This document shows positions 1 to 64,000 of a DNA stretch of 64,000 bases, one piece after another. A program made the position numbers and the translations under genes. Location of the stretch: the NCBI GenBank assembly GCA_964607825.1, contig CAZSNA010000003.1, positions 552-64,551 of the forward strand. Direction: 5' to 3'. Below the pieces are notes generated by a model. That model was given only the letters and a program-made list of their open reading frames with translations. It made no database searches and was not told the origin of the DNA. Position 1 is the first letter of the stretch. Each line of letters starts with the position of its first letter. This DNA is from an uncultured Fibrobacteraceae bacterium. Its GTDB lineage: Bacteria; Krumholzibacteriota; Krumholzibacteriia; LZORAL124-64-63.

Positions 1-689
1 GGCTCGAGCACGACGACGACGACGCGGCCGCCCCCGGCCCCGGGACCGAGGCCGCCCCGCCGCGCACCTGGGAACCCTGCGGTTGGCGACCCCTGGTGGA
101 GATCTCATCGCCCAGCCGGGCCCCGGCCCCGCCTCTGCCCGAGGACACACTGAACGAGGATCGGGTCGCCGCCCGCGAGACCGCGGACGGCGCCGTCGAT
201 CCGCCCTCTCCCGATCCCGCCGCCCGCGAGGCCGCCCGGGCCCACGGCGTGGCCGTCCACGCCTGGCTGGAACGCGCGGCCGAGACCGGTGCGATGCCGC
301 CGGGCGACGGCCCCGCCCGCGCCGAGGCCCGCGCCGTCTTCCACAATCCCGCCTACGCCTGGATCTTCCGCCCCGACGACGGCGAGGCCCTCTGCGAAGC
401 GCCGATCATCGCGCGCGGGGCCGCCGCGTCGGACGGCGTCGAGACCCGCACCCTCGGCATCGTCGACCGCCTGCTCCTGCGCGACGCCGAGACCGTGATC
501 GTCGACTACAAGTCCAACCGCGTCGCCGAGACCGACCTGCCGGCGGTCGTCGCGCACTACCGTCCCCAGATGCACGCGTACCGGGACGCTCTCGCGGCGA
601 TCCGGCCGGACCGCCCGGTGCGGCTGCACCTGCTGTTCACGGGATTGGAAGGGCCGGACGGCCCCGGTCGGCTGATCGAGATCGACTAG
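1..689 (+). CDS. Partial CDS running in from upstream: C-terminal PD-(D/E)XK (RecB-type) nuclease domain of a UvrD/AddA-like helicase-nuclease
   Basis: Frame 0 is open from the window edge. The motif 'GIVDRLLL...IVDYKSN' matches RecB-family nuclease motifs II/III (DYK[ST]). The gene ends at TAG 687-689. Confidence 0.5.
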   Translation, partial: LEHDDDDAAAPGPGTEAAPPRTWEPCGWRPLVEISSPSRAPAPPLPEDTLNEDRVAARETADGAVDPPSPDPAAREAARAHGVAVHAWLERAAETGAMPPGDGPARAEARAVFHNPAYAWIFRPDDGEALCEAPIIARGAAASDGVETRTLGIVDRLLLRDAETVIVDYKSNRVAETDLPAVVAHYRPQMHAYRDALAAIRPDRPVRLHLLFTGLEGPDGPGRLIEID

Positions 690-1669
690 GGCACGATCAC
701 CGCCGCCCCCTCGAAGCGACCGTGCCTCAGATCCTCCAGCGCCGCGTTGGCATCCTCGAGATCGTAGGCGGTGACCGTCGTGCGCACCGGCACCCGGGGC
801 GCCACGGCCAGGAACGCCTCCCCGTCGCGCCGCGTGAGGTTGGCCACCGAACGCACCGTGCGCTCCATCCACAACAGTTCGTAGGGGAAGGCGGGGATCT
901 CGCTCATGTGGATGCCGGCGCAGACCACGACGCCGCCCCGGTCGACGGCGCGCAGGGCCGCGGGCACCAGCTCGCCCGCCGGCGCGAAGATGATCGCCGC
1001 GTCGAGGGGTTCCGGCGCCGGAGCGTCGGACGGCCCGGCCCAGACGGCGCCCAGCCCGCGGGCGAAGGCGCGGCTCGCCTCGTCGTCGGCGCGCGTGAAG
1101 GCGTAGACCTCCCGCCCCTCCCAGACCGCCACCTGGGCGATGATGTGCGCGGCCGACCCGAAACCGTAGAGACCGAGGCGGCGGGCGTCGCCGCACATCC
1201 GGTAGGCGCGCCAGCCGATCAGGCCGGCGCAGAGCAGGGGCGCGGCCTGCAGGTCGGAGTAGTCGTCGGGCAGGGGGAAGGCGAAACGGGCGTCCGCGAC
1301 GCAGGCCTCGGCGAAGCCGCCCGGGCGCTGGTAACCGGTGTAGACCGCATCCGCGCAGAGGTTCTCGCGGCCCGCGCCGCAGAAGCGGCAGTCCCCGCAG
1401 CTCCCCCCCAGCCAGGGCACGCCCACGCGGTCGCCGGGCGCGAAATCCGCGACGCCTTCGCCCAGCGCCTCCACGCGTCCGACGATCTGATGTCCGGGCA
1501 CCAGGGGCAGGACGGGATCGGCCAGCTCGCCGTCGAGCACGTGCAGGTCGGTGCGGCACACGCCGCAGGCGGCCACGCGCAACCGCAGTTCGCCGGGCCC
1601 CGGTTCGGGCACGGGCAGGTCGGCGGGACGCAGCGGCCCGCCGGGCGCGTTCAGGATCATGGCGCGCAT
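686..1669 (-). CDS. Zinc-dependent alcohol dehydrogenase (MDR family)
   Basis: 327 aa. 'GVCRTDLHV...GHQIVGRV' catalytic-zinc motif, a 'GSCGDCRFCGAG' structural-zinc Cys cluster, and a Rossmann 'GLYGFGSAAH' motif. Confidence 0.85.
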   Translation of the reverse strand: MRAMILNAPGGPLRPADLPVPEPGPGELRLRVAACGVCRTDLHVLDGELADPVLPLVPGHQIVGRVEALGEGVADFAPGDRVGVPWLGGSCGDCRFCGAGRENLCADAVYTGYQRPGGFAEACVADARFAFPLPDDYSDLQAAPLLCAGLIGWRAYRMCGDARRLGLYGFGSAAHIIAQVAVWEGREVYAFTRADDEASRAFARGLGAVWAGPSDAPAPEPLDAAIIFAPAGELVPAALRAVDRGGVVVCAGIHMSEIPAFPYELLWMERTVRSVANLTRRDGEAFLAVAPRVPVRTTVTAYDLEDANAALEDLRHGRFEGAAVIVP

Positions 1670-1737
1670 GGGGAGACCTCCTCGCGGAGGCCATCATGGC
1701 TCAGGGGGCGGGCGAACTCAACCGCGGGGAACGAGAC

Positions 1738-1767
1738 GCGACGGTCCACCCCGGCGGGTGGACCGTC
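1738..1767. other. GC-rich hairpin with a perfect 12-bp stem (gacggtccaccc cggc gggtggaccgtc) between the ADH and the downstream hypothetical gene
   Basis: Seen directly. There is no T-tract, so it may be a terminator for the minus-strand gene 1802..2373 or a stability element. Confidence 0.35.
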
Positions 1768-1801
1768 TCGAATCTATGAGTGCTGCTCGCGAACCGGCCG
1801 T

Positions 1802-2373
1802 CTAGGCCCGTTCGTCCAGGCCGCCGCTCAGGATCTCGTCGGGCGTCATCGCGCCGACCTCGGGCATCTCCACCTCGGGCGGGTAGTCCACCCTGGGCGG
1901 CTCCGGAGGCACGGACGGAAGCACGCCTTCCAGGCTGAACTTCAGACTGCGGGCGAGCTTGTTCACCGCCTCGAACACACCCTTGGACACGAAGTCGACG
2001 TCGACGGGCGACTCGGTCCCCTGCTGGGTCCGATCACGGATCGACTGGACGTCGGCCTTGAACGTCGCCTCGGCCCGGTCGATCTCCTCGACGGAGAGGA
2101 TCTCGGTGATCTTGTTGTCCTCCCGGGTCTGCTGGACCTGGGACGTGACGCTCTCCTCGAACTTGGAGAGGAACTGCTGCATCCGACTCTGATGGTCTCC
2201 CGACACGTAGGACTCGAGCGAGTTGCCCTGTCCCTGAGTGGCGGTCTGCTCGGTCTCGGGCGCTGCTTGGATGCTTCCGGCTTGCACGTCTTGGGAGTTG
2301 GCGCTTTCCCTAGCCTGCTGCGCCGGAGGGAGCATCATCTGGGACCGGGCCCCAATTGCCTCGATGGCCATGA
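1802..2373 (-). CDS. Hypothetical Gln/Glu-rich protein of about 190 aa
   Basis: Coding-like composition. An RBS GGAAAGGAGACGATC precedes the ATG (MAIEAIGARS...). I recognise no domain. Confidence 0.5.
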
Positions 2374-2549
2374 TCGTCTCCTTTCCGACCTTTCCTGCCT
2401 GCCTAACCCCGCGCCTTCCATGGCGCTCATGCACTCTATCGGCAGCCGGTCCAGAGAACTTGAGCCCGAATTAACAGATGATTCGAAAAAAACCGTTCAG
2501 GAAAACACTGAGTCGCCGTCGGGAAACGACTGGGAACGATGGGGAACGA

Positions 2550-3542
2550 TCAGGGAGCCAGCGGCAGCTTGAGACCCACCGGGAGGTGGTCGCTCAGATT
2601 GGTCTCGTAGCCGTTCCAGCCGGTGTCGAGGTAGTCGTCCAGGGGAAAGGTGATCACCTCGACCCCGGGAGAGGCGAAATCCGCGAAGAGCTCGTCGGTC
2701 AGGAGGATGTGGTCGATGTGGCTGCTGTATCGGAAGGACCAGCTTCCGCTCGATCCCTCGGCCAGGTCCATGTCGGCGAAGACGTAGTCGTCGGTCGCGT
2801 CGAGGAAGACGTTGAAGACGTTGTCGTCGCGGGCGTCGGTCAGGCGGTCGTTCAGGTCGCCCAGCAGGATGACGGCCTCGTCGGGATGCTGCTCGCGGAT
2901 CCATTCCTCGAGCTGCACGACGGCGTTGAGGCGACGGGTCTCCTCGTCGTCGATGTCGCCGTCGTTGTCGTAATCCGGGTCCTCGGCGATCTCGCCGTCG
3001 CCGCAGCACTTGAGGTGGTTGTTGATCAGGATCAGCGGACGACCCTGGAATTCGCACTCCAGGACCAGCGGGCTGCGCGGGAAGGAATTCCAGTCCCCCG
3101 TGAAGATCTCGTAGGGTTCGCTCGTCATCGTAACCGTCTCGGAATTCCAGAGATAGGCCAGCTCATGCCACCCCGTGTACTGGGAGGCGCGGCGGCCTTC
3201 CCAGCCGTCGAGCGCTTCGAGCACGTCCTCGAATGACCGGTTGCTGGTGATCTCCTGGAGGGCGATGACGTCCGCGTCGAAGGCGCGTACGGCGTCCACC
3301 ACGTGGTCCACGCGGGTTACGCGGTGCATGTCCTCCTCGTCGGACCACGGGTCGTACGTGAAGTTCTCGATGTTCCAGGTGATGACGTCGAAGGTCTCCG
3401 GCGTGCCGAAGGAGAGATCGGTGAACAGGGTGTCGGGCGGCGTGGGCACGACCACGCGCGTGGTCTCGGACGTGCCGCAGCCGCCGGCCGCCAGGGCCAG
3501 CGCCGCCGCGCCGATCAGAATGAGAGCCCGTTTCCCGATCAT
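2550..3542 (-). CDS. Endonuclease/exonuclease/phosphatase (EEP) family lipoprotein
   Basis: Signal peptide plus lipobox 'LAAGGC'. EEP-like motifs 'ITWNIENF', 'DVIALQE' and 'LSDHLPV' near the C-terminus. Confidence 0.75.
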   Translation of the reverse strand: MIGKRALILIGAAALALAAGGCGTSETTRVVVPTPPDTLFTDLSFGTPETFDVITWNIENFTYDPWSDEEDMHRVTRVDHVVDAVRAFDADVIALQEITSNRSFEDVLEALDGWEGRRASQYTGWHELAYLWNSETVTMTSEPYEIFTGDWNSFPRSPLVLECEFQGRPLILINNHLKCCGDGEIAEDPDYDNDGDIDDEETRRLNAVVQLEEWIREQHPDEAVILLGDLNDRLTDARDDNVFNVFLDATDDYVFADMDLAEGSSGSWSFRYSSHIDHILLTDELFADFASPGVEVITFPLDDYLDTGWNGYETNLSDHLPVGLKLPLAP

Positions 3543-3754
3543 CGTATCCGCCTTTCCGGCTTCGAAGCCAGGATCAGAATGTCGGATCTGTCGATCCGGA
3601 TCGCAAGTCCCGTTCCCCCGGAAAGCCAAAAAAGGCATCGACTGGCCGTCCGGATTTATATATCTTGGACTCGACCGCGGTACGGAGATCGCTCGCCCTT
3701 CCAATGGTCACGACAACCCGGGGGATCGCAGAGGGCATGGAAAGGACACTGAGC

Positions 3755-4405
3755 ATGACGACCACCATCCTGCTGGCCGACGACCACCAACTCATGCGCG
3801 AAGGGCTGCGCGCCCTGATGTCGAAAGAGGACGAGGTGGACGTCGTCGGCGAGGCGACCAACGGTCTCCAGGCCTTCGAGATGGCTTGCGCCCACAAGCC
3901 CGACGTGGTCGTCATGGACATCAACATGCCCGAGCTCAACGGCATCGAGGCCGCCCGCAAGATCACCAAGCACTGCCCGGGCGTGAAGGTGCTGGCCCTG
4001 TCGGTCCACAGCGACCAGAACGTGGTGCTCGACATGCTCCGCGCCGGCGCCGCCGGCTACCTGCTCAAGGACTGCGCCCTCGACGAGCTGGCCCTGGCCA
4101 TCCGCATGATCATGGAGGGCAAGTACTACCTCAGTCCAGCCATCACCGGGACCGTGCTGGAGGACTTCCTCCACGACCGCGGCGAGCTGAGGACCAGCCT
4201 CTCGCTGCTGACCGTCCGCGAACGGGAAGTGTTGCAGATGATCGCCGAGGGCAAGTCCACCCGCGGCATCGCCGAGTCCCTCGGAATCAGCGCCAAGACG
4301 GTCGAGACCCACCGCCTGCGCCTGATGAAGAAGCTCGGGCTGCACAACGTGGCGGACCTGACGAAGTTCGCCCTGCGCGAAGGCCTCACCACCCTGGACT
4401 TCTAG
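3755..4405 (+). CDS. NarL/FixJ-family response regulator (REC domain plus LuxR-type helix-turn-helix)
   Basis: 'ILLADDHQLMREGL', 'DVVVMDINMPELNG' and a C-terminal 'LTVREREVLQMIAEGKSTRGIAESLGISAKTVETHR'. No adjacent histidine kinase. Confidence 0.85.
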   Translation: MTTTILLADDHQLMREGLRALMSKEDEVDVVGEATNGLQAFEMACAHKPDVVVMDINMPELNGIEAARKITKHCPGVKVLALSVHSDQNVVLDMLRAGAAGYLLKDCALDELALAIRMIMEGKYYLSPAITGTVLEDFLHDRGELRTSLSLLTVREREVLQMIAEGKSTRGIAESLGISAKTVETHRLRLMKKLGLHNVADLTKFALREGLTTLDF

Positions 4406-5934
4406 GCCCCGTCCGACCCCTCGGTCCGGCTGCGCCCGCCCGGGAGCAGGTCCCGCAGCATGCCCAGGTCCGAGCGATCCACGGCCTTGAACACGAACAT
4501 CAGTCCCACGTAGAGCAGCCCCGTCGCGGCCGTCAGGCCGATCATGAGCGGCAGGTCGTCGGCCGGCAGCGCGCGCCAGTCGACGTCGCGGCCCGGCAGC
4601 AGCAGTCGCCCGATCCAGACCGTGACGAACCAGGCCGCACCCAGCGCCGCGAGCGTGGTGAACCAGCCGCGCCGCGTGGCCACGCGCAGTCCGGCGCGCC
4701 GCACCTGCACCCGGTGCAGGACGTAGCCCACCAGCAGACTGAACACCGTGGTCATGGCCGCACCGTTCCACTTCCAGACCGGGATCAGCGCCAGGTTCAT
4801 GATCACGTTGGTGAACATGACGATCAGGGCGATGCGCATGAACACGCGCTCCCGCCCCGCCGACATGATCAGCCGGTTGTAGACGTGGTTCTGGGCCTGG
4901 AACGGCAGGGCGAGGATGCAGATGCGGAACACGACGATCGACGGCTCCAGGTTCGAGCTCTCGGCGATCAGCCGGATGACGAATTCCGCGGAGAGGATGC
5001 AGAGCAGCGTCAGCGGCAGGATCAGCAGGTTCAGGTAACGGAGCGACCGCTCCCCCATGCGCTCCACGTCGATGTTGTCCGTCTCGACCGCCTGCTCCCG
5101 GTAGCGTTGCAGCGACGGGAAGAGCGCCATGGCGAAGATGTTGGGGATGATCAGGAACAGGTCCAGGGGCCGGTGCCCGATGGCGTAGATGCCGGCGCCG
5201 ACCTTGCCCAGCATCTCCATGATCATCACGGTGTCGATCTTGTAGGAGATGATGCCGAAGGTCGTGGCCAGGAACATGGGGAAGCCCAGCCGCGCCATCC
5301 ACATCAGCCCGACGCCCTCGCCGGGCGCGCCGCGCCGCCAGGGCCCGCAATGGCGGATCATCAGCGGCACGATCACCACCAGCCGCGCCAGACGGCTCAG
5401 GACGTTGGCCCACACCACACCCATCAGGCCGTACCCCGCCTCGAGCCACCACCAGCCCAGGACGAAGTAGACGACCGCCGAGACGAGCTGGCTGGTGGTC
5501 TGGTGCTCCACCTTCTCGTGACCCTGGAGCACCGAGTCGCAGGCCATGCCCGTGGCCTCGAGGATCACGCCGAGGGCCATGATCAGGATCGCCTCGCGGG
5601 TCGGGGCGTCGTAGCCGGTGGCGTGGGCGTAGACCACGAGCACGCCGAAGATGGCCGCGCTCAGCAGCCAGCGGATGCGCAGCGCGGCCCACAGGATGGG
5701 CCAGGTGCCGGCCGGGTTCTTGACCACCTCGCGGGTGATCAGCACCACCAGCCCGAAGTTGGCCACGATCAGCGCGATCGAGGACAGGTCGACGGCCACG
5801 GCATAGACGCCCACGCCGTCGGTGTCGACCGCACCGGTCAGCTTGCGGAAGATGAAGAACGCGAGGATGCGGCCGACGAAGAGGCCGACCGTCATCAGCA
5901 CGGTGTTCTTGGCCACGAAGCGCGAGGCGCGCAC
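4402..5934 (-). CDS. Polysaccharide biosynthesis flippase (MOP superfamily, Wzx-like)
   Basis: 510 aa and polytopic (about 12-14 hydrophobic helices), with the typical N-terminal 'NTVLMTVGLFVGRILAF' segment. Confidence 0.75.
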   Translation of the reverse strand: MRASRFVAKNTVLMTVGLFVGRILAFFIFRKLTGAVDTDGVGVYAVAVDLSSIALIVANFGLVVLITREVVKNPAGTWPILWAALRIRWLLSAAIFGVLVVYAHATGYDAPTREAILIMALGVILEATGMACDSVLQGHEKVEHQTTSQLVSAVVYFVLGWWWLEAGYGLMGVVWANVLSRLARLVVIVPLMIRHCGPWRRGAPGEGVGLMWMARLGFPMFLATTFGIISYKIDTVMIMEMLGKVGAGIYAIGHRPLDLFLIIPNIFAMALFPSLQRYREQAVETDNIDVERMGERSLRYLNLLILPLTLLCILSAEFVIRLIAESSNLEPSIVVFRICILALPFQAQNHVYNRLIMSAGRERVFMRIALIVMFTNVIMNLALIPVWKWNGAAMTTVFSLLVGYVLHRVQVRRAGLRVATRRGWFTTLAALGAAWFVTVWIGRLLLPGRDVDWRALPADDLPLMIGLTAATGLLYVGLMFVFKAVDRSDLGMLRDLLPGGRSRTEGSDGA

Positions 5935-5944
5935 ATCAACCTCT

Positions 5945-7603
5945 CTAGAAGAAGCCGCCGGTGGCGGCGGTGAGCTTGGGACCGCCGTCGCCGAGCGGCC
6001 AGCTCAGGTCGAGCCGGGCCACGTCGGCGCGGGCCGACCGGGTGGGTCCGAAGCGCAGTCCCAGGCCCAGCTCGTGACGGGTGCGGGCGAAGGCGGGCGT
6101 GAGCCCGTCCCACCAGGTCGAACCTCCGGCGTAGAAGCCCGCCAGCCCCACCGTGTAGAAGCCGAGCAGCTCGCCCGGCAGCAGGTGGGCGTGCTCCGCG
6201 TTCCAGCGCACGAGGCGGTCGCCCACCCGGGCGTCATACTCCAGCGAGCGCAGGCCGCGTGTCAACCCGAGCACGAAGGCCTCGGTTCCCTCCAGGTGCT
6301 CGCCGTAGGCGGCCTCGACGGTGAGACGCGTCAGATCGCGGCGCCCGCTGTGCAGGAACCAGCCCGCCATGGCGTCGAGGGACAGGAAGCGGTTGCGCGC
6401 CGAGCCGTGGCTGCCGTCGCAGGTGAGGTCGGCGAGCAGCCAGCCGTCGCCCAGACGCGACCAGTCGCGCAGACGGCCCTCGAAGAGCAGACGCTCCCGG
6501 TCGCTGCCCAGGCCCGCCAGGGCGGGCCCCACGCGCAGGACCAGCCACGGATCCAGGAAGAGATCCTCCTCGGGACCGTAGCGCATGACGTGGGTCGCCT
6601 CGGCCCAGTTCCGCCCGCGGGTCTCCAGGGTCAGCATGGGCTGCATCAGGCGTCCGCTCTCGCGCGGCAGCGCGCCGCCGTGGGCGTTTCCGACGCAGGC
6701 GTAGGGCACGACCCGGCCGTCGGACAGCGTCGTGGTCGCCGGCCGGGCGTAGCGGCGCACGCGGTTGAGCAGACCCAGACCGACCCGCCAGATGCGCCCC
6801 CGCCCCTCGGGACTCAGGCGACGCGTCAGCTCCGCCGCGAAGCCGTCCTCGCGGCGCCACAGCTTGGCGTAGAGCCGGTCCGCGCCGCTGCAGCCCAGGT
6901 AGTAGCGGGGCTCGCTGCGGGTGTCCCAGCCGGAGGCCTCCAGGCTCCACGGGTCGTCGTCGCGCAGGAAGGGGCGGTCGATCCTGAGGGTCTTGGCGTG
7001 GCCGTCGCTGAAGTCGGCGTAGTTCGCGCGCAGGCTCAGGGTCGAGCCGAGCAGGCGGCGGTTGGCGAAGACCAGGTTGCGGAAGCTGCGGTCCTCGTCC
7101 TCGCCCAGGCCCGCCTGCAGGGTCGCGCCGTAGCCCAGGAAGTTCTTGTCCGAGCCCAGGACGTACCAGCGATCGCCGCCGCTCGAGCGGGAGTAGGCGA
7201 GCTGCGTGGTCAGGGACCAGGTCTCCTGGACGCGCACCGCCACGGGCACGCGACCGTCGGGCAGGGTGTCCAGGGGCGTCACCGACACGTTGGTCAGGTA
7301 GCCGAGGCCGCGCAGGTTGCGCTCGGTCTCGCGCAGGACGTCGGGATCGAGGGGATCGCCGGGCGCGAAGAGCAGCTCCCGGCGGAGGATGCCGTGCCGC
7401 GTGCCGGTATGGACCGTGTTCATGGCCCCGCGCACGAAACGGATCAGGCCGTGGGCGTTCTCCAGCTCCTCGCGACCGTATATATCGGTCACCACGAGGT
7501 TCACCTCGCCGACCCGCAGATCCGACGTCTCGGCGGACGCGAGCGATCCGGCCGCCAGGAGCGCGAGCAGGAACAGGAGGCGGTGCTGGGGGCGACGTGT
7601 CAT
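5945..7603 (-). CDS. Omp85/BamA-family outer-membrane protein (POTRA plus surface antigen D15 beta-barrel)
   Basis: Signal peptide, beta-strand-rich C-terminal half with alternating hydrophobics, and a C-terminal aromatic 'GGFF'. Confidence 0.7.
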   Translation of the reverse strand: MTRRPQHRLLFLLALLAAGSLASAETSDLRVGEVNLVVTDIYGREELENAHGLIRFVRGAMNTVHTGTRHGILRRELLFAPGDPLDPDVLRETERNLRGLGYLTNVSVTPLDTLPDGRVPVAVRVQETWSLTTQLAYSRSSGGDRWYVLGSDKNFLGYGATLQAGLGEDEDRSFRNLVFANRRLLGSTLSLRANYADFSDGHAKTLRIDRPFLRDDDPWSLEASGWDTRSEPRYYLGCSGADRLYAKLWRREDGFAAELTRRLSPEGRGRIWRVGLGLLNRVRRYARPATTTLSDGRVVPYACVGNAHGGALPRESGRLMQPMLTLETRGRNWAEATHVMRYGPEEDLFLDPWLVLRVGPALAGLGSDRERLLFEGRLRDWSRLGDGWLLADLTCDGSHGSARNRFLSLDAMAGWFLHSGRRDLTRLTVEAAYGEHLEGTEAFVLGLTRGLRSLEYDARVGDRLVRWNAEHAHLLPGELLGFYTVGLAGFYAGGSTWWDGLTPAFARTRHELGLGLRFGPTRSARADVARLDLSWPLGDGGPKLTAATGGFF

Positions 7604-7854
7604 GTCAGGGCGGCTTTCGGGTGTGTCATGTCTGTCGTTTTGTCAGCTCTTCGTGTCAGACACGGGGGGCTCCTCGTCTGGATGTGCGCGTGGCTCTTCT
7701 GGCCGCGCACCTCGTATCTTTATGATCGTGAATCAGTTACGAAAAAGCAACCTCGGGCCGCCCGCGTGTGGCACGGACATTGTCTATTGCCGGGCGAGTT
7801 CAGTCCAAGAGCCGCCGCGGCGGCGGAACCATAGAGACCACAGGAGGACCCGAA

Positions 7855-8271
7855 ATGACGACCACCACCCTGATGCCCCTGAGCCGCATGCTGGATTCCT
7901 TCTTCGCGCCGAGCGCCTGCCGCGCCGAGACCGACGCGCCCCTGCGCCGCGTCCCCCGCGCCGAGATCCTCGAGGGCGAGAAGGACTACATCATCCGCAT
8001 GGACCTGCCCGGGGTCAACCGCGAGAACCTCGACATCGAACTCGAGGACGAGACCCTGACGGTCAAGGCCGTCCGCGACGTCGGCGCCCCCGAGGGCTAC
8101 CGCGCCCTGCGCCGCGAGACCGTCGGCGGCAAGGTCGACTACGAGCGCGCCTTCACCCTGGGCCGCACCGTCGATCCCGCCGACGTGAGCGCCCGGCTGG
8201 AGAACGGCACCCTCACGCTGACGCTGCCCAAGTCGGACCAGGCCGTGGCCCGTCGGATCGAAGTCGAATAA
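7855..8271 (+). CDS. Hsp20 / alpha-crystallin small heat-shock protein
   Basis: The ACD region 'DYIIRMDLPGVNRENLDIELEDETLTVKA...GTLTLTLPK'. RBS GGAGG sits 7 nt upstream of the ATG. Confidence 0.85.
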   Translation: MTTTTLMPLSRMLDSFFAPSACRAETDAPLRRVPRAEILEGEKDYIIRMDLPGVNRENLDIELEDETLTVKAVRDVGAPEGYRALRRETVGGKVDYERAFTLGRTVDPADVSARLENGTLTLTLPKSDQAVARRIEVE

Positions 8272-8356
8272 GGACGCCTCGACCGCACGGAGGCGAGCGG
8301 CACCAGAGGCGAAAAGGCCGGGACATCGTCCCGGCCTTCGTCTATCTTGTCGAACC

Positions 8357-9232
8357 ATGAAACTCGTGACCTTCGCCCATCCCGCGGGCCCCCGGCCCGG
8401 CGTCGCCCTGAGCGACAAGATCTTCCTGGACCTGCTCGCCGCGGATCCCGAGCTGCCCGGCGACTGGCCCCGTCTCTTCGCGCACCTCGACCGCGTGGCC
8501 GAGCTCGCCGCCCGCTGGCGGGACCCGGGCGGCGTCATCGACGGCGTGCCCCTGATCTCCAGCAACAAGCATCCGCTGCTGCCGCCGATCACGGCGCCCT
8601 CGAAGATCGTGGCGGTGGGCCTGAACTACCGCGACCACGCCGAGGAACAGGACAAGCAGCCGCCCGCCCAGCCCATGCTCTTCAGCAAGGCCAGCACCTG
8701 CCTGCAGGCCCACAACGGGCCCATCGTGCTCGAGCCCGACCTGACCCGCGTGGACGCCGAGGCCGAGCTGGCCGTGGTGATCGGCCGGCCCGGCCGCGGC
8801 ATCTCCCGCGAGAACGCCCACGAGTACATCGCCGGCTACATGTGCCTCAACGACGTCTCCGACCGCGAGGCGCAGCGTATCGACAAGCAGTTCTTCCGCG
8901 CCAAGAGCCTCGACACGGGCGGCCCCTGCGGCCCGTGGCTGGTCACGCCGGACGAGGTGCCGCCCCTGGCCCACGGGCTGTCGGTGCGCGGCCTGCTCAA
9001 CGGCGAGGTCGTCCAGGACGGCAACACCGAGGACCTCATCTTCCCGATCGATGAGCTGATCCGCTTCGCCAGCCGTCACATGACCCTGCTGCCCGGCGAC
9101 ATCCTCGCCACCGGCACGCCCGCCGGCGTGGGCGTCTTCCGCGATCCGCCGCGCTTCCTGCGGGCGGGAGACGTGTACGAGGTCGTGATCGAGGACGTCG
9201 GCCACCTCGTCAACCCCGTCATATCGGTCTAG
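8357..9232 (+). CDS. Fumarylacetoacetate hydrolase (FAH) family protein (2-keto-4-pentenoate hydratase / HpcE-like)
   Basis: 'VGLNYRDHAEE', 'LFSKASTCL' and 'ELAVVIGR' are typical of the FAH fold. Confidence 0.85.
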   Translation: MKLVTFAHPAGPRPGVALSDKIFLDLLAADPELPGDWPRLFAHLDRVAELAARWRDPGGVIDGVPLISSNKHPLLPPITAPSKIVAVGLNYRDHAEEQDKQPPAQPMLFSKASTCLQAHNGPIVLEPDLTRVDAEAELAVVIGRPGRGISRENAHEYIAGYMCLNDVSDREAQRIDKQFFRAKSLDTGGPCGPWLVTPDEVPPLAHGLSVRGLLNGEVVQDGNTEDLIFPIDELIRFASRHMTLLPGDILATGTPAGVGVFRDPPRFLRAGDVYEVVIEDVGHLVNPVISV

Positions 9233-9529
9233 CCTCCGTCCAGGGCCCCTCTCCCGTCGTCATCAACGCCTGTTCGGCTAGTGCCTTTCGTTGCGAATCC
9301 TCGTCGTAGCTACGGCTACGACTGCGGTTCGCGCCTCAGTCACGAGCCGACCAGGCGCTCCCGGCTCGGTCCGAGGGTCCTTGGACGGAGCCTAGACCGA
9401 TGCCCCCCCCCTCGCAGACTGGATCCGGCTATCAAGGGTCGCGGATGACGGCCGATACCCCTCCTGACAGCGACCACTCCAGCCGACAACGCACGGAGGA
9501 TCGCGGGGGATCCTCCGGAGGTAGCCAGT

Positions 9530-10066
9530 ATGAAAGAGGCCGCGACGATCACTCCGTCACAGATGACCAGGATCTTCCTCTCTCTGCCGCCCTACCATTT
9601 CTACGGCCACGACCAGTCGGCCGTGAAACACGAGCAGATGTTCCGGCTCTCGCTGGCCCAGATGCTCCAGGAGGTCGCCGAGCGGCTGCTGAACACCTCC
9701 GAGCTGCGCGGCACCGCCATGAGCCACGAGCAGCACGAGACGCTCGAGGAGGTGGTCGAGGACATCGGAACCCTGATCGCCCACCTGAACCGCCGCGGCC
9801 AGGTCCGGATCGCCGGCTCGACGACCGAGACCATCGACGAGCTGCGCGACCTGGACAACAAGCTCATCATGCTGCTCGAGCAAACCTGGCACATGTCGAT
9901 GGTGGTGCTGCGGCCGGACTGCCCGGCCGAGCGTTTCGACGAGGGGGCCCATTACCTCTCGCTCATGCTGCAGGCCTTCGCCGACACCGCGGAGGAGCGC
10001 AACGCGCGTCTCGGGCTGGGCTGGGAATCGGAGTTCGGCATGAGCCCCATGCCGCGGAAGGAGTAG
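9530..10066 (+). CDS. Hypothetical acidic, helical protein (178 aa)
   Basis: RBS GGAGG precedes the ATG. Good coding composition, whereas the overlapping frame of ORF 9400.. is Arg/Gly-rich junk. No known domain. Confidence 0.5.
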   Translation: MKEAATITPSQMTRIFLSLPPYHFYGHDQSAVKHEQMFRLSLAQMLQEVAERLLNTSELRGTAMSHEQHETLEEVVEDIGTLIAHLNRRGQVRIAGSTTETIDELRDLDNKLIMLLEQTWHMSMVVLRPDCPAERFDEGAHYLSLMLQAFADTAEERNARLGLGWESEFGMSPMPRKE

Positions 10067-10068
10067 GG

Positions 10069-10746
10069 GTGCACTGTCTCGATCTGTCCTCGTCTTCGGT
10101 GACCCGTCGCGCCTGGGAGCAGTCGAGCGACCAGGAAGCGCCCCTCGAGTGGCGCATCGATCCCGCGCAGGGCGTGATCCAGGGACCGCTGGATCTCTGC
10201 TTCCTGGACGGGCGCACCATGCACCTGACGCTCGCGCCGGGCCAGGTGGCCCTGCTGGCCGCGCGGGGCGAGAAGCGCGCCTTCTTCCCCGACGGCACCT
10301 ACCTGCTGCAGGTCTGCGAATCCTGCCTGCCCTCCCACGGGCTCATGTACTTCATGCACATCGACCGCAGCTTCCGCATCGCCTGGAACCAGGTCATCCC
10401 CGTGCCCCACGCCGGCGAGGACCAGGCCGCCACGCGCCACGCCTCGGGCGATTTCCACGTGTGCATCGACTCTCCCGTGCGCTTCTACGAGGAGATCCTG
10501 CGCCACCACGCCGGCGAGGGCGAGGCCATCTGCAAGCGGCTGCTCTCGAAGATCATGCCCACGCTGCTGACCATCCGGCTGGCGCAGTCCTGCGCGCCCG
10601 GCTGGACCGTCGAGGAGCAGCGCGCGGTGCTGGCGTCCCTGCGGCCCGGCGACCTGGACGCCGACCTCGAGCCCTACGGCCTGAGCTGCACGGCCCTGTC
10701 CATCGACGAGACCTTCCTGAACAGCGACAGTCCGCAATCGGTCTGA
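10069..10746 (+). CDS. Hypothetical Cys-containing protein (225 aa, GTG start 3 nt after the upstream stop)
   Basis: This is the C-terminal two-thirds of ORF 9400..10746, which has real protein composition ('CESC', 'HVC'). It is translationally coupled to 9530..10066. Confidence 0.45.
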   Translation: MHCLDLSSSSVTRRAWEQSSDQEAPLEWRIDPAQGVIQGPLDLCFLDGRTMHLTLAPGQVALLAARGEKRAFFPDGTYLLQVCESCLPSHGLMYFMHIDRSFRIAWNQVIPVPHAGEDQAATRHASGDFHVCIDSPVRFYEEILRHHAGEGEAICKRLLSKIMPTLLTIRLAQSCAPGWTVEEQRAVLASLRPGDLDADLEPYGLSCTALSIDETFLNSDSPQSV

Positions 10747-10844
10747 CCCGCCTTGTCGCACGCGATCCCGTCGTGTAACCTGTGCGCCACGCGCCGGAGG
10801 GCGCGCTGACGCGTCCACGACCAACACGTAGGGAGCGTGCCGGG

Positions 10845-12098
10845 GTGACCGACTACCGATTCAGACGACTCGCGGGCGCGGCGGCGCTCGCGCTGCTCTG
10901 CCTGGCGGCGCCGGGGGGCGTCGCCGCCTTCGAGAACGCCGTCTTCGGCGAGATCGCCGTGGAGGGCAACACCTCCACCCGCACCGACCTGATCCTGCAC
11001 GAACTGGGCTTCGCCGAGGGCGATCCCTTCGACTTCGCCCGGCTCGACGCGTCCTGGGAGCACCTCGAGGACCTGGGCTGGTTCGCCTTCGTGGACATGG
11101 ACTACGACGACACCGACCCCGACCGGATCGCGGTGACCGTGATCGTGGAGGAGGACGCGACCACCCGCTACTACCCCGTCATCGACTACGACCCGCGCTG
11201 GGACGTGCTCCTCGGCGCCCGCGTCTACGACATCAACTTCCGCGGCCGCGGCGAGCGGCTGTCCCTCGGCGCCACCTGGTACGCGCGGCACGGCTACGAG
11301 CTCGACTGGTCCCACCCCTGGCTCTTCGGCGTGGACGGCCTGAGCTGCGGCGTCGGCCTGACGTGGGAGCGGGCCGCATTCGAGTTCCTCGACTTCGACT
11401 TCCGGCGCTGGGCCGCGGGCGGGCACCTGCGCTGGGACTTCGCACGCCCCTTCTTCGCGGAGGCCGGCGTCACCCTGCACGACTTCGAGCAGGAGACGGC
11501 CACGGCCGAGCTGCCCGTCGCCTTCGGGGCCGAGGCGCGCAACCGCACCATCCTGCGCCTCGGCGTCGGCGTGGACAGCCGCGACCTGGTCCACTACCCG
11601 ACGAGGGGCGTCTACGGCCGCCTCGCGGTCGAGCGCGTGGACCGGCCCGCCTTCTACGAGACCCGCACCCTGCTGACGGGCGACCTGCGCGGCTTCGTGC
11701 CCCTGCCCTGGGAGCACGTGCTGGCCCTGCGCGCCTGGGGCCGCCGCGTCGACGGCCCGCTCTGGCCCGAGGACATGCTCTTCTGGGGCGGCGCCGACAC
11801 CATCCGCGGCTACGACTACGCCTCGCTGGCCGGCGAGGAGGGCTTCCTGCTCAGCGCCGAGTACCGCTGGCCCCTGTTCCTGATGACCATCTCCGGGGAC
11901 GGCCGCGTGATCGGGATCGGCCTGCACGCCTTCGCCGACGCGGGGTCGAACTGGTGGGACGAGGAGACACGTTCCACCCTTTACAGCTGGGGCGGCGGCG
12001 CGCACTTCGGCATCTCCGACCACCAGTTCCGCTTCGAGGTCGCCGTCGACGACGACGGCGGGGCCTCGTTCCAGTTCATGGACCATTTCAACTTCTGA
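10845..12098 (+). CDS. Omp85-family outer-membrane protein (single POTRA plus D15 barrel); start could be the ATG at 10782
   Basis: Signal peptide 'RRLAGAAALALLCLAAPGGVAAFE', beta-barrel-like repeats, and the gene ends in an aromatic 'HFNF'. Confidence 0.7.
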   Translation: MTDYRFRRLAGAAALALLCLAAPGGVAAFENAVFGEIAVEGNTSTRTDLILHELGFAEGDPFDFARLDASWEHLEDLGWFAFVDMDYDDTDPDRIAVTVIVEEDATTRYYPVIDYDPRWDVLLGARVYDINFRGRGERLSLGATWYARHGYELDWSHPWLFGVDGLSCGVGLTWERAAFEFLDFDFRRWAAGGHLRWDFARPFFAEAGVTLHDFEQETATAELPVAFGAEARNRTILRLGVGVDSRDLVHYPTRGVYGRLAVERVDRPAFYETRTLLTGDLRGFVPLPWEHVLALRAWGRRVDGPLWPEDMLFWGGADTIRGYDYASLAGEEGFLLSAEYRWPLFLMTISGDGRVIGIGLHAFADAGSNWWDEETRSTLYSWGGGAHFGISDHQFRFEVAVDDDGGASFQFMDHFNF

Positions 12099-12117
12099 TC
12101 GACGACGGGAGGTGAGC

Positions 12118-13164
12118 ATGCTGCCGGGCGAGAAGGTGTACCTGACGAAGTTCGCCAAGAGCGCCGGCTGAGCGGCCAAGCTGGGCCCGGGGGGCCTGGA
12201 CGAACTGCTGGCCGTGCTGCCGGACACCCGTCACGACGATCTCCTGGTCGGCACCGAGACCGGGGACGACGCCGCCGTCTGCCGCGTGGCCGCCGGGTTG
12301 GCCGTGGTCTCGACGGCCGACTTCATCACGCCCATCGTCGACGACCCCCACACCTTCGGCGCCCTCGCCGCGGCCAACTCCCTGAGCGACGTCTACGCCA
12401 TGGGCGGCCGCCCCGTCATGGCGCTCAACCTGCTCGGCTACCCCCAGGACGAACTGCCCCTCGAGGCGGTGGCCGGGATCCTGTCCGGCGCGGCGGACAA
12501 GTGCCACGAGGCCGGCGCGGCCGTCGGCGGCGGCCACACCGTGCGCGACGTCGAGGTGAAATACGGCATGGCGGTGACCGGCGTGGTCGATCCCGAGCGC
12601 GTGCTGCGCAACCGCGACGCCCGGCCCGGCGAGCGTCTCGTGCTGACCAAGCCCCTGGGCACCGGAGCTCTGGCGGCCGCCTTCAAGAAGGGCGTGCTGA
12701 GCGAGTCGCATCCCGACTACGCCGCGTTGACCGGGACCATGTGCGCCCTGAACGCCTGCGGCGCCGTGCTGCCGGACCTCGGCGTGCGCTGCGCCACCGA
12801 CGTCACCGGTTTCGGCCTGACCGGCCACGGCCTCGAAGTGGCCCGGGGCAGCGGCGTCACCCTCGCCATCGAAGCCGCGCGCCTGCCGCTGCTGCCCGAC
12901 GCGGCGGGGCTCTGCGGGCGCGGCTTCACCTGCGGCGGCACCAAGGCCAACCGCGGCCACACCGACGCCGACGTCGACTACGGCGATCTCGCCGAGGACA
13001 TGATCGGCCTGGTCAACGACCCCCAGACCTCCGGCGGACTCCTCTTCAGCGTCGCGCCCGAACGCCTGGACGAGGCCCGCGAGGCGGTCCTGGCCGCCGG
13101 CGCCCTCTGCGCGGCCGAGATCGGCGAGGTGCGCGAGGGCGTACCGGGCCTGCTCTTCGCCTGA
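12118..13164 (+). CDS. selD: Selenide, water dikinase SelD (selenophosphate synthetase), a selenoprotein with in-frame UGA (Sec) at 12169-12171
   Basis: The RBS GGGAGGTGAGC-ATG at 12118 gives MLPGEKVYLTKFAKSAG-U-AAKLGPGGLDELL, which matches the SelD Sec/Cys active loop. The same frame continues as ORF 12214..13164 with the AIR-synthase-like SelD body. Confidence 0.85.
12172..12215 (+). promoter_or_regulatory. SECIS-like nested stem-loop starting immediately 3' of the selD UGA
   Basis: The outer stem is ggcca (12174-12178) paired with tggcc (12209-12213). The inner hairpin is ctgGGCCC-ggg-GGGCCtgg at 12181-12199. This fits the expected position of a bacterial SECIS element. Confidence 0.45.
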
Positions 13165-13367
13165 TCCCCGTCACTCGCTCCGGTTTTTTTCGCAAATATC
13201 AAACATATCCGTGTCTTTTGGCCTCAAGCCTCCACCCCTGTGGCCGATATCTTGCACGATTGAGGAACGCAGCCGTCGACGTTGCGCGTCGCGGAGCCGG
13301 AGGATCGCTCTCCGGACGCGGGCGCGAACTCGGCCAGACCTACAGGCAGGGATCGAGGAGGAGCCTC

Positions 13368-14249
13368 TTGTCCACCGCTACTTCCATGTCGCTGAAGAAG
13401 ATGCAGGCGCGGGACCTGAAGCTGATCGTCAAGGAAGTGCCCACGCTTCCCATCGTCTATCAGCAGCTCTTCAGCAAGATGAGCAACCCGAATGTCTCGG
13501 TGCCCCAGTTGGCCGAGGTCGTCTCCCGTGACCAGTCGCTGGCCACGAGGATCCTCAAACTGGTCAACTCGGCCTTCTACGGCTTCAAGAAGGAGATCAA
13601 CACCATCAGTCGCGCGATGGTGATCCTGGGGTTCCGGACCGTGCGAAACGCGGCCCTCGCCATCAGCGTCTTCGACTACGTGTCGGGCGCCGAGGAGGAC
13701 AGCCGCTTTCCCGTCGAGGACTTCTGGAAGCACAGCCTCTGTGCGGCGAGCGTCGCCAAGGTGGTGGGCCAGCATACCGGCGTGAAGCAGCAGGAGGAGA
13801 CCTTCGTGTCCGGCCTGCTCCACGACATCGGCAAGATGATCATGCTGAAGTACTTCGCCGAGGACTTCAAGGAAGTCTGCAGCCTGGCCATCGACAAGGG
13901 CATCACCTGGAACGAGGCCGAGAAGGAGCTGCTGAACGTGGATCACACGGCCGTCGCCAAGGCCGTCCTGCGCAGCTGGAACTTCCCGCCCAACCTCGTC
14001 GAGGCGATCCAGTTCCACCACTCCCTGAGCTCGGGCAGCTCCTACCCCAGCCTGGTCGCGCTGACCCACGTGTCGGACTACGTGTCCTACGAGATGGGCA
14101 TGGGCTCCCCCGCGAGCCGGGTGGGCGAGTCCTGCAATCCTCAGGCGCTGAAGGAGCTCGGCACCTCGATGCCCGAGATCATGAAGCTGCAGGAGACCAT
14201 CGCCGAGGAGACGAAGATGGCCCTGGAGATCCTCCAGATCATCGAGTAG
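13368..14249 (+). CDS. HDOD-domain signalling protein (start TTG 13368 or ATG 13386)
   Basis: 'LPTLPIVYQQLFSKMSNPNVSVPQLAEVVSRDQSLATRILKLVNSAFYGF' and 'GLLHDIGKMIM' are HDOD hallmarks. Confidence 0.75.
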   Translation: MSTATSMSLKKMQARDLKLIVKEVPTLPIVYQQLFSKMSNPNVSVPQLAEVVSRDQSLATRILKLVNSAFYGFKKEINTISRAMVILGFRTVRNAALAISVFDYVSGAEEDSRFPVEDFWKHSLCAASVAKVVGQHTGVKQQEETFVSGLLHDIGKMIMLKYFAEDFKEVCSLAIDKGITWNEAEKELLNVDHTAVAKAVLRSWNFPPNLVEAIQFHHSLSSGSSYPSLVALTHVSDYVSYEMGMGSPASRVGESCNPQALKELGTSMPEIMKLQETIAEETKMALEILQIIE

Positions 14250-14303
14250 TCGCGGCGAATCGAGAGGTATCGCGGCGCGGCCCGGATGGGCCGCGCCGTT
14301 TTT

Positions 14304-15578
14304 CTATGCGTCCTCGGCGGCGGCCTCGCGAAGGTCCGGCTCGGCGTCCGGCCCGGTCGACGTCAGCTCCGGCGCCTGGATCTCCCGCACCGACGTCTCG
14401 ATGGGCGCCGGCTCGGGGAGCTCCTTCCCGCTGCTCGCCCCGTGTTCGGCGATCTTGCGGGTCTGGGGCAGGACCTGGCGCTCCAGCGAGCCCAGCGCGT
14501 CGTTGTAGCTCTTCACGGAACGATCGAGGTTCAGGCCCACCTTGCCGAAGTGGTCGGCCAGGGTGCGGATGCGCTTGTGGAGGTCGCGGCCGAGCTGGCT
14601 GATCTTCTCGGCGTTCTCGGCCAGACGCTGCTGGTTCCAGCCGTAGGCCACCGAACGGAGCAGGGCGATCAGGGTGGTGGGCGAGGCGGGGACGACCTTC
14701 TCGTCCACGCCCTTCTCGATGAGCGACGGGTCCTGGGCCAGGGCCTGGCCGAAGATGTTCTCCCCGGGCAGGAACATGACCACGAACTCGGGCGCCTGGT
14801 CGAACTCGCGCCAGTAGGTCTTCTGGCCCAGCTTCTTCATGTGGTCGTGGATGTGGCGGGCGTGATCGTCGAGCAGGGCGCGGCGCTCCTCGTCGCTGCC
14901 GGCCTCGACCGAGGCGAGGTAGGCGTCCAGGGGCGCCTTGGCGTCGACGATCACCTGCTGGCCGCCGGGCAGCTGGATGATCATGTCCGGACGCAGACGG
15001 CCGGCGTCGCCCTCGACGGTGGTCTGCTCGACGAAGTCCACGTGGTCGAGCATGCCGGCCATCTCGACGACCTTGCGCAGCTGCAGCTCGCCCCAGCGGC
15101 CGCGCACCTCGGGACGGCGCAGAGCCCGCACGAGGTTGCCGGTCTCCTTCTGCAGGGCGCGCTGGTTCTCGTCGACCAGGGAGATCAGCTGCTCCAGGGA
15201 GGAATGCGACGAGATGCGGCGCTTCTCCATCTCGCCGATCTCGCGGTTCACCTTGTCCAGCGACTCGCCGATGGGCTTGACCAGCTCCTGCACGGCGCGC
15301 TCGCGCCTGGCCAGCTCGGCGCCGGCGTCGGCCTGCCGCTTGTCCAGGATGCTGCGGGCCAGCTCGAGGAAGTTCTCGTTGTTGGCGTGGAGGGCGTCGG
15401 CGGCCAGGGCCTTGAAGGCGTCGCGTTGCTGGACGTCGGCCTCGCGCAGGTGCGCGAGCTCCGTCTCGATCCGCGCGGCGCGTTCACGCCGGACGGACTC
15501 GCGTCCGCGCAGCACGAGCGCCGCGATCAGGGCGCCGATCAGCAGCCCGGCGGCGAGTCCGACAAGAGCGGTGGTCAT
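14304..15578 (-). CDS. rmuC: DNA recombination protein RmuC
   Basis: N-terminal membrane anchor, a long coiled coil and a conserved C-terminal 'FVVMFLPGENIF...ALLRSVAYGW' segment. Confidence 0.85.
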   Translation of the reverse strand: MTTALVGLAAGLLIGALIAALVLRGRESVRRERAARIETELAHLREADVQQRDAFKALAADALHANNENFLELARSILDKRQADAGAELARRERAVQELVKPIGESLDKVNREIGEMEKRRISSHSSLEQLISLVDENQRALQKETGNLVRALRRPEVRGRWGELQLRKVVEMAGMLDHVDFVEQTTVEGDAGRLRPDMIIQLPGGQQVIVDAKAPLDAYLASVEAGSDEERRALLDDHARHIHDHMKKLGQKTYWREFDQAPEFVVMFLPGENIFGQALAQDPSLIEKGVDEKVVPASPTTLIALLRSVAYGWNQQRLAENAEKISQLGRDLHKRIRTLADHFGKVGLNLDRSVKSYNDALGSLERQVLPQTRKIAEHGASSGKELPEPAPIETSVREIQAPELTSTGPDAEPDLREAAAEDA

Positions 15579-15590
15579 CGATAGCCTCGC

Positions 15591-15968
15591 TCAGCTGTTC
15601 TTCTTGATGAAATCGGTCAGGCCGACCTGATCCTCCAGCCGCTCGAGCAGGATGTCCCGCGTCAGGTGGCAGGCGTCGGTGATCTTGTGCGAACGCAGGC
15701 TGTAATAGACGTTGATGCCGTCCTTGCGCGTGTTCACCACGCCGGCCTGGCGCAGCACCGCCAGGTGCTGGGACGTGTTCGCCTTGGGGATCTCCAGACG
15801 CTCGGCCAGGTTGTTGACGGAGATCTCCTGCTCCTCGCGCAGGATATCCAGGATCTCCAACCGCTTGGGATTGGACAGGGTCTTGCACAGTTCGGCCTGC
15901 ATCTCGTAGAGCTTCTTATCCACGGCGATTCCTTTTCGCATGCGGGGTCTGACGGTGTCCTCCAGCAT
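15591..15968 (-). CDS. ArsR/SmtB-family metalloregulatory transcriptional repressor
   Basis: 'ELCKTLSNPKRLEILDIL' and 'ISVNNLAERLEIPKANTSQHLAVLRQAGVV' form the winged helix-turn-helix. A TTGACG-16-TTAACT promoter sits about 10 nt upstream of the ATG. Confidence 0.75.
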   Translation of the reverse strand: MLEDTVRPRMRKGIAVDKKLYEMQAELCKTLSNPKRLEILDILREEQEISVNNLAERLEIPKANTSQHLAVLRQAGVVNTRKDGINVYYSLRSHKITDACHLTRDILLERLEDQVGLTDFIKKNS

Positions 15969-16046
15969 CGGTCGATGTCATCAAGTTAACACCATATACC
16001 TATATCGTCAAAATCAAATTTCTGCTTAGTTGCATAGACAATTCGG

Positions 16047-17006
16047 TTATTGATGTTCGCCGCCGCGGAGCTCCGGGGGCAGGTCGAACTTCACATCTTC
16101 TTCCATGACAACGCATTCCTCCGTCTCCCACCCCTCCGACCGGAAATGGTCGACGATGGCCTGGACGAGGTGTTCCGGGGCCGAAGCGCCGGCCGTCAGA
16201 CCGACGCGGCCCAGTCCGGCGAGGTCCCCGTGCGGCAGATCCGCCTCGCCGCCGACCAGATCGGCCGGCACGCCCGCGATGCGGGCCACCTCGCAGAGCC
16301 GCCGCGAATTGCTGCTGTTGGGCGAACCCACCACCAGCAGGCGCTCGACGCCCTTCTCCACAAGCACCTTGACGGCGTCCTGCCGGTTCTGGGTGGCGTA
16401 GCAGATGTCGCTGTGCGCCGGCCCCTCGATGTCGGGCCGCAGCTCCCGGAGCCTCTCGATGATGCCGTGGGTCTCGTCGACGCTCAGGGTGGTCTGGGTG
16501 ACGTAGTAGAGCTCGGCGTCCGCGGGCAGGTCCAGGCCCGCCACGTCCTCCTCGCCCCTGATCAGGGTGATGTGGCCCGGCGCCTCGCCCATGGTGCCGA
16601 CCACCTCGTCGTGCCCCTCGTGGCCGATCAGCAGCACATGCTTGCCCTGGGCGCTGTTGCGCGCGACCTGGCGGTGGACCTTGGTGACCAGGGGGCAGGT
16701 GGCGTCGATCACGCGCAGGCTGCGGCGTGCGGCGTCCTCGCGGACCGCGGGCGAGACCCCGTGGGCGCTGAAGACCACGGTGCCGCCGTCGGGCACCTCG
16801 TCCAGCTCGTCCACGAAGACCACGCCGCGGCTGCGGAAATCGTCGACCACGGCCCGGTTGTGCACGATCTCCTTGCGCACGTAGAGCCGGCCCTCGACGG
16901 TCCCGAGCAGGTGATCGACGGTGGCGATGGCGCGCTCCACGCCGGCACAGAAGCCGCGGGGGCGGGCGACGAGGAGCTGCTTGGGCGATGTATCTGGCGA
17001 GGTCAC
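16047..17006 (-). CDS. ispH: 4-hydroxy-3-methylbut-2-enyl diphosphate reductase IspH (GTG start)
   Basis: 'VARPRGFCAGVERAI', 'HNRAVVDDF' and 'VIDATCPLVTKVH' carry the three conserved Cys of the 4Fe-4S site. Confidence 0.9.
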   Translation of the reverse strand: MTSPDTSPKQLLVARPRGFCAGVERAIATVDHLLGTVEGRLYVRKEIVHNRAVVDDFRSRGVVFVDELDEVPDGGTVVFSAHGVSPAVREDAARRSLRVIDATCPLVTKVHRQVARNSAQGKHVLLIGHEGHDEVVGTMGEAPGHITLIRGEEDVAGLDLPADAELYYVTQTTLSVDETHGIIERLRELRPDIEGPAHSDICYATQNRQDAVKVLVEKGVERLLVVGSPNSSNSRRLCEVARIAGVPADLVGGEADLPHGDLAGLGRVGLTAGASAPEHLVQAIVDHFRSEGWETEECVVMEEDVKFDLPPELRGGEHQ

Positions 17007-17105
17007 AGGGATCTCCGGAGGTTGGCGTCCTGACGTACGATAGACGCACAACCCCATGTGCGCAATCGATGCTGAAAACGAACACGAAAAATGCATACTG
17101 GTACC

Positions 17106-17133
17106 TTGACATCGAGCCGAACAAGATTATAAT
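17106..17133 (+). promoter_or_regulatory. Near-consensus sigma70 promoter TTGACA-16-TATAAT
   Basis: ttgacatcgagccgaacaagattataat lies in an AT-rich spacer upstream of DUF2892 and the efflux operon. Confidence 0.6.
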
Positions 17134-17195
17134 AGCTGCGAAACTGCTTAATTAATTGATCAAGATCCCCGATGGTCCGAGAAAGGTGGCTCGAC

Positions 17196-17402
17196 ATGAC
17201 CATTCACCGCATCCTCCGCATGGCCGCAGGCTTCTTCGTACTGCTGAGCCTTGTCCTCGCCCACTACGTCAGTCCGAAATGGTTGTGGTTCAACGCGTTC
17301 GTGGGGCTGAACCTGCTCCAGTCCGCGTTCACCGACTGGTGTCCGCTGATGACGATCCTCCGCAAGGCGGGGGTGTCCGAGTCGGTGGCCAAGAGCTGCT
17401 GA
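17196..17402 (+). CDS. DUF2892 (YgaP-like) small inner-membrane protein
   Basis: About 68 aa with two transmembrane segments and a 'LSLVLAHYVSPKWLWFNAFVGLNLLQSAFTDWCPL' signature. Confidence 0.6.
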   Translation: MTIHRILRMAAGFFVLLSLVLAHYVSPKWLWFNAFVGLNLLQSAFTDWCPLMTILRKAGVSESVAKSC

Positions 17403-17451
17403 TCAGCGCAGTCGAACCGCAGACGTCGACCCGTTTCGAAAGGCGATTTCC

Positions 17452-18894
17452 ATGATGACACCCGGTTTCGCGGTCGGGAGGCGATTCCCGATCCTCTGGC
17501 TCCTGCTCGCCGTGATCTCGGCGACGGGCGGCGTCTCCCGCGCGGAGACCGCCGGCGCCCTGCTCGAGCGGGGCGTGGTGCGCAACGACACGCTCCTGGT
17601 CACCCGCGACGACGTGGTGCAGGCGGCGCTGGCGAGCAACGAGATGCTCGCGGCCAGCGGCGCCATGCGCGACGCCGCCGGAGCCGACGCCCTGGGCGCC
17701 TGGCGCGGCTTCCTGCCGCGGCTGAGCCTGGGCGCCTACCGCATGCGCACCGACGACGCCCTCTACGGCTTCGGCTTCAAGCTCAACCAGCGCCGCGCCA
17801 CGCAGGCCGATTTCTCGGCGCCGCCCATGGAGGGCATGCCCGCGCCGGCGCCCTTCGGCGACGCCCTGAACCACCCGGGCGTGAGCGAGAACAACATCGC
17901 GCAGGTCAAGCTGCAGCAGCCCGTCTTCAACGGCGGCATGGCCATCTGGGGCAAGCAGGCCGCGAACGCCATGTCCCGCGCCGCGCAGAACGACCATCGT
18001 CGCGCCGAGGACACCATCCGCTTCCACGCCGTGCAGGCCTACGAGGGCCTGGTGCTGGCCCGCGCCTGGCTGCACGTGATGGAGACGGCCCTGGCCACGG
18101 CCGACGCCCACGTCGATCGCGCCCAGACCATGTTCGACAACGAGATGGTCACCGAGGCCGACCTGCTCCAGGCCCGCGTGCATCGCGCGGCGGTGGCGCA
18201 GCGCCTGATCGAGGTGCGCAACATGGCCTCGGTGGCCGGCGAGCACATCAAGCTGCTGACCGCCGGCGAGACCGCCCTGGTCGTGGCGCCCGCGGAGCCG
18301 AGCGAGACGCGGGATCCCGCGGAGGCGCCCCGCTTCGTCGACCGGCCCGACGTGATGTCGAGCCGCCAGCAGGCCGAGGCCGCCTCGGACATGGTCAAGG
18401 TGGCCCACGGCCGCATGCTGCCCCACCTGAACCTGGCCGCCGAGAAGAACTGGTTCCACCGGGACGAGTTCCTCGGCAGCGAGGCCGACAGCTGGACCTT
18501 CGGCATCTACGCCACCTGGGACCTCTTCTCCGGCCTGGAGAACGTGGGCGCCCTCAAGAAGGCGCGCGCGCAGAGCCGCGCCGCCGAGCACATGAGCGAC
18601 TTCGCGACGCGGCGGGCCCGCGTCGAGGCCACGCAGGCCGAACTCGAACTGGCCGCCGCCGCCGAGATGCTGCGCGTGGCCGAGGACGCCGTCGTCGCGG
18701 CCCGCGAGGGCCTGCGCATCGTCGACACCATGTACCGCGAGGGCCTGGTGTCCATGGTCGACCTGCTCGACGTACAGACGCGGGCGACCGCGGCCGAGGC
18801 CGGACTGGTCCAGGCCCGACACGATTACAACGTCGGCGCGGCGCGCGTGGAGTACGCGGGCGTCGTGGCGCATGCAGCGGAGGATATCCGATGA
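17452..18894 (+). CDS. TolC-family outer-membrane efflux protein (OMF)
   Basis: Signal peptide, two tandem coiled-coil/beta-barrel repeats, and a four-base overlap with the downstream adaptor gene. Confidence 0.8.
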   Translation: MMTPGFAVGRRFPILWLLLAVISATGGVSRAETAGALLERGVVRNDTLLVTRDDVVQAALASNEMLAASGAMRDAAGADALGAWRGFLPRLSLGAYRMRTDDALYGFGFKLNQRRATQADFSAPPMEGMPAPAPFGDALNHPGVSENNIAQVKLQQPVFNGGMAIWGKQAANAMSRAAQNDHRRAEDTIRFHAVQAYEGLVLARAWLHVMETALATADAHVDRAQTMFDNEMVTEADLLQARVHRAAVAQRLIEVRNMASVAGEHIKLLTAGETALVVAPAEPSETRDPAEAPRFVDRPDVMSSRQQAEAASDMVKVAHGRMLPHLNLAAEKNWFHRDEFLGSEADSWTFGIYATWDLFSGLENVGALKKARAQSRAAEHMSDFATRRARVEATQAELELAAAAEMLRVAEDAVVAAREGLRIVDTMYREGLVSMVDLLDVQTRATAAEAGLVQARHDYNVGAARVEYAGVVAHAAEDIR

Positions 18895-19958
18895 AGAAGA
18901 TCACGATCGCCGTCCTGGTCCTGGCGCTGGGCGCCGGCCTGGCCGGCTGCGGCAAGAAGGGCGCCGAGGTGCGCCCCGTCGGCGAGGAGATCCGCGGCGT
19001 CACCGCGACCGTGCGCACCGACGCCCTGCCCGTGGCGGTCAGCGCCACCGGCAGCGTGGAGCCCGAGGTGCGCGTGCACGTCAGCACCCGCATGATGGGC
19101 TGGGTGAGCGCCCTGCACGTGGCCGAGGGCGACCGCGTGAGCGAGGGCCAGCGCCTGCTGACCATCGACGACCAGGACATGAAGGCCAAGCGCGCCCAGG
19201 TGGACGCGGGCATCCGCGAGGCGGAGGCCGTGGTGGCCAACGCCGAGACCATGGCCGCGCGCTTCGAGAACCTCTACGCGGCCAAGGCCGTGTCGAAGGC
19301 CCAGTACGACGAGGTCATGACCGGCCTCGAGCGGGCCCGCGCCGGGCTCGCGCAGGCGGAGGCCGCGCGCGCCGAGCTGGACGTGCACCTGGGCTACCTG
19401 GACATCCGCTCCCCCGCCGACGGCGTCGTGACCCGGCGCATGGTCGAGGTGGGCGACATGGCGGCGCCGGGACACCCCCTGCTCTTCGTGGACCGCCTGG
19501 ACCGCATGAAGATCGTCGCCCGTCTGGGCGAGAAGGACGTCAACTCAGTTCGCGCGGGCGATACGGCTCATGTCGACGTGAGCTCTCTCGACCGAGCCAC
19601 CTTCGAGGTCGAGGTCGCCCGCGTGATCCCCTCCGCGAACCCCGGTTCGCGCACCTACGACGTGGAGATGTACGTGGACAACGCCGACGGCCGCCTGCGG
19701 CCGGGCATGTTCGCCCGGGTCGACCTGGCCGTGGGCGAACGGCGCGGCGTGCTGGCGCCCCGCGCGGCCCTGGTCGAGCGCGGATCGTTGACGGGCGTGT
19801 TCACCGTGGACGCCGAGGGCGTCGCCCACCTGCGCTGGGTGCGCGTCGGCGAGAGCTTCGGCGACGAGGTGGAGATCATCTCCGGCCTCGCCGGCGGCGA
19901 GACCGTCGTCGTGTCCAGCGACAAGCCGCTGGCCGAGGGCGACAAGGTGGTGAGCTGA
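18891..19958 (+). CDS. Efflux RND periplasmic adaptor subunit (MFP/HlyD family), lipoprotein
   Basis: Lipobox 'LAGCG', biotinyl/lipoyl-like segments ('RLLTIDDQD...', 'DIRSPADGVV') and a coiled-coil hairpin. Confidence 0.85.
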   Translation: MKKITIAVLVLALGAGLAGCGKKGAEVRPVGEEIRGVTATVRTDALPVAVSATGSVEPEVRVHVSTRMMGWVSALHVAEGDRVSEGQRLLTIDDQDMKAKRAQVDAGIREAEAVVANAETMAARFENLYAAKAVSKAQYDEVMTGLERARAGLAQAEAARAELDVHLGYLDIRSPADGVVTRRMVEVGDMAAPGHPLLFVDRLDRMKIVARLGEKDVNSVRAGDTAHVDVSSLDRATFEVEVARVIPSANPGSRTYDVEMYVDNADGRLRPGMFARVDLAVGERRGVLAPRAALVERGSLTGVFTVDAEGVAHLRWVRVGESFGDEVEIISGLAGGETVVVSSDKPLAEGDKVVS

Positions 19959-19959
19959 C

Positions 19960-22900
19960 ATGGCCGTCGAGGAGACCCGCTACGGCTTCGCGGCCCGGCT
20001 GTCGCAGTCGTTCATCAACTCCAAGCTGACGCCGCTGCTGATCCTGGCCACGATCCTGCTGGGCCTGTTCTCGCTGTCGCTGACGCCGCGCGAGGAGGAG
20101 CCCCAGATCATCGTGCCCATGATCGACATCATGGTCATGTACCCCGGCGCCTCGCCCGAGGAGGTCGAGACGCTGATCACCAAGCCGCTCGAGCAGATCC
20201 TCTGGGAAGTGGAGGACATGGAGTACGTTTACTCCAGCAGCTTCCACAGCTTCGCCCTGGTGACCGCGCGCTACGTCGTGGGCACCGACATGGAGGACGC
20301 CTCGGTCCGGCTGATGAACAAGATCAACACCAACTACGACCGCATGGCGAGCGGCACCCTGCCGCCGCTGGTCAAGGTGCGGTCCATCGACGACGTGCCC
20401 GTGCTGGGCCTGACCCTCTGGAGCGATGACTACGACGGCTTCCAGCTGCGCCAGCTGGCCGGCGAGCTCAAGGAGGAGCTGCAGAGCATCGTCGACGTGT
20501 CGACCATCGAGATCATCGGCGGCCGTCCGCGCACGCTGCGCATCGAGCCCGACCCCCAGCGCATGGCCGCCTTCAACGTCACCACCCTGTCGATCCTGCC
20601 CGCGCTGCAGGCGGCCAACGCCAACCTGCCGGCCGGCATGTTCGCCCAGGGCAACCAGCAGTTCGCCGTGGAGGCGGGCACCTTCCTGCGCGACGCCGAC
20701 GACGTGCGCTCCCTGGTGGTCGGCTCGTTCATGGAACGCCCGGTGTTCCTGGGCGACGTGGCCACGGTGACCGACGGCCCCGCCGAGATCGACACCTACA
20801 CCTTCCTGGGCGTGGGTCCCGCCGGCGAGCGCAACGGGATCGACCTGGACACGCACCCCCGCGGCAGCGAATACCAGGCGGTGACCGTGTCGATCGCCAA
20901 GCGCATCGGCAGCGACGCCACGCGCGTCACCGGCGCCGTCAAGGAGAAGCTCGAGGGCCTGCGCGGCCGGCTGATCCCCGAGGACGTCGAGATCACCGTC
21001 ACCCGCGACTACGGCAAGACCGCCGCCGACAAGGCGTCGGGCCTGATCCAGAACCTGGGCCTGGCGATCTTCCTGGCGGTGGTGGTGATCTTCCTCGCCA
21101 TGGGCTGGCGCGGCGCGCTGATCATCTTCCTGTCCATCCCCACCACCTTCAGCCTGACGCTCTTCGTCTACTACATGAACGGCTACACGCTCAACCGCGT
21201 GACGCTGTTCGCGCTGATCCTGGTGACCGGTATCGTGATCGACGCCACGATCATCGTGGTGGAGAACATGCACCGGCACTTCCGGATGGCCGGCAACACG
21301 AAGCTCGCCACGGCGCTGCGCTCGATCCAGGAGGTGGGCAACCCGACCATCATGGCGACCCTGACGGTGATCGCCTCGATGATGCCCATGGCCTTCGTGC
21401 GCGGCCTGATGGGCCCCTACATGAAGCCCATGCCCATCGGCGCCAGCCTGGCCATGGCCTTCTCGCTGCTGGTGGCGCTGGTGATCACGCCCTGGCTGGC
21501 GATCCGTCTGCTGAAGGCCAAGGGCGACGACGAGGGCGGCTCGAGCTACGACCTGCACGACACGCCGATCTACCGCGTCTACAACAAGCTGATGCGGCCC
21601 CTGGTCGACACCCCCCGCAAGGGCGTGGCGGCGCTGCTGATCGTCTTCCTGCTGACCGTCGCCGTGTGCGGGCTCTTCGTCACGCGCACGGTGCAGGTCA
21701 AGATGCTGCCCTTCGACAACAAGAGCGAGTTCCAGGTGGTCATCGACACCCCCGAGGGCACCACCCTGGAGACCACCACCCAGCTCGCCCGCGAGATCGG
21801 CGACTACCTGAGCACCCAGCCCGAGGTGACCGACTACGAGGTCTATGCGGGCACCGCCTCGCCGGTGAACTTCAACGGCCTGGTCCGCCACTACTTCCTG
21901 CGGCAGGGACCGAACGTGGCCGACCTGCAGGTGAACCTGGTGGACAAGTCGGAGCGGAGCGACCAGAGCCACGCCATCGCCAAGCGCGTGCGCGGGCCCA
22001 TCAAGGAGATCGCCGACCGCTACGGCGCGTCGGTCAAGGTCGCCGAGGTGCCGCCCGGACCGCCGGTGCTCTCGACCCTGGTCTGCGAGATCTACGGTCC
22101 CGACCACGAGGGGCGCCTGGAGATCGCGCGGCAGGTGAAGGAGGTCTTCGAGACCACGCCCGGCGTGGTGGACATCGACTGGTTCGTCGAGGACGACATG
22201 ACCCTGCACAGGTTCCGCGTCGACAAGGAGCGCGCCGCGGTGCGCGGGGTGAGCGTCCAGCAGGCGGCCCAGACCCTGGCCGTCGCCCTGAACGGCTACG
22301 ACGCCGGGCTGCTCCACGAGGACGTGGCCACCGAGCCGGTGCCGGTCAACCTGCGCCTGCCCCTGGCCGACCGTTCGAGCGTGGAGGCCCTGCAGGACGT
22401 GTACGTCTACTCGCAGGCCGGCGCGCTGGTGCCGCTGTCGGACGTGGTGGTCGTCGAGGAGTCGACCATCCCCCACGGACGCCACCGCCGCAACCTGAAG
22501 CCGGTGATCTACGTCACCGCCGACGTGGCCGGCGAGCTGGAGTCCCCCGTCTACGCCATCCTCGACATGCGCGAGCGCATCGCGGAGATCGAGCTGCCCA
22601 GCGGCCTGGAGATCAGCCAGAACTTCCGCGAGCAGCCGGTCTTCGAGGAGGAGTACGCGCTGAAGTGGGACGGCGAGTGGCACATCACCTACGAGGTGTT
22701 CCGCGACCTGGGCGTCGCGTTCGCGGTGGTGCTGGTGCTGATCTACCTGCTGATCGTGGGCATGTTCCAGAACTTCACGGTGCCCCTGCTGATGATGATC
22801 CCCATTCCCCTGACTCTGGTGGGGATCGTGCCGGGGCACCTGATGTTCGGCGCCTTCTTCACTGCGACCTCGATGATCGGCGTGATCGCGCTGGCGGGCA

Positions 22901-23169
22901 TCATGGTCCGCAACAGCGTCCTGCTGATCGACTTCATCGAGGCGCGGCTGGCCGACGGCCTGGAGCTCAAGGACGCCTGCATCGAGGCGGGCGCGGTGCG
23001 CTTCCTGCCCATCGCCCTGACCGCGGGCACCGTGGTGACCGGCTCGCTGGTGATGGTCTTCGACCCGATCTTCCAGGGCATGGCCATCTCGCTGATGATG
23101 GGGACGCTGCTCTCGACCGTGCTGACGGTGGTGGTCATCCCCCTGGCCTACTTCCTGTACAAGCGATGA
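19960..23169 (+). CDS. Efflux RND transporter permease (AcrB/CzcA family)
   Basis: 1069 aa and 12 transmembrane helices, with 'FINSKLTPLLILATILLGL' at the start and a duplicated transmembrane/periplasmic architecture. Confidence 0.9.
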   Translation: MAVEETRYGFAARLSQSFINSKLTPLLILATILLGLFSLSLTPREEEPQIIVPMIDIMVMYPGASPEEVETLITKPLEQILWEVEDMEYVYSSSFHSFALVTARYVVGTDMEDASVRLMNKINTNYDRMASGTLPPLVKVRSIDDVPVLGLTLWSDDYDGFQLRQLAGELKEELQSIVDVSTIEIIGGRPRTLRIEPDPQRMAAFNVTTLSILPALQAANANLPAGMFAQGNQQFAVEAGTFLRDADDVRSLVVGSFMERPVFLGDVATVTDGPAEIDTYTFLGVGPAGERNGIDLDTHPRGSEYQAVTVSIAKRIGSDATRVTGAVKEKLEGLRGRLIPEDVEITVTRDYGKTAADKASGLIQNLGLAIFLAVVVIFLAMGWRGALIIFLSIPTTFSLTLFVYYMNGYTLNRVTLFALILVTGIVIDATIIVVENMHRHFRMAGNTKLATALRSIQEVGNPTIMATLTVIASMMPMAFVRGLMGPYMKPMPIGASLAMAFSLLVALVITPWLAIRLLKAKGDDEGGSSYDLHDTPIYRVYNKLMRPLVDTPRKGVAALLIVFLLTVAVCGLFVTRTVQVKMLPFDNKSEFQVVIDTPEGTTLETTTQLAREIGDYLSTQPEVTDYEVYAGTASPVNFNGLVRHYFLRQGPNVADLQVNLVDKSERSDQSHAIAKRVRGPIKEIADRYGASVKVAEVPPGPPVLSTLVCEIYGPDHEGRLEIARQVKEVFETTPGVVDIDWFVEDDMTLHRFRVDKERAAVRGVSVQQAAQTLAVALNGYDAGLLHEDVATEPVPVNLRLPLADRSSVEALQDVYVYSQAGALVPLSDVVVVEESTIPHGRHRRNLKPVIYVTADVAGELESPVYAILDMRERIAEIELPSGLEISQNFREQPVFEEEYALKWDGEWHITYEVFRDLGVAFAVVLVLIYLLIVGMFQNFTVPLLMMIPIPLTLVGIVPGHLMFGAFFTATSMIGVIALAGIMVRNSVLLIDFIEARLADGLELKDACIEAGAVRFLPIALTAGTVVTGSLVMVFDPIFQGMAISLMMGTLLSTVLTVVVIPLAYFLYKR

Positions 23170-23315
23170 TGTGCGAGCGCCCGAGGAGGGTCGTCGAACA
23201 TGATGTGGACGGACGGGCCAATTGACCGTTGCTTATTCGGGAGGGATTGACTAGACTTCTTTGTCATATGGCAAGTCGGTTTTCTCCCTCCAACCCCCGC
23301 CGACTTGCCGCCCGG

Positions 23316-23349
23316 CCGGTCGAGCTCAATGCTCGACCGGCTTTTTTTT
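23316..23349 (+). terminator. Rho-independent terminator (ccggtcgagc-tcaat-gctcgaccgg followed by T8)
   Basis: A perfect 10-bp stem followed by eight T residues, about 150 nt after the RND stop codon. Confidence 0.7.
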
Positions 23350-23475
23350 CGGGAGCGGCGATTCGAGGACCTCGGATCATCGCTCCGATACCGGACAGGG
23401 CGGGAGATACGGCCTCGATATCGCATACGGGGCCTGATTCCGGGCCCTGACGGCACGGAAGCGATTCCATCATAA

Positions 23476-23513
23476 CTGCCAAAAAGAAAGGGGAATCCCG
23501 TACAGGATTCCCC
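23476..23513 (-). terminator. Hairpin ggggaatcc/ggattcccc followed, on the minus strand, by TTTCTTTTT; oriented as a minus-strand terminator
   Basis: Seen in sequence. There is no minus-strand gene upstream of it (see the findings). Confidence 0.4.
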
Positions 23514-23905
23514 TGAAGCCCTCCTCCCCCACTGCTTCGGTACTGGCCCGGTTGAAAGCCAGCATGTCGCCCTATGAAGCTTGGAGACGGGCTCTGAAAA
23601 CCATCATGAGCTATTTTACTCCCGATTGCAACAGGAATTTTCGCATCAGCTGTCAGGATATTCCTTACAAATTTGACAAGTACATAGACGACACCGAATC
23701 GCCGCCAGGAAAATTGAGAGATAAAAAGTCGAGTTTACATATCTTATATCCCCGGTTCCATCTCCGGGCCCACATGTGGTATACTTGTCTTCCCCGTCAT
23801 GGTCCACAGGTACAGGCACCCGAAGTAACCGCCAACGGGTGGACCGCTCTCGCCATCACTCACACTCACGCCGGCCCGTACGGCCGGAGAGAAGGGGCTT
23901 ACGCA

Positions 23906-26900
23906 ATGAAGAAGGTTCTTGCCGTCGTCCTGGCGCTGCTCATGTGCGCCGGCGCAAGTTTCGCGGGCCAGGTCACGCCCGGCCTCGACGCCTTGATGAA
24001 GACCATGGACGGTCGTGACGAGATCACCGTCCTCGTCGTGATGCGCGACCGCGTCGACATCGAGGCCCTCGACTGGGAGCTGAGGGACGCCAAGGCCTCC
24101 TTCGAGATCCGCCACGAGACCGTGGTCACCAGCCTGCGCGACAAGGCCGCCGCCACACAGGCCGGCCTGCTCGCCGACCTGGAAGCCGACAAGGCCGGCG
24201 GAGTCGTCAAGGGCTACACGCCCCACTGGCTGATCAACGCCGTCGTCGTGCGCACCACCGTGGACGACGTGCCCCGGCTGGCCGCCCGCGACGACGTGGA
24301 CGTGGTCGAGCCCGACCTGAGGGTCGAGCTGATCGAGCCCGTCGGCGAGGGCCGGTCCAAGGGCCGCGCAGCCAAGGGCATCGGCACCGCGCCCGGCGTG
24401 GAGGACGTCGGCGCCCGCCGCGTCTGGGAAGAGCTGGGCATCGACGGCACCGGCGCCGTGGTCGGCGTGCTGGATACGGGTGTCGACGGGGCCCACGCAG
24501 CCCTGAGCGGTTCGTACCGCGGCAACCACGGCGCGCCCGACAGCGAGTGCTGGATCGACGCCGCCGGCCTCGGCGACTCGACCCCCGTGGATCAGCACTA
24601 CCACGGCACCCACGTCATGGGCACCATCTGCGGCCTCGCGGCCGACGACACCATCGGCGTGGCGCCCGGCGCCCACTGGATCGCGTCCAACGTGATCAAC
24701 ATGAGCGCCGGCGAAGCCTTCGACAACGCCGTGATCGCCTCGCTCGAGTTCATGACCGACCCCGACGGCGATCCCGGCACCACCGACGACGTCCCCGACG
24801 TCGTGCAGAACAGCTGGGGCGTCAACGAGGGCTTCACCGGCTACTACGACTGCGACTCGCGCTGGTGGACCGCCATCGACGCCTGCGAGGCGGCGGGCGT
24901 GGTCCTGACCTGGTCGGCGGGCAACGAGGGGTCCTCGAGCGGCACCATGCGCAGCCCGGCCGATCGCGCCGACAGCATCTTCAACACCTTCAGCGTCGGC
25001 TCGACCAACCACACGGCGCCTTACGCGGTGAGCGGCTTCTCCAGCCGCGGGCCCTCCGGCTGCGGCGGCACCTACGACATGAAGCCCGAGATCATGGCCC
25101 CCGGCGACGACATCTACAGCGCCGAGCCCGGCGGTACCTACCAGTACCTCAGCGGTACGTCCATGGCCGGCCCGCACATCGCGGGCGTGGTGGCGCTGAT
25201 GCGCTCCGCCAACCCCGGCCTCGACGTCGAGACCATCAAGCAGATCCTGATGGACACGGCCATCGACATGGGCGTCGCCGGCGAGGACAACGACCACGGC
25301 CACGGCTTCGTGGACGGTTACGCCGCCGTGCTGGCGGTCATGTCCGGCTACGGCACCATCGAGGGCACCGTGACCGACCTGTCCTCCGGCCTGCCCATCG
25401 CCGGCGCGTCGGTCACCCTGAGCATGGTCGGCGAGGCGGACCGCGTCCGCACCACCGATGCGAGCGGCTACTACTCGACCATGCTGCCCCAGGGCGACTG
25501 GGACATCAGCGTGAGCGCCTTCGGCTACATCGACGACTCGGCCACCGCCGTGTCCGTGGTCGAGGATCTCACCACCACCCAGGACTTCGCCCTGACGACC
25601 GCCCCCTCGGCCCTGCTCAGCGGCTACGTCTACGACGACGAGGCCGCCCCGGTCGACGGCGCGGCGATCACGATCCTGAACACCCCGCTGGCTCCGGCCA
25701 CTTCCGGCGTCGACGGGTACTACGAGATCACCATGCCCACCGGCACGACCTACGACGTGCTGGCCTCGGCCTACGGCATGGGCAGCCAGCAGGTGGCCAT
25801 CGACTTCCAGGGCGCCACGACCCAGGACTTCACGCTGCCCCAGCTGGTCTTCGAGAACTTCGAGAGCAACTCCCTGGTGGTCTTCCCGTGGGAGACCAGC
25901 GGCAACGCCGACTGGTTCACCACCTCGGACGCCGCCTACGAGGGCCTGTACAGCGCCAAGTCCGGCAACATCACCCACAACGAGGTCTCGACGCTGTCGA
26001 TCACGATCGACGTGCTGGCGGCCGGCAACCTGGAGTTCTACTACAAGGTCTCGTCAGAGAGCGGCTGGGACTTCCTGCAGTTCTCCATCGACGGCGCCCA
26101 GCAGGACTCGTGGTCCGGCGAGATCGACTGGACCCTGGCCAGCTACCCGGTGACCTCCGGCTCGCACACCTTCGCCTGGACCTATGACAAGGACGGATCG
26201 GTGGACTCGGGCGACGACTGCGCCTGGATCGACTACGTGGTCTTCCCGACCATCGCCGAGCCGACCTACCCCGAGATGACGGTCGCCCCGGCGAGCCTGG
26301 AGGAGTGGCTGCAGCCCGACGAGACGTCGACGCAGTACATCACCCTGGACAACACCGGCGAGGGCGAGCTGATCTACAACGTGAGCGTCGACCTCGACCC
26401 GCTGCCCGCCAAGGCGTCCGCCCCCGCGGAGGACGTGTACGTGGCCAAGGACGAGCCCGACACCCGCGTCGGCCAGTCGCCCCTGCTGGGCTCCGGCGGG
26501 CCCGACGCCGCCGACTACACCTGGATCGACAGCAACGAGTTCGGCGGACCGGTCTTCGACTGGGTGGAGATCAACACCATCGGCACGGCCGTGTCGCTGA
26601 CCGACGACTCCTACTCGGCGGACCTGGCCCTGGGCTTCGACTTCACCTTCTACGGCAACGTGTTCAGCACGGTGAAGATCTGCTCCAACGGTTTCCTGTC
26701 CTTCGACGGCACGGCGACCGACTACTCCAACGACCCGATGCCGAACACGGTCGCGCCCAACAACATGATCGCCCTGTTCTGGGACGACCTGAACCCCAAC
26801 GACGGCGGCAGCATCTACTACTACGCAGACGCGGCCAACTCGCGGTTCATCGTCGAGTACGAGCAGGTTCCGCACTACAGCTACAGCGGGACCGGCACGT

Positions 26901-27580
26901 ACACCATGCAGGCGATCCTGAACGCCGACGGCTCCATCGTGTGCCAGTACCTCGACATGGTGGGCGACATCGACTCGGCGACGCTCGGCATCGAGAACTC
27001 GGGCGGCGACATCGGCCTCCAGGTCGTCTACAACGCGGCCTACATGGAGAACAGTCTCGCCATCCTGTACAGCTTCGTGCCCCCGCCGCCGCCCTGGCTG
27101 GTCGTGACGCCCACCAGCGGCACGATCCCGGGCATGACGAGCGGCACGCAGCTCGAGGTGTTCTTCGACGCCACCGGCCTGGCCGTGGGCGTGTACAACG
27201 GCACCGTGACCATCGGCAGCAACGACCCGGACAACTCCCAGGTCGTGGTGCCGGTCACGCTGAACGTCAGCTCGGGCACCTCCGCCGACCAGCTGCCCAG
27301 CAGCTTCGAGCTCGGCGCGGCCTATCCCAACCCGTTCAACCCCTCGACCAAGATCGCCTACGCGGTCCCGGCCGGCGGCGGACGGGTGGAGCTGAACATC
27401 TACGACCTGTCGGGACGCCTCGTGCGCACCCTCGTCTCGGGCCATCGTCCGGCCGGCGACCACACCGTGGTCTGGACGGGCGACGACGAGCAGGGACGCC
27501 GCATGGCTTCCGGCACGTACTTCTACCGCCTGCAGGCGAACGACGTCGACACCACCCGCAAGATGGTGCTGGTGAAGTAG
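23906..27580 (+). CDS. S8 subtilisin-like serine peptidase with carboxypeptidase-regulatory-like domains and a T9SS type-A C-terminal sorting domain
   Basis: Signal peptide, the S8 triad motifs 'DTGVDGAHAAL', 'HGTHVMGTI' and 'GTSMAGPHIAGV', and a C-terminal 'YPNPFNPSTKIAY...GTYFYRLQANDVDTTRKMVLVK'. Confidence 0.85.
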   Translation: MKKVLAVVLALLMCAGASFAGQVTPGLDALMKTMDGRDEITVLVVMRDRVDIEALDWELRDAKASFEIRHETVVTSLRDKAAATQAGLLADLEADKAGGVVKGYTPHWLINAVVVRTTVDDVPRLAARDDVDVVEPDLRVELIEPVGEGRSKGRAAKGIGTAPGVEDVGARRVWEELGIDGTGAVVGVLDTGVDGAHAALSGSYRGNHGAPDSECWIDAAGLGDSTPVDQHYHGTHVMGTICGLAADDTIGVAPGAHWIASNVINMSAGEAFDNAVIASLEFMTDPDGDPGTTDDVPDVVQNSWGVNEGFTGYYDCDSRWWTAIDACEAAGVVLTWSAGNEGSSSGTMRSPADRADSIFNTFSVGSTNHTAPYAVSGFSSRGPSGCGGTYDMKPEIMAPGDDIYSAEPGGTYQYLSGTSMAGPHIAGVVALMRSANPGLDVETIKQILMDTAIDMGVAGEDNDHGHGFVDGYAAVLAVMSGYGTIEGTVTDLSSGLPIAGASVTLSMVGEADRVRTTDASGYYSTMLPQGDWDISVSAFGYIDDSATAVSVVEDLTTTQDFALTTAPSALLSGYVYDDEAAPVDGAAITILNTPLAPATSGVDGYYEITMPTGTTYDVLASAYGMGSQQVAIDFQGATTQDFTLPQLVFENFESNSLVVFPWETSGNADWFTTSDAAYEGLYSAKSGNITHNEVSTLSITIDVLAAGNLEFYYKVSSESGWDFLQFSIDGAQQDSWSGEIDWTLASYPVTSGSHTFAWTYDKDGSVDSGDDCAWIDYVVFPTIAEPTYPEMTVAPASLEEWLQPDETSTQYITLDNTGEGELIYNVSVDLDPLPAKASAPAEDVYVAKDEPDTRVGQSPLLGSGGPDAADYTWIDSNEFGGPVFDWVEINTIGTAVSLTDDSYSADLALGFDFTFYGNVFSTVKICSNGFLSFDGTATDYSNDPMPNTVAPNNMIALFWDDLNPNDGGSIYYYADAANSRFIVEYEQVPHYSYSGTGTYTMQAILNADGSIVCQYLDMVGDIDSATLGIENSGGDIGLQVVYNAAYMENSLAILYSFVPPPPPWLVVTPTSGTIPGMTSGTQLEVFFDATGLAVGVYNGTVTIGSNDPDNSQVVVPVTLNVSSGTSADQLPSSFELGAAYPNPFNPSTKIAYAVPAGGGRVELNIYDLSGRLVRTLVSGHRPAGDHTVVWTGDDEQGRRMASGTYFYRLQANDVDTTRKMVLVK

Positions 27581-27603
27581 ACGCCGAAGTACGGTTCGAC
27601 GAA

Positions 27604-27638
27604 GGCGGCGGGCTCCGAGGAGCCCGCCGCCTTTTTTT
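27604..27638. terminator. Strong intrinsic terminator (12-bp perfect stem ggcggcgggctc/gagcccgccgcc followed by T7); serves the + strand and possibly both directions
   Basis: Lies between the protease stop (27580) and the convergent gene 27660..28484. Confidence 0.8.
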
Positions 27639-27659
27639 AGTTTCGGTCGGCCTCGGCGG

Positions 27660-28484
27660 TCAGTCGGACGTGATCGACAGCCCCTTGTTCCCCTCGCGGT
27701 GCGTCGACAGGGCGAAGATCGCCGTCTCGGGGCAGAAGGCGGCCTCGAGCCGGCCGCGATAGGGCGCCAGGGCCGCGTCGATGCGGGCGGGCACGGCGCC
27801 CTGCCAGGGATAGAGGGAGCGGTCGTCGCCCAGACGCTCCAGCTCCGTCACCAGTTCCTCGATCAGGACCGGGTCGGAGCCCGCGGCGTCCCGGGCGTCG
27901 TCGAGCTGGTGGCGCAGCATGTCGCGCAGGGCGCGGCGGACGCGGGGGCTGGAGTCCTCGACCTGGACGTTGTCGTCGTCGATGTCCTCCACCTGCACCT
28001 CGAGCCAGGCGTAGTAGGCCAGGGCGTAGATGTAGGTGTACTCGCCGAGACCCATGCCGTGGTCCTGCAGCGCCTCGTTGCGGTGGACGGCCAGACGGCC
28101 CAGCTTGCCGGCCATGCCGAAGCCCTCGCGCACGGTCTTGAAGACCTCCTTGATCTTCTGCCCGCCGGAGAGCTCGTCCTCGTCGAGGGCGTCCATGCGG
28201 CGGAACTGGGCGAAGGCCTCGGCGAACTCGCCGCAATGGGCCATCAGCTCGGTCCGTACGTCCAGGAAGATCTCCATGCGGTCGGGCGCGGGCGCGCCGT
28301 CCGGGGGCGGACGGTAGTCGGCCTGGGTCCCGTAGGTCTCCTCGAGCTTCTCGCGCGCGTCGACGGCGTCCTTGAAGGGCTTCATGAGCATGAATCCTCC
28401 GCCGAACGAACAGGCGATCCCCAGCACGATCATCAGCCCGCAACCGATCGCGCAGCCCTTCAGCCAACCCATGCCCGATGCCAT
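27660..28484 (-). CDS. Hypothetical membrane-anchored protein (N-terminal transmembrane segment plus an acidic soluble domain)
   Basis: Starts 'MASGMGWLKGCAIGCGLMIVLGIACSFGGGF'. The longer in-frame upstream extension is Arg-rich junk. Confidence 0.5.
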   Translation of the reverse strand: MASGMGWLKGCAIGCGLMIVLGIACSFGGGFMLMKPFKDAVDAREKLEETYGTQADYRPPPDGAPAPDRMEIFLDVRTELMAHCGEFAEAFAQFRRMDALDEDELSGGQKIKEVFKTVREGFGMAGKLGRLAVHRNEALQDHGMGLGEYTYIYALAYYAWLEVQVEDIDDDNVQVEDSSPRVRRALRDMLRHQLDDARDAAGSDPVLIEELVTELERLGDDRSLYPWQGAVPARIDAALAPYRGRLEAAFCPETAIFALSTHREGNKGLSITSD

Positions 28485-28793
28485 GCTCTCCGCTCCCGGT
28501 CGAGGTGTGGTTCCATACGCCCCTGTCAGACGCTGAAACCGCCGTGCGTGTTGCACGGCGAGCATGCCCGCGACGGCCCGGCGCCGCAAGGACGTATCCC
28601 GCAGGGCGTTTTGCCGTCCCGGCGCGTCGGATTCTGCACGACCCGCCGTCGCGGCGCTCCCGGCGACGCGGAAGCGGCGCGGCGCCCCGTTCCCCGCCGT
28701 TCCCGGGCGTTCCCTCCGGCTCCGTCGGCACGTCCGGGCGCGCTCCATGCATCCCCGCGGTCACTCCCGGGGATGTGGGAGGAGGAGGGTCGA

Positions 28794-29468
28794 ATGAAAC
28801 ATGCCAACGTCATTTCCCTGATCATGGTGATCCTCGGCGCCCTCTGCCTGTTCGCGGGCGAGGCCGAGGCGATCATCGTCGATCTGGACGGCTTCGCGGT
28901 GGGCGCGGTGGTCGCGGGCGAGTCGCCCGACGGCACGCAGACCGCCGCCAACCTCTTCGAGGACTTCACCCTCGTCGTAGACAACTACGGGAACGGGCCG
29001 AACTCGCTGGTGGTCTGCGAATCCGTCGAGTTCATCGGACACGGCGACAAGAGCGCGGACAAGGGCCCTGGCAACGGCGGAGACCACATCATGATGATCG
29101 CCGGTAACGTCCTCGACCGGCGCCCCCCCGACGGCTTGGTGGACGACCCCGTCCACCAGCCGGAGGGCGGGTCTGTGGATGTGCTGTTCTCGGCGCCGGT
29201 GAACATGGCCTACGTCCTGCTCGACGTGACCGAAGCGGAAGGACTGACCTACAAGCTGATCGTGGATGGCGTGCCGACGGTGTCCGTGAGCGACGGCGCG
29301 CAGTGGGAGAACGGAGGGATCTTCATCGATCTGGACGGGTATCTGTCCGTCCAGACCATCCGCCTGGAACTGGGTGGCGGCGTCGGCATCGCGAGAATCG
29401 CGTACTTCCCGGAATCCGTGGCCGCGGAAGCGGCCTCGTGGGGCGCGGTCAAGACGATGTACAGGTAG
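28794..29468 (+). CDS. Small Sec-secreted protein of 224 aa ending in the decapeptide SWGAVKTMYR; a paralogue of 47448..48152
   Basis: RBS GGAGGAGGG, signal peptide 'LIMVILGALCLFAGEAEA', a mature N-terminus 'IIVDLDGF' and the shared C-terminal motif. Confidence 0.65.
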   Translation: MKHANVISLIMVILGALCLFAGEAEAIIVDLDGFAVGAVVAGESPDGTQTAANLFEDFTLVVDNYGNGPNSLVVCESVEFIGHGDKSADKGPGNGGDHIMMIAGNVLDRRPPDGLVDDPVHQPEGGSVDVLFSAPVNMAYVLLDVTEAEGLTYKLIVDGVPTVSVSDGAQWENGGIFIDLDGYLSVQTIRLELGGGVGIARIAYFPESVAAEAASWGAVKTMYR

Positions 29469-29605
29469 CGCCGGCCCATCATTGACAGGAAGAGCGGAGC
29501 CCCCCGCGGGATGCGGGGGGTTTCGCGTTGCTTGACCACAGCCATGCCAGCGCCGACAATGGCCGTCGAACCGACTCGACGGCCATGAAAGGAAGGGTCA
29601 CCGAC

Positions 29606-31273
29606 ATGACCGACTCGTCATCCTCGTCAGCCGACTCCGGCCGCAGGTACGTGCTCGTGGCCTCGCTCCTCGCGCTGGCGCTGGCCAGATTCGCCTTCCT
29701 GGGCCATGCCCCGCTCAGATTCGACGAGATCTTCCAGCTGATCCGGACTCTCAATCTCCCGGACATGGGCGATTCCTTCGCGGCGTCCCTGATGGCGTCC
29801 AAGCCCAGCGCGATCCTGCACTACGGGTCGATCCGCATCTTCGGCGCGGACGCGTTCGGCACCCGCTTCCCGATCGTCCTGCAGAGCCTGGTCATCGCCC
29901 TGGCCACCTTCGTGATCGCCCGCCATGTCTTCGACAAGCGCACGGCGATCATCGCGACCTTCGTCTCCCTGTTGCTTCCGTACAACTTCGCCTATGGGCG
30001 ATATGCCCAGTACGACATCGGCCAGACCTGCTGGTTCGCTCTCGGCGCGATGTTCTTCATCTGCAACGACCGGCGCGGCCTGAAACGGAACGTATTGAGC
30101 GGCCTGTTCTTCGCCATGGCCTTCCTGGGCAAGTTCAACGCGCTGATCCTGCAGATGATCCTGTACTTCGTGTTCGTGGTGGTCGCGATCCGGGACCTGA
30201 GGGCCTGGCGGTACTGCATCCTGAATCTCGTCCTGTTCGCCGTGTTCCTCCTGGTCCTCAAGGCGCCCTGCCTCGACGAGCTCGCGGCCTCGATGATGGC
30301 CTGGCTCGGCGCGATCTTCGTCAAGTCCACGGGCGCGACGGGCCTGTCGCTCGGCGCCGCAGCCGCGAGGGTGCTGCAGCTGGTCGTGATCGCCGTGACC
30401 CTTCCCCTGTTCGGGGTCATGCTCTACTCGGTCGTTCGCGTCCGGCGCCGTCCCGGCCTCGCGACGGTGCTCGTCCTGTCCTGCGTCCTGTACTTCCTGG
30501 TCCTCATGCTCCAGGGCCGGATCGCGCCCCGCTACCTCAACCTGGTGATGCCCTTCGCGTGCATCGTGGCGGCGGCCGGCCTGAGGGATCTCTGGGATGC
30601 GAGGGCGTCGCGGTTCGGCAAGCCGATCCTGGTCGCGCTGGCGGCGGCGACCTTCGCCCAGGGCGCCGTCAGCTACGGCGAGTACATCCGCTGGGAGCGC
30701 GAACACGAGCCGTTCGAGGCCATCGGCGACTTCGCCCGCACCGAACTCGAGCCTGCCGGCGGGCGGATCTTCCTGCCGAAGAACTTCCCTTACAACACCG
30801 TGGGCATCATGCAGATGGAGACCGCCTGGACGAACGGAGTCCATGACGAGACCCGGGCCGGGATCTACCACCTGGACTACTCGCCGCACAGCTTCCTGGA
30901 GTGGTCCCGCACGCCCACGTCCCGCATGCTGCTGGCGGAGTGGATCGAGCAGAACCACGACCGGTTGCTCGAGCTCGGCCCGGCCGGCCTGAAGCGGGAG
31001 TTCGCCGGCTTCATGGACGCCGATTCCCTGTCCGACACCGTTCACGCGTCCTACGACCTGTGCGAACTCGCGTCGAGCGGGATCCTGCGCGACGGCGACC
31101 ACGTCTTCGTGCGCGACAGGAGCGACGTGATGTACCCCTCGCTCTGGCCGTCCGATCCGCCGGCGACGGACACCTGTCTCCCGCTGGCGGGCCTCGACCA
31201 CGAGGTCGTCGAGACCTTCACGTTCGTGAATTCGGAGCGGCGCTACGGCCGCTTCGTCCGGATCGGCCGGTGA
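29606..31273 (+). CDS. GT39/GT83-type membrane glycosyltransferase (ArnT/PMT-like; undecaprenyl-phosphate-sugar-dependent)
   Basis: About 555 aa and polytopic, with 'RFDEIFQLIRT' and an aromatic-rich periplasmic C-terminal domain. RBS GGAAGGG precedes the ATG at 29606. Confidence 0.7.
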   Translation: MTDSSSSSADSGRRYVLVASLLALALARFAFLGHAPLRFDEIFQLIRTLNLPDMGDSFAASLMASKPSAILHYGSIRIFGADAFGTRFPIVLQSLVIALATFVIARHVFDKRTAIIATFVSLLLPYNFAYGRYAQYDIGQTCWFALGAMFFICNDRRGLKRNVLSGLFFAMAFLGKFNALILQMILYFVFVVVAIRDLRAWRYCILNLVLFAVFLLVLKAPCLDELAASMMAWLGAIFVKSTGATGLSLGAAAARVLQLVVIAVTLPLFGVMLYSVVRVRRRPGLATVLVLSCVLYFLVLMLQGRIAPRYLNLVMPFACIVAAAGLRDLWDARASRFGKPILVALAAATFAQGAVSYGEYIRWEREHEPFEAIGDFARTELEPAGGRIFLPKNFPYNTVGIMQMETAWTNGVHDETRAGIYHLDYSPHSFLEWSRTPTSRMLLAEWIEQNHDRLLELGPAGLKREFAGFMDADSLSDTVHASYDLCELASSGILRDGDHVFVRDRSDVMYPSLWPSDPPATDTCLPLAGLDHEVVETFTFVNSERRYGRFVRIGR

Positions 31274-31444
31274 TCCCGGCGGCGCCCCGGTGCGCCGTCG
31301 CCGACGGCCGGCCGCAGATGGCGGGGTGCCGCTTCCGGGGCGGCCTGATAGAATGGTCAGGTTGCACGACCACCAGCCGATAACCGGACGAAGGCACCCG
31401 GAAGACGTTGCGCTCGCGAAACTTCGACAAGGCGGACGACGCCC

Positions 31445-32584
31445 ATGCAGTATCGGATCCCCTTCAACAAGCCCTTCATCGTGGGCAAGGAGCTCTATTA
31501 CATCGCCCAGGCCGTCCTGGACGGACGGATCGCCGGCGATGCGCCCTACACGAAGAAGTGCCAGTCGCTGATGGAGGCGCGCTTCGACGCGCGCAAGATC
31601 CTGCTGACCCACTCCTGCACGGCGGCCCTGGAGATGGCGGCCATCCTGGGCGGCGTGTCCGAGGGCGACGAGGTGATCCTCCCCTCCTACACCTTCGTCT
31701 CCACCGCCAACGCCTTCTACCTACGCGGCGCGCGGCTGAAGTTCGTCGACGTGCGGCCCGACAACCTGAACATGGACCTGGGCTCCCTCGAGGCGGCGAT
31801 CACGCCGCAGACCAAGGCCGTGGTGCCGGTGCACTACGCGGGGATCGGCTGCGAGATGGACGAGATCATGGCGCTGGCCGACGCGCACGACTTCCTGGTG
31901 ATCGAGGACGCGGCCCAGGGCGTCAGCGCCACCTACAAGGGGCGGCACCTGGGTACGCTGGGGCACTTCGGCACCTACAGCTTCCACGAGACCAAGAACT
32001 ACATCTGCGGCGAGGGCGGCGCGCTGGTCATCAACGACGAGCGCTTCGTCGAACGCGCGGAGATCATCCGCGAGAAGGGCACCAACCGCAGCCAGTTCTT
32101 CCGCGGCGAGGTGGACAAGTACACCTGGGTCGACCTGGGCTCCTCGTTCCTGCCCTCGGACCTGCTGGCGGCGTTCCTGTACGCCCAGCTCGAGAACATG
32201 GACAAGATCAACGCCCGTCGGGGCGAGATCTACGCCTACTACCGGGCCGCCCTGCAGCCCCTGGCCGACCAGGGCCGGCTGATGCTGCCCGCGGACCATC
32301 CCGACTGCGTGGGTAACCACCACCTCTTCTACGTGATCCTGGAATCCGAGGAACTGCGCGACGGGCTGATGGACCACCTGAAGTCCCACGGCATCCTGGC
32401 GGTCTTCCACTACCTGCCGCTGCACCTGTCGCCCGTCGGCCGGCGCATGGGCGGAGAGCCCGGCTCGCTGCCGATCACCGAGTCGGTGGCCGGACGGCTG
32501 CTGCGGCTGCCATTCTACTACGAGCTGACGAGGGCGGAGCAGGAAGAGGTCGTCGAGCGCATCGAAGAATTCTTCGCCGGCTAG
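31445..32584 (+). CDS. wecE: DegT/DnrJ/EryC1-family sugar aminotransferase, closest to dTDP-4-amino-4,6-dideoxygalactose transaminase WecE/RffA
   Basis: N-terminus 'IPFNKPFIVGKELYYIAQAVLDG...CQSLMEARFDARKILLTHSCTAALEMAA...ILPSYTFVSTANAF' is nearly collinear with E. coli WecE. Confidence 0.85.
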   Translation: MQYRIPFNKPFIVGKELYYIAQAVLDGRIAGDAPYTKKCQSLMEARFDARKILLTHSCTAALEMAAILGGVSEGDEVILPSYTFVSTANAFYLRGARLKFVDVRPDNLNMDLGSLEAAITPQTKAVVPVHYAGIGCEMDEIMALADAHDFLVIEDAAQGVSATYKGRHLGTLGHFGTYSFHETKNYICGEGGALVINDERFVERAEIIREKGTNRSQFFRGEVDKYTWVDLGSSFLPSDLLAAFLYAQLENMDKINARRGEIYAYYRAALQPLADQGRLMLPADHPDCVGNHHLFYVILESEELRDGLMDHLKSHGILAVFHYLPLHLSPVGRRMGGEPGSLPITESVAGRLLRLPFYYELTRAEQEEVVERIEEFFAG

Positions 32585-32913
32585 ACGGAAAAGACGACGA
32601 TCCCCGCCACGATCAGGCCCGCCCCGGCCACCATGCGGCCGTTGAGCTCCTCCTTCAGCACCCAGCGCGACAGGATCATCGTGGCCACGTAGGTCATGGA
32701 GATCCAGGCCGTGACTGTCTTCAGGGGGATGACCTGCATGGCGTAGACGTTGAGCACCGTCACCAGCAGGAACAGGCCATAGCCGACGATCGTGTGCGGG
32801 TTGAGGAAGCTTCCGAGCAGGCTGGACTTGTTCCGCGCCCCGCTGCGCAGGAGCACCTGCGAGACGGCGGTCAGGACGATGCCCAGTCCCAGCGCGGCGG
32901 CGTGGAGGCTCAT
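32581..32913 (-). CDS. Small DMT/SMR-like transporter subunit (ArnE/ArnF-like), 110 aa
   Basis: Four transmembrane helices and an ATGA overlap with the upstream partner. The long upstream extension of the ORF is an artefact. Confidence 0.6.
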   Translation of the reverse strand: MSLHAAALGLGIVLTAVSQVLLRSGARNKSSLLGSFLNPHTIVGYGLFLLVTVLNVYAMQVIPLKTVTAWISMTYVATMILSRWVLKEELNGRMVAGAGLIVAGIVVFSV

Positions 32914-33284
32914 GTCCGCGCCTCCCCTCGTCCCTGGCTGGCCCCGATCAGGAACACCCCGCCCACGATCAGCAGGATGCCGCCGATCTGGTTCAGGTGC
33001 ACGGTTTCGCCGAACACCGTGGCGGCCGTCGCCAGGTTGATCACGAAGACCAGGCTCAGGAAGGGATAGGCCACGTTCAGGGGCAGATGGCGCAGGGTCA
33101 GGATCCACCACACCGACTGCAGGAAGAGCGAGAGCAGGGCCCCCAGGTACCAGGGGCTGAGCAGCATGGCGGGGAAGGCGGCGTCCTGCAGGGCCGTCTT
33201 CTTGGCCAGGATCGACGCCAGCGACCGGAACACGATCGCCAGCGTGATCCACAGCAGGGCGCGGGCGCCGAATCTAGTCGCCAT
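32910..33284 (-). CDS. Small DMT/SMR-like transporter subunit (ArnF/ArnE-like), 124 aa
   Basis: Four transmembrane helices. Paired with 32581..32913, as ArnE and ArnF are. Confidence 0.6.
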   Translation of the reverse strand: MATRFGARALLWITLAIVFRSLASILAKKTALQDAAFPAMLLSPWYLGALLSLFLQSVWWILTLRHLPLNVAYPFLSLVFVINLATAATVFGETVHLNQIGGILLIVGGVFLIGASQGRGEART

Positions 33285-34194
33285 CGCAATCCGCGAAGAC
33301 CTGGAGCTGGCAGATGGCCTCGTGGCGCGCCAGGGTCTTGCGGGCAGCCTTGAGCGTGGGCGGCGAGATGAACTTGCCGTCGACGACCAGGATGCCGCGT
33401 CCCTCCTTGCGGGCCTTCTCGGCCTCCTCCACGACGCTGCGGGCGTACTCGACCGCCTCGTCGCTCGGGGTGTAGATGGCGTGCGCCGTCTCGATCTGCT
33501 TGGGCGTCATGACCAGCATGCCGTCCATGCCCAGGTCGCGGGCCTGCTGCGCGAAGGTCTTAAGGCCCTCGTTGTCGTGCACCCTCACGTAGGGGGTGTC
33601 GATGGGCACCACGCCGGCGGCGCGCGCGGCCATGACCACGTTCGAGCGCGGCGTGTGCAGGGTCTCGTAGTTGGCGCCGTAGGTGGCCTCGATCTCGGCC
33701 AGGTAGTCCTCGCAGCCGTAGAGCAGGCCCACCACGCGGTCCGAGGCGGTGGCCAGCTCGTAGGCGTTGATGGCGGCGAGCGGCGTCTCGATCAGCACGA
33801 TGATGGAGAAGTGGCCGCGGGGCAGGTCCTTGTGCACCTCGATCAGGCGCAGCTGGGCGTCGAAGTTCTTGATGTCGTCGGCGGTGTAGGCCATGGGGTA
33901 GACGAAGCCGTGCAGCTCCTTGCAGGCCACGCCCTCGAGGTCCTGCAGCGTGAGGCCGGTCTCCAGCGGGTTGATGCGCGAGAAGACGGTCTTGCGGGCG
34001 TAGAGCCCGCTCTCGAGGACCTCCCGGATCTTGACGCGGGCGTTGGCCTTCTCGTCCACCGGCACGGCGTCCTCCAGATCAAGCACCACGCAGTCGGCGT
34101 CGGTGCCGGGCGCCTTGCCGAGCATCTTGTCGATGTGGCCGGGCACGAAGAGCAGGGTGCGCAGGGACCAGGGTCCGTCGTAGGGCTTCGTCAT
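33274..34194 (-). CDS. HpcH/HpaI aldolase / citrate lyase beta (CitE)-like acyl-CoA lyase
   Basis: 'LLFVPGH...VVLDLEDAV' and 'GLLYGCEDYLAEI' are CitE/malyl-CoA lyase-like. Confidence 0.8.
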   Translation of the reverse strand: MTKPYDGPWSLRTLLFVPGHIDKMLGKAPGTDADCVVLDLEDAVPVDEKANARVKIREVLESGLYARKTVFSRINPLETGLTLQDLEGVACKELHGFVYPMAYTADDIKNFDAQLRLIEVHKDLPRGHFSIIVLIETPLAAINAYELATASDRVVGLLYGCEDYLAEIEATYGANYETLHTPRSNVVMAARAAGVVPIDTPYVRVHDNEGLKTFAQQARDLGMDGMLVMTPKQIETAHAIYTPSDEAVEYARSVVEEAEKARKEGRGILVVDGKFISPPTLKAARKTLARHEAICQLQVFADCDGD

Positions 34195-34214
34195 GGTCGG
34201 TTCCCTCCGGGGAT

Positions 34215-34686
34215 CTAGGCGGACTCCCGCGACGGCAACAGCACCCGTCGGCGGAAGGTCAGAACTTTCTCGTCGTTCTGGTTGTAGGCGCGGGTCTCCA
34301 CGTACAGGACGCCGCGGTCGGGCTTGCTGCGCGAACGGGTCACCTCGAGCACGGCGGTCTCGGCGCGCAGCGTGTCGCCCAGGAAGACCGGGCCGTCGTG
34401 GGTCACCTTCTCGTATTCCAGGTTGGCGATGGCCGCGCCGGAGACCTCCGACACGGTCATGCCCACCACCACGCTCAGCACGTAGGTCCCGACCACCAGG
34501 ACCCGGCCGTGGGTCTGGCCGGCGCAGTACTCCACGTCCAGGTGGACGGGATGGTGGTTCATGGTCAGCAGGCAGAAGAGGTTGTTGTCGCTCTCGGTCA
34601 CCGTCTTGCGCGGCCAGTGCTCGATGACCGCGCCGACCTCGAAGTCCTCGAGGTGCCGGCGGAAGGGCCCGGTCGGCGCGCTCACG
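34215..34686 (-). CDS. MaoC-like (R)-specific enoyl-CoA hydratase/dehydratase (hot-dog fold)
   Basis: 'FCLLTMNHHPVHLD' is the hot-dog hydratase motif. GTG start with RBS GGAGAAGAC. Confidence 0.75.
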
Positions 34687-35383
34687 ACGTCTTCTCCGGA
34701 TCGGAGGGATCCTCGTCGTACTGGGCGACGGTGCCGATGATCTTCGCAGGGTTGCCCACGGCGATCTCGCCCTCCCCCACGTCCTTGAGGATCACCGCGC
34801 CGATGCCGACGATGGCGTAGGCGCCGATGGTCACGTCCTCGCGCATGCTGCAGTTGGTGCCCAGGTGGGCGCCCTCGCCGATGAGACAGCGGGCGCCGAT
34901 CGCCGAGTTGTTGGCGACCCAGGCGAAGTCCTCCAGCCGGCTGTCGTGGCCGACGAAGGCGTTGCCGTAGAGGTGGTTGTGGTTGGCGACGACCGCGCCG
35001 AAGGAGAGGTTCACCTGGGCGCAGAGCAGCGAGCCATGGCCGATGCCCTCGGCGCCCGAGGTCTGGGTCGACGGGTGCACGAAGGTGGCGAAGGCCTCCC
35101 CGGGGATGCCCATCTCGCGGAAGCGGGCCAGACGCGACTTCGCGTACTTGGCGTTGCGCATGGCGTAGTGGACGAACACGCCCTGCTCGGCGAAGCCGGG
35201 GGCCTCGGCGGTGCGGCCGACCACCGGGTAGGCGCCGATCTCGGCGCCGATCTCCTCGACGTCGTTCAGGTAGCCGCGGATCTCCCACTCGGGCTCGTGG
35301 GCGTTGATGTCCTCGATCACCGAGGCGACTATCTGTCCCGATCCCAGGCCGCCCATGATGACGACCGGCTTCAATGCGCTCAT
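34682..35383 (-). CDS. Hexapeptide-repeat sugar N-acyltransferase (NeuD/PglD/WecD-like)
   Basis: N-terminal Rossmann-like 'VVIMGGLGSGQ', a C-terminal left-handed beta-helix of hexapeptide repeats, and a stop/start overlap with the GT2 gene. Confidence 0.8.
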   Translation of the reverse strand: MSALKPVVIMGGLGSGQIVASVIEDINAHEPEWEIRGYLNDVEEIGAEIGAYPVVGRTAEAPGFAEQGVFVHYAMRNAKYAKSRLARFREMGIPGEAFATFVHPSTQTSGAEGIGHGSLLCAQVNLSFGAVVANHNHLYGNAFVGHDSRLEDFAWVANNSAIGARCLIGEGAHLGTNCSMREDVTIGAYAIVGIGAVILKDVGEGEIAVGNPAKIIGTVAQYDEDPSDPEKTS

Positions 35384-36348
35384 ATGTCCTCTCTCGCGTC
35401 TGTCGTGTGCGTGGGCTGCGGCGGCGCGGACCCGCCGAGGCGGCGTCTGACGAAGAAGGCGGGGTTGCCCTCGGTGCTCTGTATGGCGCGCAGCAGGTAC
35501 TCCCCCATGATCCCCATGATCAGCATGATGGTGCCGCCCAGCAGCAGCAGGGTGGCCATCAGCGAGGCCCAGCCCTGGATGGGCACGTCCATCACCAGCT
35601 TCTGGTAGAGCACCACGAAGAACATCGCCAGGCTCAGGGCCGCGAGCCCCATGCCCAGGTAGGCGAACATGCGCAGCAGGAACGAGGAGTTGTTGATGAT
35701 CAGGTTGCTGAACAGCTTGATCATGCGGCCGAGCGAGTAGCCGCTCTGGCCGTCCTCGCGCGGCTGGTGGTCGATGTCGACGCCCACGATGTCCTTGCTG
35801 ACCTGGAAGAGCAGCGCCGGCATGAAGGGGTTCGGGGTGCGGAAGAGCTTGAGCCCCTCGGCGACGGTGCGGCTGTACAGGCGGAACGACGTGCTCTGCA
35901 GATGCTTGGGCTTGCCGATCAGCGTGTAGTCGAACCAACCCTTGAGCCAGCTCGTCGCGCGCTTGAAGACGTTGTGGCGCTTGCGCCGGAACTGGCCCAG
36001 CACGATGTCGTGGTCCGACGCGTCCAGGAACAGCGGGATGTCCTCGGGACGGTGCTGCAGGTCGTCGTCCATGGTCATCACGACGTCGCCCCGCGCCTCG
36101 GCGTTGCCGCAGAGGGTGGCCCCCTGCTGGCCGAAGTTGCGGGTGAGCTGAATGATCTTCACGCGCGGCCAGTCGTCGGCCACGGCTTCCAGCGCGGGCC
36201 AGGTGGCCGGGCTGGGCGAGCAGTCGTCGACGAAGATCAGCTCGTAGTCGTCGCCGGCGCGGTCGCGGAACACCGCGTCGACGCGGCGTGCGATCTCGGG
36301 CAGCGTCTTGGCGGTGTTGTAGACCGGGATGACGATCGAAACCAGCAT
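35380..36348 (-). CDS. GT2 polyprenyl-phosphate glycosyltransferase (ArnC/DPM1-like) with C-terminal transmembrane helices
   Basis: 'VSIVIPVYNTAKTLPEI', 'FVDDCS' and 'TMDDDLQHRPEDIP' (DxD/QxxRW-type), plus two C-terminal transmembrane segments. Confidence 0.85.
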   Translation of the reverse strand: MLVSIVIPVYNTAKTLPEIARRVDAVFRDRAGDDYELIFVDDCSPSPATWPALEAVADDWPRVKIIQLTRNFGQQGATLCGNAEARGDVVMTMDDDLQHRPEDIPLFLDASDHDIVLGQFRRKRHNVFKRATSWLKGWFDYTLIGKPKHLQSTSFRLYSRTVAEGLKLFRTPNPFMPALLFQVSKDIVGVDIDHQPREDGQSGYSLGRMIKLFSNLIINNSSFLLRMFAYLGMGLAALSLAMFFVVLYQKLVMDVPIQGWASLMATLLLLGGTIMLIMGIMGEYLLRAIQSTEGNPAFFVRRRLGGSAPPQPTHTTDAREDI

Positions 36349-36515
36349 GCACTCTCTCCTGACGTCCGCGCGAACGGGTCGGTTTCCGGCCCTTGTGGCG
36401 GATAATCTAGCACCCGCGGCGTCCCCCTGGCGAGCGGGATTCCGGTTAAAACGGCGCCGCCGGGGCCCAGAGGGGCTCCCGGCGGCGTATCAGCAAGGCG
36501 TATACCAGCTTGCGG

Positions 36516-37997
36516 CTAGAACCCCCCGAACCGTTCGATCGCCCGGTCCGCGAATTCCTTCAGCGGCGCCCACTTCACCCCGAAGTACAGCGTCGGCAGC
36601 GCCAGCACGGCCATGGTCACGTAGTGCAGCGGCGCCACGTTCACCGCGGGGGCGTCCTCGGGCGCCTTCGTGAAGAACAGGGCCTTGGCGATCTTCATGT
36701 AGTAGAAGAGGCTCACCACGCTGTTCAGCACGCCGACGATGGCCAGCCAGTACCACTCGCGCCGCATGACCTCGGCGAAGAGGTAGAACTTGCCGATGAA
36801 GCCGGCGGTGGGCGGCAGGCCGGTCAGGGAGATCAGGAACACGAACATCATGGCCGCGGCCCAGGGGACGCGGAAGCCCAGCCCGGCGTAGTCGTCGAGG
36901 TGCTCGCTGCGCAGCGAGTTGTTGACGGCCACCACGAAGAGGAACGCGCCCAGGTTCATGAGCGAGTAGACCAGCAGGTAGAAGAGGATGGCCTGCAGGC
37001 CCTCGGGCGTGAGCATCAGGAAGCCCATCATCAGGTAGCCCACGTGGGCGATGCTCGAGTAGGCGAGCATGCGCTTCACGTTGTCCTGCCGCACGGCCGC
37101 CAGGTTGCCGTAGGTCATGGTCGCCACCGAGAGGACGGCGATCAGCAGGGGGAAGTCGAGCTCGCCGACCAGCGGCGCCAGGGTCGTGTAGAAGAAGCGG
37201 ATCAGCAGGGCGAAGCCCGCGGCCTTGGGCGCCACCGAGAAGAAGCCGGCCACCGGGGTCGGCGAGCCCTCGTAGACGTCCGGGCACCAGAAGTGGAAGG
37301 GCACCATGGCGATCTTGTAGCCGAGGCCGGCGAAGATCAGCAGCGAGATGGTCAGCAGGACCAGCGGGTCGACCGCGCCGGCCATCAGGGCCGCGCGGAT
37401 GCCGTCGAAGGTCATCGCGCCGGTCAGGCCGAACACCAGCGAGAGGCCGAAGAGCATCACGCCCGAGCTGACCGCGCCGAAGATCATGTACTTGACCGAG
37501 GCCTCGGTGGCGCGCAGCGAGCCGCGCATGTAGCCAGCCATGACGTAGCTCGTCAGCGAGACCAGCTCCAGCGAGAGGTAGAGCATCAGCAGGTCGCGGG
37601 CGGCGGCCATGACCATCATGCCGCCGGTCATCAGGGCGATCAGGGCGTAGTACTCGCCCTTGTGCTCGCGGGTGCGGCCCATGATCTCCTCGCTGCACCA
37701 CGAGAGCAGCACCGTGATCAGGGCCACGAAGGCGAACAGCACCCGGAAGAAGGCGGCCATGCCGTCCACGACCACCAGCTCGCCGAGGATCGAGCGGGCC
37801 TCGCCGTCGAGGCCGGCCACCGCGAAACCGAGTGCGGCCGCCGAGCCGAGCAGCACGATCACGAAGGGCACCACCGTGCGCCGGCGGGCGATCATGTCGC
37901 CCACCAGGGCCAGCAGGAAGGCGCCGAACAGGATCGCCTCGGGGATGAATCCCCCCATGTCGGACCAGCTCGGGATTTGCAGTGTTTCCAGACTCAC
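36516..37997 (-). CDS. nuoN: NADH-quinone oxidoreductase subunit N
   Basis: 493 aa, polytopic and NuoN-like. Confidence 0.9.
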   Translation of the reverse strand: MSLETLQIPSWSDMGGFIPEAILFGAFLLALVGDMIARRRTVVPFVIVLLGSAAALGFAVAGLDGEARSILGELVVVDGMAAFFRVLFAFVALITVLLSWCSEEIMGRTREHKGEYYALIALMTGGMMVMAAARDLLMLYLSLELVSLTSYVMAGYMRGSLRATEASVKYMIFGAVSSGVMLFGLSLVFGLTGAMTFDGIRAALMAGAVDPLVLLTISLLIFAGLGYKIAMVPFHFWCPDVYEGSPTPVAGFFSVAPKAAGFALLIRFFYTTLAPLVGELDFPLLIAVLSVATMTYGNLAAVRQDNVKRMLAYSSIAHVGYLMMGFLMLTPEGLQAILFYLLVYSLMNLGAFLFVVAVNNSLRSEHLDDYAGLGFRVPWAAAMMFVFLISLTGLPPTAGFIGKFYLFAEVMRREWYWLAIVGVLNSVVSLFYYMKIAKALFFTKAPEDAPAVNVAPLHYVTMAVLALPTLYFGVKWAPLKEFADRAIERFGGF

Positions 37998-38025
37998 CGG
38001 AACTTCTCCCTAGCGACGGCCGCGG

Positions 38026-39522
38026 CTAACCCGCCACGACCTTGACCAGATGGTTCAGCGACGCCTTCATGAGGTTCAGGACCGGCATCGGGTACACGCC
38101 CAGCAGCAGCACGATCAGCCCGATGGGCACCAGCGTGAACAGCTCGCGGGCCGAGATGTCGGGCAGGTCGTCGTACTTGTCGTTCTTGGGCCCGAGGAAC
38201 ACGCGCTGGAGCATCCACAGCACGTAGGCGGCGCCGATCACGATGCCGATGGCGCTGATGATGGCGATGGTGCGGTGCACCGGGAAGGCGCCCAGGAAGA
38301 CCATGGCCTCGCTGACGAAGCCGCTCAGGCCGGGCAGGCCGACCGCCGCGAACAGCGCGAACGAGAACACCGAGGTGTAGACCGGCATCTGCAGGCCGAG
38401 GCCGCCGAAGCCGTCGATGTCGCGATGGTGGGCGCGGTCGTAGATCACGCCCACGCAGAGGAACATCATGGCCGTGATGGTGCCGTGGTTGAACATCTGG
38501 AAGACGGCGCCGTTGATGCCGGTGGAGTTCATGGCCGCCATGCCCAGCAGCACGTAGCCCATGTGGCTCACCGAGGAGTAGGCCACCAGCTTCTTCATGT
38601 CCGACTGCGCCATGGCGCAGAACGCGCCGTAGAGGATGTTCACGCAGCCCAGGATCGCCATGGGGATCATGAAGTTCACGGCCTGGTCGGGCAGGATCGG
38701 ATAGCTGATCCGCAGGATGCCGTAGGTGCCCATCTTCAGCAGCACGCCGGCCAGGATCACCGACACGGCCGTCGGGGCCTCCACGTGGGCGTCGGGCAAC
38801 CAGGTGTGGAACGGGAAGATCGGCACCTTGATGGCGAAGCCGATGAACAGGCCCAGCCAGATCAGGAAGCGCACGTTGTTCAGGTCCAGGATGCCGCCGT
38901 GGTTGGCCTGGTCGAACATGTGCAGCATGTTGAACGTGTGCCCGCCCGTGACCGGGTCGCTCACGTTGTAGTAGAAGGCGATCATCGCCAGCAGCATCAG
39001 CACCGAGCCGGCCAGCGTGTAGAGGAAGAACTTGATCGCCGCGTATTCCTTGCGCGGGCCGCCCCAGATGCCGATCAGGAAGTACATCGGCAACAGCATC
39101 ACTTCCCAGAACACGTAGAACAGGAAGAAGTCCAGGGCGCAGAAGACGCCCATCATCCCCGCCTCGAGCAGCAGGAAGAGGGCGAAGTAGCCCTTGGTCG
39201 CCTTGTCGATGTTCCAGGACGCGATGATGCACAGGAACGAGAGGAACGCGGTCAGCAGCACCATCGGTACGCTCAGGCCGTCGATGCCCATGAAGTACTC
39301 GATGTTGAAGGCCTTGATCCACTCGTAGTGCTCCACGAACTGGAAGCCCGTCATGGTCCGGTCGAAGTCCTTGAAGACCTGCACCGCCAGGATCAGGGGC
39401 ACGGCGGCCGCGGCCGCGGCCACGGTCTTGATGATTTCCTTCCTATCCCTGGGCACGAAGGCGATGACCGCCGCGCCAATGACCGGGAAAAAGGTCATCC
39501 AGGACAGAATGTGGTCAGACAT
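38026..39522 (-). CDS. nuoM: NADH-quinone oxidoreductase subunit M
   Basis: 498 aa, NuoM-like with the 'FYVFWEVMLLPMYFLIG' motif. Confidence 0.9.
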   Translation of the reverse strand: MSDHILSWMTFFPVIGAAVIAFVPRDRKEIIKTVAAAAAAVPLILAVQVFKDFDRTMTGFQFVEHYEWIKAFNIEYFMGIDGLSVPMVLLTAFLSFLCIIASWNIDKATKGYFALFLLLEAGMMGVFCALDFFLFYVFWEVMLLPMYFLIGIWGGPRKEYAAIKFFLYTLAGSVLMLLAMIAFYYNVSDPVTGGHTFNMLHMFDQANHGGILDLNNVRFLIWLGLFIGFAIKVPIFPFHTWLPDAHVEAPTAVSVILAGVLLKMGTYGILRISYPILPDQAVNFMIPMAILGCVNILYGAFCAMAQSDMKKLVAYSSVSHMGYVLLGMAAMNSTGINGAVFQMFNHGTITAMMFLCVGVIYDRAHHRDIDGFGGLGLQMPVYTSVFSFALFAAVGLPGLSGFVSEAMVFLGAFPVHRTIAIISAIGIVIGAAYVLWMLQRVFLGPKNDKYDDLPDISARELFTLVPIGLIVLLLGVYPMPVLNLMKASLNHLVKVVAG

Positions 39523-39552
39523 CGAGTCGCTCCTCTCGGAATGAATCCGGGC

Positions 39553-41748
39553 CTAAAGCGCGCGGAACACGAACACGAGCAAGAGGACGGAGAAGCAGAC
39601 GTAGACCAGGTACGTCTGGATCCGTCCGGTCTGGACGCGCCGGACGCTCTCGCCGGCTCCCTGGATCACGGCGCCGATGCCGTTGACCAGGCCGTCCACG
39701 ATGTACTTGTCCGCCAGGCCGGAGACCCAGCTCAGCAGACGCGTCAGGTAGCCCATGCCGTTGACGATGCCGTCGATCACGATGCGGTCGAAGGCGCCGT
39801 TGAGGCGGCTGAACCACAAGGTGAAGCGATAGACCGTCGCGGCATAGAGCTGGTCGAAGAAATACATGTTCTGGAGCACGTTGTGCACCTGCGGCAGGCG
39901 CTCCAGGACCCGCTTGGCGCTGATCGCGCCGCGGATGTAGGTCAGCCACGACACGAAGATGCCCAGGCCGGCGATGCCGATGGACAGCCACATGGCCGTC
40001 ACGTGGGCCTTGTGGTGCACGTCGTGGTGGTGGTCGTCGTGGTGCCCGTCGTGGGCGGCCGCGCCGTGGGCGTCGCCGTGCGCGTGCGCGTCGTCGTGCC
40101 CGTGCGCGTCGTCGTGCGCATGCGCGTCGTCCGAGGCCGCGTGGGGCTCGGCGGGCAGCAGGCCCGCGACCGGCGCGTGGTGGACCTCGCCGTGGCCGCC
40201 GCCGTGGACGGCCTCATGGCCGGCCAGGCTCGCCGGCGTGTGCTCCTCGACGATGCGCTCCAGGTCGTAGGGCGCCACGAAGCGGGCGAACCAGCCGGTG
40301 TCCGGCCCCTTCCAGCCCGAGGAGACGACGGCCAGGACCGCCAGCACCATCAGGGGCACCGACATGGTCCAGGGCGACTCGTGGGCGTGGCTGTAGCGCT
40401 CCTCGTCGCGCGGCTTGCCCATGAAGGTCTGGAACAGCATGCGGAACATGTAGAAGGCGGTCAGGCCGGCGGCGAGCAGCGCCATGATGAAGGGCACGTA
40501 GTGGGCGTCGGTCATGCCGAAGGCCAGGGCGCCCGCCAGGATGGCGTCCTTGCTGTAGAAGCCCGACAGCAGCGGCACGCCGGCGATGGCCAGCGTGGCG
40601 ATGAAGAACGTGACGAAGGTGATGGGCATCTTCTTCCGCAGCCCGCCCATCAGCGGCATCTCCTGGGTGTGCACGGCGTGGATCACCGAGCCGGAGCCCA
40701 GGAACAGCAGCGCCTTGAAGAAGGCGTGAGTGGTCAGGTGGAACATGCCCGCCGACGCCGCGCCCACGCCCATGGCCATCACCATGTAGCCGAGCTGGCT
40801 GACGGTGGAGTAGGCCAGCGAGCGCTTGATGTCGGTCTTGACCACGGCGATGGTCGCGGCCAGCAGCGCGGTGATCGCGCCGATGTAGGCGATGACCAGC
40901 AGGGCGTTGGGATCGAACAGCGGGATCAGGCGCGCCACCATGTAGACGCCCGCGGCGACCATGGTCGCGGCGTGGATCAGGGCGGACACGGGGGTCGGAC
41001 CCTCCATGGCGTCGGGCAGCCAGATGTGCAGCGGCACCTGGGCGCTCTTGCCCACGCAGCCCATGAACAGGCCGACGCCGGCCCAGGTCAGCAGCGCCCC
41101 GCCGAGGGGATCGATCTGCATGGCCGCGAACAGCTCCAGGTAGTTGAAGGTGCCGTAGGCGGTGAAGAAGATCAGGATGCCCATGAAGAAGCCGAAGTCG
41201 CCGACGCGGTTGGTCAGGAACGCCTTCTTGTTGGCCGCGGCCGCGCTGGCCTTGTGGAAGAAGAAGCCGATCAGCAGGTAGCTCGCCAGTCCCACCAGCT
41301 CCCAGAACACGTACAGGAACAGCAGGCTGTTGCTCAGCACGATGCCCATCATGGAGAAGGTGAAGAAGCCGAGGAAGGCGAAGAAGCGCTCGTAGCGCCG
41401 GTCGCCGTGCATGTAGCCGACGGAGAACAGGTGGACCATGAAGCTGACGGTGGTCACGACCACCAGCATGACCGCGGTCATGCCGTCGACGAGGATGCCC
41501 GCGTCGGCCGTGAACTTGCCCAGGTCGATCCAGCGCAGGTTGGCCTCCACCTGGAGTCCGGGATCGTTCGTCTTCCAGAAGTGGGCGAAGATGCGCAGGG
41601 CCAGGACCCAGGAGATCCCCAGCAGGGACACGCCGACCCAGTCGCCCTTGCGCGGCAGCTTCTTCCCGAAGAAGAAGAGGATCGCGTAGGACAGCAGCGG
41701 CAGGCCCAGGATCGCGAGGGCGCTGTAGATGATGGCGTTTTCGCTCAT
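39553..41748 (-). CDS. nuoL: NADH-quinone oxidoreductase subunit L, with a roughly 100-aa His/Asp-rich low-complexity insertion
   Basis: 731 aa, NuoL-like with 'LYVFWELVGLASYLLIGF'. The insertion is 'DDAHAHDDAHGHDDAHAHGDAHG...HDGHHDDHHHDVHH'. Confidence 0.9.
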   Translation of the reverse strand: MSENAIIYSALAILGLPLLSYAILFFFGKKLPRKGDWVGVSLLGISWVLALRIFAHFWKTNDPGLQVEANLRWIDLGKFTADAGILVDGMTAVMLVVVTTVSFMVHLFSVGYMHGDRRYERFFAFLGFFTFSMMGIVLSNSLLFLYVFWELVGLASYLLIGFFFHKASAAAANKKAFLTNRVGDFGFFMGILIFFTAYGTFNYLELFAAMQIDPLGGALLTWAGVGLFMGCVGKSAQVPLHIWLPDAMEGPTPVSALIHAATMVAAGVYMVARLIPLFDPNALLVIAYIGAITALLAATIAVVKTDIKRSLAYSTVSQLGYMVMAMGVGAASAGMFHLTTHAFFKALLFLGSGSVIHAVHTQEMPLMGGLRKKMPITFVTFFIATLAIAGVPLLSGFYSKDAILAGALAFGMTDAHYVPFIMALLAAGLTAFYMFRMLFQTFMGKPRDEERYSHAHESPWTMSVPLMVLAVLAVVSSGWKGPDTGWFARFVAPYDLERIVEEHTPASLAGHEAVHGGGHGEVHHAPVAGLLPAEPHAASDDAHAHDDAHGHDDAHAHGDAHGAAAHDGHHDDHHHDVHHKAHVTAMWLSIGIAGLGIFVSWLTYIRGAISAKRVLERLPQVHNVLQNMYFFDQLYAATVYRFTLWFSRLNGAFDRIVIDGIVNGMGYLTRLLSWVSGLADKYIVDGLVNGIGAVIQGAGESVRRVQTGRIQTYLVYVCFSVLLLVFVFRAL

Positions 41749-41764
41749 CGTGTTCCCGTCTCCC

Positions 41765-42073
41765 TTATCGCTTCAGCCGGTTGACGGTCTCCACGTGGAC
41801 CGTCCCGAAATTGCGGAACATGGCCAGCACGATCGCCAGGCCGACGGCGGCCTCGGCCGCGGCCAGCACGATCACGAAGGCGGCCATGATGTGGCCGTCG
41901 ACCCCCGTCGCCACGTAACGGGAGAAGGCCACGAAGTTGAGGTTCGCCGAGTTCAGGATCAGCTCCACGCCCATCAGCAGGGCGACCGTGTTGCGCCGGG
42001 TCATGACGGCGAACAGGCCGAGGGCGAAGAGGATCGCCGCGACGGTCAGGTAATGCTCCAGTCCGACGGTCAT
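41765..42073 (-). CDS. nuoK: NADH-quinone oxidoreductase subunit K
   Basis: 102 aa with 'LLMGVELILNSANLNFVAF'. Confidence 0.9.
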   Translation of the reverse strand: MTVGLEHYLTVAAILFALGLFAVMTRRNTVALLMGVELILNSANLNFVAFSRYVATGVDGHIMAAFVIVLAAAEAAVGLAIVLAMFRNFGTVHVETVNRLKR

Positions 42074-42624
42074 GACTGCACCTCCTCGGCGGGGGGCGCG
42101 TCGTCCACGGCGGTCTCCTCCGGCTCGGGCTCGGCCCGGCGCTCGCGGATCAGGATCGCCGCGCCGATCATGGCCACCAGCAGCACCAGCGAGGCGAACT
42201 CGAAGGGGAAGATGTGGGTGGTCATCAGGCGCGTGCCGATCTCCGAGATCGTCGGCACCGCCTCGCCGGGCTCCGACTCGGGCCAGCGCGTGCCGGTGGC
42301 GATCTTGTAGAGCAGCGCGAAGAGCGCCAGGGCCAGCACGCCGGCCGGCACCATGTGGTCGAAGCCGCGGCGCGGCGCGTCGCCGCGCGGCATCCGCGTC
42401 ATCATCACCACGAAGAGGATCAGGATCAGCACGCCGCCGATGTAGACGATCACCTGCGTGATCGCCAGGAAGTCCGCGCCGAGCTGTGCGAAGAGCCCCG
42501 CCACGCCGAGCAGCGTGAACATCAGGGCGAAGCCGGCGTGCACGATGTTGCGGCTGAACACGACGAAGAAGCCGGCCAGCACGGTCAACAGCGCGAAACC
42601 GTAGAAGACGAGGTCACCGGACAC
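42070..42624 (-). CDS. nuoJ: NADH-quinone oxidoreductase subunit J
   Basis: 184 aa, five transmembrane segments, ordered between nuoI and nuoK. Confidence 0.85.
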   Translation of the reverse strand: MSGDLVFYGFALLTVLAGFFVVFSRNIVHAGFALMFTLLGVAGLFAQLGADFLAITQVIVYIGGVLILILFVVMMTRMPRGDAPRRGFDHMVPAGVLALALFALLYKIATGTRWPESEPGEAVPTISEIGTRLMTTHIFPFEFASLVLLVAMIGAAILIRERRAEPEPEETAVDDAPPAEEVQS

Positions 42625-42627
42625 GTC

Positions 42628-43218
42628 TCAGTCCCCCTTTTCCGGGTCGGCGGGCTTGTCGGCAGGAGCGTCGGGCTTTTCGGCGTCCGCCTTCTCCTGC
42701 TCGGCCTTCTTGCGGGCGGCTTCCTTCTTGGCCGCGATCTTGGCCCGCTCCTTCTCGGCGTCGGGCACGTAGTAGCCCATGTCGAGGCGGGTCTCCTTGT
42801 GGCACGGCACGGGCTGCTTCGGGTCCACGAACTCGTAGACCAGCCGCTGGCGGTCGTAGAGGGCGTGGTCGTAGTCGAGGCTGTGCTGGCAGGCGTCGGT
42901 GGGGCACTCGGTGGTGCACAGGCCGCACCAGATGCACTTGTTGTAGTCGATGGCGTACCGGTGCATGAACCGGTCCTTGCCCTTGCCGACGGTCTCGATG
43001 TAGATGCAGTCCACGGGACAGACCTTGGCGCAGCGCAGGCAGGCGTCGCAACGGTGGATGTCGTTGATGACGAAGCCCTTGAAACGCTCCGGCAGCACCC
43101 AGCGCTCGTCGGGATACTGCAGCGTCACCGGCTTCTTCACCAGGTGCTTGCCCGTGATGCGCATCCCCTTGAGGGCGCTGATCAGGGCGTCCGATATGTC
43201 GCGCAGGTACTGGGTCAT
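42628..43218 (-). CDS. nuoI: NADH-quinone oxidoreductase subunit I (2x[4Fe-4S]) with a K/A/E-rich C-terminal tail
   Basis: Two CxxCxxCxxxCP motifs: 'CDACLRCAKVCP' and 'CIWCGLCTTECP'. Confidence 0.9.
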   Translation of the reverse strand: MTQYLRDISDALISALKGMRITGKHLVKKPVTLQYPDERWVLPERFKGFVINDIHRCDACLRCAKVCPVDCIYIETVGKGKDRFMHRYAIDYNKCIWCGLCTTECPTDACQHSLDYDHALYDRQRLVYEFVDPKQPVPCHKETRLDMGYYVPDAEKERAKIAAKKEAARKKAEQEKADAEKPDAPADKPADPEKGD

Positions 43219-43254
43219 GACCGCTCCCTGAAACGTTGACCTTGTCGTCCGCGG

Positions 43255-44304
43255 CTAGCCGAGCTCGCCGCTCACCATCATCCAGACGCCGGATCCCAGG
43301 ACGCAGATCAGCGTCAGGGGGATCAGCACCTTCCAGCACGTGTGCATCAGCTGGTCGACGCGCAGGCGGGGCAGCGTCCAGCGCACCCACATCTGCAGCA
43401 GCACCAGCAGCACGGCCTTGAGCACGAAGACCAGGCCGGGCAGCAACACCGGGCCGGCGACCGGATACCAGCCGCCCAGGAACACCGCCGTGGCGACGCA
43501 GGAGACCAGGAACAGGTTCGCGTACTCCGCCAGGAAGAAGAAGGCGAAGCGCATGCCCGTGTACTCGACGTGGTAGCCGGCCACCAGTTCGGACTCGGTC
43601 TCCGGCATGTCGAAGGGGCCGCGGTTCACCTCGGCGATGGACGCGATGAAGTAGACCACGAAGGCGACGAACAGGAACGGGTCGTGCAGCAGGTTCCAGT
43701 TCCAGATGCCGCCCTGCTGGTTGATCACGATGTCGTTCATGTTCAGCGAACCGGTCAGCATGACGACCGGGATGCAGGCCAGGGCCAGCGGGATCTCGTA
43801 GCTGACCATCTGGGCCGCGCCGCGCGCCGCGCCGTAGAGCGCCCACTTGTTGTTGGACGCCCAGCCCGCCATGAGGATGCCCGCCACCGCGCCGCTGCTG
43901 ACGGCGAAGATGTAGAACAGCCCCAGGTCCAGGTCCGAGGCGATGAAGCCGGGCGCGAAGGGGATCGCGGCCCAGGCCAGCAGCGAGCCGATGAAGATCA
44001 CCAGGGGCGCCAGCATGAACAGCGGCTTGTCCGCGTCGGCGGGGATGATGTCCTCCTTGCCGAGGATCTTCACCATGTCCGCCACCGGCTGCAGCACGCC
44101 GTGGAAGCGGCCCACGCGCATGGGGCCGTAGCGGCTCTGGATGAAGCCGGCCACCTTGCGCTCGGCCCAGGTGAAGACGATGGCGCACAGGGCCATCACG
44201 AGCGACATGGCCAGGGCCATCGTCAACCCGCCGACGATGAGCGTCGTCTGCGGGGACATGCCGTCGCCGAAGATCTGTCCGAAGAGGTCGGTGATGACTT
44301 CCAT
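43255..44304 (-). CDS. nuoH: NADH-quinone oxidoreductase subunit H
   Basis: 349 aa, NuoH/ND1-like. Confidence 0.9.
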   Translation of the reverse strand: MEVITDLFGQIFGDGMSPQTTLIVGGLTMALAMSLVMALCAIVFTWAERKVAGFIQSRYGPMRVGRFHGVLQPVADMVKILGKEDIIPADADKPLFMLAPLVIFIGSLLAWAAIPFAPGFIASDLDLGLFYIFAVSSGAVAGILMAGWASNNKWALYGAARGAAQMVSYEIPLALACIPVVMLTGSLNMNDIVINQQGGIWNWNLLHDPFLFVAFVVYFIASIAEVNRGPFDMPETESELVAGYHVEYTGMRFAFFFLAEYANLFLVSCVATAVFLGGWYPVAGPVLLPGLVFVLKAVLLVLLQMWVRWTLPRLRVDQLMHTCWKVLIPLTLICVLGSGVWMMVSGELG

Positions 44305-44306
44305 GG

Positions 44307-45473
44307 CTACCTGTCAATCTCCCCGAGAACGATGTCCAGCGAACCCACCGCGGCCACGAGGTCGGAAATCATCATTCCGGGTCCGACCTTCTCCAGCACG
44401 TGGAGGTTCGAGAATGACGGCGACCGCGTCTTGTTGCGGAAGGGCTTGCCGCCCCCGTCCGCGAAGAGGTGGAAGCCGATCTCGCCCTTGCTGCTCTCCG
44501 TCCGGGTGTACAGGGAGCCCTGGGGCGGCTTGACGGTCTTCTTCAGCTGGTCGGTCATGATCGGGCCCTCGGGCAGCCCGTCCACGGCCTGGCGCACGAT
44601 GCGGCAGGACTCGTACATCTCCCTCACGCGCACCATGTAGCGGTCCCAGCAGTCGCCGATGGTCCCCTTCTCCCCCTCGCCGTAGGGGATGTCGAACTCG
44701 AAGCGGTCGTAGATCGAGTAGGGGTCGTCCTTGCGGCAGTCGAAGGGCACGCCGGCGCCGCGCAGCACCGGGCCGGTGCAGCCGTAGGCGTTGCAGTCGG
44801 CGGCGTCGATCACGCCCACGTCGGCCAGGCGCTCGATGAAGATCTTGTTGTACGAGAGCAGCGTGTTGTACTCGTCGATCTTCTGCTCCATGATGTTGAC
44901 GATGTCGAGCACGTCCTCGACGAAGCCGTCGTAGGCGTCGTAGCGCAGGCCGCCGATGTCGAAGTAGTTGTAGAGCATGCGGCCGCCGCTGAGGCGCTCG
45001 AAGATGTTCAGGATCTCCTCGCGCTCGCGGAAGCAGTAGAGCAGCGGCGTCCAGGCGCCCATGTCCAGGCCGAAGGTGCCCAGGGCGATGAGGTGGCTGG
45101 CGATCCGCTGCAGCTCCGCGCAGATCACGCGGATGTGCTCGGCGCGCTCGGGCACCTCGACGTCCAGCATGTTCTCCACGGCCACCGCGTAGCCGAAGTT
45201 CATGTTCATGGGCGCCAGGTAGTCGAAGCGGTCGGTGTAGACCATCCACTGGCGGTAGTCGCAGCCCTCGGCGATCTTCTCGGCGCAGCGGTGCAGGTAG
45301 CCGAGGTAGGGCGTGACCTTGCTGACGATCTCGCCGTCGGTCTCCACCAGCAGTCGCAGCACGCCGTGGGTGGCCGGGTGCTGGGGCCCCATGTTGATCT
45401 CGAGCAGCTCGGAGTGGAAGTCGCGGGCTTCGTCCTGGCCGGACCAGCCGTGGGCGACGACGGGATCGCTCAT
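44307..45473 (-). CDS. nuoD: NADH-quinone oxidoreductase subunit D
   Basis: '[19 protein letters not shown]' is the NuoD/49-kDa signature. Confidence 0.9.
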
Positions 45474-46129
45474 GACTCACCTCCGGGCTTCTCGTCGGTA
45501 GAAACCTTGCGGGCTTCGGGCGGCGGCACGACGGCGGCGTCCTCGCCCCACTTGGCTTCGGCGTAGGACTTGCCCTCCATGGGCACGCCCTGCCACTCGC
45601 CGGGCATGACGTAGTCCTTGCGCAGGGGGTGGCCCTCCCAGGCGTCGTCCAGCAGGATGCGGCGCAGGTCCGGGTGGCCGGTGAAGCGGACGCCCACCAG
45701 GTCCCAGGCCTCGCGCTCGTGCCAGGCGGCGGTGGGCCACACCGCGGAGACCGTCGGCACCTCGGGGGCGCTGCGCGGCACGCGCGTGAAGAGGCAGAAC
45801 TTGTGGCCGTGGCGATGCGAGTAGAGGGCGTAGGCCACGCCCAGGTCGCCCTCGCCGACGCGGTCGCTGGTCTCGGGCCTGCCGAGCTCGTCGTAGCCGA
45901 GGATGGCGACGCTCTTGCCCTTGCCGCTGTCGTCGTAGCCGTCCCAGTCCAGGCCGGTCAGGCACATCAGCAGGTCGAAGTCGAGCGCGTCCTCGTCGCG
46001 CAGCGTCTGCGCGATCTCGGCGATGCGCGACGCGGCGACCTGCGCGCCCTGCTCGTGGGTGTCCACGAACTCGAGCACGTCCTCGCCGAACCGCTCACGC
46101 AACAGGTCGTGGATGGCATTGGCTTCCAT
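45470..46129 (-). CDS. nuoC: NADH-quinone oxidoreductase subunit C
   Basis: About 220 aa, 30-kDa subunit-like. Start at '[10 protein letters not shown]'; the upstream extension is Arg-rich junk. Confidence 0.8.
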
Positions 46130-46137
46130 GTCGTCCC

Positions 46138-46767
46138 TCAGCGTTTGACGTAGGGGATCTTCTTGGCGTAGTCCGCCACCCACTTGGGGGGCTTGAACTT
46201 GCCCTTGCGACCGCGGATCACGTCCTGGAGGCGCATCAGGCCGTCCAGCAGCACCTCGGGGCGCGGCGGGCAGCCGGGGATGTACACGTCCACGGGCACC
46301 ATCAGGTCGACGCCCTTGACCACGTGGTAGCCGTACTTGAAGTACGGACCGCCGCCGATGGCGCAGCTGCCCATGGCCACGACCCACTTGGGCTCGGGCA
46401 TCTGGTCGTAGATGCGGCGCAGGCGCTCGGCCATCTTGGCGGTGACGGTGCCCGAGACGATCATCAGGTCGGCCTGGCGCGGCGTGGCGCGGAAGGCGCC
46501 GGCGCCGAAGCGGTCGATGTCGTAGCGGGTGGCCGACGCGGCCATCATCTCGATGGCGCAGCAGGCCAGGCCGAAGGTCACCGGCCAGATGCTCGACAGG
46601 CGGGCCCAGTTGAAGAGCTCGTCGACGGTGGTCAGGATGAAGTTCTTCGAGTCGGTCTGGGCGAGACGCTCGAAGTCCTCGTCCAGCTTGAAGTCGAGCA
46701 TGCGCTCGCGCGCGGGATCGTATCCCTCGGGCGGCGTGGTGGACTCGACGTAGTTCCTGCGGCTCAT
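46138..46767 (-). CDS. nuoB: NADH-quinone oxidoreductase subunit B
   Basis: '[10 protein letters not shown]', 'GSCAIGGGP' and 'IPGCPPRP' are the N2 cluster ligand motifs. Confidence 0.9.
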
Positions 46768-47213
46768 TCCCCGCTCACCTCCGCCCCGTCGCGCTTGATC
46801 AGGCCCTTGACCCAGTCGAGATCGCCCTTGGCCCAGATGTAGGCCAGGCCCACGGCCAGGATGCCGAGGAACAGGGCCATCTCCACGAACAGCAGCCCGC
46901 CGATGGCCGGGAACAGCGGCTTGAACACCACGGCCCACGGGTAGATGAAGACCACTTCCACATCGAAGACGATGAAGAACAGCGCGATCAGGTAGAAGCG
47001 GATATTGAAACGCACCCACGACGATCCGCGCGGCAGCTCGCCGCACTCGTAGGTCACCTGCTTGGCCGCGCTCGGCGCGTGCGGCCGCACCAGCTTCGCG
47101 ATCCCCAGCGCCAGGTTGGCGAAGAAGATCCCGAACAGGACGAACAGCAGGACCGTCGTGTAATTGGCGTGGAGCCCCGTGGGAACGGTGGCCAGGATGG
47201 GCAGAAGACTCAT
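46764..47213 (-). CDS. nuoA: NADH-quinone oxidoreductase subunit A
   Basis: 149 aa, three transmembrane segments, 'YECGELP' motif and an ATGA overlap with nuoB. Confidence 0.85.
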
Positions 47214-47447
47214 CGGAATGCCGGCCCCCATGGCGTTGAGTGATGGGATGGCTCGGAACGGAATCCACCGGGAAGCGCGCGTCCGCGGCGCGGTTCCCGC
47301 CGCGAAAATCGCATCCGGACAAATACAGGCATCAGGGCGTGCCGTGTCAAGAAGCATGTGCCGGACATGGAGGTGGCGCGCAGGCGTCCGGTGTGGGAAA
47401 GTCGGGCCCATACAGGTTCATTCATACCCGTTCGTCGGAGGAATCCC

Positions 47448-48152
47448 ATGATCCGCTCCACCATTCTACTGCTGGTCTCGCTGCTGGCCGCGGCTCCCGC
47501 CGCCGCCGACATCATCCTGGACGTGGATTTCGAGGGGCAGCCCCTCGATCAGGTCATCGGCACGGGCGGCGCGGCCGCCGGGCAGCCCTACGACATCTAC
47601 AACTGCACCCCGATCGTGCGCGACGGGCCGATGGGCTCGTACTGCCTGGAGATCGAGGACATCGCCGACTTCGGCACGGGCAACGTGTTATTCGCATTCC
47701 TCGACGACGCCGAGATCGTCACCGGCACCGTCGAGATCGTCTGCGACCTCTGGTTCGACTACCTGGAGTTGTACCACTTCTACGTGCGCGAACAGGGCAG
47801 TTCCGGGCAGGAGTTCCTGACGGCCTACTTCCTCGATGGCGGCGCCGTGGCTTTCCACGACCAATCGGGCTTTGCGGGCTCCGCGACCTACGAGGTCGGC
47901 CGCTCCATCCGGCTGCGCGTCCTGTACGATATAGACGCGGGCACGTACGACCTGTGGTGGGACGGAACCCGGGTGATCACCGACCGCGCCCACGGCATCG
48001 TCGGCCGGGGCGTCGGCAGCATCATCGTGGGCACCGACCACGACGAGGATCTGGACGGCCTCTTCTACATCGACGATCTGCGGGTGGAGACGGACGTCTC
48101 GACGCCGACGACGGCCACGGACTGGGGTTCGCTGAAACTCCTCTGGAAGTAA
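47448..48152 (+). CDS. Small Sec-secreted protein of 234 aa ending in DWGSLKLLWK (lectin/jelly-roll-like body)
   Basis: RBS GGAGGAATCCC-ATG, signal peptide 'LLLVSLLAAAPAAAD', a mature N-terminus 'IILDVDFEG' and the shared C-terminal motif. Confidence 0.65.
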   Translation: MIRSTILLLVSLLAAAPAAADIILDVDFEGQPLDQVIGTGGAAAGQPYDIYNCTPIVRDGPMGSYCLEIEDIADFGTGNVLFAFLDDAEIVTGTVEIVCDLWFDYLELYHFYVREQGSSGQEFLTAYFLDGGAVAFHDQSGFAGSATYEVGRSIRLRVLYDIDAGTYDLWWDGTRVITDRAHGIVGRGVGSIIVGTDHDEDLDGLFYIDDLRVETDVSTPTTATDWGSLKLLWK

Positions 48153-48182
48153 GGGTTTAGCTCACGTGTCGAGTCATAAATA

Positions 48183-48211
48183 TTGACCTTTCGTGCTATA
48201 TTTGCTACACT
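48183..48211 (+). promoter_or_regulatory. Sigma70-like promoter TTGACC-17-TACACT upstream of 48258
   Basis: ttgaccttcgtgctatatttgctacact in an AT-rich spacer. Confidence 0.45.
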
Positions 48212-48257
48212 TGTGGAGTTCGGTGCATCGCCCACCCGTCACATGCCGAGGTAAGAC

Positions 48258-48980
48258 ATGAAACGTGCGTGCCTCGCGGCCTGGTTGATCCTGGTCACGG
48301 CCGTGTACGTGCAGGCCGGAAAGACGCTGCAGGTGGAGCCCCTGTCCGGCGAGCCCACGACGGTTTCCGGCTTCGGCGTCATCACAGACGGCGACGACTG
48401 CCTCGTCGGCAACGACAACGGCGTCTTCTACGCGGTCCCCAACTGGATCTGGGGCGCCGAGACCTACACCTACCTCTTCGACCCCCTGGGCACCTGCGGC
48501 TGCGACGTCGGCTTCGAGATCGACGCCGTGCACATGATCGTGCAGTTCGGCGCGGAGGACGTGCCCCAGAGCTTCAACGCCTATGCTGAGGTGGGCGCGG
48601 CGGTCTGGAACGACCAGGCCATGCGCTGGGAGCCCGGCCCAGCCCACTGCACCGGCCCGGTCACCCAGATCGAGATCACCGACGCCGGCCTCTACGACAT
48701 CGTGCTGCCCGTGGACGACTGCGGCTGCATGGAGCTGGTCCACGACTACGCCATCTCCTTCAATCTCGTCGACTTCCTGGCCTCCAGCATCGACGCGGTC
48801 ACCGACGACGTTCCAGAACCCGGCTCGAGCTGGAACGACTACGGTCTGGGCTGGTTCGACCTGGTCCAGGACTTCGGCTACCCCGGCAACCTGCTGATCT
48901 GGGCCGACGCGGACTGCTGCGAGTCCCCGGTGGCCGGCGAGCCCGCGAGCTGGGGCGAGATCAAGTCCTACTACAGGTGA
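48258..48980 (+). CDS. Small Sec-secreted Cys-rich protein of 240 aa ending in SWGEIKSYYR
   Basis: RBS GAGGTAAG, a signal peptide, eight or more Cys (CGC, CGC and CC pairs) and the shared C-terminal motif. Confidence 0.65.
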   Translation: MKRACLAAWLILVTAVYVQAGKTLQVEPLSGEPTTVSGFGVITDGDDCLVGNDNGVFYAVPNWIWGAETYTYLFDPLGTCGCDVGFEIDAVHMIVQFGAEDVPQSFNAYAEVGAAVWNDQAMRWEPGPAHCTGPVTQIEITDAGLYDIVLPVDDCGCMELVHDYAISFNLVDFLASSIDAVTDDVPEPGSSWNDYGLGWFDLVQDFGYPGNLLIWADADCCESPVAGEPASWGEIKSYYR

Positions 48981-49091
48981 TCGGCCCCCCTCGATCCTGA
49001 CTTCCGATAAAATTACCTGACTGCCCAGTTTATTGACACACGGGACGGGTCTTTGACCGATCCACTCCCAGGTTGTCAAAAAATATGCAAT

Positions 49092-49120
49092 TTGCACTAT
49101 AGATATTTTGATTGTATAAT
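49092..49120 (+). promoter_or_regulatory. Sigma70-like promoter TTGCAC-17-TATAAT upstream of 49269
   Basis: tttgcactatagatattttgattgtataat; the surrounding 280-bp spacer is AT-rich. Confidence 0.5.
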
Positions 49121-49268
49121 CGCCTGTTCATGCCCGTTTCTCCCCCTGCGGATACGTGTGGAAATCCCGGGGACCGGCATGGAGCCGCCGGACCTCGGCG
49201 ACGGATGATGGTCCCCGCCTTGCAGCAACCGCGAGGTCGGCCCCATCCACACCTTCGGGAGAGATTGA

Positions 49269-50357
49269 ATGAAGCGTCTTGCCTCGATCGCCCAGATCGC
49301 CCTCTTCGCCGTCCTTGTCCCGGCCTCGGCCGCGCCCGTCGCCGCCGAGCCGCTGACCAACCTGTTCATGCTCCACCATTCCACCGGACGCAACGTCATC
49401 GAGGAAGGCGACGTGCGCGGCTGGATCGACACCCACAACCTGTCCGAGGGCGCGGCCTTCGAGTTCTGGGACCACGACTACAACCACATCGGCCTGACCG
49501 GCCCCGACGGGACCAAGCTGGAGACGTCGTACGGCATCCCAGACGACAACACCGACCCCGACGGCCTGCTCACCCTGTGGACCACGCCCAACGACGCCCG
49601 CGACCAGATCCTCGCCAACCACGAGGTCATCGCCTTCAAGTCCTGCTACCCCGCCTCGGACATCGAGAGCGACACGGAGCTCGAGACGCGCAAGGCCTGG
49701 TACCTGGCCATGCGCGACGTCTTCGACCAGCACCCGGACAAGGTGTTCGTGGTCATGTCGCAGCCGCCGCTGCACCGGCTCAACACGAACAAGGACGCGG
49801 CCGACCGCGCCCGCGCCTTCGCGAACTGGCTCAAGTCGGACGCGTACCTCGCGGGCCACGACAACGTGGTGTGCCTCGACTTCTTCGACCAGTTCGCCGC
49901 GCCCGATGACGGCGCCGACACGGCGAACATGCTGCGCTGGGAGTACGAGCGCAGCCACTACAGTTCCGACTCGCACCCGAACACCCACGCCAACGAGATC
50001 GTGGGTCCGTGGTTCGCGGCGAAGCTGGTGGACGCGGCGTCGGCCCTCGACGCGGCCCTGACCGATGCGGGCGCGCCCCGTCTCGGCCTGGCCCTCGGCG
50101 CCCACCCGAACCCGTTCAACCCGCGGACGACCCTGTCGTTCACCCTGTCGGAGCCCGGCCCGGTCTCCCTGGCCGTCTACGACCTGACCGGCGCCCGCGT
50201 CGCCCTGCTGGCCGACCGCGTCTTCCCCGCCGGCGACCACGCCGTGAGCTGGGACGGCGGCGACGCCACCGGCCGCCCCCTCCCGTCCGGCGTCTACCTG
50301 GCGCGCGCGGCCACGCGCGACGCCGTGCAGACCCGCAGGATGACCCTCGTGCGCTGA
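49269..50357 (+). CDS. Secreted protein with a T9SS type-A C-terminal sorting domain and an N-terminal roughly 280-aa domain of unknown function
   Basis: Signal peptide and a C-terminal 'HPNPFNPRTTLSF...GVYLARAATRDAVQTRRMTLVR'. Confidence 0.75.
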   Translation: MKRLASIAQIALFAVLVPASAAPVAAEPLTNLFMLHHSTGRNVIEEGDVRGWIDTHNLSEGAAFEFWDHDYNHIGLTGPDGTKLETSYGIPDDNTDPDGLLTLWTTPNDARDQILANHEVIAFKSCYPASDIESDTELETRKAWYLAMRDVFDQHPDKVFVVMSQPPLHRLNTNKDAADRARAFANWLKSDAYLAGHDNVVCLDFFDQFAAPDDGADTANMLRWEYERSHYSSDSHPNTHANEIVGPWFAAKLVDAASALDAALTDAGAPRLGLALGAHPNPFNPRTTLSFTLSEPGPVSLAVYDLTGARVALLADRVFPAGDHAVSWDGGDATGRPLPSGVYLARAATRDAVQTRRMTLVR

Positions 50358-50429
50358 CGGATCACCCAGCGATCCGCACGAGCAGAAGCCCCGGCGACAG
50401 CGACCGCCGGGGCTTCGTCTGTATGGGGG

Positions 50430-51005
50430 TTAGCGGTAGAGGGCTTTAAGGGTGCTCCAGGTGACCGCTTCGACCGGATCCCAGATGCAGTCCGGGAAGC
50501 CGCCCATCGGATTCACGACCGCATCCGGCCAGCCGCCGCCGAACCTGCGGTGCAGGAGCACCAGCCCGTTCTGATCGTCCACGTATTCGAAGTGGTCCAT
50601 CCCGTCCGGGAGGCGGAGGTAGAATGAGACCGGGGCCGTATCGGCGGTGACGACGAGCCCCATCCGGAGCAGCAGGACCATCTCCTCGTGCACGGGGTCA
50701 CCGGTGCATGACAGCTCATAGGTCGAGCCTCCGTCTCCGTCGACCCAGCCGTCCATCACCTCGGGATCTCCGAAGTAGCCGACCGTGGTCTCGATCTCGA
50801 ACTCGAACGAGACGGCGGTCACAGGCCGGGAGGGCATGTAGATCGCGACGTAGACGTCGATCAGCTGGAATGGCGCCGAGTATGCGCAGGCCCACGGCAG
50901 AGCCGGATCGAGCGTGACGACGAACATGTCCGCCGCGTGGGATCCCGACTCATCGAACGGAACGAGACAGAGCACGATGAACAGTGCGGCGATCGCGCGC
51001 CTCAT
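50430..51005 (-). CDS. Small Sec-secreted protein of about 191 aa ending in TWSTLKALYR
   Basis: Signal peptide 'RRAIAALFIVLCLVP' and the shared C-terminal motif. Start at the second ATG, which has a GGAAAGG RBS. Confidence 0.6.
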   Translation of the reverse strand: MRRAIAALFIVLCLVPFDESGSHAADMFVVTLDPALPWACAYSAPFQLIDVYVAIYMPSRPVTAVSFEFEIETTVGYFGDPEVMDGWVDGDGGSTYELSCTGDPVHEEMVLLLRMGLVVTADTAPVSFYLRLPDGMDHFEYVDDQNGLVLLHRRFGGGWPDAVVNPMGGFPDCIWDPVEAVTWSTLKALYR

Positions 51006-51063
51006 GTGATCCATACCTTTCCGGGCGATATGATCCGAGTATACGGAAACCCCGCCCCGCCGT

Positions 51064-51330
51064 CTACCGGGCCGCCAACCCCGCGATCACCAGCAACAGC
51101 GCCAGGTTCATCCCGATCACGAAGTGGTAGAACAGCGGTCCCACGCTGCCCGTCTCGGCCTGCGTGAGCACACGGTAGCGATGCACGTACTTGATCAGAT
51201 AGAGCCTGAGGAAGACGAAGCTGATCTTCTCGCCGCGCATCTTCAGCCAGGCGACGATGCGGATGCTCGAGGCGATCCCCCAGATCGCGCTGAGCAGGGC
51301 GAGGGTGAGGAAGGTGTTGCTCGTGTTCAT
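51064..51330 (-). CDS. Small hypothetical membrane protein (88 aa, two or three transmembrane segments)
   Basis: Hydrophobic segments 'FLTLALLSAIWGIASSI' and 'FVIGMNLALLLVIAGLAA'. Sits directly downstream of the AsnB-like gene. Confidence 0.45.
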   Translation of the reverse strand: MNTSNTFLTLALLSAIWGIASSIRIVAWLKMRGEKISFVFLRLYLIKYVHRYRVLTQAETGSVGPLFYHFVIGMNLALLLVIAGLAAR

Positions 51331-51385
51331 GACCGGTCTCCGGTTGTGGGGTTCCGGAGACCAGTACGTGTTCGGAGAGCTTGTG

Positions 51386-53248
51386 TTACCCCGCCCGTGC
51401 GTCGAGGAACTGGCTGAGCGTGAACTCGGGTTCCGCGCCCGGATCCGTCTCGTAGAAGAGCACGTGCCACAGGTCGAGGGTCACCAGCTGCAGGATGCGC
51501 GTGGCGTTGGCCGGCACGTCGTCGAACAGGGCGGCCAGGGGCTCGCGGCGGCAGAGGTCGTCCAGGTAGGGCGAGGCCAGCACGCCGCGGCGTACGCGCG
51601 CCAGGAACGTCTCGTCCAGCAGGTGGATCAGGGGGTTGATGGCGCCGCCCTGCTTGGGGCGATCGACGATGTCCTCTTCCAGCAGCTCGTAGCAGAGACG
51701 CCTGTGCAGCGCCTTGTAGGTGAAATCCTCGGGCGACTCGGGCGGCGCGTGGAAGCGCAGCAAGGTGTCGAGGGCCAGGATGTGGTCGGCCACCGCGCGG
51801 TTGCAGAAGGGCGAGAAGGTCTCCAGGCCGAGCAGGTCGCCCAGGCGGCCGTTGATCTGCAGGATGCCGTGGCAGGCGTAGTCGCGGTTGAGGACGGTGC
51901 AGCCGAAGTCGTAGAGGGCCTCCAGGTCGGTGTGCGGCAGGCCGGTCAGGGGGTAGCGGTCGTCCTCCGGTAGGGGGCGGCGCAGCAGGGCGGCCAGGTC
52001 GCAGTCGCGGAAACCGTAGCGGCCGCACCAGTAGGCCGGGTCGTACGGGGCGACCAGCTTGTTCTCCACCTTGCGCGCGAAGACGTTGTGGCGGCCCAGG
52101 GGCGAGCGGGCCAGTGTGCGCACGCCGACCAGGGCGGGCTCGAGAAGAGGGCCGTACTTGCGCCGCGCAGCCGCGCGGCGACGCACCGGCGCTACGCTGG
52201 CGCCGAAGAGCTGGTCGGCGGTCTCCCCGCCCACCACGGTCTTGACCTTCTCGCCCGCCAGGGACAGGGCGCACCAGGAGAGCATCATGCCCGGCTCGTA
52301 GAAGGGCTGCTCCGAGGCGTGCACCAGGCGCGGGAGCTCCTCGATCTCGGCGCCCTCGACCAGGCGCTCGGTGTGGTCGGTGCCGTAGCGCTCGGCCACG
52401 CGGCGGGCGTAGGGGGCGTCGGTGTGGAAGTCGGTCGAGGCGATGCCGAAGGTGGGCAGCGGACGGTCGGTGCACTCGGCCGCCAGGGCCACCAGGCTGC
52501 TGCTGTCCAGGCCGCCGCTGAGCAGGAAGCCGCAGTCGGGGTCGTGGTCCATCCAGTCGGCGACCGCGCCGGTGAGGATCTCGCGGTAGTCGGCGTAGGC
52601 GGTCTCGGGGTCGGTGATCTTCTCGGCGGGACGGGTCCAGCCGTCGAAGACCTCGACGCGCGTGCGGCCGTCCTCGACCGTCAGGCGCTCGCCGCAGCCG
52701 AGCTGCTTCACGTCGGCGTAGATGGTGCGCGGCGGGGTGGTGTAGGTGTCGGCCAGGTAGTGGTGCAGGGCGCGGTCGTCGAGCCGGGCGCGCGAGCCGG
52801 GGCTGAGCCGCAGCAGCGGCTCGATGCGGTCGGACAGGTAGAGGTAGCCGTCTCGCTCGAGGTGGTAGGCGGTGGTGATGCCCGGGAAACGGTCCTGCAG
52901 CATGAGAGTGCGGTTGCGGGCCACGTCGCGGATGAAGGCGACGCAGTGGCCGTCGAGCCGGTCGGCGAAGTCGTCGCCCAGGGTCGCGTAGAGGTGCAGC
53001 AGGGCGCGGGGGTCGTCGGCGGCCAGTCCATCGGGGAGCTGTTCGAGACAGCCGGTGATCCGGCCCCAGGCGCAGGCCACCACGCCGTCGGCCGCGGCCA
53101 CGGCCGGGGCGACGTCGCGGGCGCCGAGCAGGGCCGCGTCCTCGTCGGCGTGCAGGACGGAGGAACCGCCCAGGGGGTCGACGTCGAGGTTGCCGGGCTT
53201 GGGCCGGTCGCGGTCGAGACGGATGATGGCGACGAAACGGGCGGACAT
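51386..53248 (-). CDS. Asparagine synthetase (AsnB)-family ATP-dependent amidotransferase homologue lacking the N-terminal Cys nucleophile
   Basis: PP-loop 'LLSGGLDSSSLVALA' and an AsnB C-terminal domain. The N-terminus 'MSARF' replaces 'MCGI', so the glutaminase Cys is absent. Confidence 0.75.
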   Translation of the reverse strand: MSARFVAIIRLDRDRPKPGNLDVDPLGGSSVLHADEDAALLGARDVAPAVAAADGVVACAWGRITGCLEQLPDGLAADDPRALLHLYATLGDDFADRLDGHCVAFIRDVARNRTLMLQDRFPGITTAYHLERDGYLYLSDRIEPLLRLSPGSRARLDDRALHHYLADTYTTPPRTIYADVKQLGCGERLTVEDGRTRVEVFDGWTRPAEKITDPETAYADYREILTGAVADWMDHDPDCGFLLSGGLDSSSLVALAAECTDRPLPTFGIASTDFHTDAPYARRVAERYGTDHTERLVEGAEIEELPRLVHASEQPFYEPGMMLSWCALSLAGEKVKTVVGGETADQLFGASVAPVRRRAAARRKYGPLLEPALVGVRTLARSPLGRHNVFARKVENKLVAPYDPAYWCGRYGFRDCDLAALLRRPLPEDDRYPLTGLPHTDLEALYDFGCTVLNRDYACHGILQINGRLGDLLGLETFSPFCNRAVADHILALDTLLRFHAPPESPEDFTYKALHRRLCYELLEEDIVDRPKQGGAINPLIHLLDETFLARVRRGVLASPYLDDLCRREPLAALFDDVPANATRILQLVTLDLWHVLFYETDPGAEPEFTLSQFLDARAG

Positions 53249-53373
53249 GGTCGGCCGTCCTTCGGTTGAGGGCGCGTTGGGCACACCATTACATCATCGG
53301 CGGGGATGGGGGAAGCTTGGGTTGTTTTCGGGTGGGGGGTTCGTGGTATCGCAGGTCGATTCCACAAATACAT

Positions 53374-53389
53374 GGTCCCACGTGGGACC
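53374..53389. repeat. Perfect 16-bp palindrome GGTCCCACGTGGGACC followed by GTGGTTTT
   Basis: Seen in sequence. Confidence 0.8.
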
Positions 53390-53486
53390 GTGGTTTTATG
53401 GGATCGTGAGTCGTTGCAGGTACACTTCGTAGTGATGTCGGTGGGTGGCCACCTATCGCACTTGATCTGTGTACTCATAGTCAAAT

Positions 53487-53510
53487 CCACACCACCACGT
53501 GGTGGTGTGG
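53487..53510. repeat. Perfect 24-bp palindrome CCACACCACCACGTGGTGGTGTGG
   Basis: Seen in sequence. Confidence 0.8.
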
Positions 53511-53573
53511 AATTGAGGATTCATATGGCGTATGTGATTCGCCCCTGGATATAGATGTCGGTTCGACAAAACC

Positions 53574-53593
53574 ACGGTCCCCCGGGGGACCGT
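53574..53593. repeat. Perfect 20-bp palindrome ACGGTCCCCCGGGGGACCGT; on the minus strand it is followed by GGTTTTGT, so it is probably the amidohydrolase terminator
   Basis: Seen in sequence. It shares the GGGACCGTGGTTTT half-site with the palindrome at 53374. Confidence 0.75.
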
Positions 53594-53642
53594 TTTCCTG
53601 TGGATAACCTCGGGGGCCCGGATCCGCTCGCCGCTACGGACC

Positions 53643-55283
53643 TCACCGGATTCGCCGCCCCTCCACCACCACCGCCGCCGCATGCGTCGTCAGCCACGCC
53701 CGCGGATCCTGCCGCGGGTCGTCCGCCAGCACCGTGCAGTCGAAGACGTATCCCGGCGACAGCCGGCCCAGCTCCCCCTCGCGGCCCACCGCGTAGGCGG
53801 CGGCCTCGGTGAACCCGCGCACCGCCTCCTCCCAGTCGAGACGCTGCTCGGGATACCAGCCGCCGGCCGGCTGCTCGTCGGCGTCCTGGCGGGTGACGGC
53901 CGCCCAGACGCCCGGCAACGGATTCCAGTCCTCGACCGGCGCGTCGGAGCCGAAGGGGGTGGGTACGTCCAGCACGGCGAAGGTGCGCCAGGCGTAGGCG
54001 CCCTTCACGCGCTCGGGGCCGACGCGGTCCTCGGCCCAGCGCATGTCGCTGGTGCAGTGGGTGGGCTGCATGCTGGCGATGGCGCCGAGCTTCACGAAGC
54101 GGGAGAAGTCGTCGGGGTGGACGACCTGGGCGTGCTCCACGCGGTGGCGGCGCAGCGGGTTCACCTCGCCGCGCTGGGCGTGGGCGATGGCGTCGAGGGC
54201 CATGCGGTTGCCGGCGTCGCCGATGGCGTGGATCGCCGTCTGGAAGCCGCGGCGGTGCACCTCGGCCACACGGTCGGACAGGGTTTCGGGGTCGGTGACG
54301 GGCAGGCCGCGGTGGCCGGGCTCGTCGCTGTAGTCGGCGAGCAGCAGGGCGCCGCGGCTGCCCAGGGCGCCGTCGGCGTAGTACTTGACGCCGCGCACCT
54401 CGTAGAGGGCGCCGCCGCGGTGGGTGCCGAGCACCTCGAAGGTGCGCTCGTGGCTGCCCTCGAGGTAGCCGAAGAGACGGATGGGCAACAGTCCGCGATC
54501 GGCCAGGTCCTGGGCGATGGCGGCCACCGCCGGCACCTGCCCCATGTCGTGGACGGCGACCAGCCCCGCGTCGGCGCAGGCCTCGAGTCCAGCCAGCAGC
54601 CAGCGCTCGCGCTCGGCCAGGGTGGGGTCCGGCAGGACGGGATCGAGCAGGTCGATGGCGTTGTCGATCAGCACGCCCGTGGGATTCCCCAGATCGTCGC
54701 GCATGATGCGGCCGCCCGCGGGGTCGGGCGTGTGGCGGTCGATGCCCGCCAGCTCGAGCATGGCGCGGTTCAGCCAGGCGGCGTGGCCGTCCACGCGCCG
54801 CAGGTAGACGGGTCGCGCGGTGACGCCCTCCAGATCCTCCCAGGTCGGGAACGCGCCTCCGGGCCAGCGGCTCTGGTCCCAGCCGCGGCCGCGGATGATG
54901 CGCACCTCGGGGCGGTTCAGCGCCCACTCGCGGACGGTCTGCGCGGCTTCGGCCGTCGAGGCCGCGTCGTTCAGCACGACCTGTTCCTTCAACCGGCCGA
55001 TGCCAGAGACATGCAGGTGGGCGTCGTGCAGGCCGGGCAGCGCCAGCTCGCCGGGCAGGCGCACGATCTCCCAGGGCGTGTCCCTGGGCACCACGCCGTA
55101 GAGCTCGAGCACGCGGTGGTCGCGGTCGACGGCGACGGCCTTGGCCACCGGGAAGGCCGGGTCGCCGGTCCAGAAGTCGGGGCCGGCGTAGATGCGGACG
55201 GCCGTGTCGGTGTCCTCGGGGGCCGGTTCGTCGGCGAGGGCGACGGCGGCGAGCATCGTGACGATCGCAAGGGCGCGGAACAT
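53643..55283 (-). CDS. Secreted metal-dependent amidohydrolase (Amidohydro_3 family)
   Basis: Signal peptide, 'HDAHLHVSG' metal-binding His motif, and 'HAIGDAGN', 'HAQ' and a C-terminal 'SDAP' typical of the amidohydrolase TIM barrel. Confidence 0.8.
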   Translation of the reverse strand: MFRALAIVTMLAAVALADEPAPEDTDTAVRIYAGPDFWTGDPAFPVAKAVAVDRDHRVLELYGVVPRDTPWEIVRLPGELALPGLHDAHLHVSGIGRLKEQVVLNDAASTAEAAQTVREWALNRPEVRIIRGRGWDQSRWPGGAFPTWEDLEGVTARPVYLRRVDGHAAWLNRAMLELAGIDRHTPDPAGGRIMRDDLGNPTGVLIDNAIDLLDPVLPDPTLAERERWLLAGLEACADAGLVAVHDMGQVPAVAAIAQDLADRGLLPIRLFGYLEGSHERTFEVLGTHRGGALYEVRGVKYYADGALGSRGALLLADYSDEPGHRGLPVTDPETLSDRVAEVHRRGFQTAIHAIGDAGNRMALDAIAHAQRGEVNPLRRHRVEHAQVVHPDDFSRFVKLGAIASMQPTHCTSDMRWAEDRVGPERVKGAYAWRTFAVLDVPTPFGSDAPVEDWNPLPGVWAAVTRQDADEQPAGGWYPEQRLDWEEAVRGFTEAAAYAVGREGELGRLSPGYVFDCTVLADDPRQDPRAWLTTHAAAVVVEGRRIR

Positions 55284-55293
55284 CGGGATCCTC

Positions 55294-56919
55294 CTAGTAG
55301 GGCAGATCGGTCTGCAGGCTGTCCACCTGCGCCTCCGGCAACCGGAACTGCTCCGGCCGCAACCGCAGCACGTCGCGCAGCCAGTCCTCGGGATAGCCGA
55401 CCTCCTCGGCGTGCCCGTCGACGCGCACGTACCCGTCGTTGTAGCGGGTGATCAGCGCGCCGGCCAGCTCGCGCCAGCGCTCGAAGACCCGCTCGCCGGT
55501 CGACACCGAGTAGGTGGTGAGGTACTGCGCGGCCAGGGCGGGGTCGCGCTCGAACAGGTCGGCCGCGGTGCGCTCCACCGCGGGCGCCATGGCGTCGAGG
55601 TCCGCCTCCAGCTCCGACTGGGCGGCGCGGATGTCGTCGATCATGTAGTCGTACTTCAGCGCGGCGTAGTTGGCGACCAGGTTGAACATCCACCAGGCCG
55701 AGTCCCAGGAGAACTCGGAGAGACGGCCGGTGGCGAAGGACGGCGGGATGTCCGTGACGCCGGCGTAGAGCGGGGTCCAGACCGTGGTGTAGGTGTCGTC
55801 GACGCCGTACCAGAGGCAGCCGCCGACCGGGTCCGGCAGGTCGCGGCGGGACTGGGCGATCATGGAGAAGCCGGTCTGCTGGGTGGAGATGGGGCGCTCC
55901 CAGGTGTACTTGGCGCCGTCGAGTTCGAAGCCCATCGGGCGCCAGCGGTTGGGATTGCCGAAGGGGCCGGCGTCCACGCCGGCGGTCATGTCGAAGTCGG
56001 TGTCCTCGTAGTGGTCGCGCATCAGGGCGCGCACGTCGGCGAGCGAGAGCTTCGCGTCGGGCTTCACCCACAGGGGGTAGTCGACGGTGCCGGGGGCGCC
56101 GCGGTGGAAGTCGGGCGACAGCTCGAGCGACGGCGCGGCGCGGCGCAGCAGGCTCCACACGCGCGTCGAGGTGTAGCGCTTCTTCTGGGGCGTGGCGGGA
56201 TCGTAGACGTCGCGGAAGTTGAAGGGCGCGCCCGCGTCGGGATCGTACCAGCCGTTGGCGATCGCCACCTCGAACACGTTGTCCGAGTAGAGCGTGTGCT
56301 TGTCGTCCGTGGGAAACTCGCCGATGCGCGCCATGTTCGCGTGGGCGCTGACCAGGCCGTCGGGCACCCGGCGCGCCACCCAGACCGCGCCGATCTCGTC
56401 GGCGCCGCAGCCGATCATCTCCAGGATCCACACCTCGCGCGGGTCGCAGATGGAGAACGACTCGCCGGTGGAACGATACCCGTGCTCCTCGACCAGCGAG
56501 GTGATCACCTCCACCGCCTCGCGCGCCGTGCGCGAGCGCTCCAGGGCGAGCTTCATCAGCGTCCAGTAGTGCAGCAGCGCCGAGGTGTTCTGCAGCTCGA
56601 GCCGCCCGTCGAAGGTGGTCTCGCCGATGGCCACCTGGTGCTCGTTCATCAGGTTGACGTAGGCGTAGGTGTGCGGCACCTGGGGGATCTCGCCGTGGAT
56701 GTTCCCGTCCCAGTGTCGGATCACGTACATCGACCCCGGCTCGTGGTCGGCGGCGTCGTTGCGGCGCAGCGTGGCGTGGAAGACGCCGTCGCAGGTGTAG
56801 GTGACGTAGGCCGAGCCGTCGACCGTGGCGCCGGGGGTGACCAGGAGGTTGGTGCAGGCGGCGGCGGGGGCGGCCAGGGCGAGCAGGGCGAGAGCGAGAC
56901 CCGGGATGGCTCGAATCAT
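55294..56919 (-). CDS. C69-family dipeptidase (Ntn-hydrolase, N-terminal Cys nucleophile after the signal peptide)
   Basis: Signal peptide 'LALALLALAAPAAA' followed by 'CTNLLV', with a peptidase C69-like body. Confidence 0.75.
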   Translation of the reverse strand: MIRAIPGLALALLALAAPAAACTNLLVTPGATVDGSAYVTYTCDGVFHATLRRNDAADHEPGSMYVIRHWDGNIHGEIPQVPHTYAYVNLMNEHQVAIGETTFDGRLELQNTSALLHYWTLMKLALERSRTAREAVEVITSLVEEHGYRSTGESFSICDPREVWILEMIGCGADEIGAVWVARRVPDGLVSAHANMARIGEFPTDDKHTLYSDNVFEVAIANGWYDPDAGAPFNFRDVYDPATPQKKRYTSTRVWSLLRRAAPSLELSPDFHRGAPGTVDYPLWVKPDAKLSLADVRALMRDHYEDTDFDMTAGVDAGPFGNPNRWRPMGFELDGAKYTWERPISTQQTGFSMIAQSRRDLPDPVGGCLWYGVDDTYTTVWTPLYAGVTDIPPSFATGRLSEFSWDSAWWMFNLVANYAALKYDYMIDDIRAAQSELEADLDAMAPAVERTAADLFERDPALAAQYLTTYSVSTGERVFERWRELAGALITRYNDGYVRVDGHAEEVGYPEDWLRDVLRLRPEQFRLPEAQVDSLQTDLPY

Positions 56920-57518
56920 GGACGTTCTTCCTCCGTCGTGGGTTTCAGGGGACGAATCAGGCCCAGAAGAGGACGGTAGTCGTGGTCGTCGGCCGAACGC
57001 AAGGCGGATATGTAGACGCCGCGATCGAGATTCCAATCCAGCATGGCGCATCCGTTGTAGTGGAGCAGCAGATTCGCAGCCAACCGCGCATGTCGCCCGT
57101 TTCCGTTCGAGAACGGATGGACCTGCGCCAAGCGGTGATGGAAACGGATCGCCCGCTCGGTCCAGGGATACGATTCGAACTCGTTCCAGCTCATCACGTC
57201 TGCGCAGAGTAGTGCGAGGCGCTCGGGGATCGATCTCCAATCGACGCCGATGTTGAGATCGTGCGTCCGGAAGACGCCCGCCCACGTCCAGACCCGGTCG
57301 AACATCATACGATGGAGCCTGCAGAGTCCCGGCGGCGTCAACAGCGATCGCCGCAGGCGCCGATCGTTGACGGCCGCGACCCGTGCGGACAGGATGTTCT
57401 CCGCCTCGACCTCGTTCAACTCGGTACGCGACGTGATGTGCGGTATCAACCCGGACAGGTCGTCACGATGGATGGGTGTCGTTCCCGGCTCCGTATCGCG
57501 CACTACTCCGATTCCCAT
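56916..57518 (-). CDS. Fic/DOC-family protein ('mobile mystery protein B' type)
   Basis: Fic motif 'HPFSNGNGRHARL', and a 16-nt overlap with the upstream helix-turn-helix gene. Confidence 0.75.
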   Translation of the reverse strand: MGIGVVRDTEPGTTPIHRDDLSGLIPHITSRTELNEVEAENILSARVAAVNDRRLRRSLLTPPGLCRLHRMMFDRVWTWAGVFRTHDLNIGVDWRSIPERLALLCADVMSWNEFESYPWTERAIRFHHRLAQVHPFSNGNGRHARLAANLLLHYNGCAMLDWNLDRGVYISALRSADDHDYRPLLGLIRPLKPTTEEERP

Positions 57519-57973
57519 AGCTTGGCGGGGGTGTCCTGCAGCAACCGGGCCGTCAGTTCCTCGCGCATGCGCGCGAGCTCCGCATCGTCCACTCCCTGGT
57601 CCTCGAGCTCCATGGTGGCCGAAACGTCGCGGATGCGCTTCTCGGCCAGCCGGGCGGCGCGGCGTCTGACCAGTTCGACATAGGAGCCGCTCTCGGGTAT
57701 CAAGACGTATTCCAGGCGACACCCCAACTGGCTCGCCACTCGGTTCATGGTTTTCAGGGTCACAGCCCCGTCCGCCTCAGCCTTCTCGATCCGCTGCAGC
57801 GACTGGGGCTTGATGTCGAGCCGTTTCGCCAGCTGGGCCTGCGTCATGCCCAGGATCTCCCGAACATGCTTCATCCAACCGATCGGGGGCCGATCGAGAG
57901 CATGCGAACCGATCAGCGGGGAAATCCTTCTATCCATTTGCATTCGCGCCAGTTGCAATGATTTACGCAGCAT
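57503..57973 (-). CDS. XRE-type helix-turn-helix protein ('mobile mystery protein A' type)
   Basis: 'ILGMTQAQLAKRLDIKPQSLQRIE' forms the helix-turn-helix. RBS GGAGG sits 9 nt upstream of the ATG. Confidence 0.7.
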   Translation of the reverse strand: MLRKSLQLARMQMDRRISPLIGSHALDRPPIGWMKHVREILGMTQAQLAKRLDIKPQSLQRIEKAEADGAVTLKTMNRVASQLGCRLEYVLIPESGSYVELVRRRAARLAEKRIRDVSATMELEDQGVDDAELARMREELTARLLQDTPAKLWESE

Positions 57974-58089
57974 GGGGCAGCCCTCCAATCAGCATTTGTG
58001 CTGTTTCACACCCCTAAAAAACAAGCATATATGCTGCCACTGTCAAGATATAATTCGCATTTATACTGTAATTTAACCGTGCAGCTGTG

Positions 58090-58125
58090 AAAAGAGGGCG
58101 GCCGACAGGCCGCCCCTCTCCTTCG
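58090..58125 (-). terminator. Intrinsic terminator of the cytochrome gene (gagggcggcc-gaca-ggccgcccctc, then TTTTCAC on the minus strand)
   Basis: An imperfect GC stem immediately 3' of the stop codon at 58135. Confidence 0.5.
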
Positions 58126-58134
58126 AATCGTCGA

Positions 58135-60774
58135 TCATTTCACCATCGTCATCTTCCGGATCAGCTCCTCGTCGTCGGTGCGCAGCACGTAGAAGTAGGC
58201 GCCCGAGGACACCCGCCGTCCGCGATCGTCCGCGCCGTCCCAGACGATCTCGTGTTCGCCGGCCGGACGCGTCGCCGAGAGCAGGTCGCGCACGAGGCGG
58301 CCGCGCTCGTCGTAGACCTTCAGGCTCACACGGCCGGCGGCGGCCAGGGCGTAGGCGATCTTCGTGGTCGGGTTGAAGGGGTTGGGCGAGTTCTGCGCCA
58401 GGCGCGTGACCCGCGGCGTGTCGTCGATGCCGGTCGCCACCACCTCGGTCGACGCGCTGGCCATGGCCACCGGCGCGGCGCGGCCCTGGTTGACCCAGGC
58501 GTCGTAGAGCTGCTGCCCGGCCGCGACGTCCGGATCGTTGTCGCGCAGGAACTCGATGAACTCCTTGCTGGTGGTCTGGTAGTACAGGGTGACCACGACG
58601 CTGGTCGCGTCGCCCGGCAGCTCGTAGACCGTCTCGTCCCAGTACTGACCGTCGGCATAGCTGTAGGCCACCGGCGGCGACTGGATCGTCGTGAAGGCGG
58701 CGTTGGTGAAGCCGCGCGGCGGGATGCGGTTGTCGAAGTAGACGGTGTCGTTGAGCGCCATGTTGAACGACGGCCCCGACGACACGCCGAGGATCCCCGC
58801 CAGACGCTCCGACCGGCCGGGCTTGATCTCGTAGATCTTCGCGTCCTCGTCGTGGGTGAGCACGCCGGTCGAGGCCTCGTAGGCGCCCGACTCGTACACC
58901 GGCTGCATGGCGTCGTCGTAGGCCTTCACGTTCAGCCAGACGCGGCGGCCCTCCGGATAGCCCGAGGGCAGCTTGTGGCCGGTCTCGTTGGTCACGGTGA
59001 CCCGGACGGCGGGCACGCCGCTGCCGACGATCTCCTCCACCTCCAGCGAGGCCGCCCGCTGCAGCATGCTGATGGCCCGGGCCTTGCCGCCGTCCAGGGC
59101 GGCCTGGTCGACCTCGAGGGGATAGTAGTCGGCCAGGATGTCGGGGATGAAGTGGTTGCCGCCGGTGAAGTCGTGCACGCCGATGTCGTCGCGGGTCGGG
59201 CCGCCGGCGGCGCCCTTGCCGGACTCGTCGGGCATGTGGCAGTCCTGGCAGGTCGACACGATGCCGTCGGGCTTGTTGCCGGCGAACTGCGGCGCGTAGA
59301 CGCCCGTCGCGGCGTACTCGCTCTCGCTCCACTCGCTGAAGGTGCGCTCCACCGGGAACATGTTGCGCCGGTCGCTGTCGGGGTGGGGCGCGTCGAGGGC
59401 CTGCACGACGTACTCGTCGGGCGTGGCGCCGGCGACGAAGACCGGGTTGCTCACGTCGTGGCAGGTGCCGCAGATCCCGGAGCTGAGGGTGAAGTCCGAG
59501 TGGGCGAACTGGTGGTCGGCCTGGGCGTCGGCGTAGGGGCCGCGCCGCAGGGGATCGGGATCGGTGACGAACTGGCCGTTGGCGTTGTCCAGCGGGATGG
59601 ACTCCAGCTCGGCCAGGATGTCCTCGTCGCCGGGCGGGTTGTCGCCGACCTGGTAGTGCACGTCCACGGCGCTGTGGCAGAAGTCGCACTGCACGCCCTG
59701 GCGGTCCTTGGCGTTGATCATGCCGCCGGTGGTGTCGGTGGAGCGGCCCTCCTGCCAGCCGCCCGGCGAATGGCAGCGCAGGCAGAGGTCGCCGCCGCCC
59801 GGGGCCGAGGCGTCGGTGATGCGCACCAGGGACAGGTAGAGCGGGTCGCGCATGGTGTTGCCCATCATGCTGCCGCGCCAGTTGTACCAGGGCTCGGTGA
59901 GGGTGCTGTGGTCGCCGTGGCAGGTGGCGCAGGTCTCGGCCGGGTCCTCGAGGACGGCGCCCTCGAGCGGCTGGGTGCCGGGCATCTCGAAGTCGCGCAG
60001 CGAGGTCGGGACGATGGCGCCGGCGACGGGATCGATGGTGAACGTCGCCGGGCTCTCGCCGTAGCCCTCGTTGCCCGCGTAGTCGTAGGCCTCGACCCGG
60101 ATCAGGGCGTTCGGGCCGGGATAGTTGTGCACGAACCAGTCCCACGCGCCGTCGTTGGGCAGGTCGACGGCGATGGGCTGCCACGACGCGCCCCCGTCCT
60201 CGCTGAACTCGATCTCGATCCTGGCGACGCCCGTGTCGTCGGTGGCGGTCCAGGAGATGGTCGTGACGGTGTTGGCCCCGAAGACCTCGCCGCCGAGCGG
60301 CGCCAGCAGGGTGACGACCGGGTCGACCTCGTCGGGTGCGCCCTCCGGCGTGAGGTAGGGGTCGAGGTCGGCCGTGTCCACGTTCAGGACCAGCCCCACG
60401 TTGTCCGCCTTCAGCCCGGGGAAGGTGGGCGTGTTGGCGTAGTTGACGACGTCCGTGATCTCGACGAGGTTGCTGAAGCCGTCATTGTCGGAGTCGTCGT
60501 TCTCGATGGCGAGGATCGCCTCCGAGTTGCTCAGCCCGTTGTTGAGCCCCACCTCGATGCCGACGCCGTAGGGGTTGCGCGGTCCGCCGCCGTCGAAGTC
60601 GAAGTGGCAGAGGCCGCAGTGGGACGTGCTGCTGGGCACGTCGTCGAGCTGGGTGAACTCGGCCACGGGATAGGTCGTGAAGAAGGTGCGGCGGATGGGA
60701 TTGCGGGCGAGGGCGGACGCGGCCAGGGCGACCACGAGCACGAACGCGACGGAGACGGCGAGGGGGCGACGCAT
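58135..60774 (-). CDS. Six-heme c-type cytochrome with a T9SS type-A C-terminal sorting domain (secreted, 879 aa)
   Basis: Six CxxCH motifs (CGLCH, CATCH, CLRCH, CDFCH, CGTCH, CQDCH), a signal peptide, and a C-terminal 'SPNPFNPTTKIAY...GAYFYVLRTDDEELIRKMTMVK'. Confidence 0.8.
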   Translation of the reverse strand: MRRPLAVSVAFVLVVALAASALARNPIRRTFFTTYPVAEFTQLDDVPSSTSHCGLCHFDFDGGGPRNPYGVGIEVGLNNGLSNSEAILAIENDDSDNDGFSNLVEITDVVNYANTPTFPGLKADNVGLVLNVDTADLDPYLTPEGAPDEVDPVVTLLAPLGGEVFGANTVTTISWTATDDTGVARIEIEFSEDGGASWQPIAVDLPNDGAWDWFVHNYPGPNALIRVEAYDYAGNEGYGESPATFTIDPVAGAIVPTSLRDFEMPGTQPLEGAVLEDPAETCATCHGDHSTLTEPWYNWRGSMMGNTMRDPLYLSLVRITDASAPGGGDLCLRCHSPGGWQEGRSTDTTGGMINAKDRQGVQCDFCHSAVDVHYQVGDNPPGDEDILAELESIPLDNANGQFVTDPDPLRRGPYADAQADHQFAHSDFTLSSGICGTCHDVSNPVFVAGATPDEYVVQALDAPHPDSDRRNMFPVERTFSEWSESEYAATGVYAPQFAGNKPDGIVSTCQDCHMPDESGKGAAGGPTRDDIGVHDFTGGNHFIPDILADYYPLEVDQAALDGGKARAISMLQRAASLEVEEIVGSGVPAVRVTVTNETGHKLPSGYPEGRRVWLNVKAYDDAMQPVYESGAYEASTGVLTHDEDAKIYEIKPGRSERLAGILGVSSGPSFNMALNDTVYFDNRIPPRGFTNAAFTTIQSPPVAYSYADGQYWDETVYELPGDATSVVVTLYYQTTSKEFIEFLRDNDPDVAAGQQLYDAWVNQGRAAPVAMASASTEVVATGIDDTPRVTRLAQNSPNPFNPTTKIAYALAAAGRVSLKVYDERGRLVRDLLSATRPAGEHEIVWDGADDRGRRVSSGAYFYVLRTDDEELIRKMTMVK

Positions 60775-60975
60775 GACGATCTCCTCCGGTGGGGACGGAT
60801 ATTGAGATGTGCTTCAACCGGATCCCATTGTCCCATAAATCGGGGAGTGTTTTCAACTTGATGACACTAAAAAATCAATTATGACATCCATTCGCAAATC
60901 GCGCCGCGTTTCGTCCGGACTGGATTATCGGGCCGTGACCGTCCATGATGGAGGCGACCAGCGAAAGGACCCCCG

Positions 60976-61398
60976 ATGATCCGCATCCTCGCCGTCGGCA
61001 AGCTCAAGGACCCCTCCCTGGCGACGCTCTGCGCCGATTTCGCCAAGCGCATCACGCGCTGGGCCAGGCTGGAGATCGTGGAGCTGAAGGATCAGGGCCC
61101 CGACCGCGAGGCCGAGGCCATGCTGGCCAAGCTGGGCGCGGGTCCCGTCCACGCCCTGGACGAGCGCGGCGAGACCATGTCCTCGCGCAGGTTCTCCAAG
61201 CTGCTCGCGTCGCACGGCTCGCCCACCTTCCTGATCGGCGGGCCCGACGGACTGGGCGACGCGGCCCGCACCCGCGCCGACCGTCTCCTCTCCCTCTCGC
61301 CGATGACCTTCACCCACGAGACCGCCCGCTACCTGCTGCTCGAGCAGATCTACCGCGGGCTGGCCATCGACCGGGGGCATCCGTATCACCGGGACTAG
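60976..61398 (+). CDS. rlmH: 23S rRNA (pseudouridine1915-N3)-methyltransferase RlmH
   Basis: 140 aa, SPOUT fold, with 'ILAVGKLK', 'LDERGETMSS' and 'FLIGGPDGL'. Confidence 0.85.
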   Translation: MIRILAVGKLKDPSLATLCADFAKRITRWARLEIVELKDQGPDREAEAMLAKLGAGPVHALDERGETMSSRRFSKLLASHGSPTFLIGGPDGLGDAARTRADRLLSLSPMTFTHETARYLLLEQIYRGLAIDRGHPYHRD

Positions 61399-61507
61399 GG
61401 AACCGGCTCCCGCCGGCGCTGTTGCACGATCTGGACTCCGTCGGGGCCGCACCCTATACTGTCCCCCGTCCGTCCGCCCCCGGAACCAACGAAGGCGAGA
61501 CCCGAAG

Positions 61508-62260
61508 ATGACCCCCACTTCCCGGTTCGCACGCCCACGCGCGTTGCTGGCGACGCTGGCGCTGATGGCGCTGGCCCTGCCCGCCATGGGCGGCACCCTG
61601 TTCCTGACCGGCACCCCCGGCGCCCGCGTCACCATCGACGGGCAAGACGTCGGCACGCTGCCCCTGGACGGCCCCCTGACCCTGGAGCTCGGCCGGCACG
61701 ACGTCGTCGCCGCGCTGCCGGGCATGGAGACCATGGCCGTCGAGGTGATCGCCGAGACCGAGACGCACGTCCTGAACCTGCACCTGCGCCTGACCCCCCT
61801 GAGCCGCCGGACGGCGGTGACCCAGAGCCTGATGCTGGCCGGCTCCGGCCAGCGCTACGAGGGCCGGCCGACCCTGGGCTGGATCCTCACCGGCATCGAG
61901 GCGGCGGGTCTGCTGACCGCGCTGTTGTCCGAGATGTCGGCCCAGAACCACGAGGACGAGTACCTGCTCGCGCGCCAGCTCTACGAGGAGTCCTTCGACG
62001 CCAACGACCTCGCCCACTACAAGGCGCAGATGCTCGACGAGCACGACAGCCTGACCAGGGCCCTAGACCTGCGCAACGCGGCCCTGCTCGCGGCGGGCGG
62101 GGCGGTGCTGGTCAGCGTGCTCGACGCCTGGCTGCGCTTCCCGTCGGCGGAGATGGGGCCCGGCCCGCGGCCGATCCCGCCCGGCGACAGCTACTCCATG
62201 GGCGCCGCGACGGCGCGATCCAACCGCGGCTTCCACCTGGGCTGGCGCCTGGGCTTCTAG
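61508..62260 (+). CDS. PEGA-domain-containing membrane protein
   Basis: Signal peptide, a PEGA-like 'LFLTGTPGARVTIDGQDVGTLPL...LELGRHDV' segment, and a central transmembrane helix. Confidence 0.55.
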   Translation: MTPTSRFARPRALLATLALMALALPAMGGTLFLTGTPGARVTIDGQDVGTLPLDGPLTLELGRHDVVAALPGMETMAVEVIAETETHVLNLHLRLTPLSRRTAVTQSLMLAGSGQRYEGRPTLGWILTGIEAAGLLTALLSEMSAQNHEDEYLLARQLYEESFDANDLAHYKAQMLDEHDSLTRALDLRNAALLAAGGAVLVSVLDAWLRFPSAEMGPGPRPIPPGDSYSMGAATARSNRGFHLGWRLGF

Positions 62261-62270
62261 GAGATCCGAG

Positions 62271-63770
62271 ATGACGCATCCGACCCGTCCCCACCGCGCG
62301 CTCGCCCTGACGGCGGCCCTGCTCCTCGCCGTCGCGCTCGGCTGCACCCAGGATCCCGGCGACGCCGGCCTGAGCAACCCCCTCGATCCCGACGGCCCCG
62401 GCGGCGGCGATCCCTTCGAGCTCACCGCGGGCTACTTCGGCGGCGTGGTGATGGTCTCCTGGAACAAGCTGGACATGGCCGGCGTCGCCCAGTACGACGT
62501 GCTGCACAGCCTGGTGCCCGAGGGCCCCTTCGCCATCGCGGGCACGGTGGACCAGCCGACCACCGCCTTCGCCCATGCGGAGTTCTCGCCCAGCGTCGTC
62601 AACTACTACAAGGTGCGCGCCACCGACGGGCTGGGCTCGGCCTCGGCCATCTCCCAGATCGCGGCCTTCGCCTACGACGCGCCGCCGCTGCTGACCATCG
62701 GCGACGGCGCCCCCACCGCCACGCGCCAGGTCGACCTGTTCGTGCGCTCGGCCGCGGGCGACCGGGCCGAGGTCGACTCGCTCGCCGACTTCTCCACCTC
62801 CGTCACGGCGGACCTGGACGAGAACGGCGAGGCGACGATCCCCTGGGACCTGGGCCCCGCCGCCGCCGATGAAGTGCAGAAGTACGTCTACGTGCGGATC
62901 CTCGCGGCCAAGGCGCTCGGCGACGTCCACGTCGACTCGGTCGAGGTGGCCTTCTCCCCCGACCTGCGCCTCGAGGGCGACCCCGACCTGGTCGGCTCGC
63001 TGACCCCGTCCCTGCAGATCGACGGCGACGGCGTGACCGGCATGCGCTTCGCCGCCGTCTACGAGGACCTCGAGACCCTGCCCTGGCTGGACTTCGCCAC
63101 GCCCTACGCGGGCTACCTGCTGGACGAGGCCTCGGCCGACAGCCAGCTCGTCTACGCCGAGTTCGCCTGCGACTTCGGCTTCACGAAGGTCGACAGCGTC
63201 TGGGCGGTGCCCGACAGCCTGAACGCCATCGCGTTCATGATCGACAACGGCGCCGAGACCACCGCCGACCTCGAGGTGCAGGTCGGCGCCGACGTGGCCG
63301 CCACCCAGATGCGCTTCGCCCTGACCCTCGAGGACCTGGCCGCCGCCGGCTGGCTCGACTACGCCCCCATCACCATGGTTACCCTGAACGGCTGCGAGGA
63401 CGGCCTGACCGAGGTCGTGTTCGCCCAGTTCCGCAACGACTGGTTCTCCCCCGCCCACGTGAACGACGACATCCTCTGGCTGCCGCCCGAGGTGCTGGAC
63501 GTGACCATCGACGTGCCCGACACGGTGTACAGCGAGGTGGTCGTGGCGGTGAGCGGCACCGCGATCGCCGGCACCTGCAGCGCCCCCCTCGATTCGGTGG
63601 AGTTCATGGAAGTCGGCCTCGACTGGGTCCCGGTGACGGGATTGGAGAGTTGGAGCGTGGACTGGCTGACGCCGCCTGTGGACGGCATCGCGACCCTCAC
63701 CCTCAAGGCGCGGGTGACCGCAGGGGCGGAGACGGATTCGGTGGAGGTCGAGGTGGTGGTGGTGCCTTAG
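62271..63770 (+). CDS. Hypothetical lipoprotein (499 aa)
   Basis: Lipobox 'LAVALGC' and a beta-rich, acidic body. Confidence 0.6.
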   Translation: MTHPTRPHRALALTAALLLAVALGCTQDPGDAGLSNPLDPDGPGGGDPFELTAGYFGGVVMVSWNKLDMAGVAQYDVLHSLVPEGPFAIAGTVDQPTTAFAHAEFSPSVVNYYKVRATDGLGSASAISQIAAFAYDAPPLLTIGDGAPTATRQVDLFVRSAAGDRAEVDSLADFSTSVTADLDENGEATIPWDLGPAAADEVQKYVYVRILAAKALGDVHVDSVEVAFSPDLRLEGDPDLVGSLTPSLQIDGDGVTGMRFAAVYEDLETLPWLDFATPYAGYLLDEASADSQLVYAEFACDFGFTKVDSVWAVPDSLNAIAFMIDNGAETTADLEVQVGADVAATQMRFALTLEDLAAAGWLDYAPITMVTLNGCEDGLTEVVFAQFRNDWFSPAHVNDDILWLPPEVLDVTIDVPDTVYSEVVVAVSGTAIAGTCSAPLDSVEFMEVGLDWVPVTGLESWSVDWLTPPVDGIATLTLKARVTAGAETDSVEVEVVVVP

Positions 63771-63828
63771 GGCGTCTTTTCCGTATACTCAGGCATCATA
63801 TGGACCCTCGCCCATATCGGAGGGGACG

Positions 63829-64000
63829 ATGCCCGCGGTCATCCGCGTTGTCTTCATGCTCTGCTGCTGCGTGCTGCTGCTCGTCGCCTGCGACGACGAT
63901 CCCGGCGCTCCCCCCGCAGACGAACCCCCCGCGCCCCTGATCGAGGGCGACTGGACCCTGCGCATCGACCACGACGGCGGCTTCGAGCCGCTGCACCTGC
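63829..64000 (+). CDS. Partial lipoprotein gene whose 5' end runs out of the window
   Basis: RBS GGAGGGGAC-ATG. The signal peptide 'VVFMLCCCVLLLVAC' plus lipobox are in a frame that stays open to the window edge. Confidence 0.5.
   Translation, partial: MPAVIRVVFMLCCCVLLLVACDDDPGAPPADEPPAPLIEGDWTLRIDHDGGFEPLHL

Follow-up and report, generated by a model that had tools for sequence, protein, structure and literature searches.

Known cargo of type IX secretion systems (T9SS) encompasses hydrolases, adhesins, motility proteins and similar proteins, and the surface-exposed multiheme proteins MtrC and OmcA of Shewanella, which contain beta-sandwich domains, are lipoproteins whose export runs through the type II system. 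T9SS type A cargo, such as RgpB of P. gingivalis and the KLIKK peptidases of T. forsythia, combines a Sec leader with a C-terminal beta-sandwich of about seven strands, in which a glycine of the beta3-beta4 loop and a lysine of the last strand are functionally important in P. gingivalis (PMC11285876). Cytochrome c552 of Thermochromatium tepidum (PDB 5ZE8) is a 435-aa chain in which a five-heme helical cap is followed by a beta-sandwich, and its function is not itself established (PMC11976967). The same cap-and-stem architecture is found in MccSep, or ExtKL (GSU2937-2936), of Geobacter sulfurreducens (PDB 9WT8), a multiheme selenoprotein polysulfide reductase in which the stem loop makes up the active site above heme 2 (bioRxiv 10.1101/2025.11.18.688581). 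Members of the PHC family (sPHC and lPHC of cable bacteria, Gsu2801 of Geobacter) share the ExtKL/c552 fold and occur as small and large variants with accessory domains (PMC11976967).

A six-heme c-type cytochrome displaying this fold in its predicted structure was encoded in the window, i.e., the whole stretch of 64,000 nucleotides that was analyzed. Judging from its sequence, the cytochrome is probably an exported protein that most likely stays on the outer surface or is released from it, where it would act as an extracellular oxidoreductase or redox partner rather than as a mineral wire.

Gene and heme content

The cytochrome gene was complete (Table 1), and an identical protein was recorded on 6 contigs. 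Its six CxxCH motifs (C53, C282, C331, C363, C435 and C509) held all 12 cysteines of the protein and were invariant in an alignment of 49 relatives. Among 20,000 shuffles of the protein, 0.3% contained one CxxCH motif and none contained two (chance expectation about 0.003 motifs per shuffle), which bears out the heme count given in the earlier note. The Sec signal peptide proposed there was likewise found on reading the N-terminus: by inspection, MRRPLAVSVAFVLVVALAASALA followed by RNP resembled a Sec/SPase I leader without a lipobox cysteine. With several CxxCH motifs behind a Sec-type leader, the protein is a multiheme c-type cytochrome. No Ccm or Ccs genes for cytochrome c maturation were found within the window. 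The hairpin directly downstream of the stop codon was not called by a strict terminator scan because it is followed by just four T.

Table 1. Coordinates of the cytochrome gene, its domains and flanking signals, and of two window proteins with the same C-terminal domain (CTD)
Feature	Position in window	Strand	Basis
Six-heme c-type cytochrome gene, complete, 879 aa	58135..60774 (stop codon included)	(-)	ORF list; GC3 0.97
Sec-type signal peptide, residues 1-23, MRRPLAVSVAFVLVVALAASALA	60706..60774	(-)	Read from sequence by eye; family conservation starts at A23-R24-x-P26
N-terminal mono-heme module, residues 24-150, with HCGLCH (heme motif 1, 60604-60618) and acidic DSDNDG	60325..60705	(-)	H52, C53, C56, H57 invariant
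Ig-like domain Big_7, residues 152-250	60025..60321	(-)	PF17957, 29.1 bits vs cut-off 24.1
Alpha-helical pentaheme domain, residues 255-545	59140..60012	(-)	Heme motifs, core AF2 model, Foldseek
Heme motifs 2-6	59917-59931, 59770-59784, 59674-59688, 59458-59472, 59236-59250	(-)	Sequence
Beta-sandwich stem domain, residues 546-785	58420..59139	(-)	Invariant residues in 77 diverse relatives
Conserved stem loop NETGHKLPSGYPEGRRVW	58936-58989	(-)	Alignment with MccSep and c552 loops
C-terminal sorting domain, T9SS type A-like/FlgD_ig-like, residues 793-879	58138..58398	(-)	Profile and fold matches
Shine-Dalgarno-like GGAGGAG, 7 nt 5' of ATG	60781..60787	(-)	Sequence reading
Sigma-70-like promoter match TTGAAA-18-GACAAT with TG	60827..60856	(-)	Consensus match only
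GC-rich terminator-like hairpin, then UUUU, directly 3' of stop codon	58089..58121	(-)	Folding: MFE -28.1 kcal/mol, z -4.8, 0/200 shuffles as stable
Unrelated S8 subtilase with two CarboxypepD_reg domains and the same CTD	23552..27580	(+)	Local CTD HMM 2.4e-35; TIGR04183 30.2 vs 23
Unrelated 362-aa protein with the same CTD	49269..50357	(+)	Local CTD HMM 1.4e-28; TIGR04183 24.0 vs 23

Domain architecture and fold

The N-terminal mono-heme module, missing from core-only relatives, matched the N-terminal part of NF041762 (GEGP diheme protein) with a score below threshold, and the Big_7 domain behind it was all-beta in the AF2 model (pLDDT about 80-90). When AF2 was supplied with 49 close homologues, the heme domain stayed below pLDDT 50, a problem cured by a diverse alignment of 77 sequences, from which the core was modeled at pLDDT 95 and pTM 0.93. 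Foldseek comparison of this core to the PDB returned 5ze8 as the only significant match (E 2.5e-16, target-normalised TM 0.72, 17% identity), with no other match below 1e-3. As modeled, the core has the fold of the c552 and ExtKL/MccSep (PHC) superfamily, in which a helical cap with five hemes precedes an Ig-like beta-sandwich stem. With about 530 aa, it fits the 'large' PHC type by size. Truncated-hemoglobin domains, rather than T9SS or dockerin tails, are found on the described PHC members.

The first three heme motifs of c552 and its H-x-x-P-T-G-x-P loop (HAMPTGAP) aligned with the cytochrome, whereas c552 lacks the N-terminal heme module, the Ig domain and the C-terminal sorting domain, and shows a histidine in place of the invariant Met304 and an alanine in place of Tyr606. 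The stem-loop signature of the superfamily, G-H-x-x-P-x-G-x-P, was present as GHKLPSGYP, aligned with GHSIPDGUP of MccSep. Tyr606 thereby occupies the position of the catalytic Sec325 of MccSep, flanked by Lys601, Glu608, Arg610 and Arg611. The heme-ligating Cys239 of MccSep has no counterpart, because every cysteine of the cytochrome lies in a CxxCH motif. The MccSep equivalog model NF040886 matched residues 501-629 weakly (31.6 bits vs cut-off 250), and the marks of that polysulfide reductase (Sec or Cys in the loop, Cys as distal ligand of heme 2, and an NF040886 score to match) were absent. MccSep is periplasmic and, unlike the cytochrome, has no sorting tail.

Stem residues N596, H600, G605, E608, R610, W613, D681, R683 and Y706 were invariant across the 77 diverse relatives. 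Candidate distal heme ligands M304, H421, H534 and H600 were invariant in the wide alignment, and H52 and H464 among close relatives; together they could satisfy all six hemes and leave no open catalytic heme. His464 was rejected as distal ligand of heme 1, as it did not co-occur cleanly with the N-terminal module. Position 671 was also considered as a heme ligand; it was His in 71 of the 77 sequences, but some members had Asn, Phe or Tyr there, the window clade having Asn, and it is therefore no obligatory ligand.

C-terminal sorting domain and probable export

The C-terminal domain scored below the cut-offs of both curated T9SS models (TIGR04183, 20.4 bits vs 23; PF18962, 15 vs 27) and passed that of FlgD_ig (PF13860, residues 810-862, 43.8 vs 27). 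It formed a confident beta-sandwich in the model (pLDDT 83-93), and Foldseek matched it to PorU and PorZ chains and to FlgD. Profile comparison by HHalign of 16 CTDs of the cytochrome type to 15 CTDs of Bacteroidota orthologues gave a probability of 98.65% (E 5e-16, 80 columns). The glycine of the YDxxGR loop between beta3 and beta4 and the C-terminal lysine of the last strand, as in T9SS type A cargo, were both kept: D822 and G825 were invariant in VYDERGRLV, and K874 in RKMTMVK was at least 90% conserved. Two unrelated proteins of the window carried the same domain and passed TIGR04183 (Table 1), as retrieved with a local HMM built from cytochrome-family CTDs. The earlier note had called the tail a canonical T9SS type A domain; homology to type A domains stands, with siblings in the window that reach TIGR04183, but 'canonical' is too strong for a tail whose own scores fall short of both cut-offs. 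Taken as sequence evidence, these results support reading the tail as a sorting domain of the T9SS type A-like kind, and the cytochrome would most likely be exported past the periplasm.

None of the T9SS core genes (sprA/sov, porV, porU, porK/L/M/N) was detected among the 46 window ORFs by Pfam or NCBIfam scan, so that for this lineage T9SS export is what we infer. A tblastn search of the PorV/PorQ-family protein of locus L088 against 1.4 Mb of the loci compared returned its self-match only. The lineage lies outside Bacteroidota, and T9SS machinery is undocumented there; according to a review, the system possibly occurs in several non-Bacteroidota FCB phyla, a list that does not include the phylum of the cytochrome. 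Nothing in the searchable literature connected type IX secretion to Krumholzibacteriota or Latescibacteria, described an experiment with a member of the cytochrome family or reported a cytochrome as T9SS cargo, the papers mentioning both T9SS and c-type cytochromes dealing with other topics according to their titles and abstracts.

Distribution of the family and tail exchange

The protein belongs, as a typical representative, to an uncharacterised family of redox proteins that is large (more than 2,000 relatives) and strongly conserved. Full-length relatives at 56-62% identity were found in Krumholzibacteriota and Latescibacterota MAGs, and full-length Eisenbacteria relatives were 58% identical in one Eiseniibacteriota genome and about 45% identical in the remaining MAGs of that group. 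NCBI gives orthologues with about 56-59% identity the name T9SS type A. Long motifs away from the hemes were invariant even at about 40% identity, a pattern that, read from sequence, is typical of enzymes.

The same core was followed by different tails in different phyla. A Flavobacteriaceae MAG, Tamlana flava and Carboxylicivirga caseinilyticus encoded the five-heme core with T9SS CTDs of 34-56 bits, far over the cut-off, and orthologues from five further cultured Flavobacteriaceae species, named T9SS type A, carried PF18962. At the Carboxylicivirga locus, the cytochrome gene was followed by an S8 peptidase gene with a CTD and then by a PorV/PorQ-family gene, an arrangement that lends T9SS-dependent secretion its closest indirect support. 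In Phycisphaerae, a GC-type dockerin took the place of the CTD (NF041540, 36.8 and 48 bits), and dockerin-like tails were found on the core elsewhere too. This swapping of tails on one core argues for surface display, and bacteria of several phyla probably place family members on or outside the cell surface. The surface or extracellular location suggested in the earlier note is thus supported by the type A-like tail, the CTD siblings in the window, the CTDs of orthologues and the tail swap.

Proposed function and alternative explanations

In the mechanism proposed, Sec would carry the apoprotein to the periplasm, where the hemes would be attached, and the folded holoprotein would cross the outer membrane via a T9SS-type pathway recognising the C-terminal beta-sandwich of about 87 aa. 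Electrons would then pass along the heme chain between a partner in the envelope and a site at the conserved stem loop GHKLPSGYPEGRR. The strict conservation of this loop, with Tyr606 and its flanking residues, favors an extracellular oxidoreductase with a defined substrate, or a specific redox partner, and makes a generic mineral 'wire' less likely. The substrate would be defined, and probably anionic or soluble; alternatively, the cytochrome may be the specific redox partner of other surface enzymes. The choice of enzyme over wire rests on conservation and on the analogy to MccSep, both catalytic residues of which are missing in the cytochrome.

Instead of acting on a defined substrate, the cytochrome might, as suggested in the earlier note, be a conduit at the cell surface for extracellular electron transfer; insoluble acceptors such as Fe(III)/Mn(IV) oxides or electrodes would be served, similar to MtrC/OmcA, by a heme chain passing respiratory electrons outward. 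A multiheme cytochrome that carries an export tag could in principle pass electrons to minerals; ExtKL, encoded in a Geobacter gene cluster for an outer-membrane conduit, belongs to the same superfamily, for which a relationship to archaeal cytochrome nanowires has been stated (PMC11976967). An NADH:quinone oxidoreductase was also encoded within the window, indicating that the organism respires. PF22113 (MtrC/MtrF domains II/IV) matched the cytochrome at the borderline (33 bits vs cut-off 30), but the protein has six hemes rather than ten and lacks the MtrC fold, no MtrC, OmcA or OmcS-type structure being among its Foldseek matches. Neither an MtrAB-like porin-cytochrome partner nor a periplasmic multiheme partner nor a conserved neighbor was found near the gene or at the loci compared; clustering of the ORFs of 75 loci gave no conserved neighbors across phyla, and two lipoproteins adjoining the cytochrome gene in related MAGs had no family match. 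The conservation of the protein is far above what we would expect for conduit cytochromes, and ExtKL itself proved to be a periplasmic polysulfide reductase. The family is also common in marine Flavobacteriaceae and Phycisphaerae, which to our knowledge are mostly aerobic heterotrophs and not known as metal reducers. A role as mineral conduit is therefore considered unlikely.

The Planctomycetota loci raise another option, in which the cytochrome would be an acceptor or relay for other surface-anchored oxidoreductases, e.g., PQQ-dependent sugar dehydrogenases, linking extracellular oxidation to the cell or to other enzymes. At eight Phycisphaerae/Planctomycetota loci, one gene family was located 0.4-5.8 kb downstream of the cytochrome gene (overlapping it in L070), as part of co-oriented gene runs that share one ...GCP tail. 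The two scanned members of this family were GSDH-type dehydrogenases (PF07995), and the run of L056 also held an alpha-amylase and a beta-propeller/lactonase-like protein. This association was, however, restricted to 8 of about 50 planctomycete loci, and was missing around the window gene and at the Latescibacterota, Eisenbacteria and Flavobacteriaceae loci. We know of no biochemical link between the GSDH neighbor and the cytochrome, and such a relay function appears quite doubtful.

In a further alternative, the protein would stay in the periplasm, its C-terminal FlgD-like Ig domain being purely structural and no secretion signal. FlgD_ig is the best Pfam match of a tail that both T9SS models score below cut-off, and the relatives c552 and MccSep are periplasmic. 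Against this, the tail is placed at the extreme C-terminus and ends in K-x-x-x-x-K, a secreted-type subtilase carries it as well, true CTDs are its homologues (98.65%), and relatives from other phyla have different anchoring modules in its place behind the same core. The protein has no FlgD N-terminal domain and the gene has non-flagellar neighbors; only the Ig-like part resembles the FlgD hook cap, the rest of the protein being a cytochrome. A periplasmic location thus seems very improbable.

The resemblance to the hydroxylamine-oxidoreductase/octaheme family (HAO, OTR, ONR) proposed in the earlier note came from an impression of the segment after CATCH, and although the MccSep authors superimpose the five-heme arrangement of the superfamily on the heme core of unrelated multiheme enzymes, membership in that family has almost nothing to commend it: the protein has six hemes and not eight, no CxxCK motif and no extra cysteine, its only significant solved-structure match was the pentaheme c552, with no HAO, OTR or NrfA structure among the significant Foldseek matches, and a PDB profile search placed NrfA at E 0.3. 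The segment, described as Cys-rich and as lying between hemes 3 and 4, is not Cys-rich and, CATCH being heme motif 2, is located between motifs 2 and 3.

Implications

As a wider and still tentative proposal, T9SS, and in Planctomycetota dockerin-type anchoring, may export assembled multiheme cytochromes, the family representing an unrecognised extracellular redox enzyme of anaerobic FCB candidate phyla, marine Flavobacteriaceae and Phycisphaerae. The Sec loop of the polysulfide reductase MccSep would be the origin of the active site of this enzyme, with Sec changed to Tyr and a His-to-Met ligand change compared to c552. The window locus itself is a modest result, as it encodes a typical family member. 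Orthologues are, however, found in cultured Flavobacteriaceae, a family that includes the T9SS model organism Flavobacterium johnsoniae, and the export route and substrate are therefore accessible to experiment. Public annotation of the family is limited to 'T9SS type A sorting domain-containing protein'. If the proposed export holds true, cofactor-loaded electron-transfer proteins would constitute a new class of T9SS cargo, and the system would be able to translocate a protein in the folded state, with five or six hemes covalently attached. Bacteria of the FCB group and Planctomycetota would then gain a redox capability at the cell surface that metabolic reconstructions have missed.

Gene and domain organization

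The cytochrome is encoded by ORF 58135-60774 on the minus strand (879 aa, to which residue numbers refer), with a GC3 of 0.97 matching the codon bias of the real genes of the window. Its six CxxCH motifs (C53, C282, C331, C363, C435 and C509), claimed in an earlier note on this DNA, were confirmed and account for every one of the twelve cysteines present; among 20,000 protein shuffles a single CxxCH appeared in 0.3% and two in none. The Sec signal peptide of that note was also upheld: the N-terminus, MRRPLAVSVAFVLVVALAASALA followed by RNP, looks on inspection like a Sec/SPase I-type leader lacking a lipobox cysteine. Its heme numbering required correction, since CATCH is the second motif and not the third, and the stretch that comes after CATCH is not Cys-rich as described there. 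A Shine-Dalgarno-like box precedes the ATG (see table) and a hairpin followed by UUUU lies directly 3' of the stop codon (-28 kcal/mol, z -4.8 by folding), so that the cytochrome looks like a free-standing gene. The identical protein was recorded on six contigs, including an NCBI contig of 87.7 kb.

Pfam models recognized Big_7 (residues 152-201) and FlgD_ig (residues 810-862, 43.8 bits against a cut-off of 27), together with matches driven by the heme motifs, to MtrC/MtrF II-IV (33 against 30) and Cytochrome_C554. With an alignment of 49 close homologues, AlphaFold2 gave good models of the flanking domains only; for the heme core, modelled as residues 245-790 from an alignment of 77 diverse relatives, it reached a pLDDT of 95 and a pTM of 0.93.

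Features of the cytochrome and of the window (nucleotide positions are those of the window, residues those of the cytochrome; the coordinates of all parts of the cytochrome were verified by translation)
Feature	Position	Strand	Details
Shine-Dalgarno-like GGAGGAG	7 nt 5' of cytochrome ATG	-	read from sequence
Leader	residues 1-23		Sec-type
Mono-heme module	residues 24-150		invariant HCGxCH and acidic DSDNDG motif
Ig domain	residues 152-250
Helical pentaheme domain	residues about 255-545
Beta-sandwich (stem)	residues about 546-785
C-terminal beta-sandwich (CTD)	residues 793-879
Omp85/POTRA proteins	5945-7603 and 10782-12098
OEP-HlyD-AcrB (RND) efflux operon	17452-23169	+
S8 subtilase with the same CTD	23552-27580	+	1342 aa; two CarboxypepD_reg, NIDO-like stretch; TIGR04183 30.2 bits (pass)
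NADH:quinone oxidoreductase operon	36516-47411	-	subunits A, C, D, H, I, L, M, N recognized
Protein with the same CTD	49269-50357	+	362 aa; TIGR04183 24.0 bits (pass)
HTH_3 (XRE-type) and Fic, overlapping pair	56916-57988	-	directly downstream of cytochrome gene; also in Logan contigs

Fold of the heme core

The sole significant match of the full model among solved structures was the pentaheme cytochrome c552 of Thermochromatium tepidum (PDB 5ZE8; Foldseek, E 7.9e-10). The core, i.e., the five-heme domain and its beta-sandwich stem, matched it at E 2.5e-16 (TM 0.72 normalized to the target, 17% identity), the next match being irrelevant (5.6e-3). Profile searches of PDB sequences likewise retrieved c552, as well as recently added entries for MccSep (9WT8). 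Cytochrome c552, ExtKL and Gsu2801 of Geobacter, and cable-bacteria cytochromes form a single 'PHC' family (PMC11976967), in which ExtKL, a selenoprotein now called MccSep, is a homotetramer that reduces polysulfide in the periplasm and whose active site comprises heme 2 (His/Cys239 ligation) and selenocysteine 325 on an Ig-like stem loop (bioRxiv 10.1101/2025.11.18.688581).

In the alignment this stem loop, GHSIPDGUP in MccSep, corresponds to GHKLPSGYP in the cytochrome and HAMPTGAP in c552. Neither catalytic residue of MccSep was kept, since the cytochrome has no Cys outside its CxxCH motifs, and a MccSep-type enzyme was therefore rejected (NF040886 31.6 against 250). Across 77 relatives (about 37-88% identity), N596, H600, G605, E608, R610 and W613 were invariant and K601 (76/77), G609 (76/77) and R611 (74/77) nearly so, while position 606 was occupied by Tyr in 65, His in six and Phe in three.

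Candidate distal heme ligands M304, H421, H534 and H600 were invariant in the wide alignment, H52 and H464 among close relatives only. Met304, kept in 75 of the 77 relatives, lies in a GSMH motif and takes the place of a c552 His in the alignment; should it serve as a ligand, one of the hemes would be His/Met instead of bis-His, a ligation that raises the heme potential. Residue 671 (window 58760-58765 covers residues 671-672) is His in 71 of the 77 diverse relatives, Phe or Tyr in a few other family members, and Asn in the cytochrome and its four closest relatives, four of these five also having Met for Phe at the next position. These differences may reflect a substitution close to the hemes that is particular to this clade.

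C-terminal sorting domain

The earlier note had read the tail as a T9SS sorting domain, to be taken as simply an FlgD Ig-like domain should the T9SS models fail. In literal terms the models do fail, the tail scoring below both cut-offs (TIGR04183, 20.4 against 23; PF18962, 15 against 27). Five other results nevertheless argue for a type A-like sorting domain. Searched with an HMM derived from the CTDs of the cytochrome family, the window yielded matches in two unrelated ORFs (2e-35 and 1e-28), both passing TIGR04183; one looks like a typical secreted protease cargo, the other had no Pfam or NCBIfam family match outside its CTD, and a fourth protein with this type of CTD sits just past the window end. 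HHalign aligned a profile of 16 such CTDs end-to-end with that of 15 Bacteroidota orthologue CTDs (98.65%, E 5e-16). Also conserved were two residues reported to matter for function in P. gingivalis (PMC11285876), namely the YDxxGR-loop glycine and the last-strand lysine. Foldseek matched PorU and PorZ chains, along with FlgD, and orthologues at about 56-59% identity were named 'T9SS type A sorting domain-containing protein' by NCBI. Neither an FlgD N-terminal domain nor a flagellar context was present for the cytochrome.

Distribution of the family and exchange of tails

Scores were obtained for more than 2,000 homologues. The top 120 were full-length and 56-84% identical; those bearing names came from Krumholzibacteriota, Eiseniibacteriota and Latescibacterota MAGs, with Krumholzibacteriia MAGs as the closest named relatives among the matches listed. 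Three architectures were distinguished from a one-genome-per-species scan and a library of cluster representatives. The full form with CTD occurred in the Krumholzibacteriota, Eiseniibacteriota and Latescibacterota lineages (56-62% identity), and at about 45% in Eisenbacteria MAGs. The N-terminal module and core, without CTD, were found in Pontiella and other Kiritimatiellales, Sedimentisphaerales and Verrucomicrobia MAGs; for MAGs of Desulfobacterota and Binatia, matches likewise start upstream of the core, yet each ORF has only five CxxCH. The core alone (residues about 250-780, 41-47% identity) was encoded in dozens of MAGs of Phycisphaerae and other Planctomycetota. One Eisenbacteria MAG (L016, 9332-15263) carries tandem paralogues, a six-heme copy with a five-heme copy directly behind it, both ending in the same CTD-like sequence, which in the second is of FlgD_ig type.

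As assessed by reading C-termini and by profile scans of representatives, what comes after the core is the sorting or anchoring module in use in the respective lineage: a true T9SS CTD in a Flavobacteriaceae MAG (39.3 bits), a GC-type dockerin in Phycisphaerae (NF041540, 36.8 and 48 bits, checked in L029 and L056) and dockerin-like Asp-rich repeats in other lineages. With the Flavobacteriaceae protein as query, core and CTD were recovered together from cultured species, namely Aestuariivivens sediminis, A. sediminicola, Tamlana flava, Seonamhaeicola maritimus, Mangrovimonas futianensis, Aegicerativicinus sediminis and Carboxylicivirga caseinilyticus, each of these proteins having PF18962 and the NCBI name T9SS type A. 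The combination was present in Zixibacteria MAGs as well. In C. caseinilyticus (L088, 8001-13551), a five-heme cytochrome (CTD 56 bits), an S8 peptidase with T9SS CTD and a PorV/PorQ-family protein (NF033709, 179.7 bits) are encoded in this order, in what appears to be a compact cluster of cargo and shuttle genes of a cultured member of the Bacteroidota. The repeated gain of different surface-targeting tails by an orthologous core is the strongest argument here, drawn from sequence comparison, that the cytochrome would work outside the periplasm.

Genomic context

The neighborhood of the cytochrome comprised an RlmH-type methyltransferase, a PEGA-domain protein, two lipoproteins with no family match, a C69 peptidase, an amidohydrolase and an XRE-Fic pair resembling a toxin-antitoxin or regulatory module. 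Gene order was partly kept in a few related MAGs, and no neighbor was conserved across phyla among the compared loci. The oxidoreductase, efflux and Omp85/POTRA genes indicate a respiring diderm, and no T9SS component was encoded among the scanned ORFs of the window. The host is uncultured and high-GC (63-74% in 2-kb windows). A 589-aa ORF picked by length (27637-29468, plus strand; atypical GC3 of 0.79, no family match) is probably not real, and an ORF at 27660-28748 (minus strand) and a short plus-strand ORF ending in SWGAVKTMYR look like more plausible genes there.

On an Eiseniibacteriota chromosome (CP070702.1; L003, 1710-6559), a cluster of oxidative-stress genes (flavodiiron protein, FUR-family regulator, rubrerythrin, desulfoferrodoxin and rubredoxin-flavin reductase) is found about 3.4 kb upstream of the orthologue, with a 2-oxoacid:ferredoxin oxidoreductase pair in between; this proximity is probably a coincidence. 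Orthologues are also encoded on the chromosomes CP070677.1 and CP070631.1.

In eight of about 50 planctomycete loci (L029, L035, L037, L044, L056, L070, L028 and L080), one gene family was located 0.4-5.8 kb downstream of the cytochrome, overlapping it in L070. Its two scanned members are PQQ-type GSDH dehydrogenases (PF07995), and the family sits within co-oriented gene runs whose genes all end in GCP, the run in L056 also including an alpha-amylase and a beta-propeller/lactonase-like protein. Such runs may constitute a surface sugar-oxidizing module; the association is a clade-specific lead.

Proposed function and alternatives

Heme attachment is periplasmic, and the T9SS takes folded cargo over the outer membrane. 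In the working proposed here, the Sec-type leader would carry the protein to the periplasm, where hemes would be attached, the T9SS would carry the folded cytochrome across the outer membrane, and electrons would pass along the heme chain to or from a pocket under the GHKLPSGYPEGRR loop. Type A cargo of Bacteroidota is described as attached to anionic LPS at the surface of the cell (PMC9143113). Export of the cytochrome appears very probable, and the joint reading, in which a redox protein belonging to the c552/MccSep superfamily and equipped with a specific site is exported to the surface, is reasonably probable. An enzymatic role rather than that of a wire is an even call.

The extreme conservation of the GHKLPSGYPEGRR loop, taken with its Lys/Arg side chains and Tyr606, speaks for a substrate that is defined and probably anionic and against nonspecific mineral contact, and on this ground a mineral-directed conduit is considered unlikely. 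A role as redox partner of surface dehydrogenases, to which the planctomycete GSDH genes point, is more doubtful still because that association is specific to its clade. The sub-threshold T9SS scores and the passing FlgD_ig match would suit a protein that stays in the periplasm and has a tail of purely structural function, a reading made very improbable by the CTD shared with a secreted-type subtilase, the swapping of tails on an orthologous core and the lack of flagellar context. The HAO/octaheme likeness of the earlier note found no support, 5ZE8 being the sole significant structural match, and an HAO-like enzyme is scarcely credible.

Multiheme cytochromes together with T9SS, and type IX secretion in Krumholzibacteriota or Latescibacteria, were not found in the searchable literature; publications naming both T9SS and c-type cytochromes deal, by title and abstract, with other topics, and a review lists T9SS for some FCB phyla outside Bacteroidota as no more than a possibility. 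Public databases label members of the family solely by their tail. Given these automatic labels and literature negatives, the locus is an ordinary member of a large family, auto-annotated and never studied: cytochromes of the c552/MccSep fold are known, as are type A tails of the T9SS, and no description of the two combined was found. Most value would come from the cultured Flavobacteriaceae orthologues, which would allow testing.
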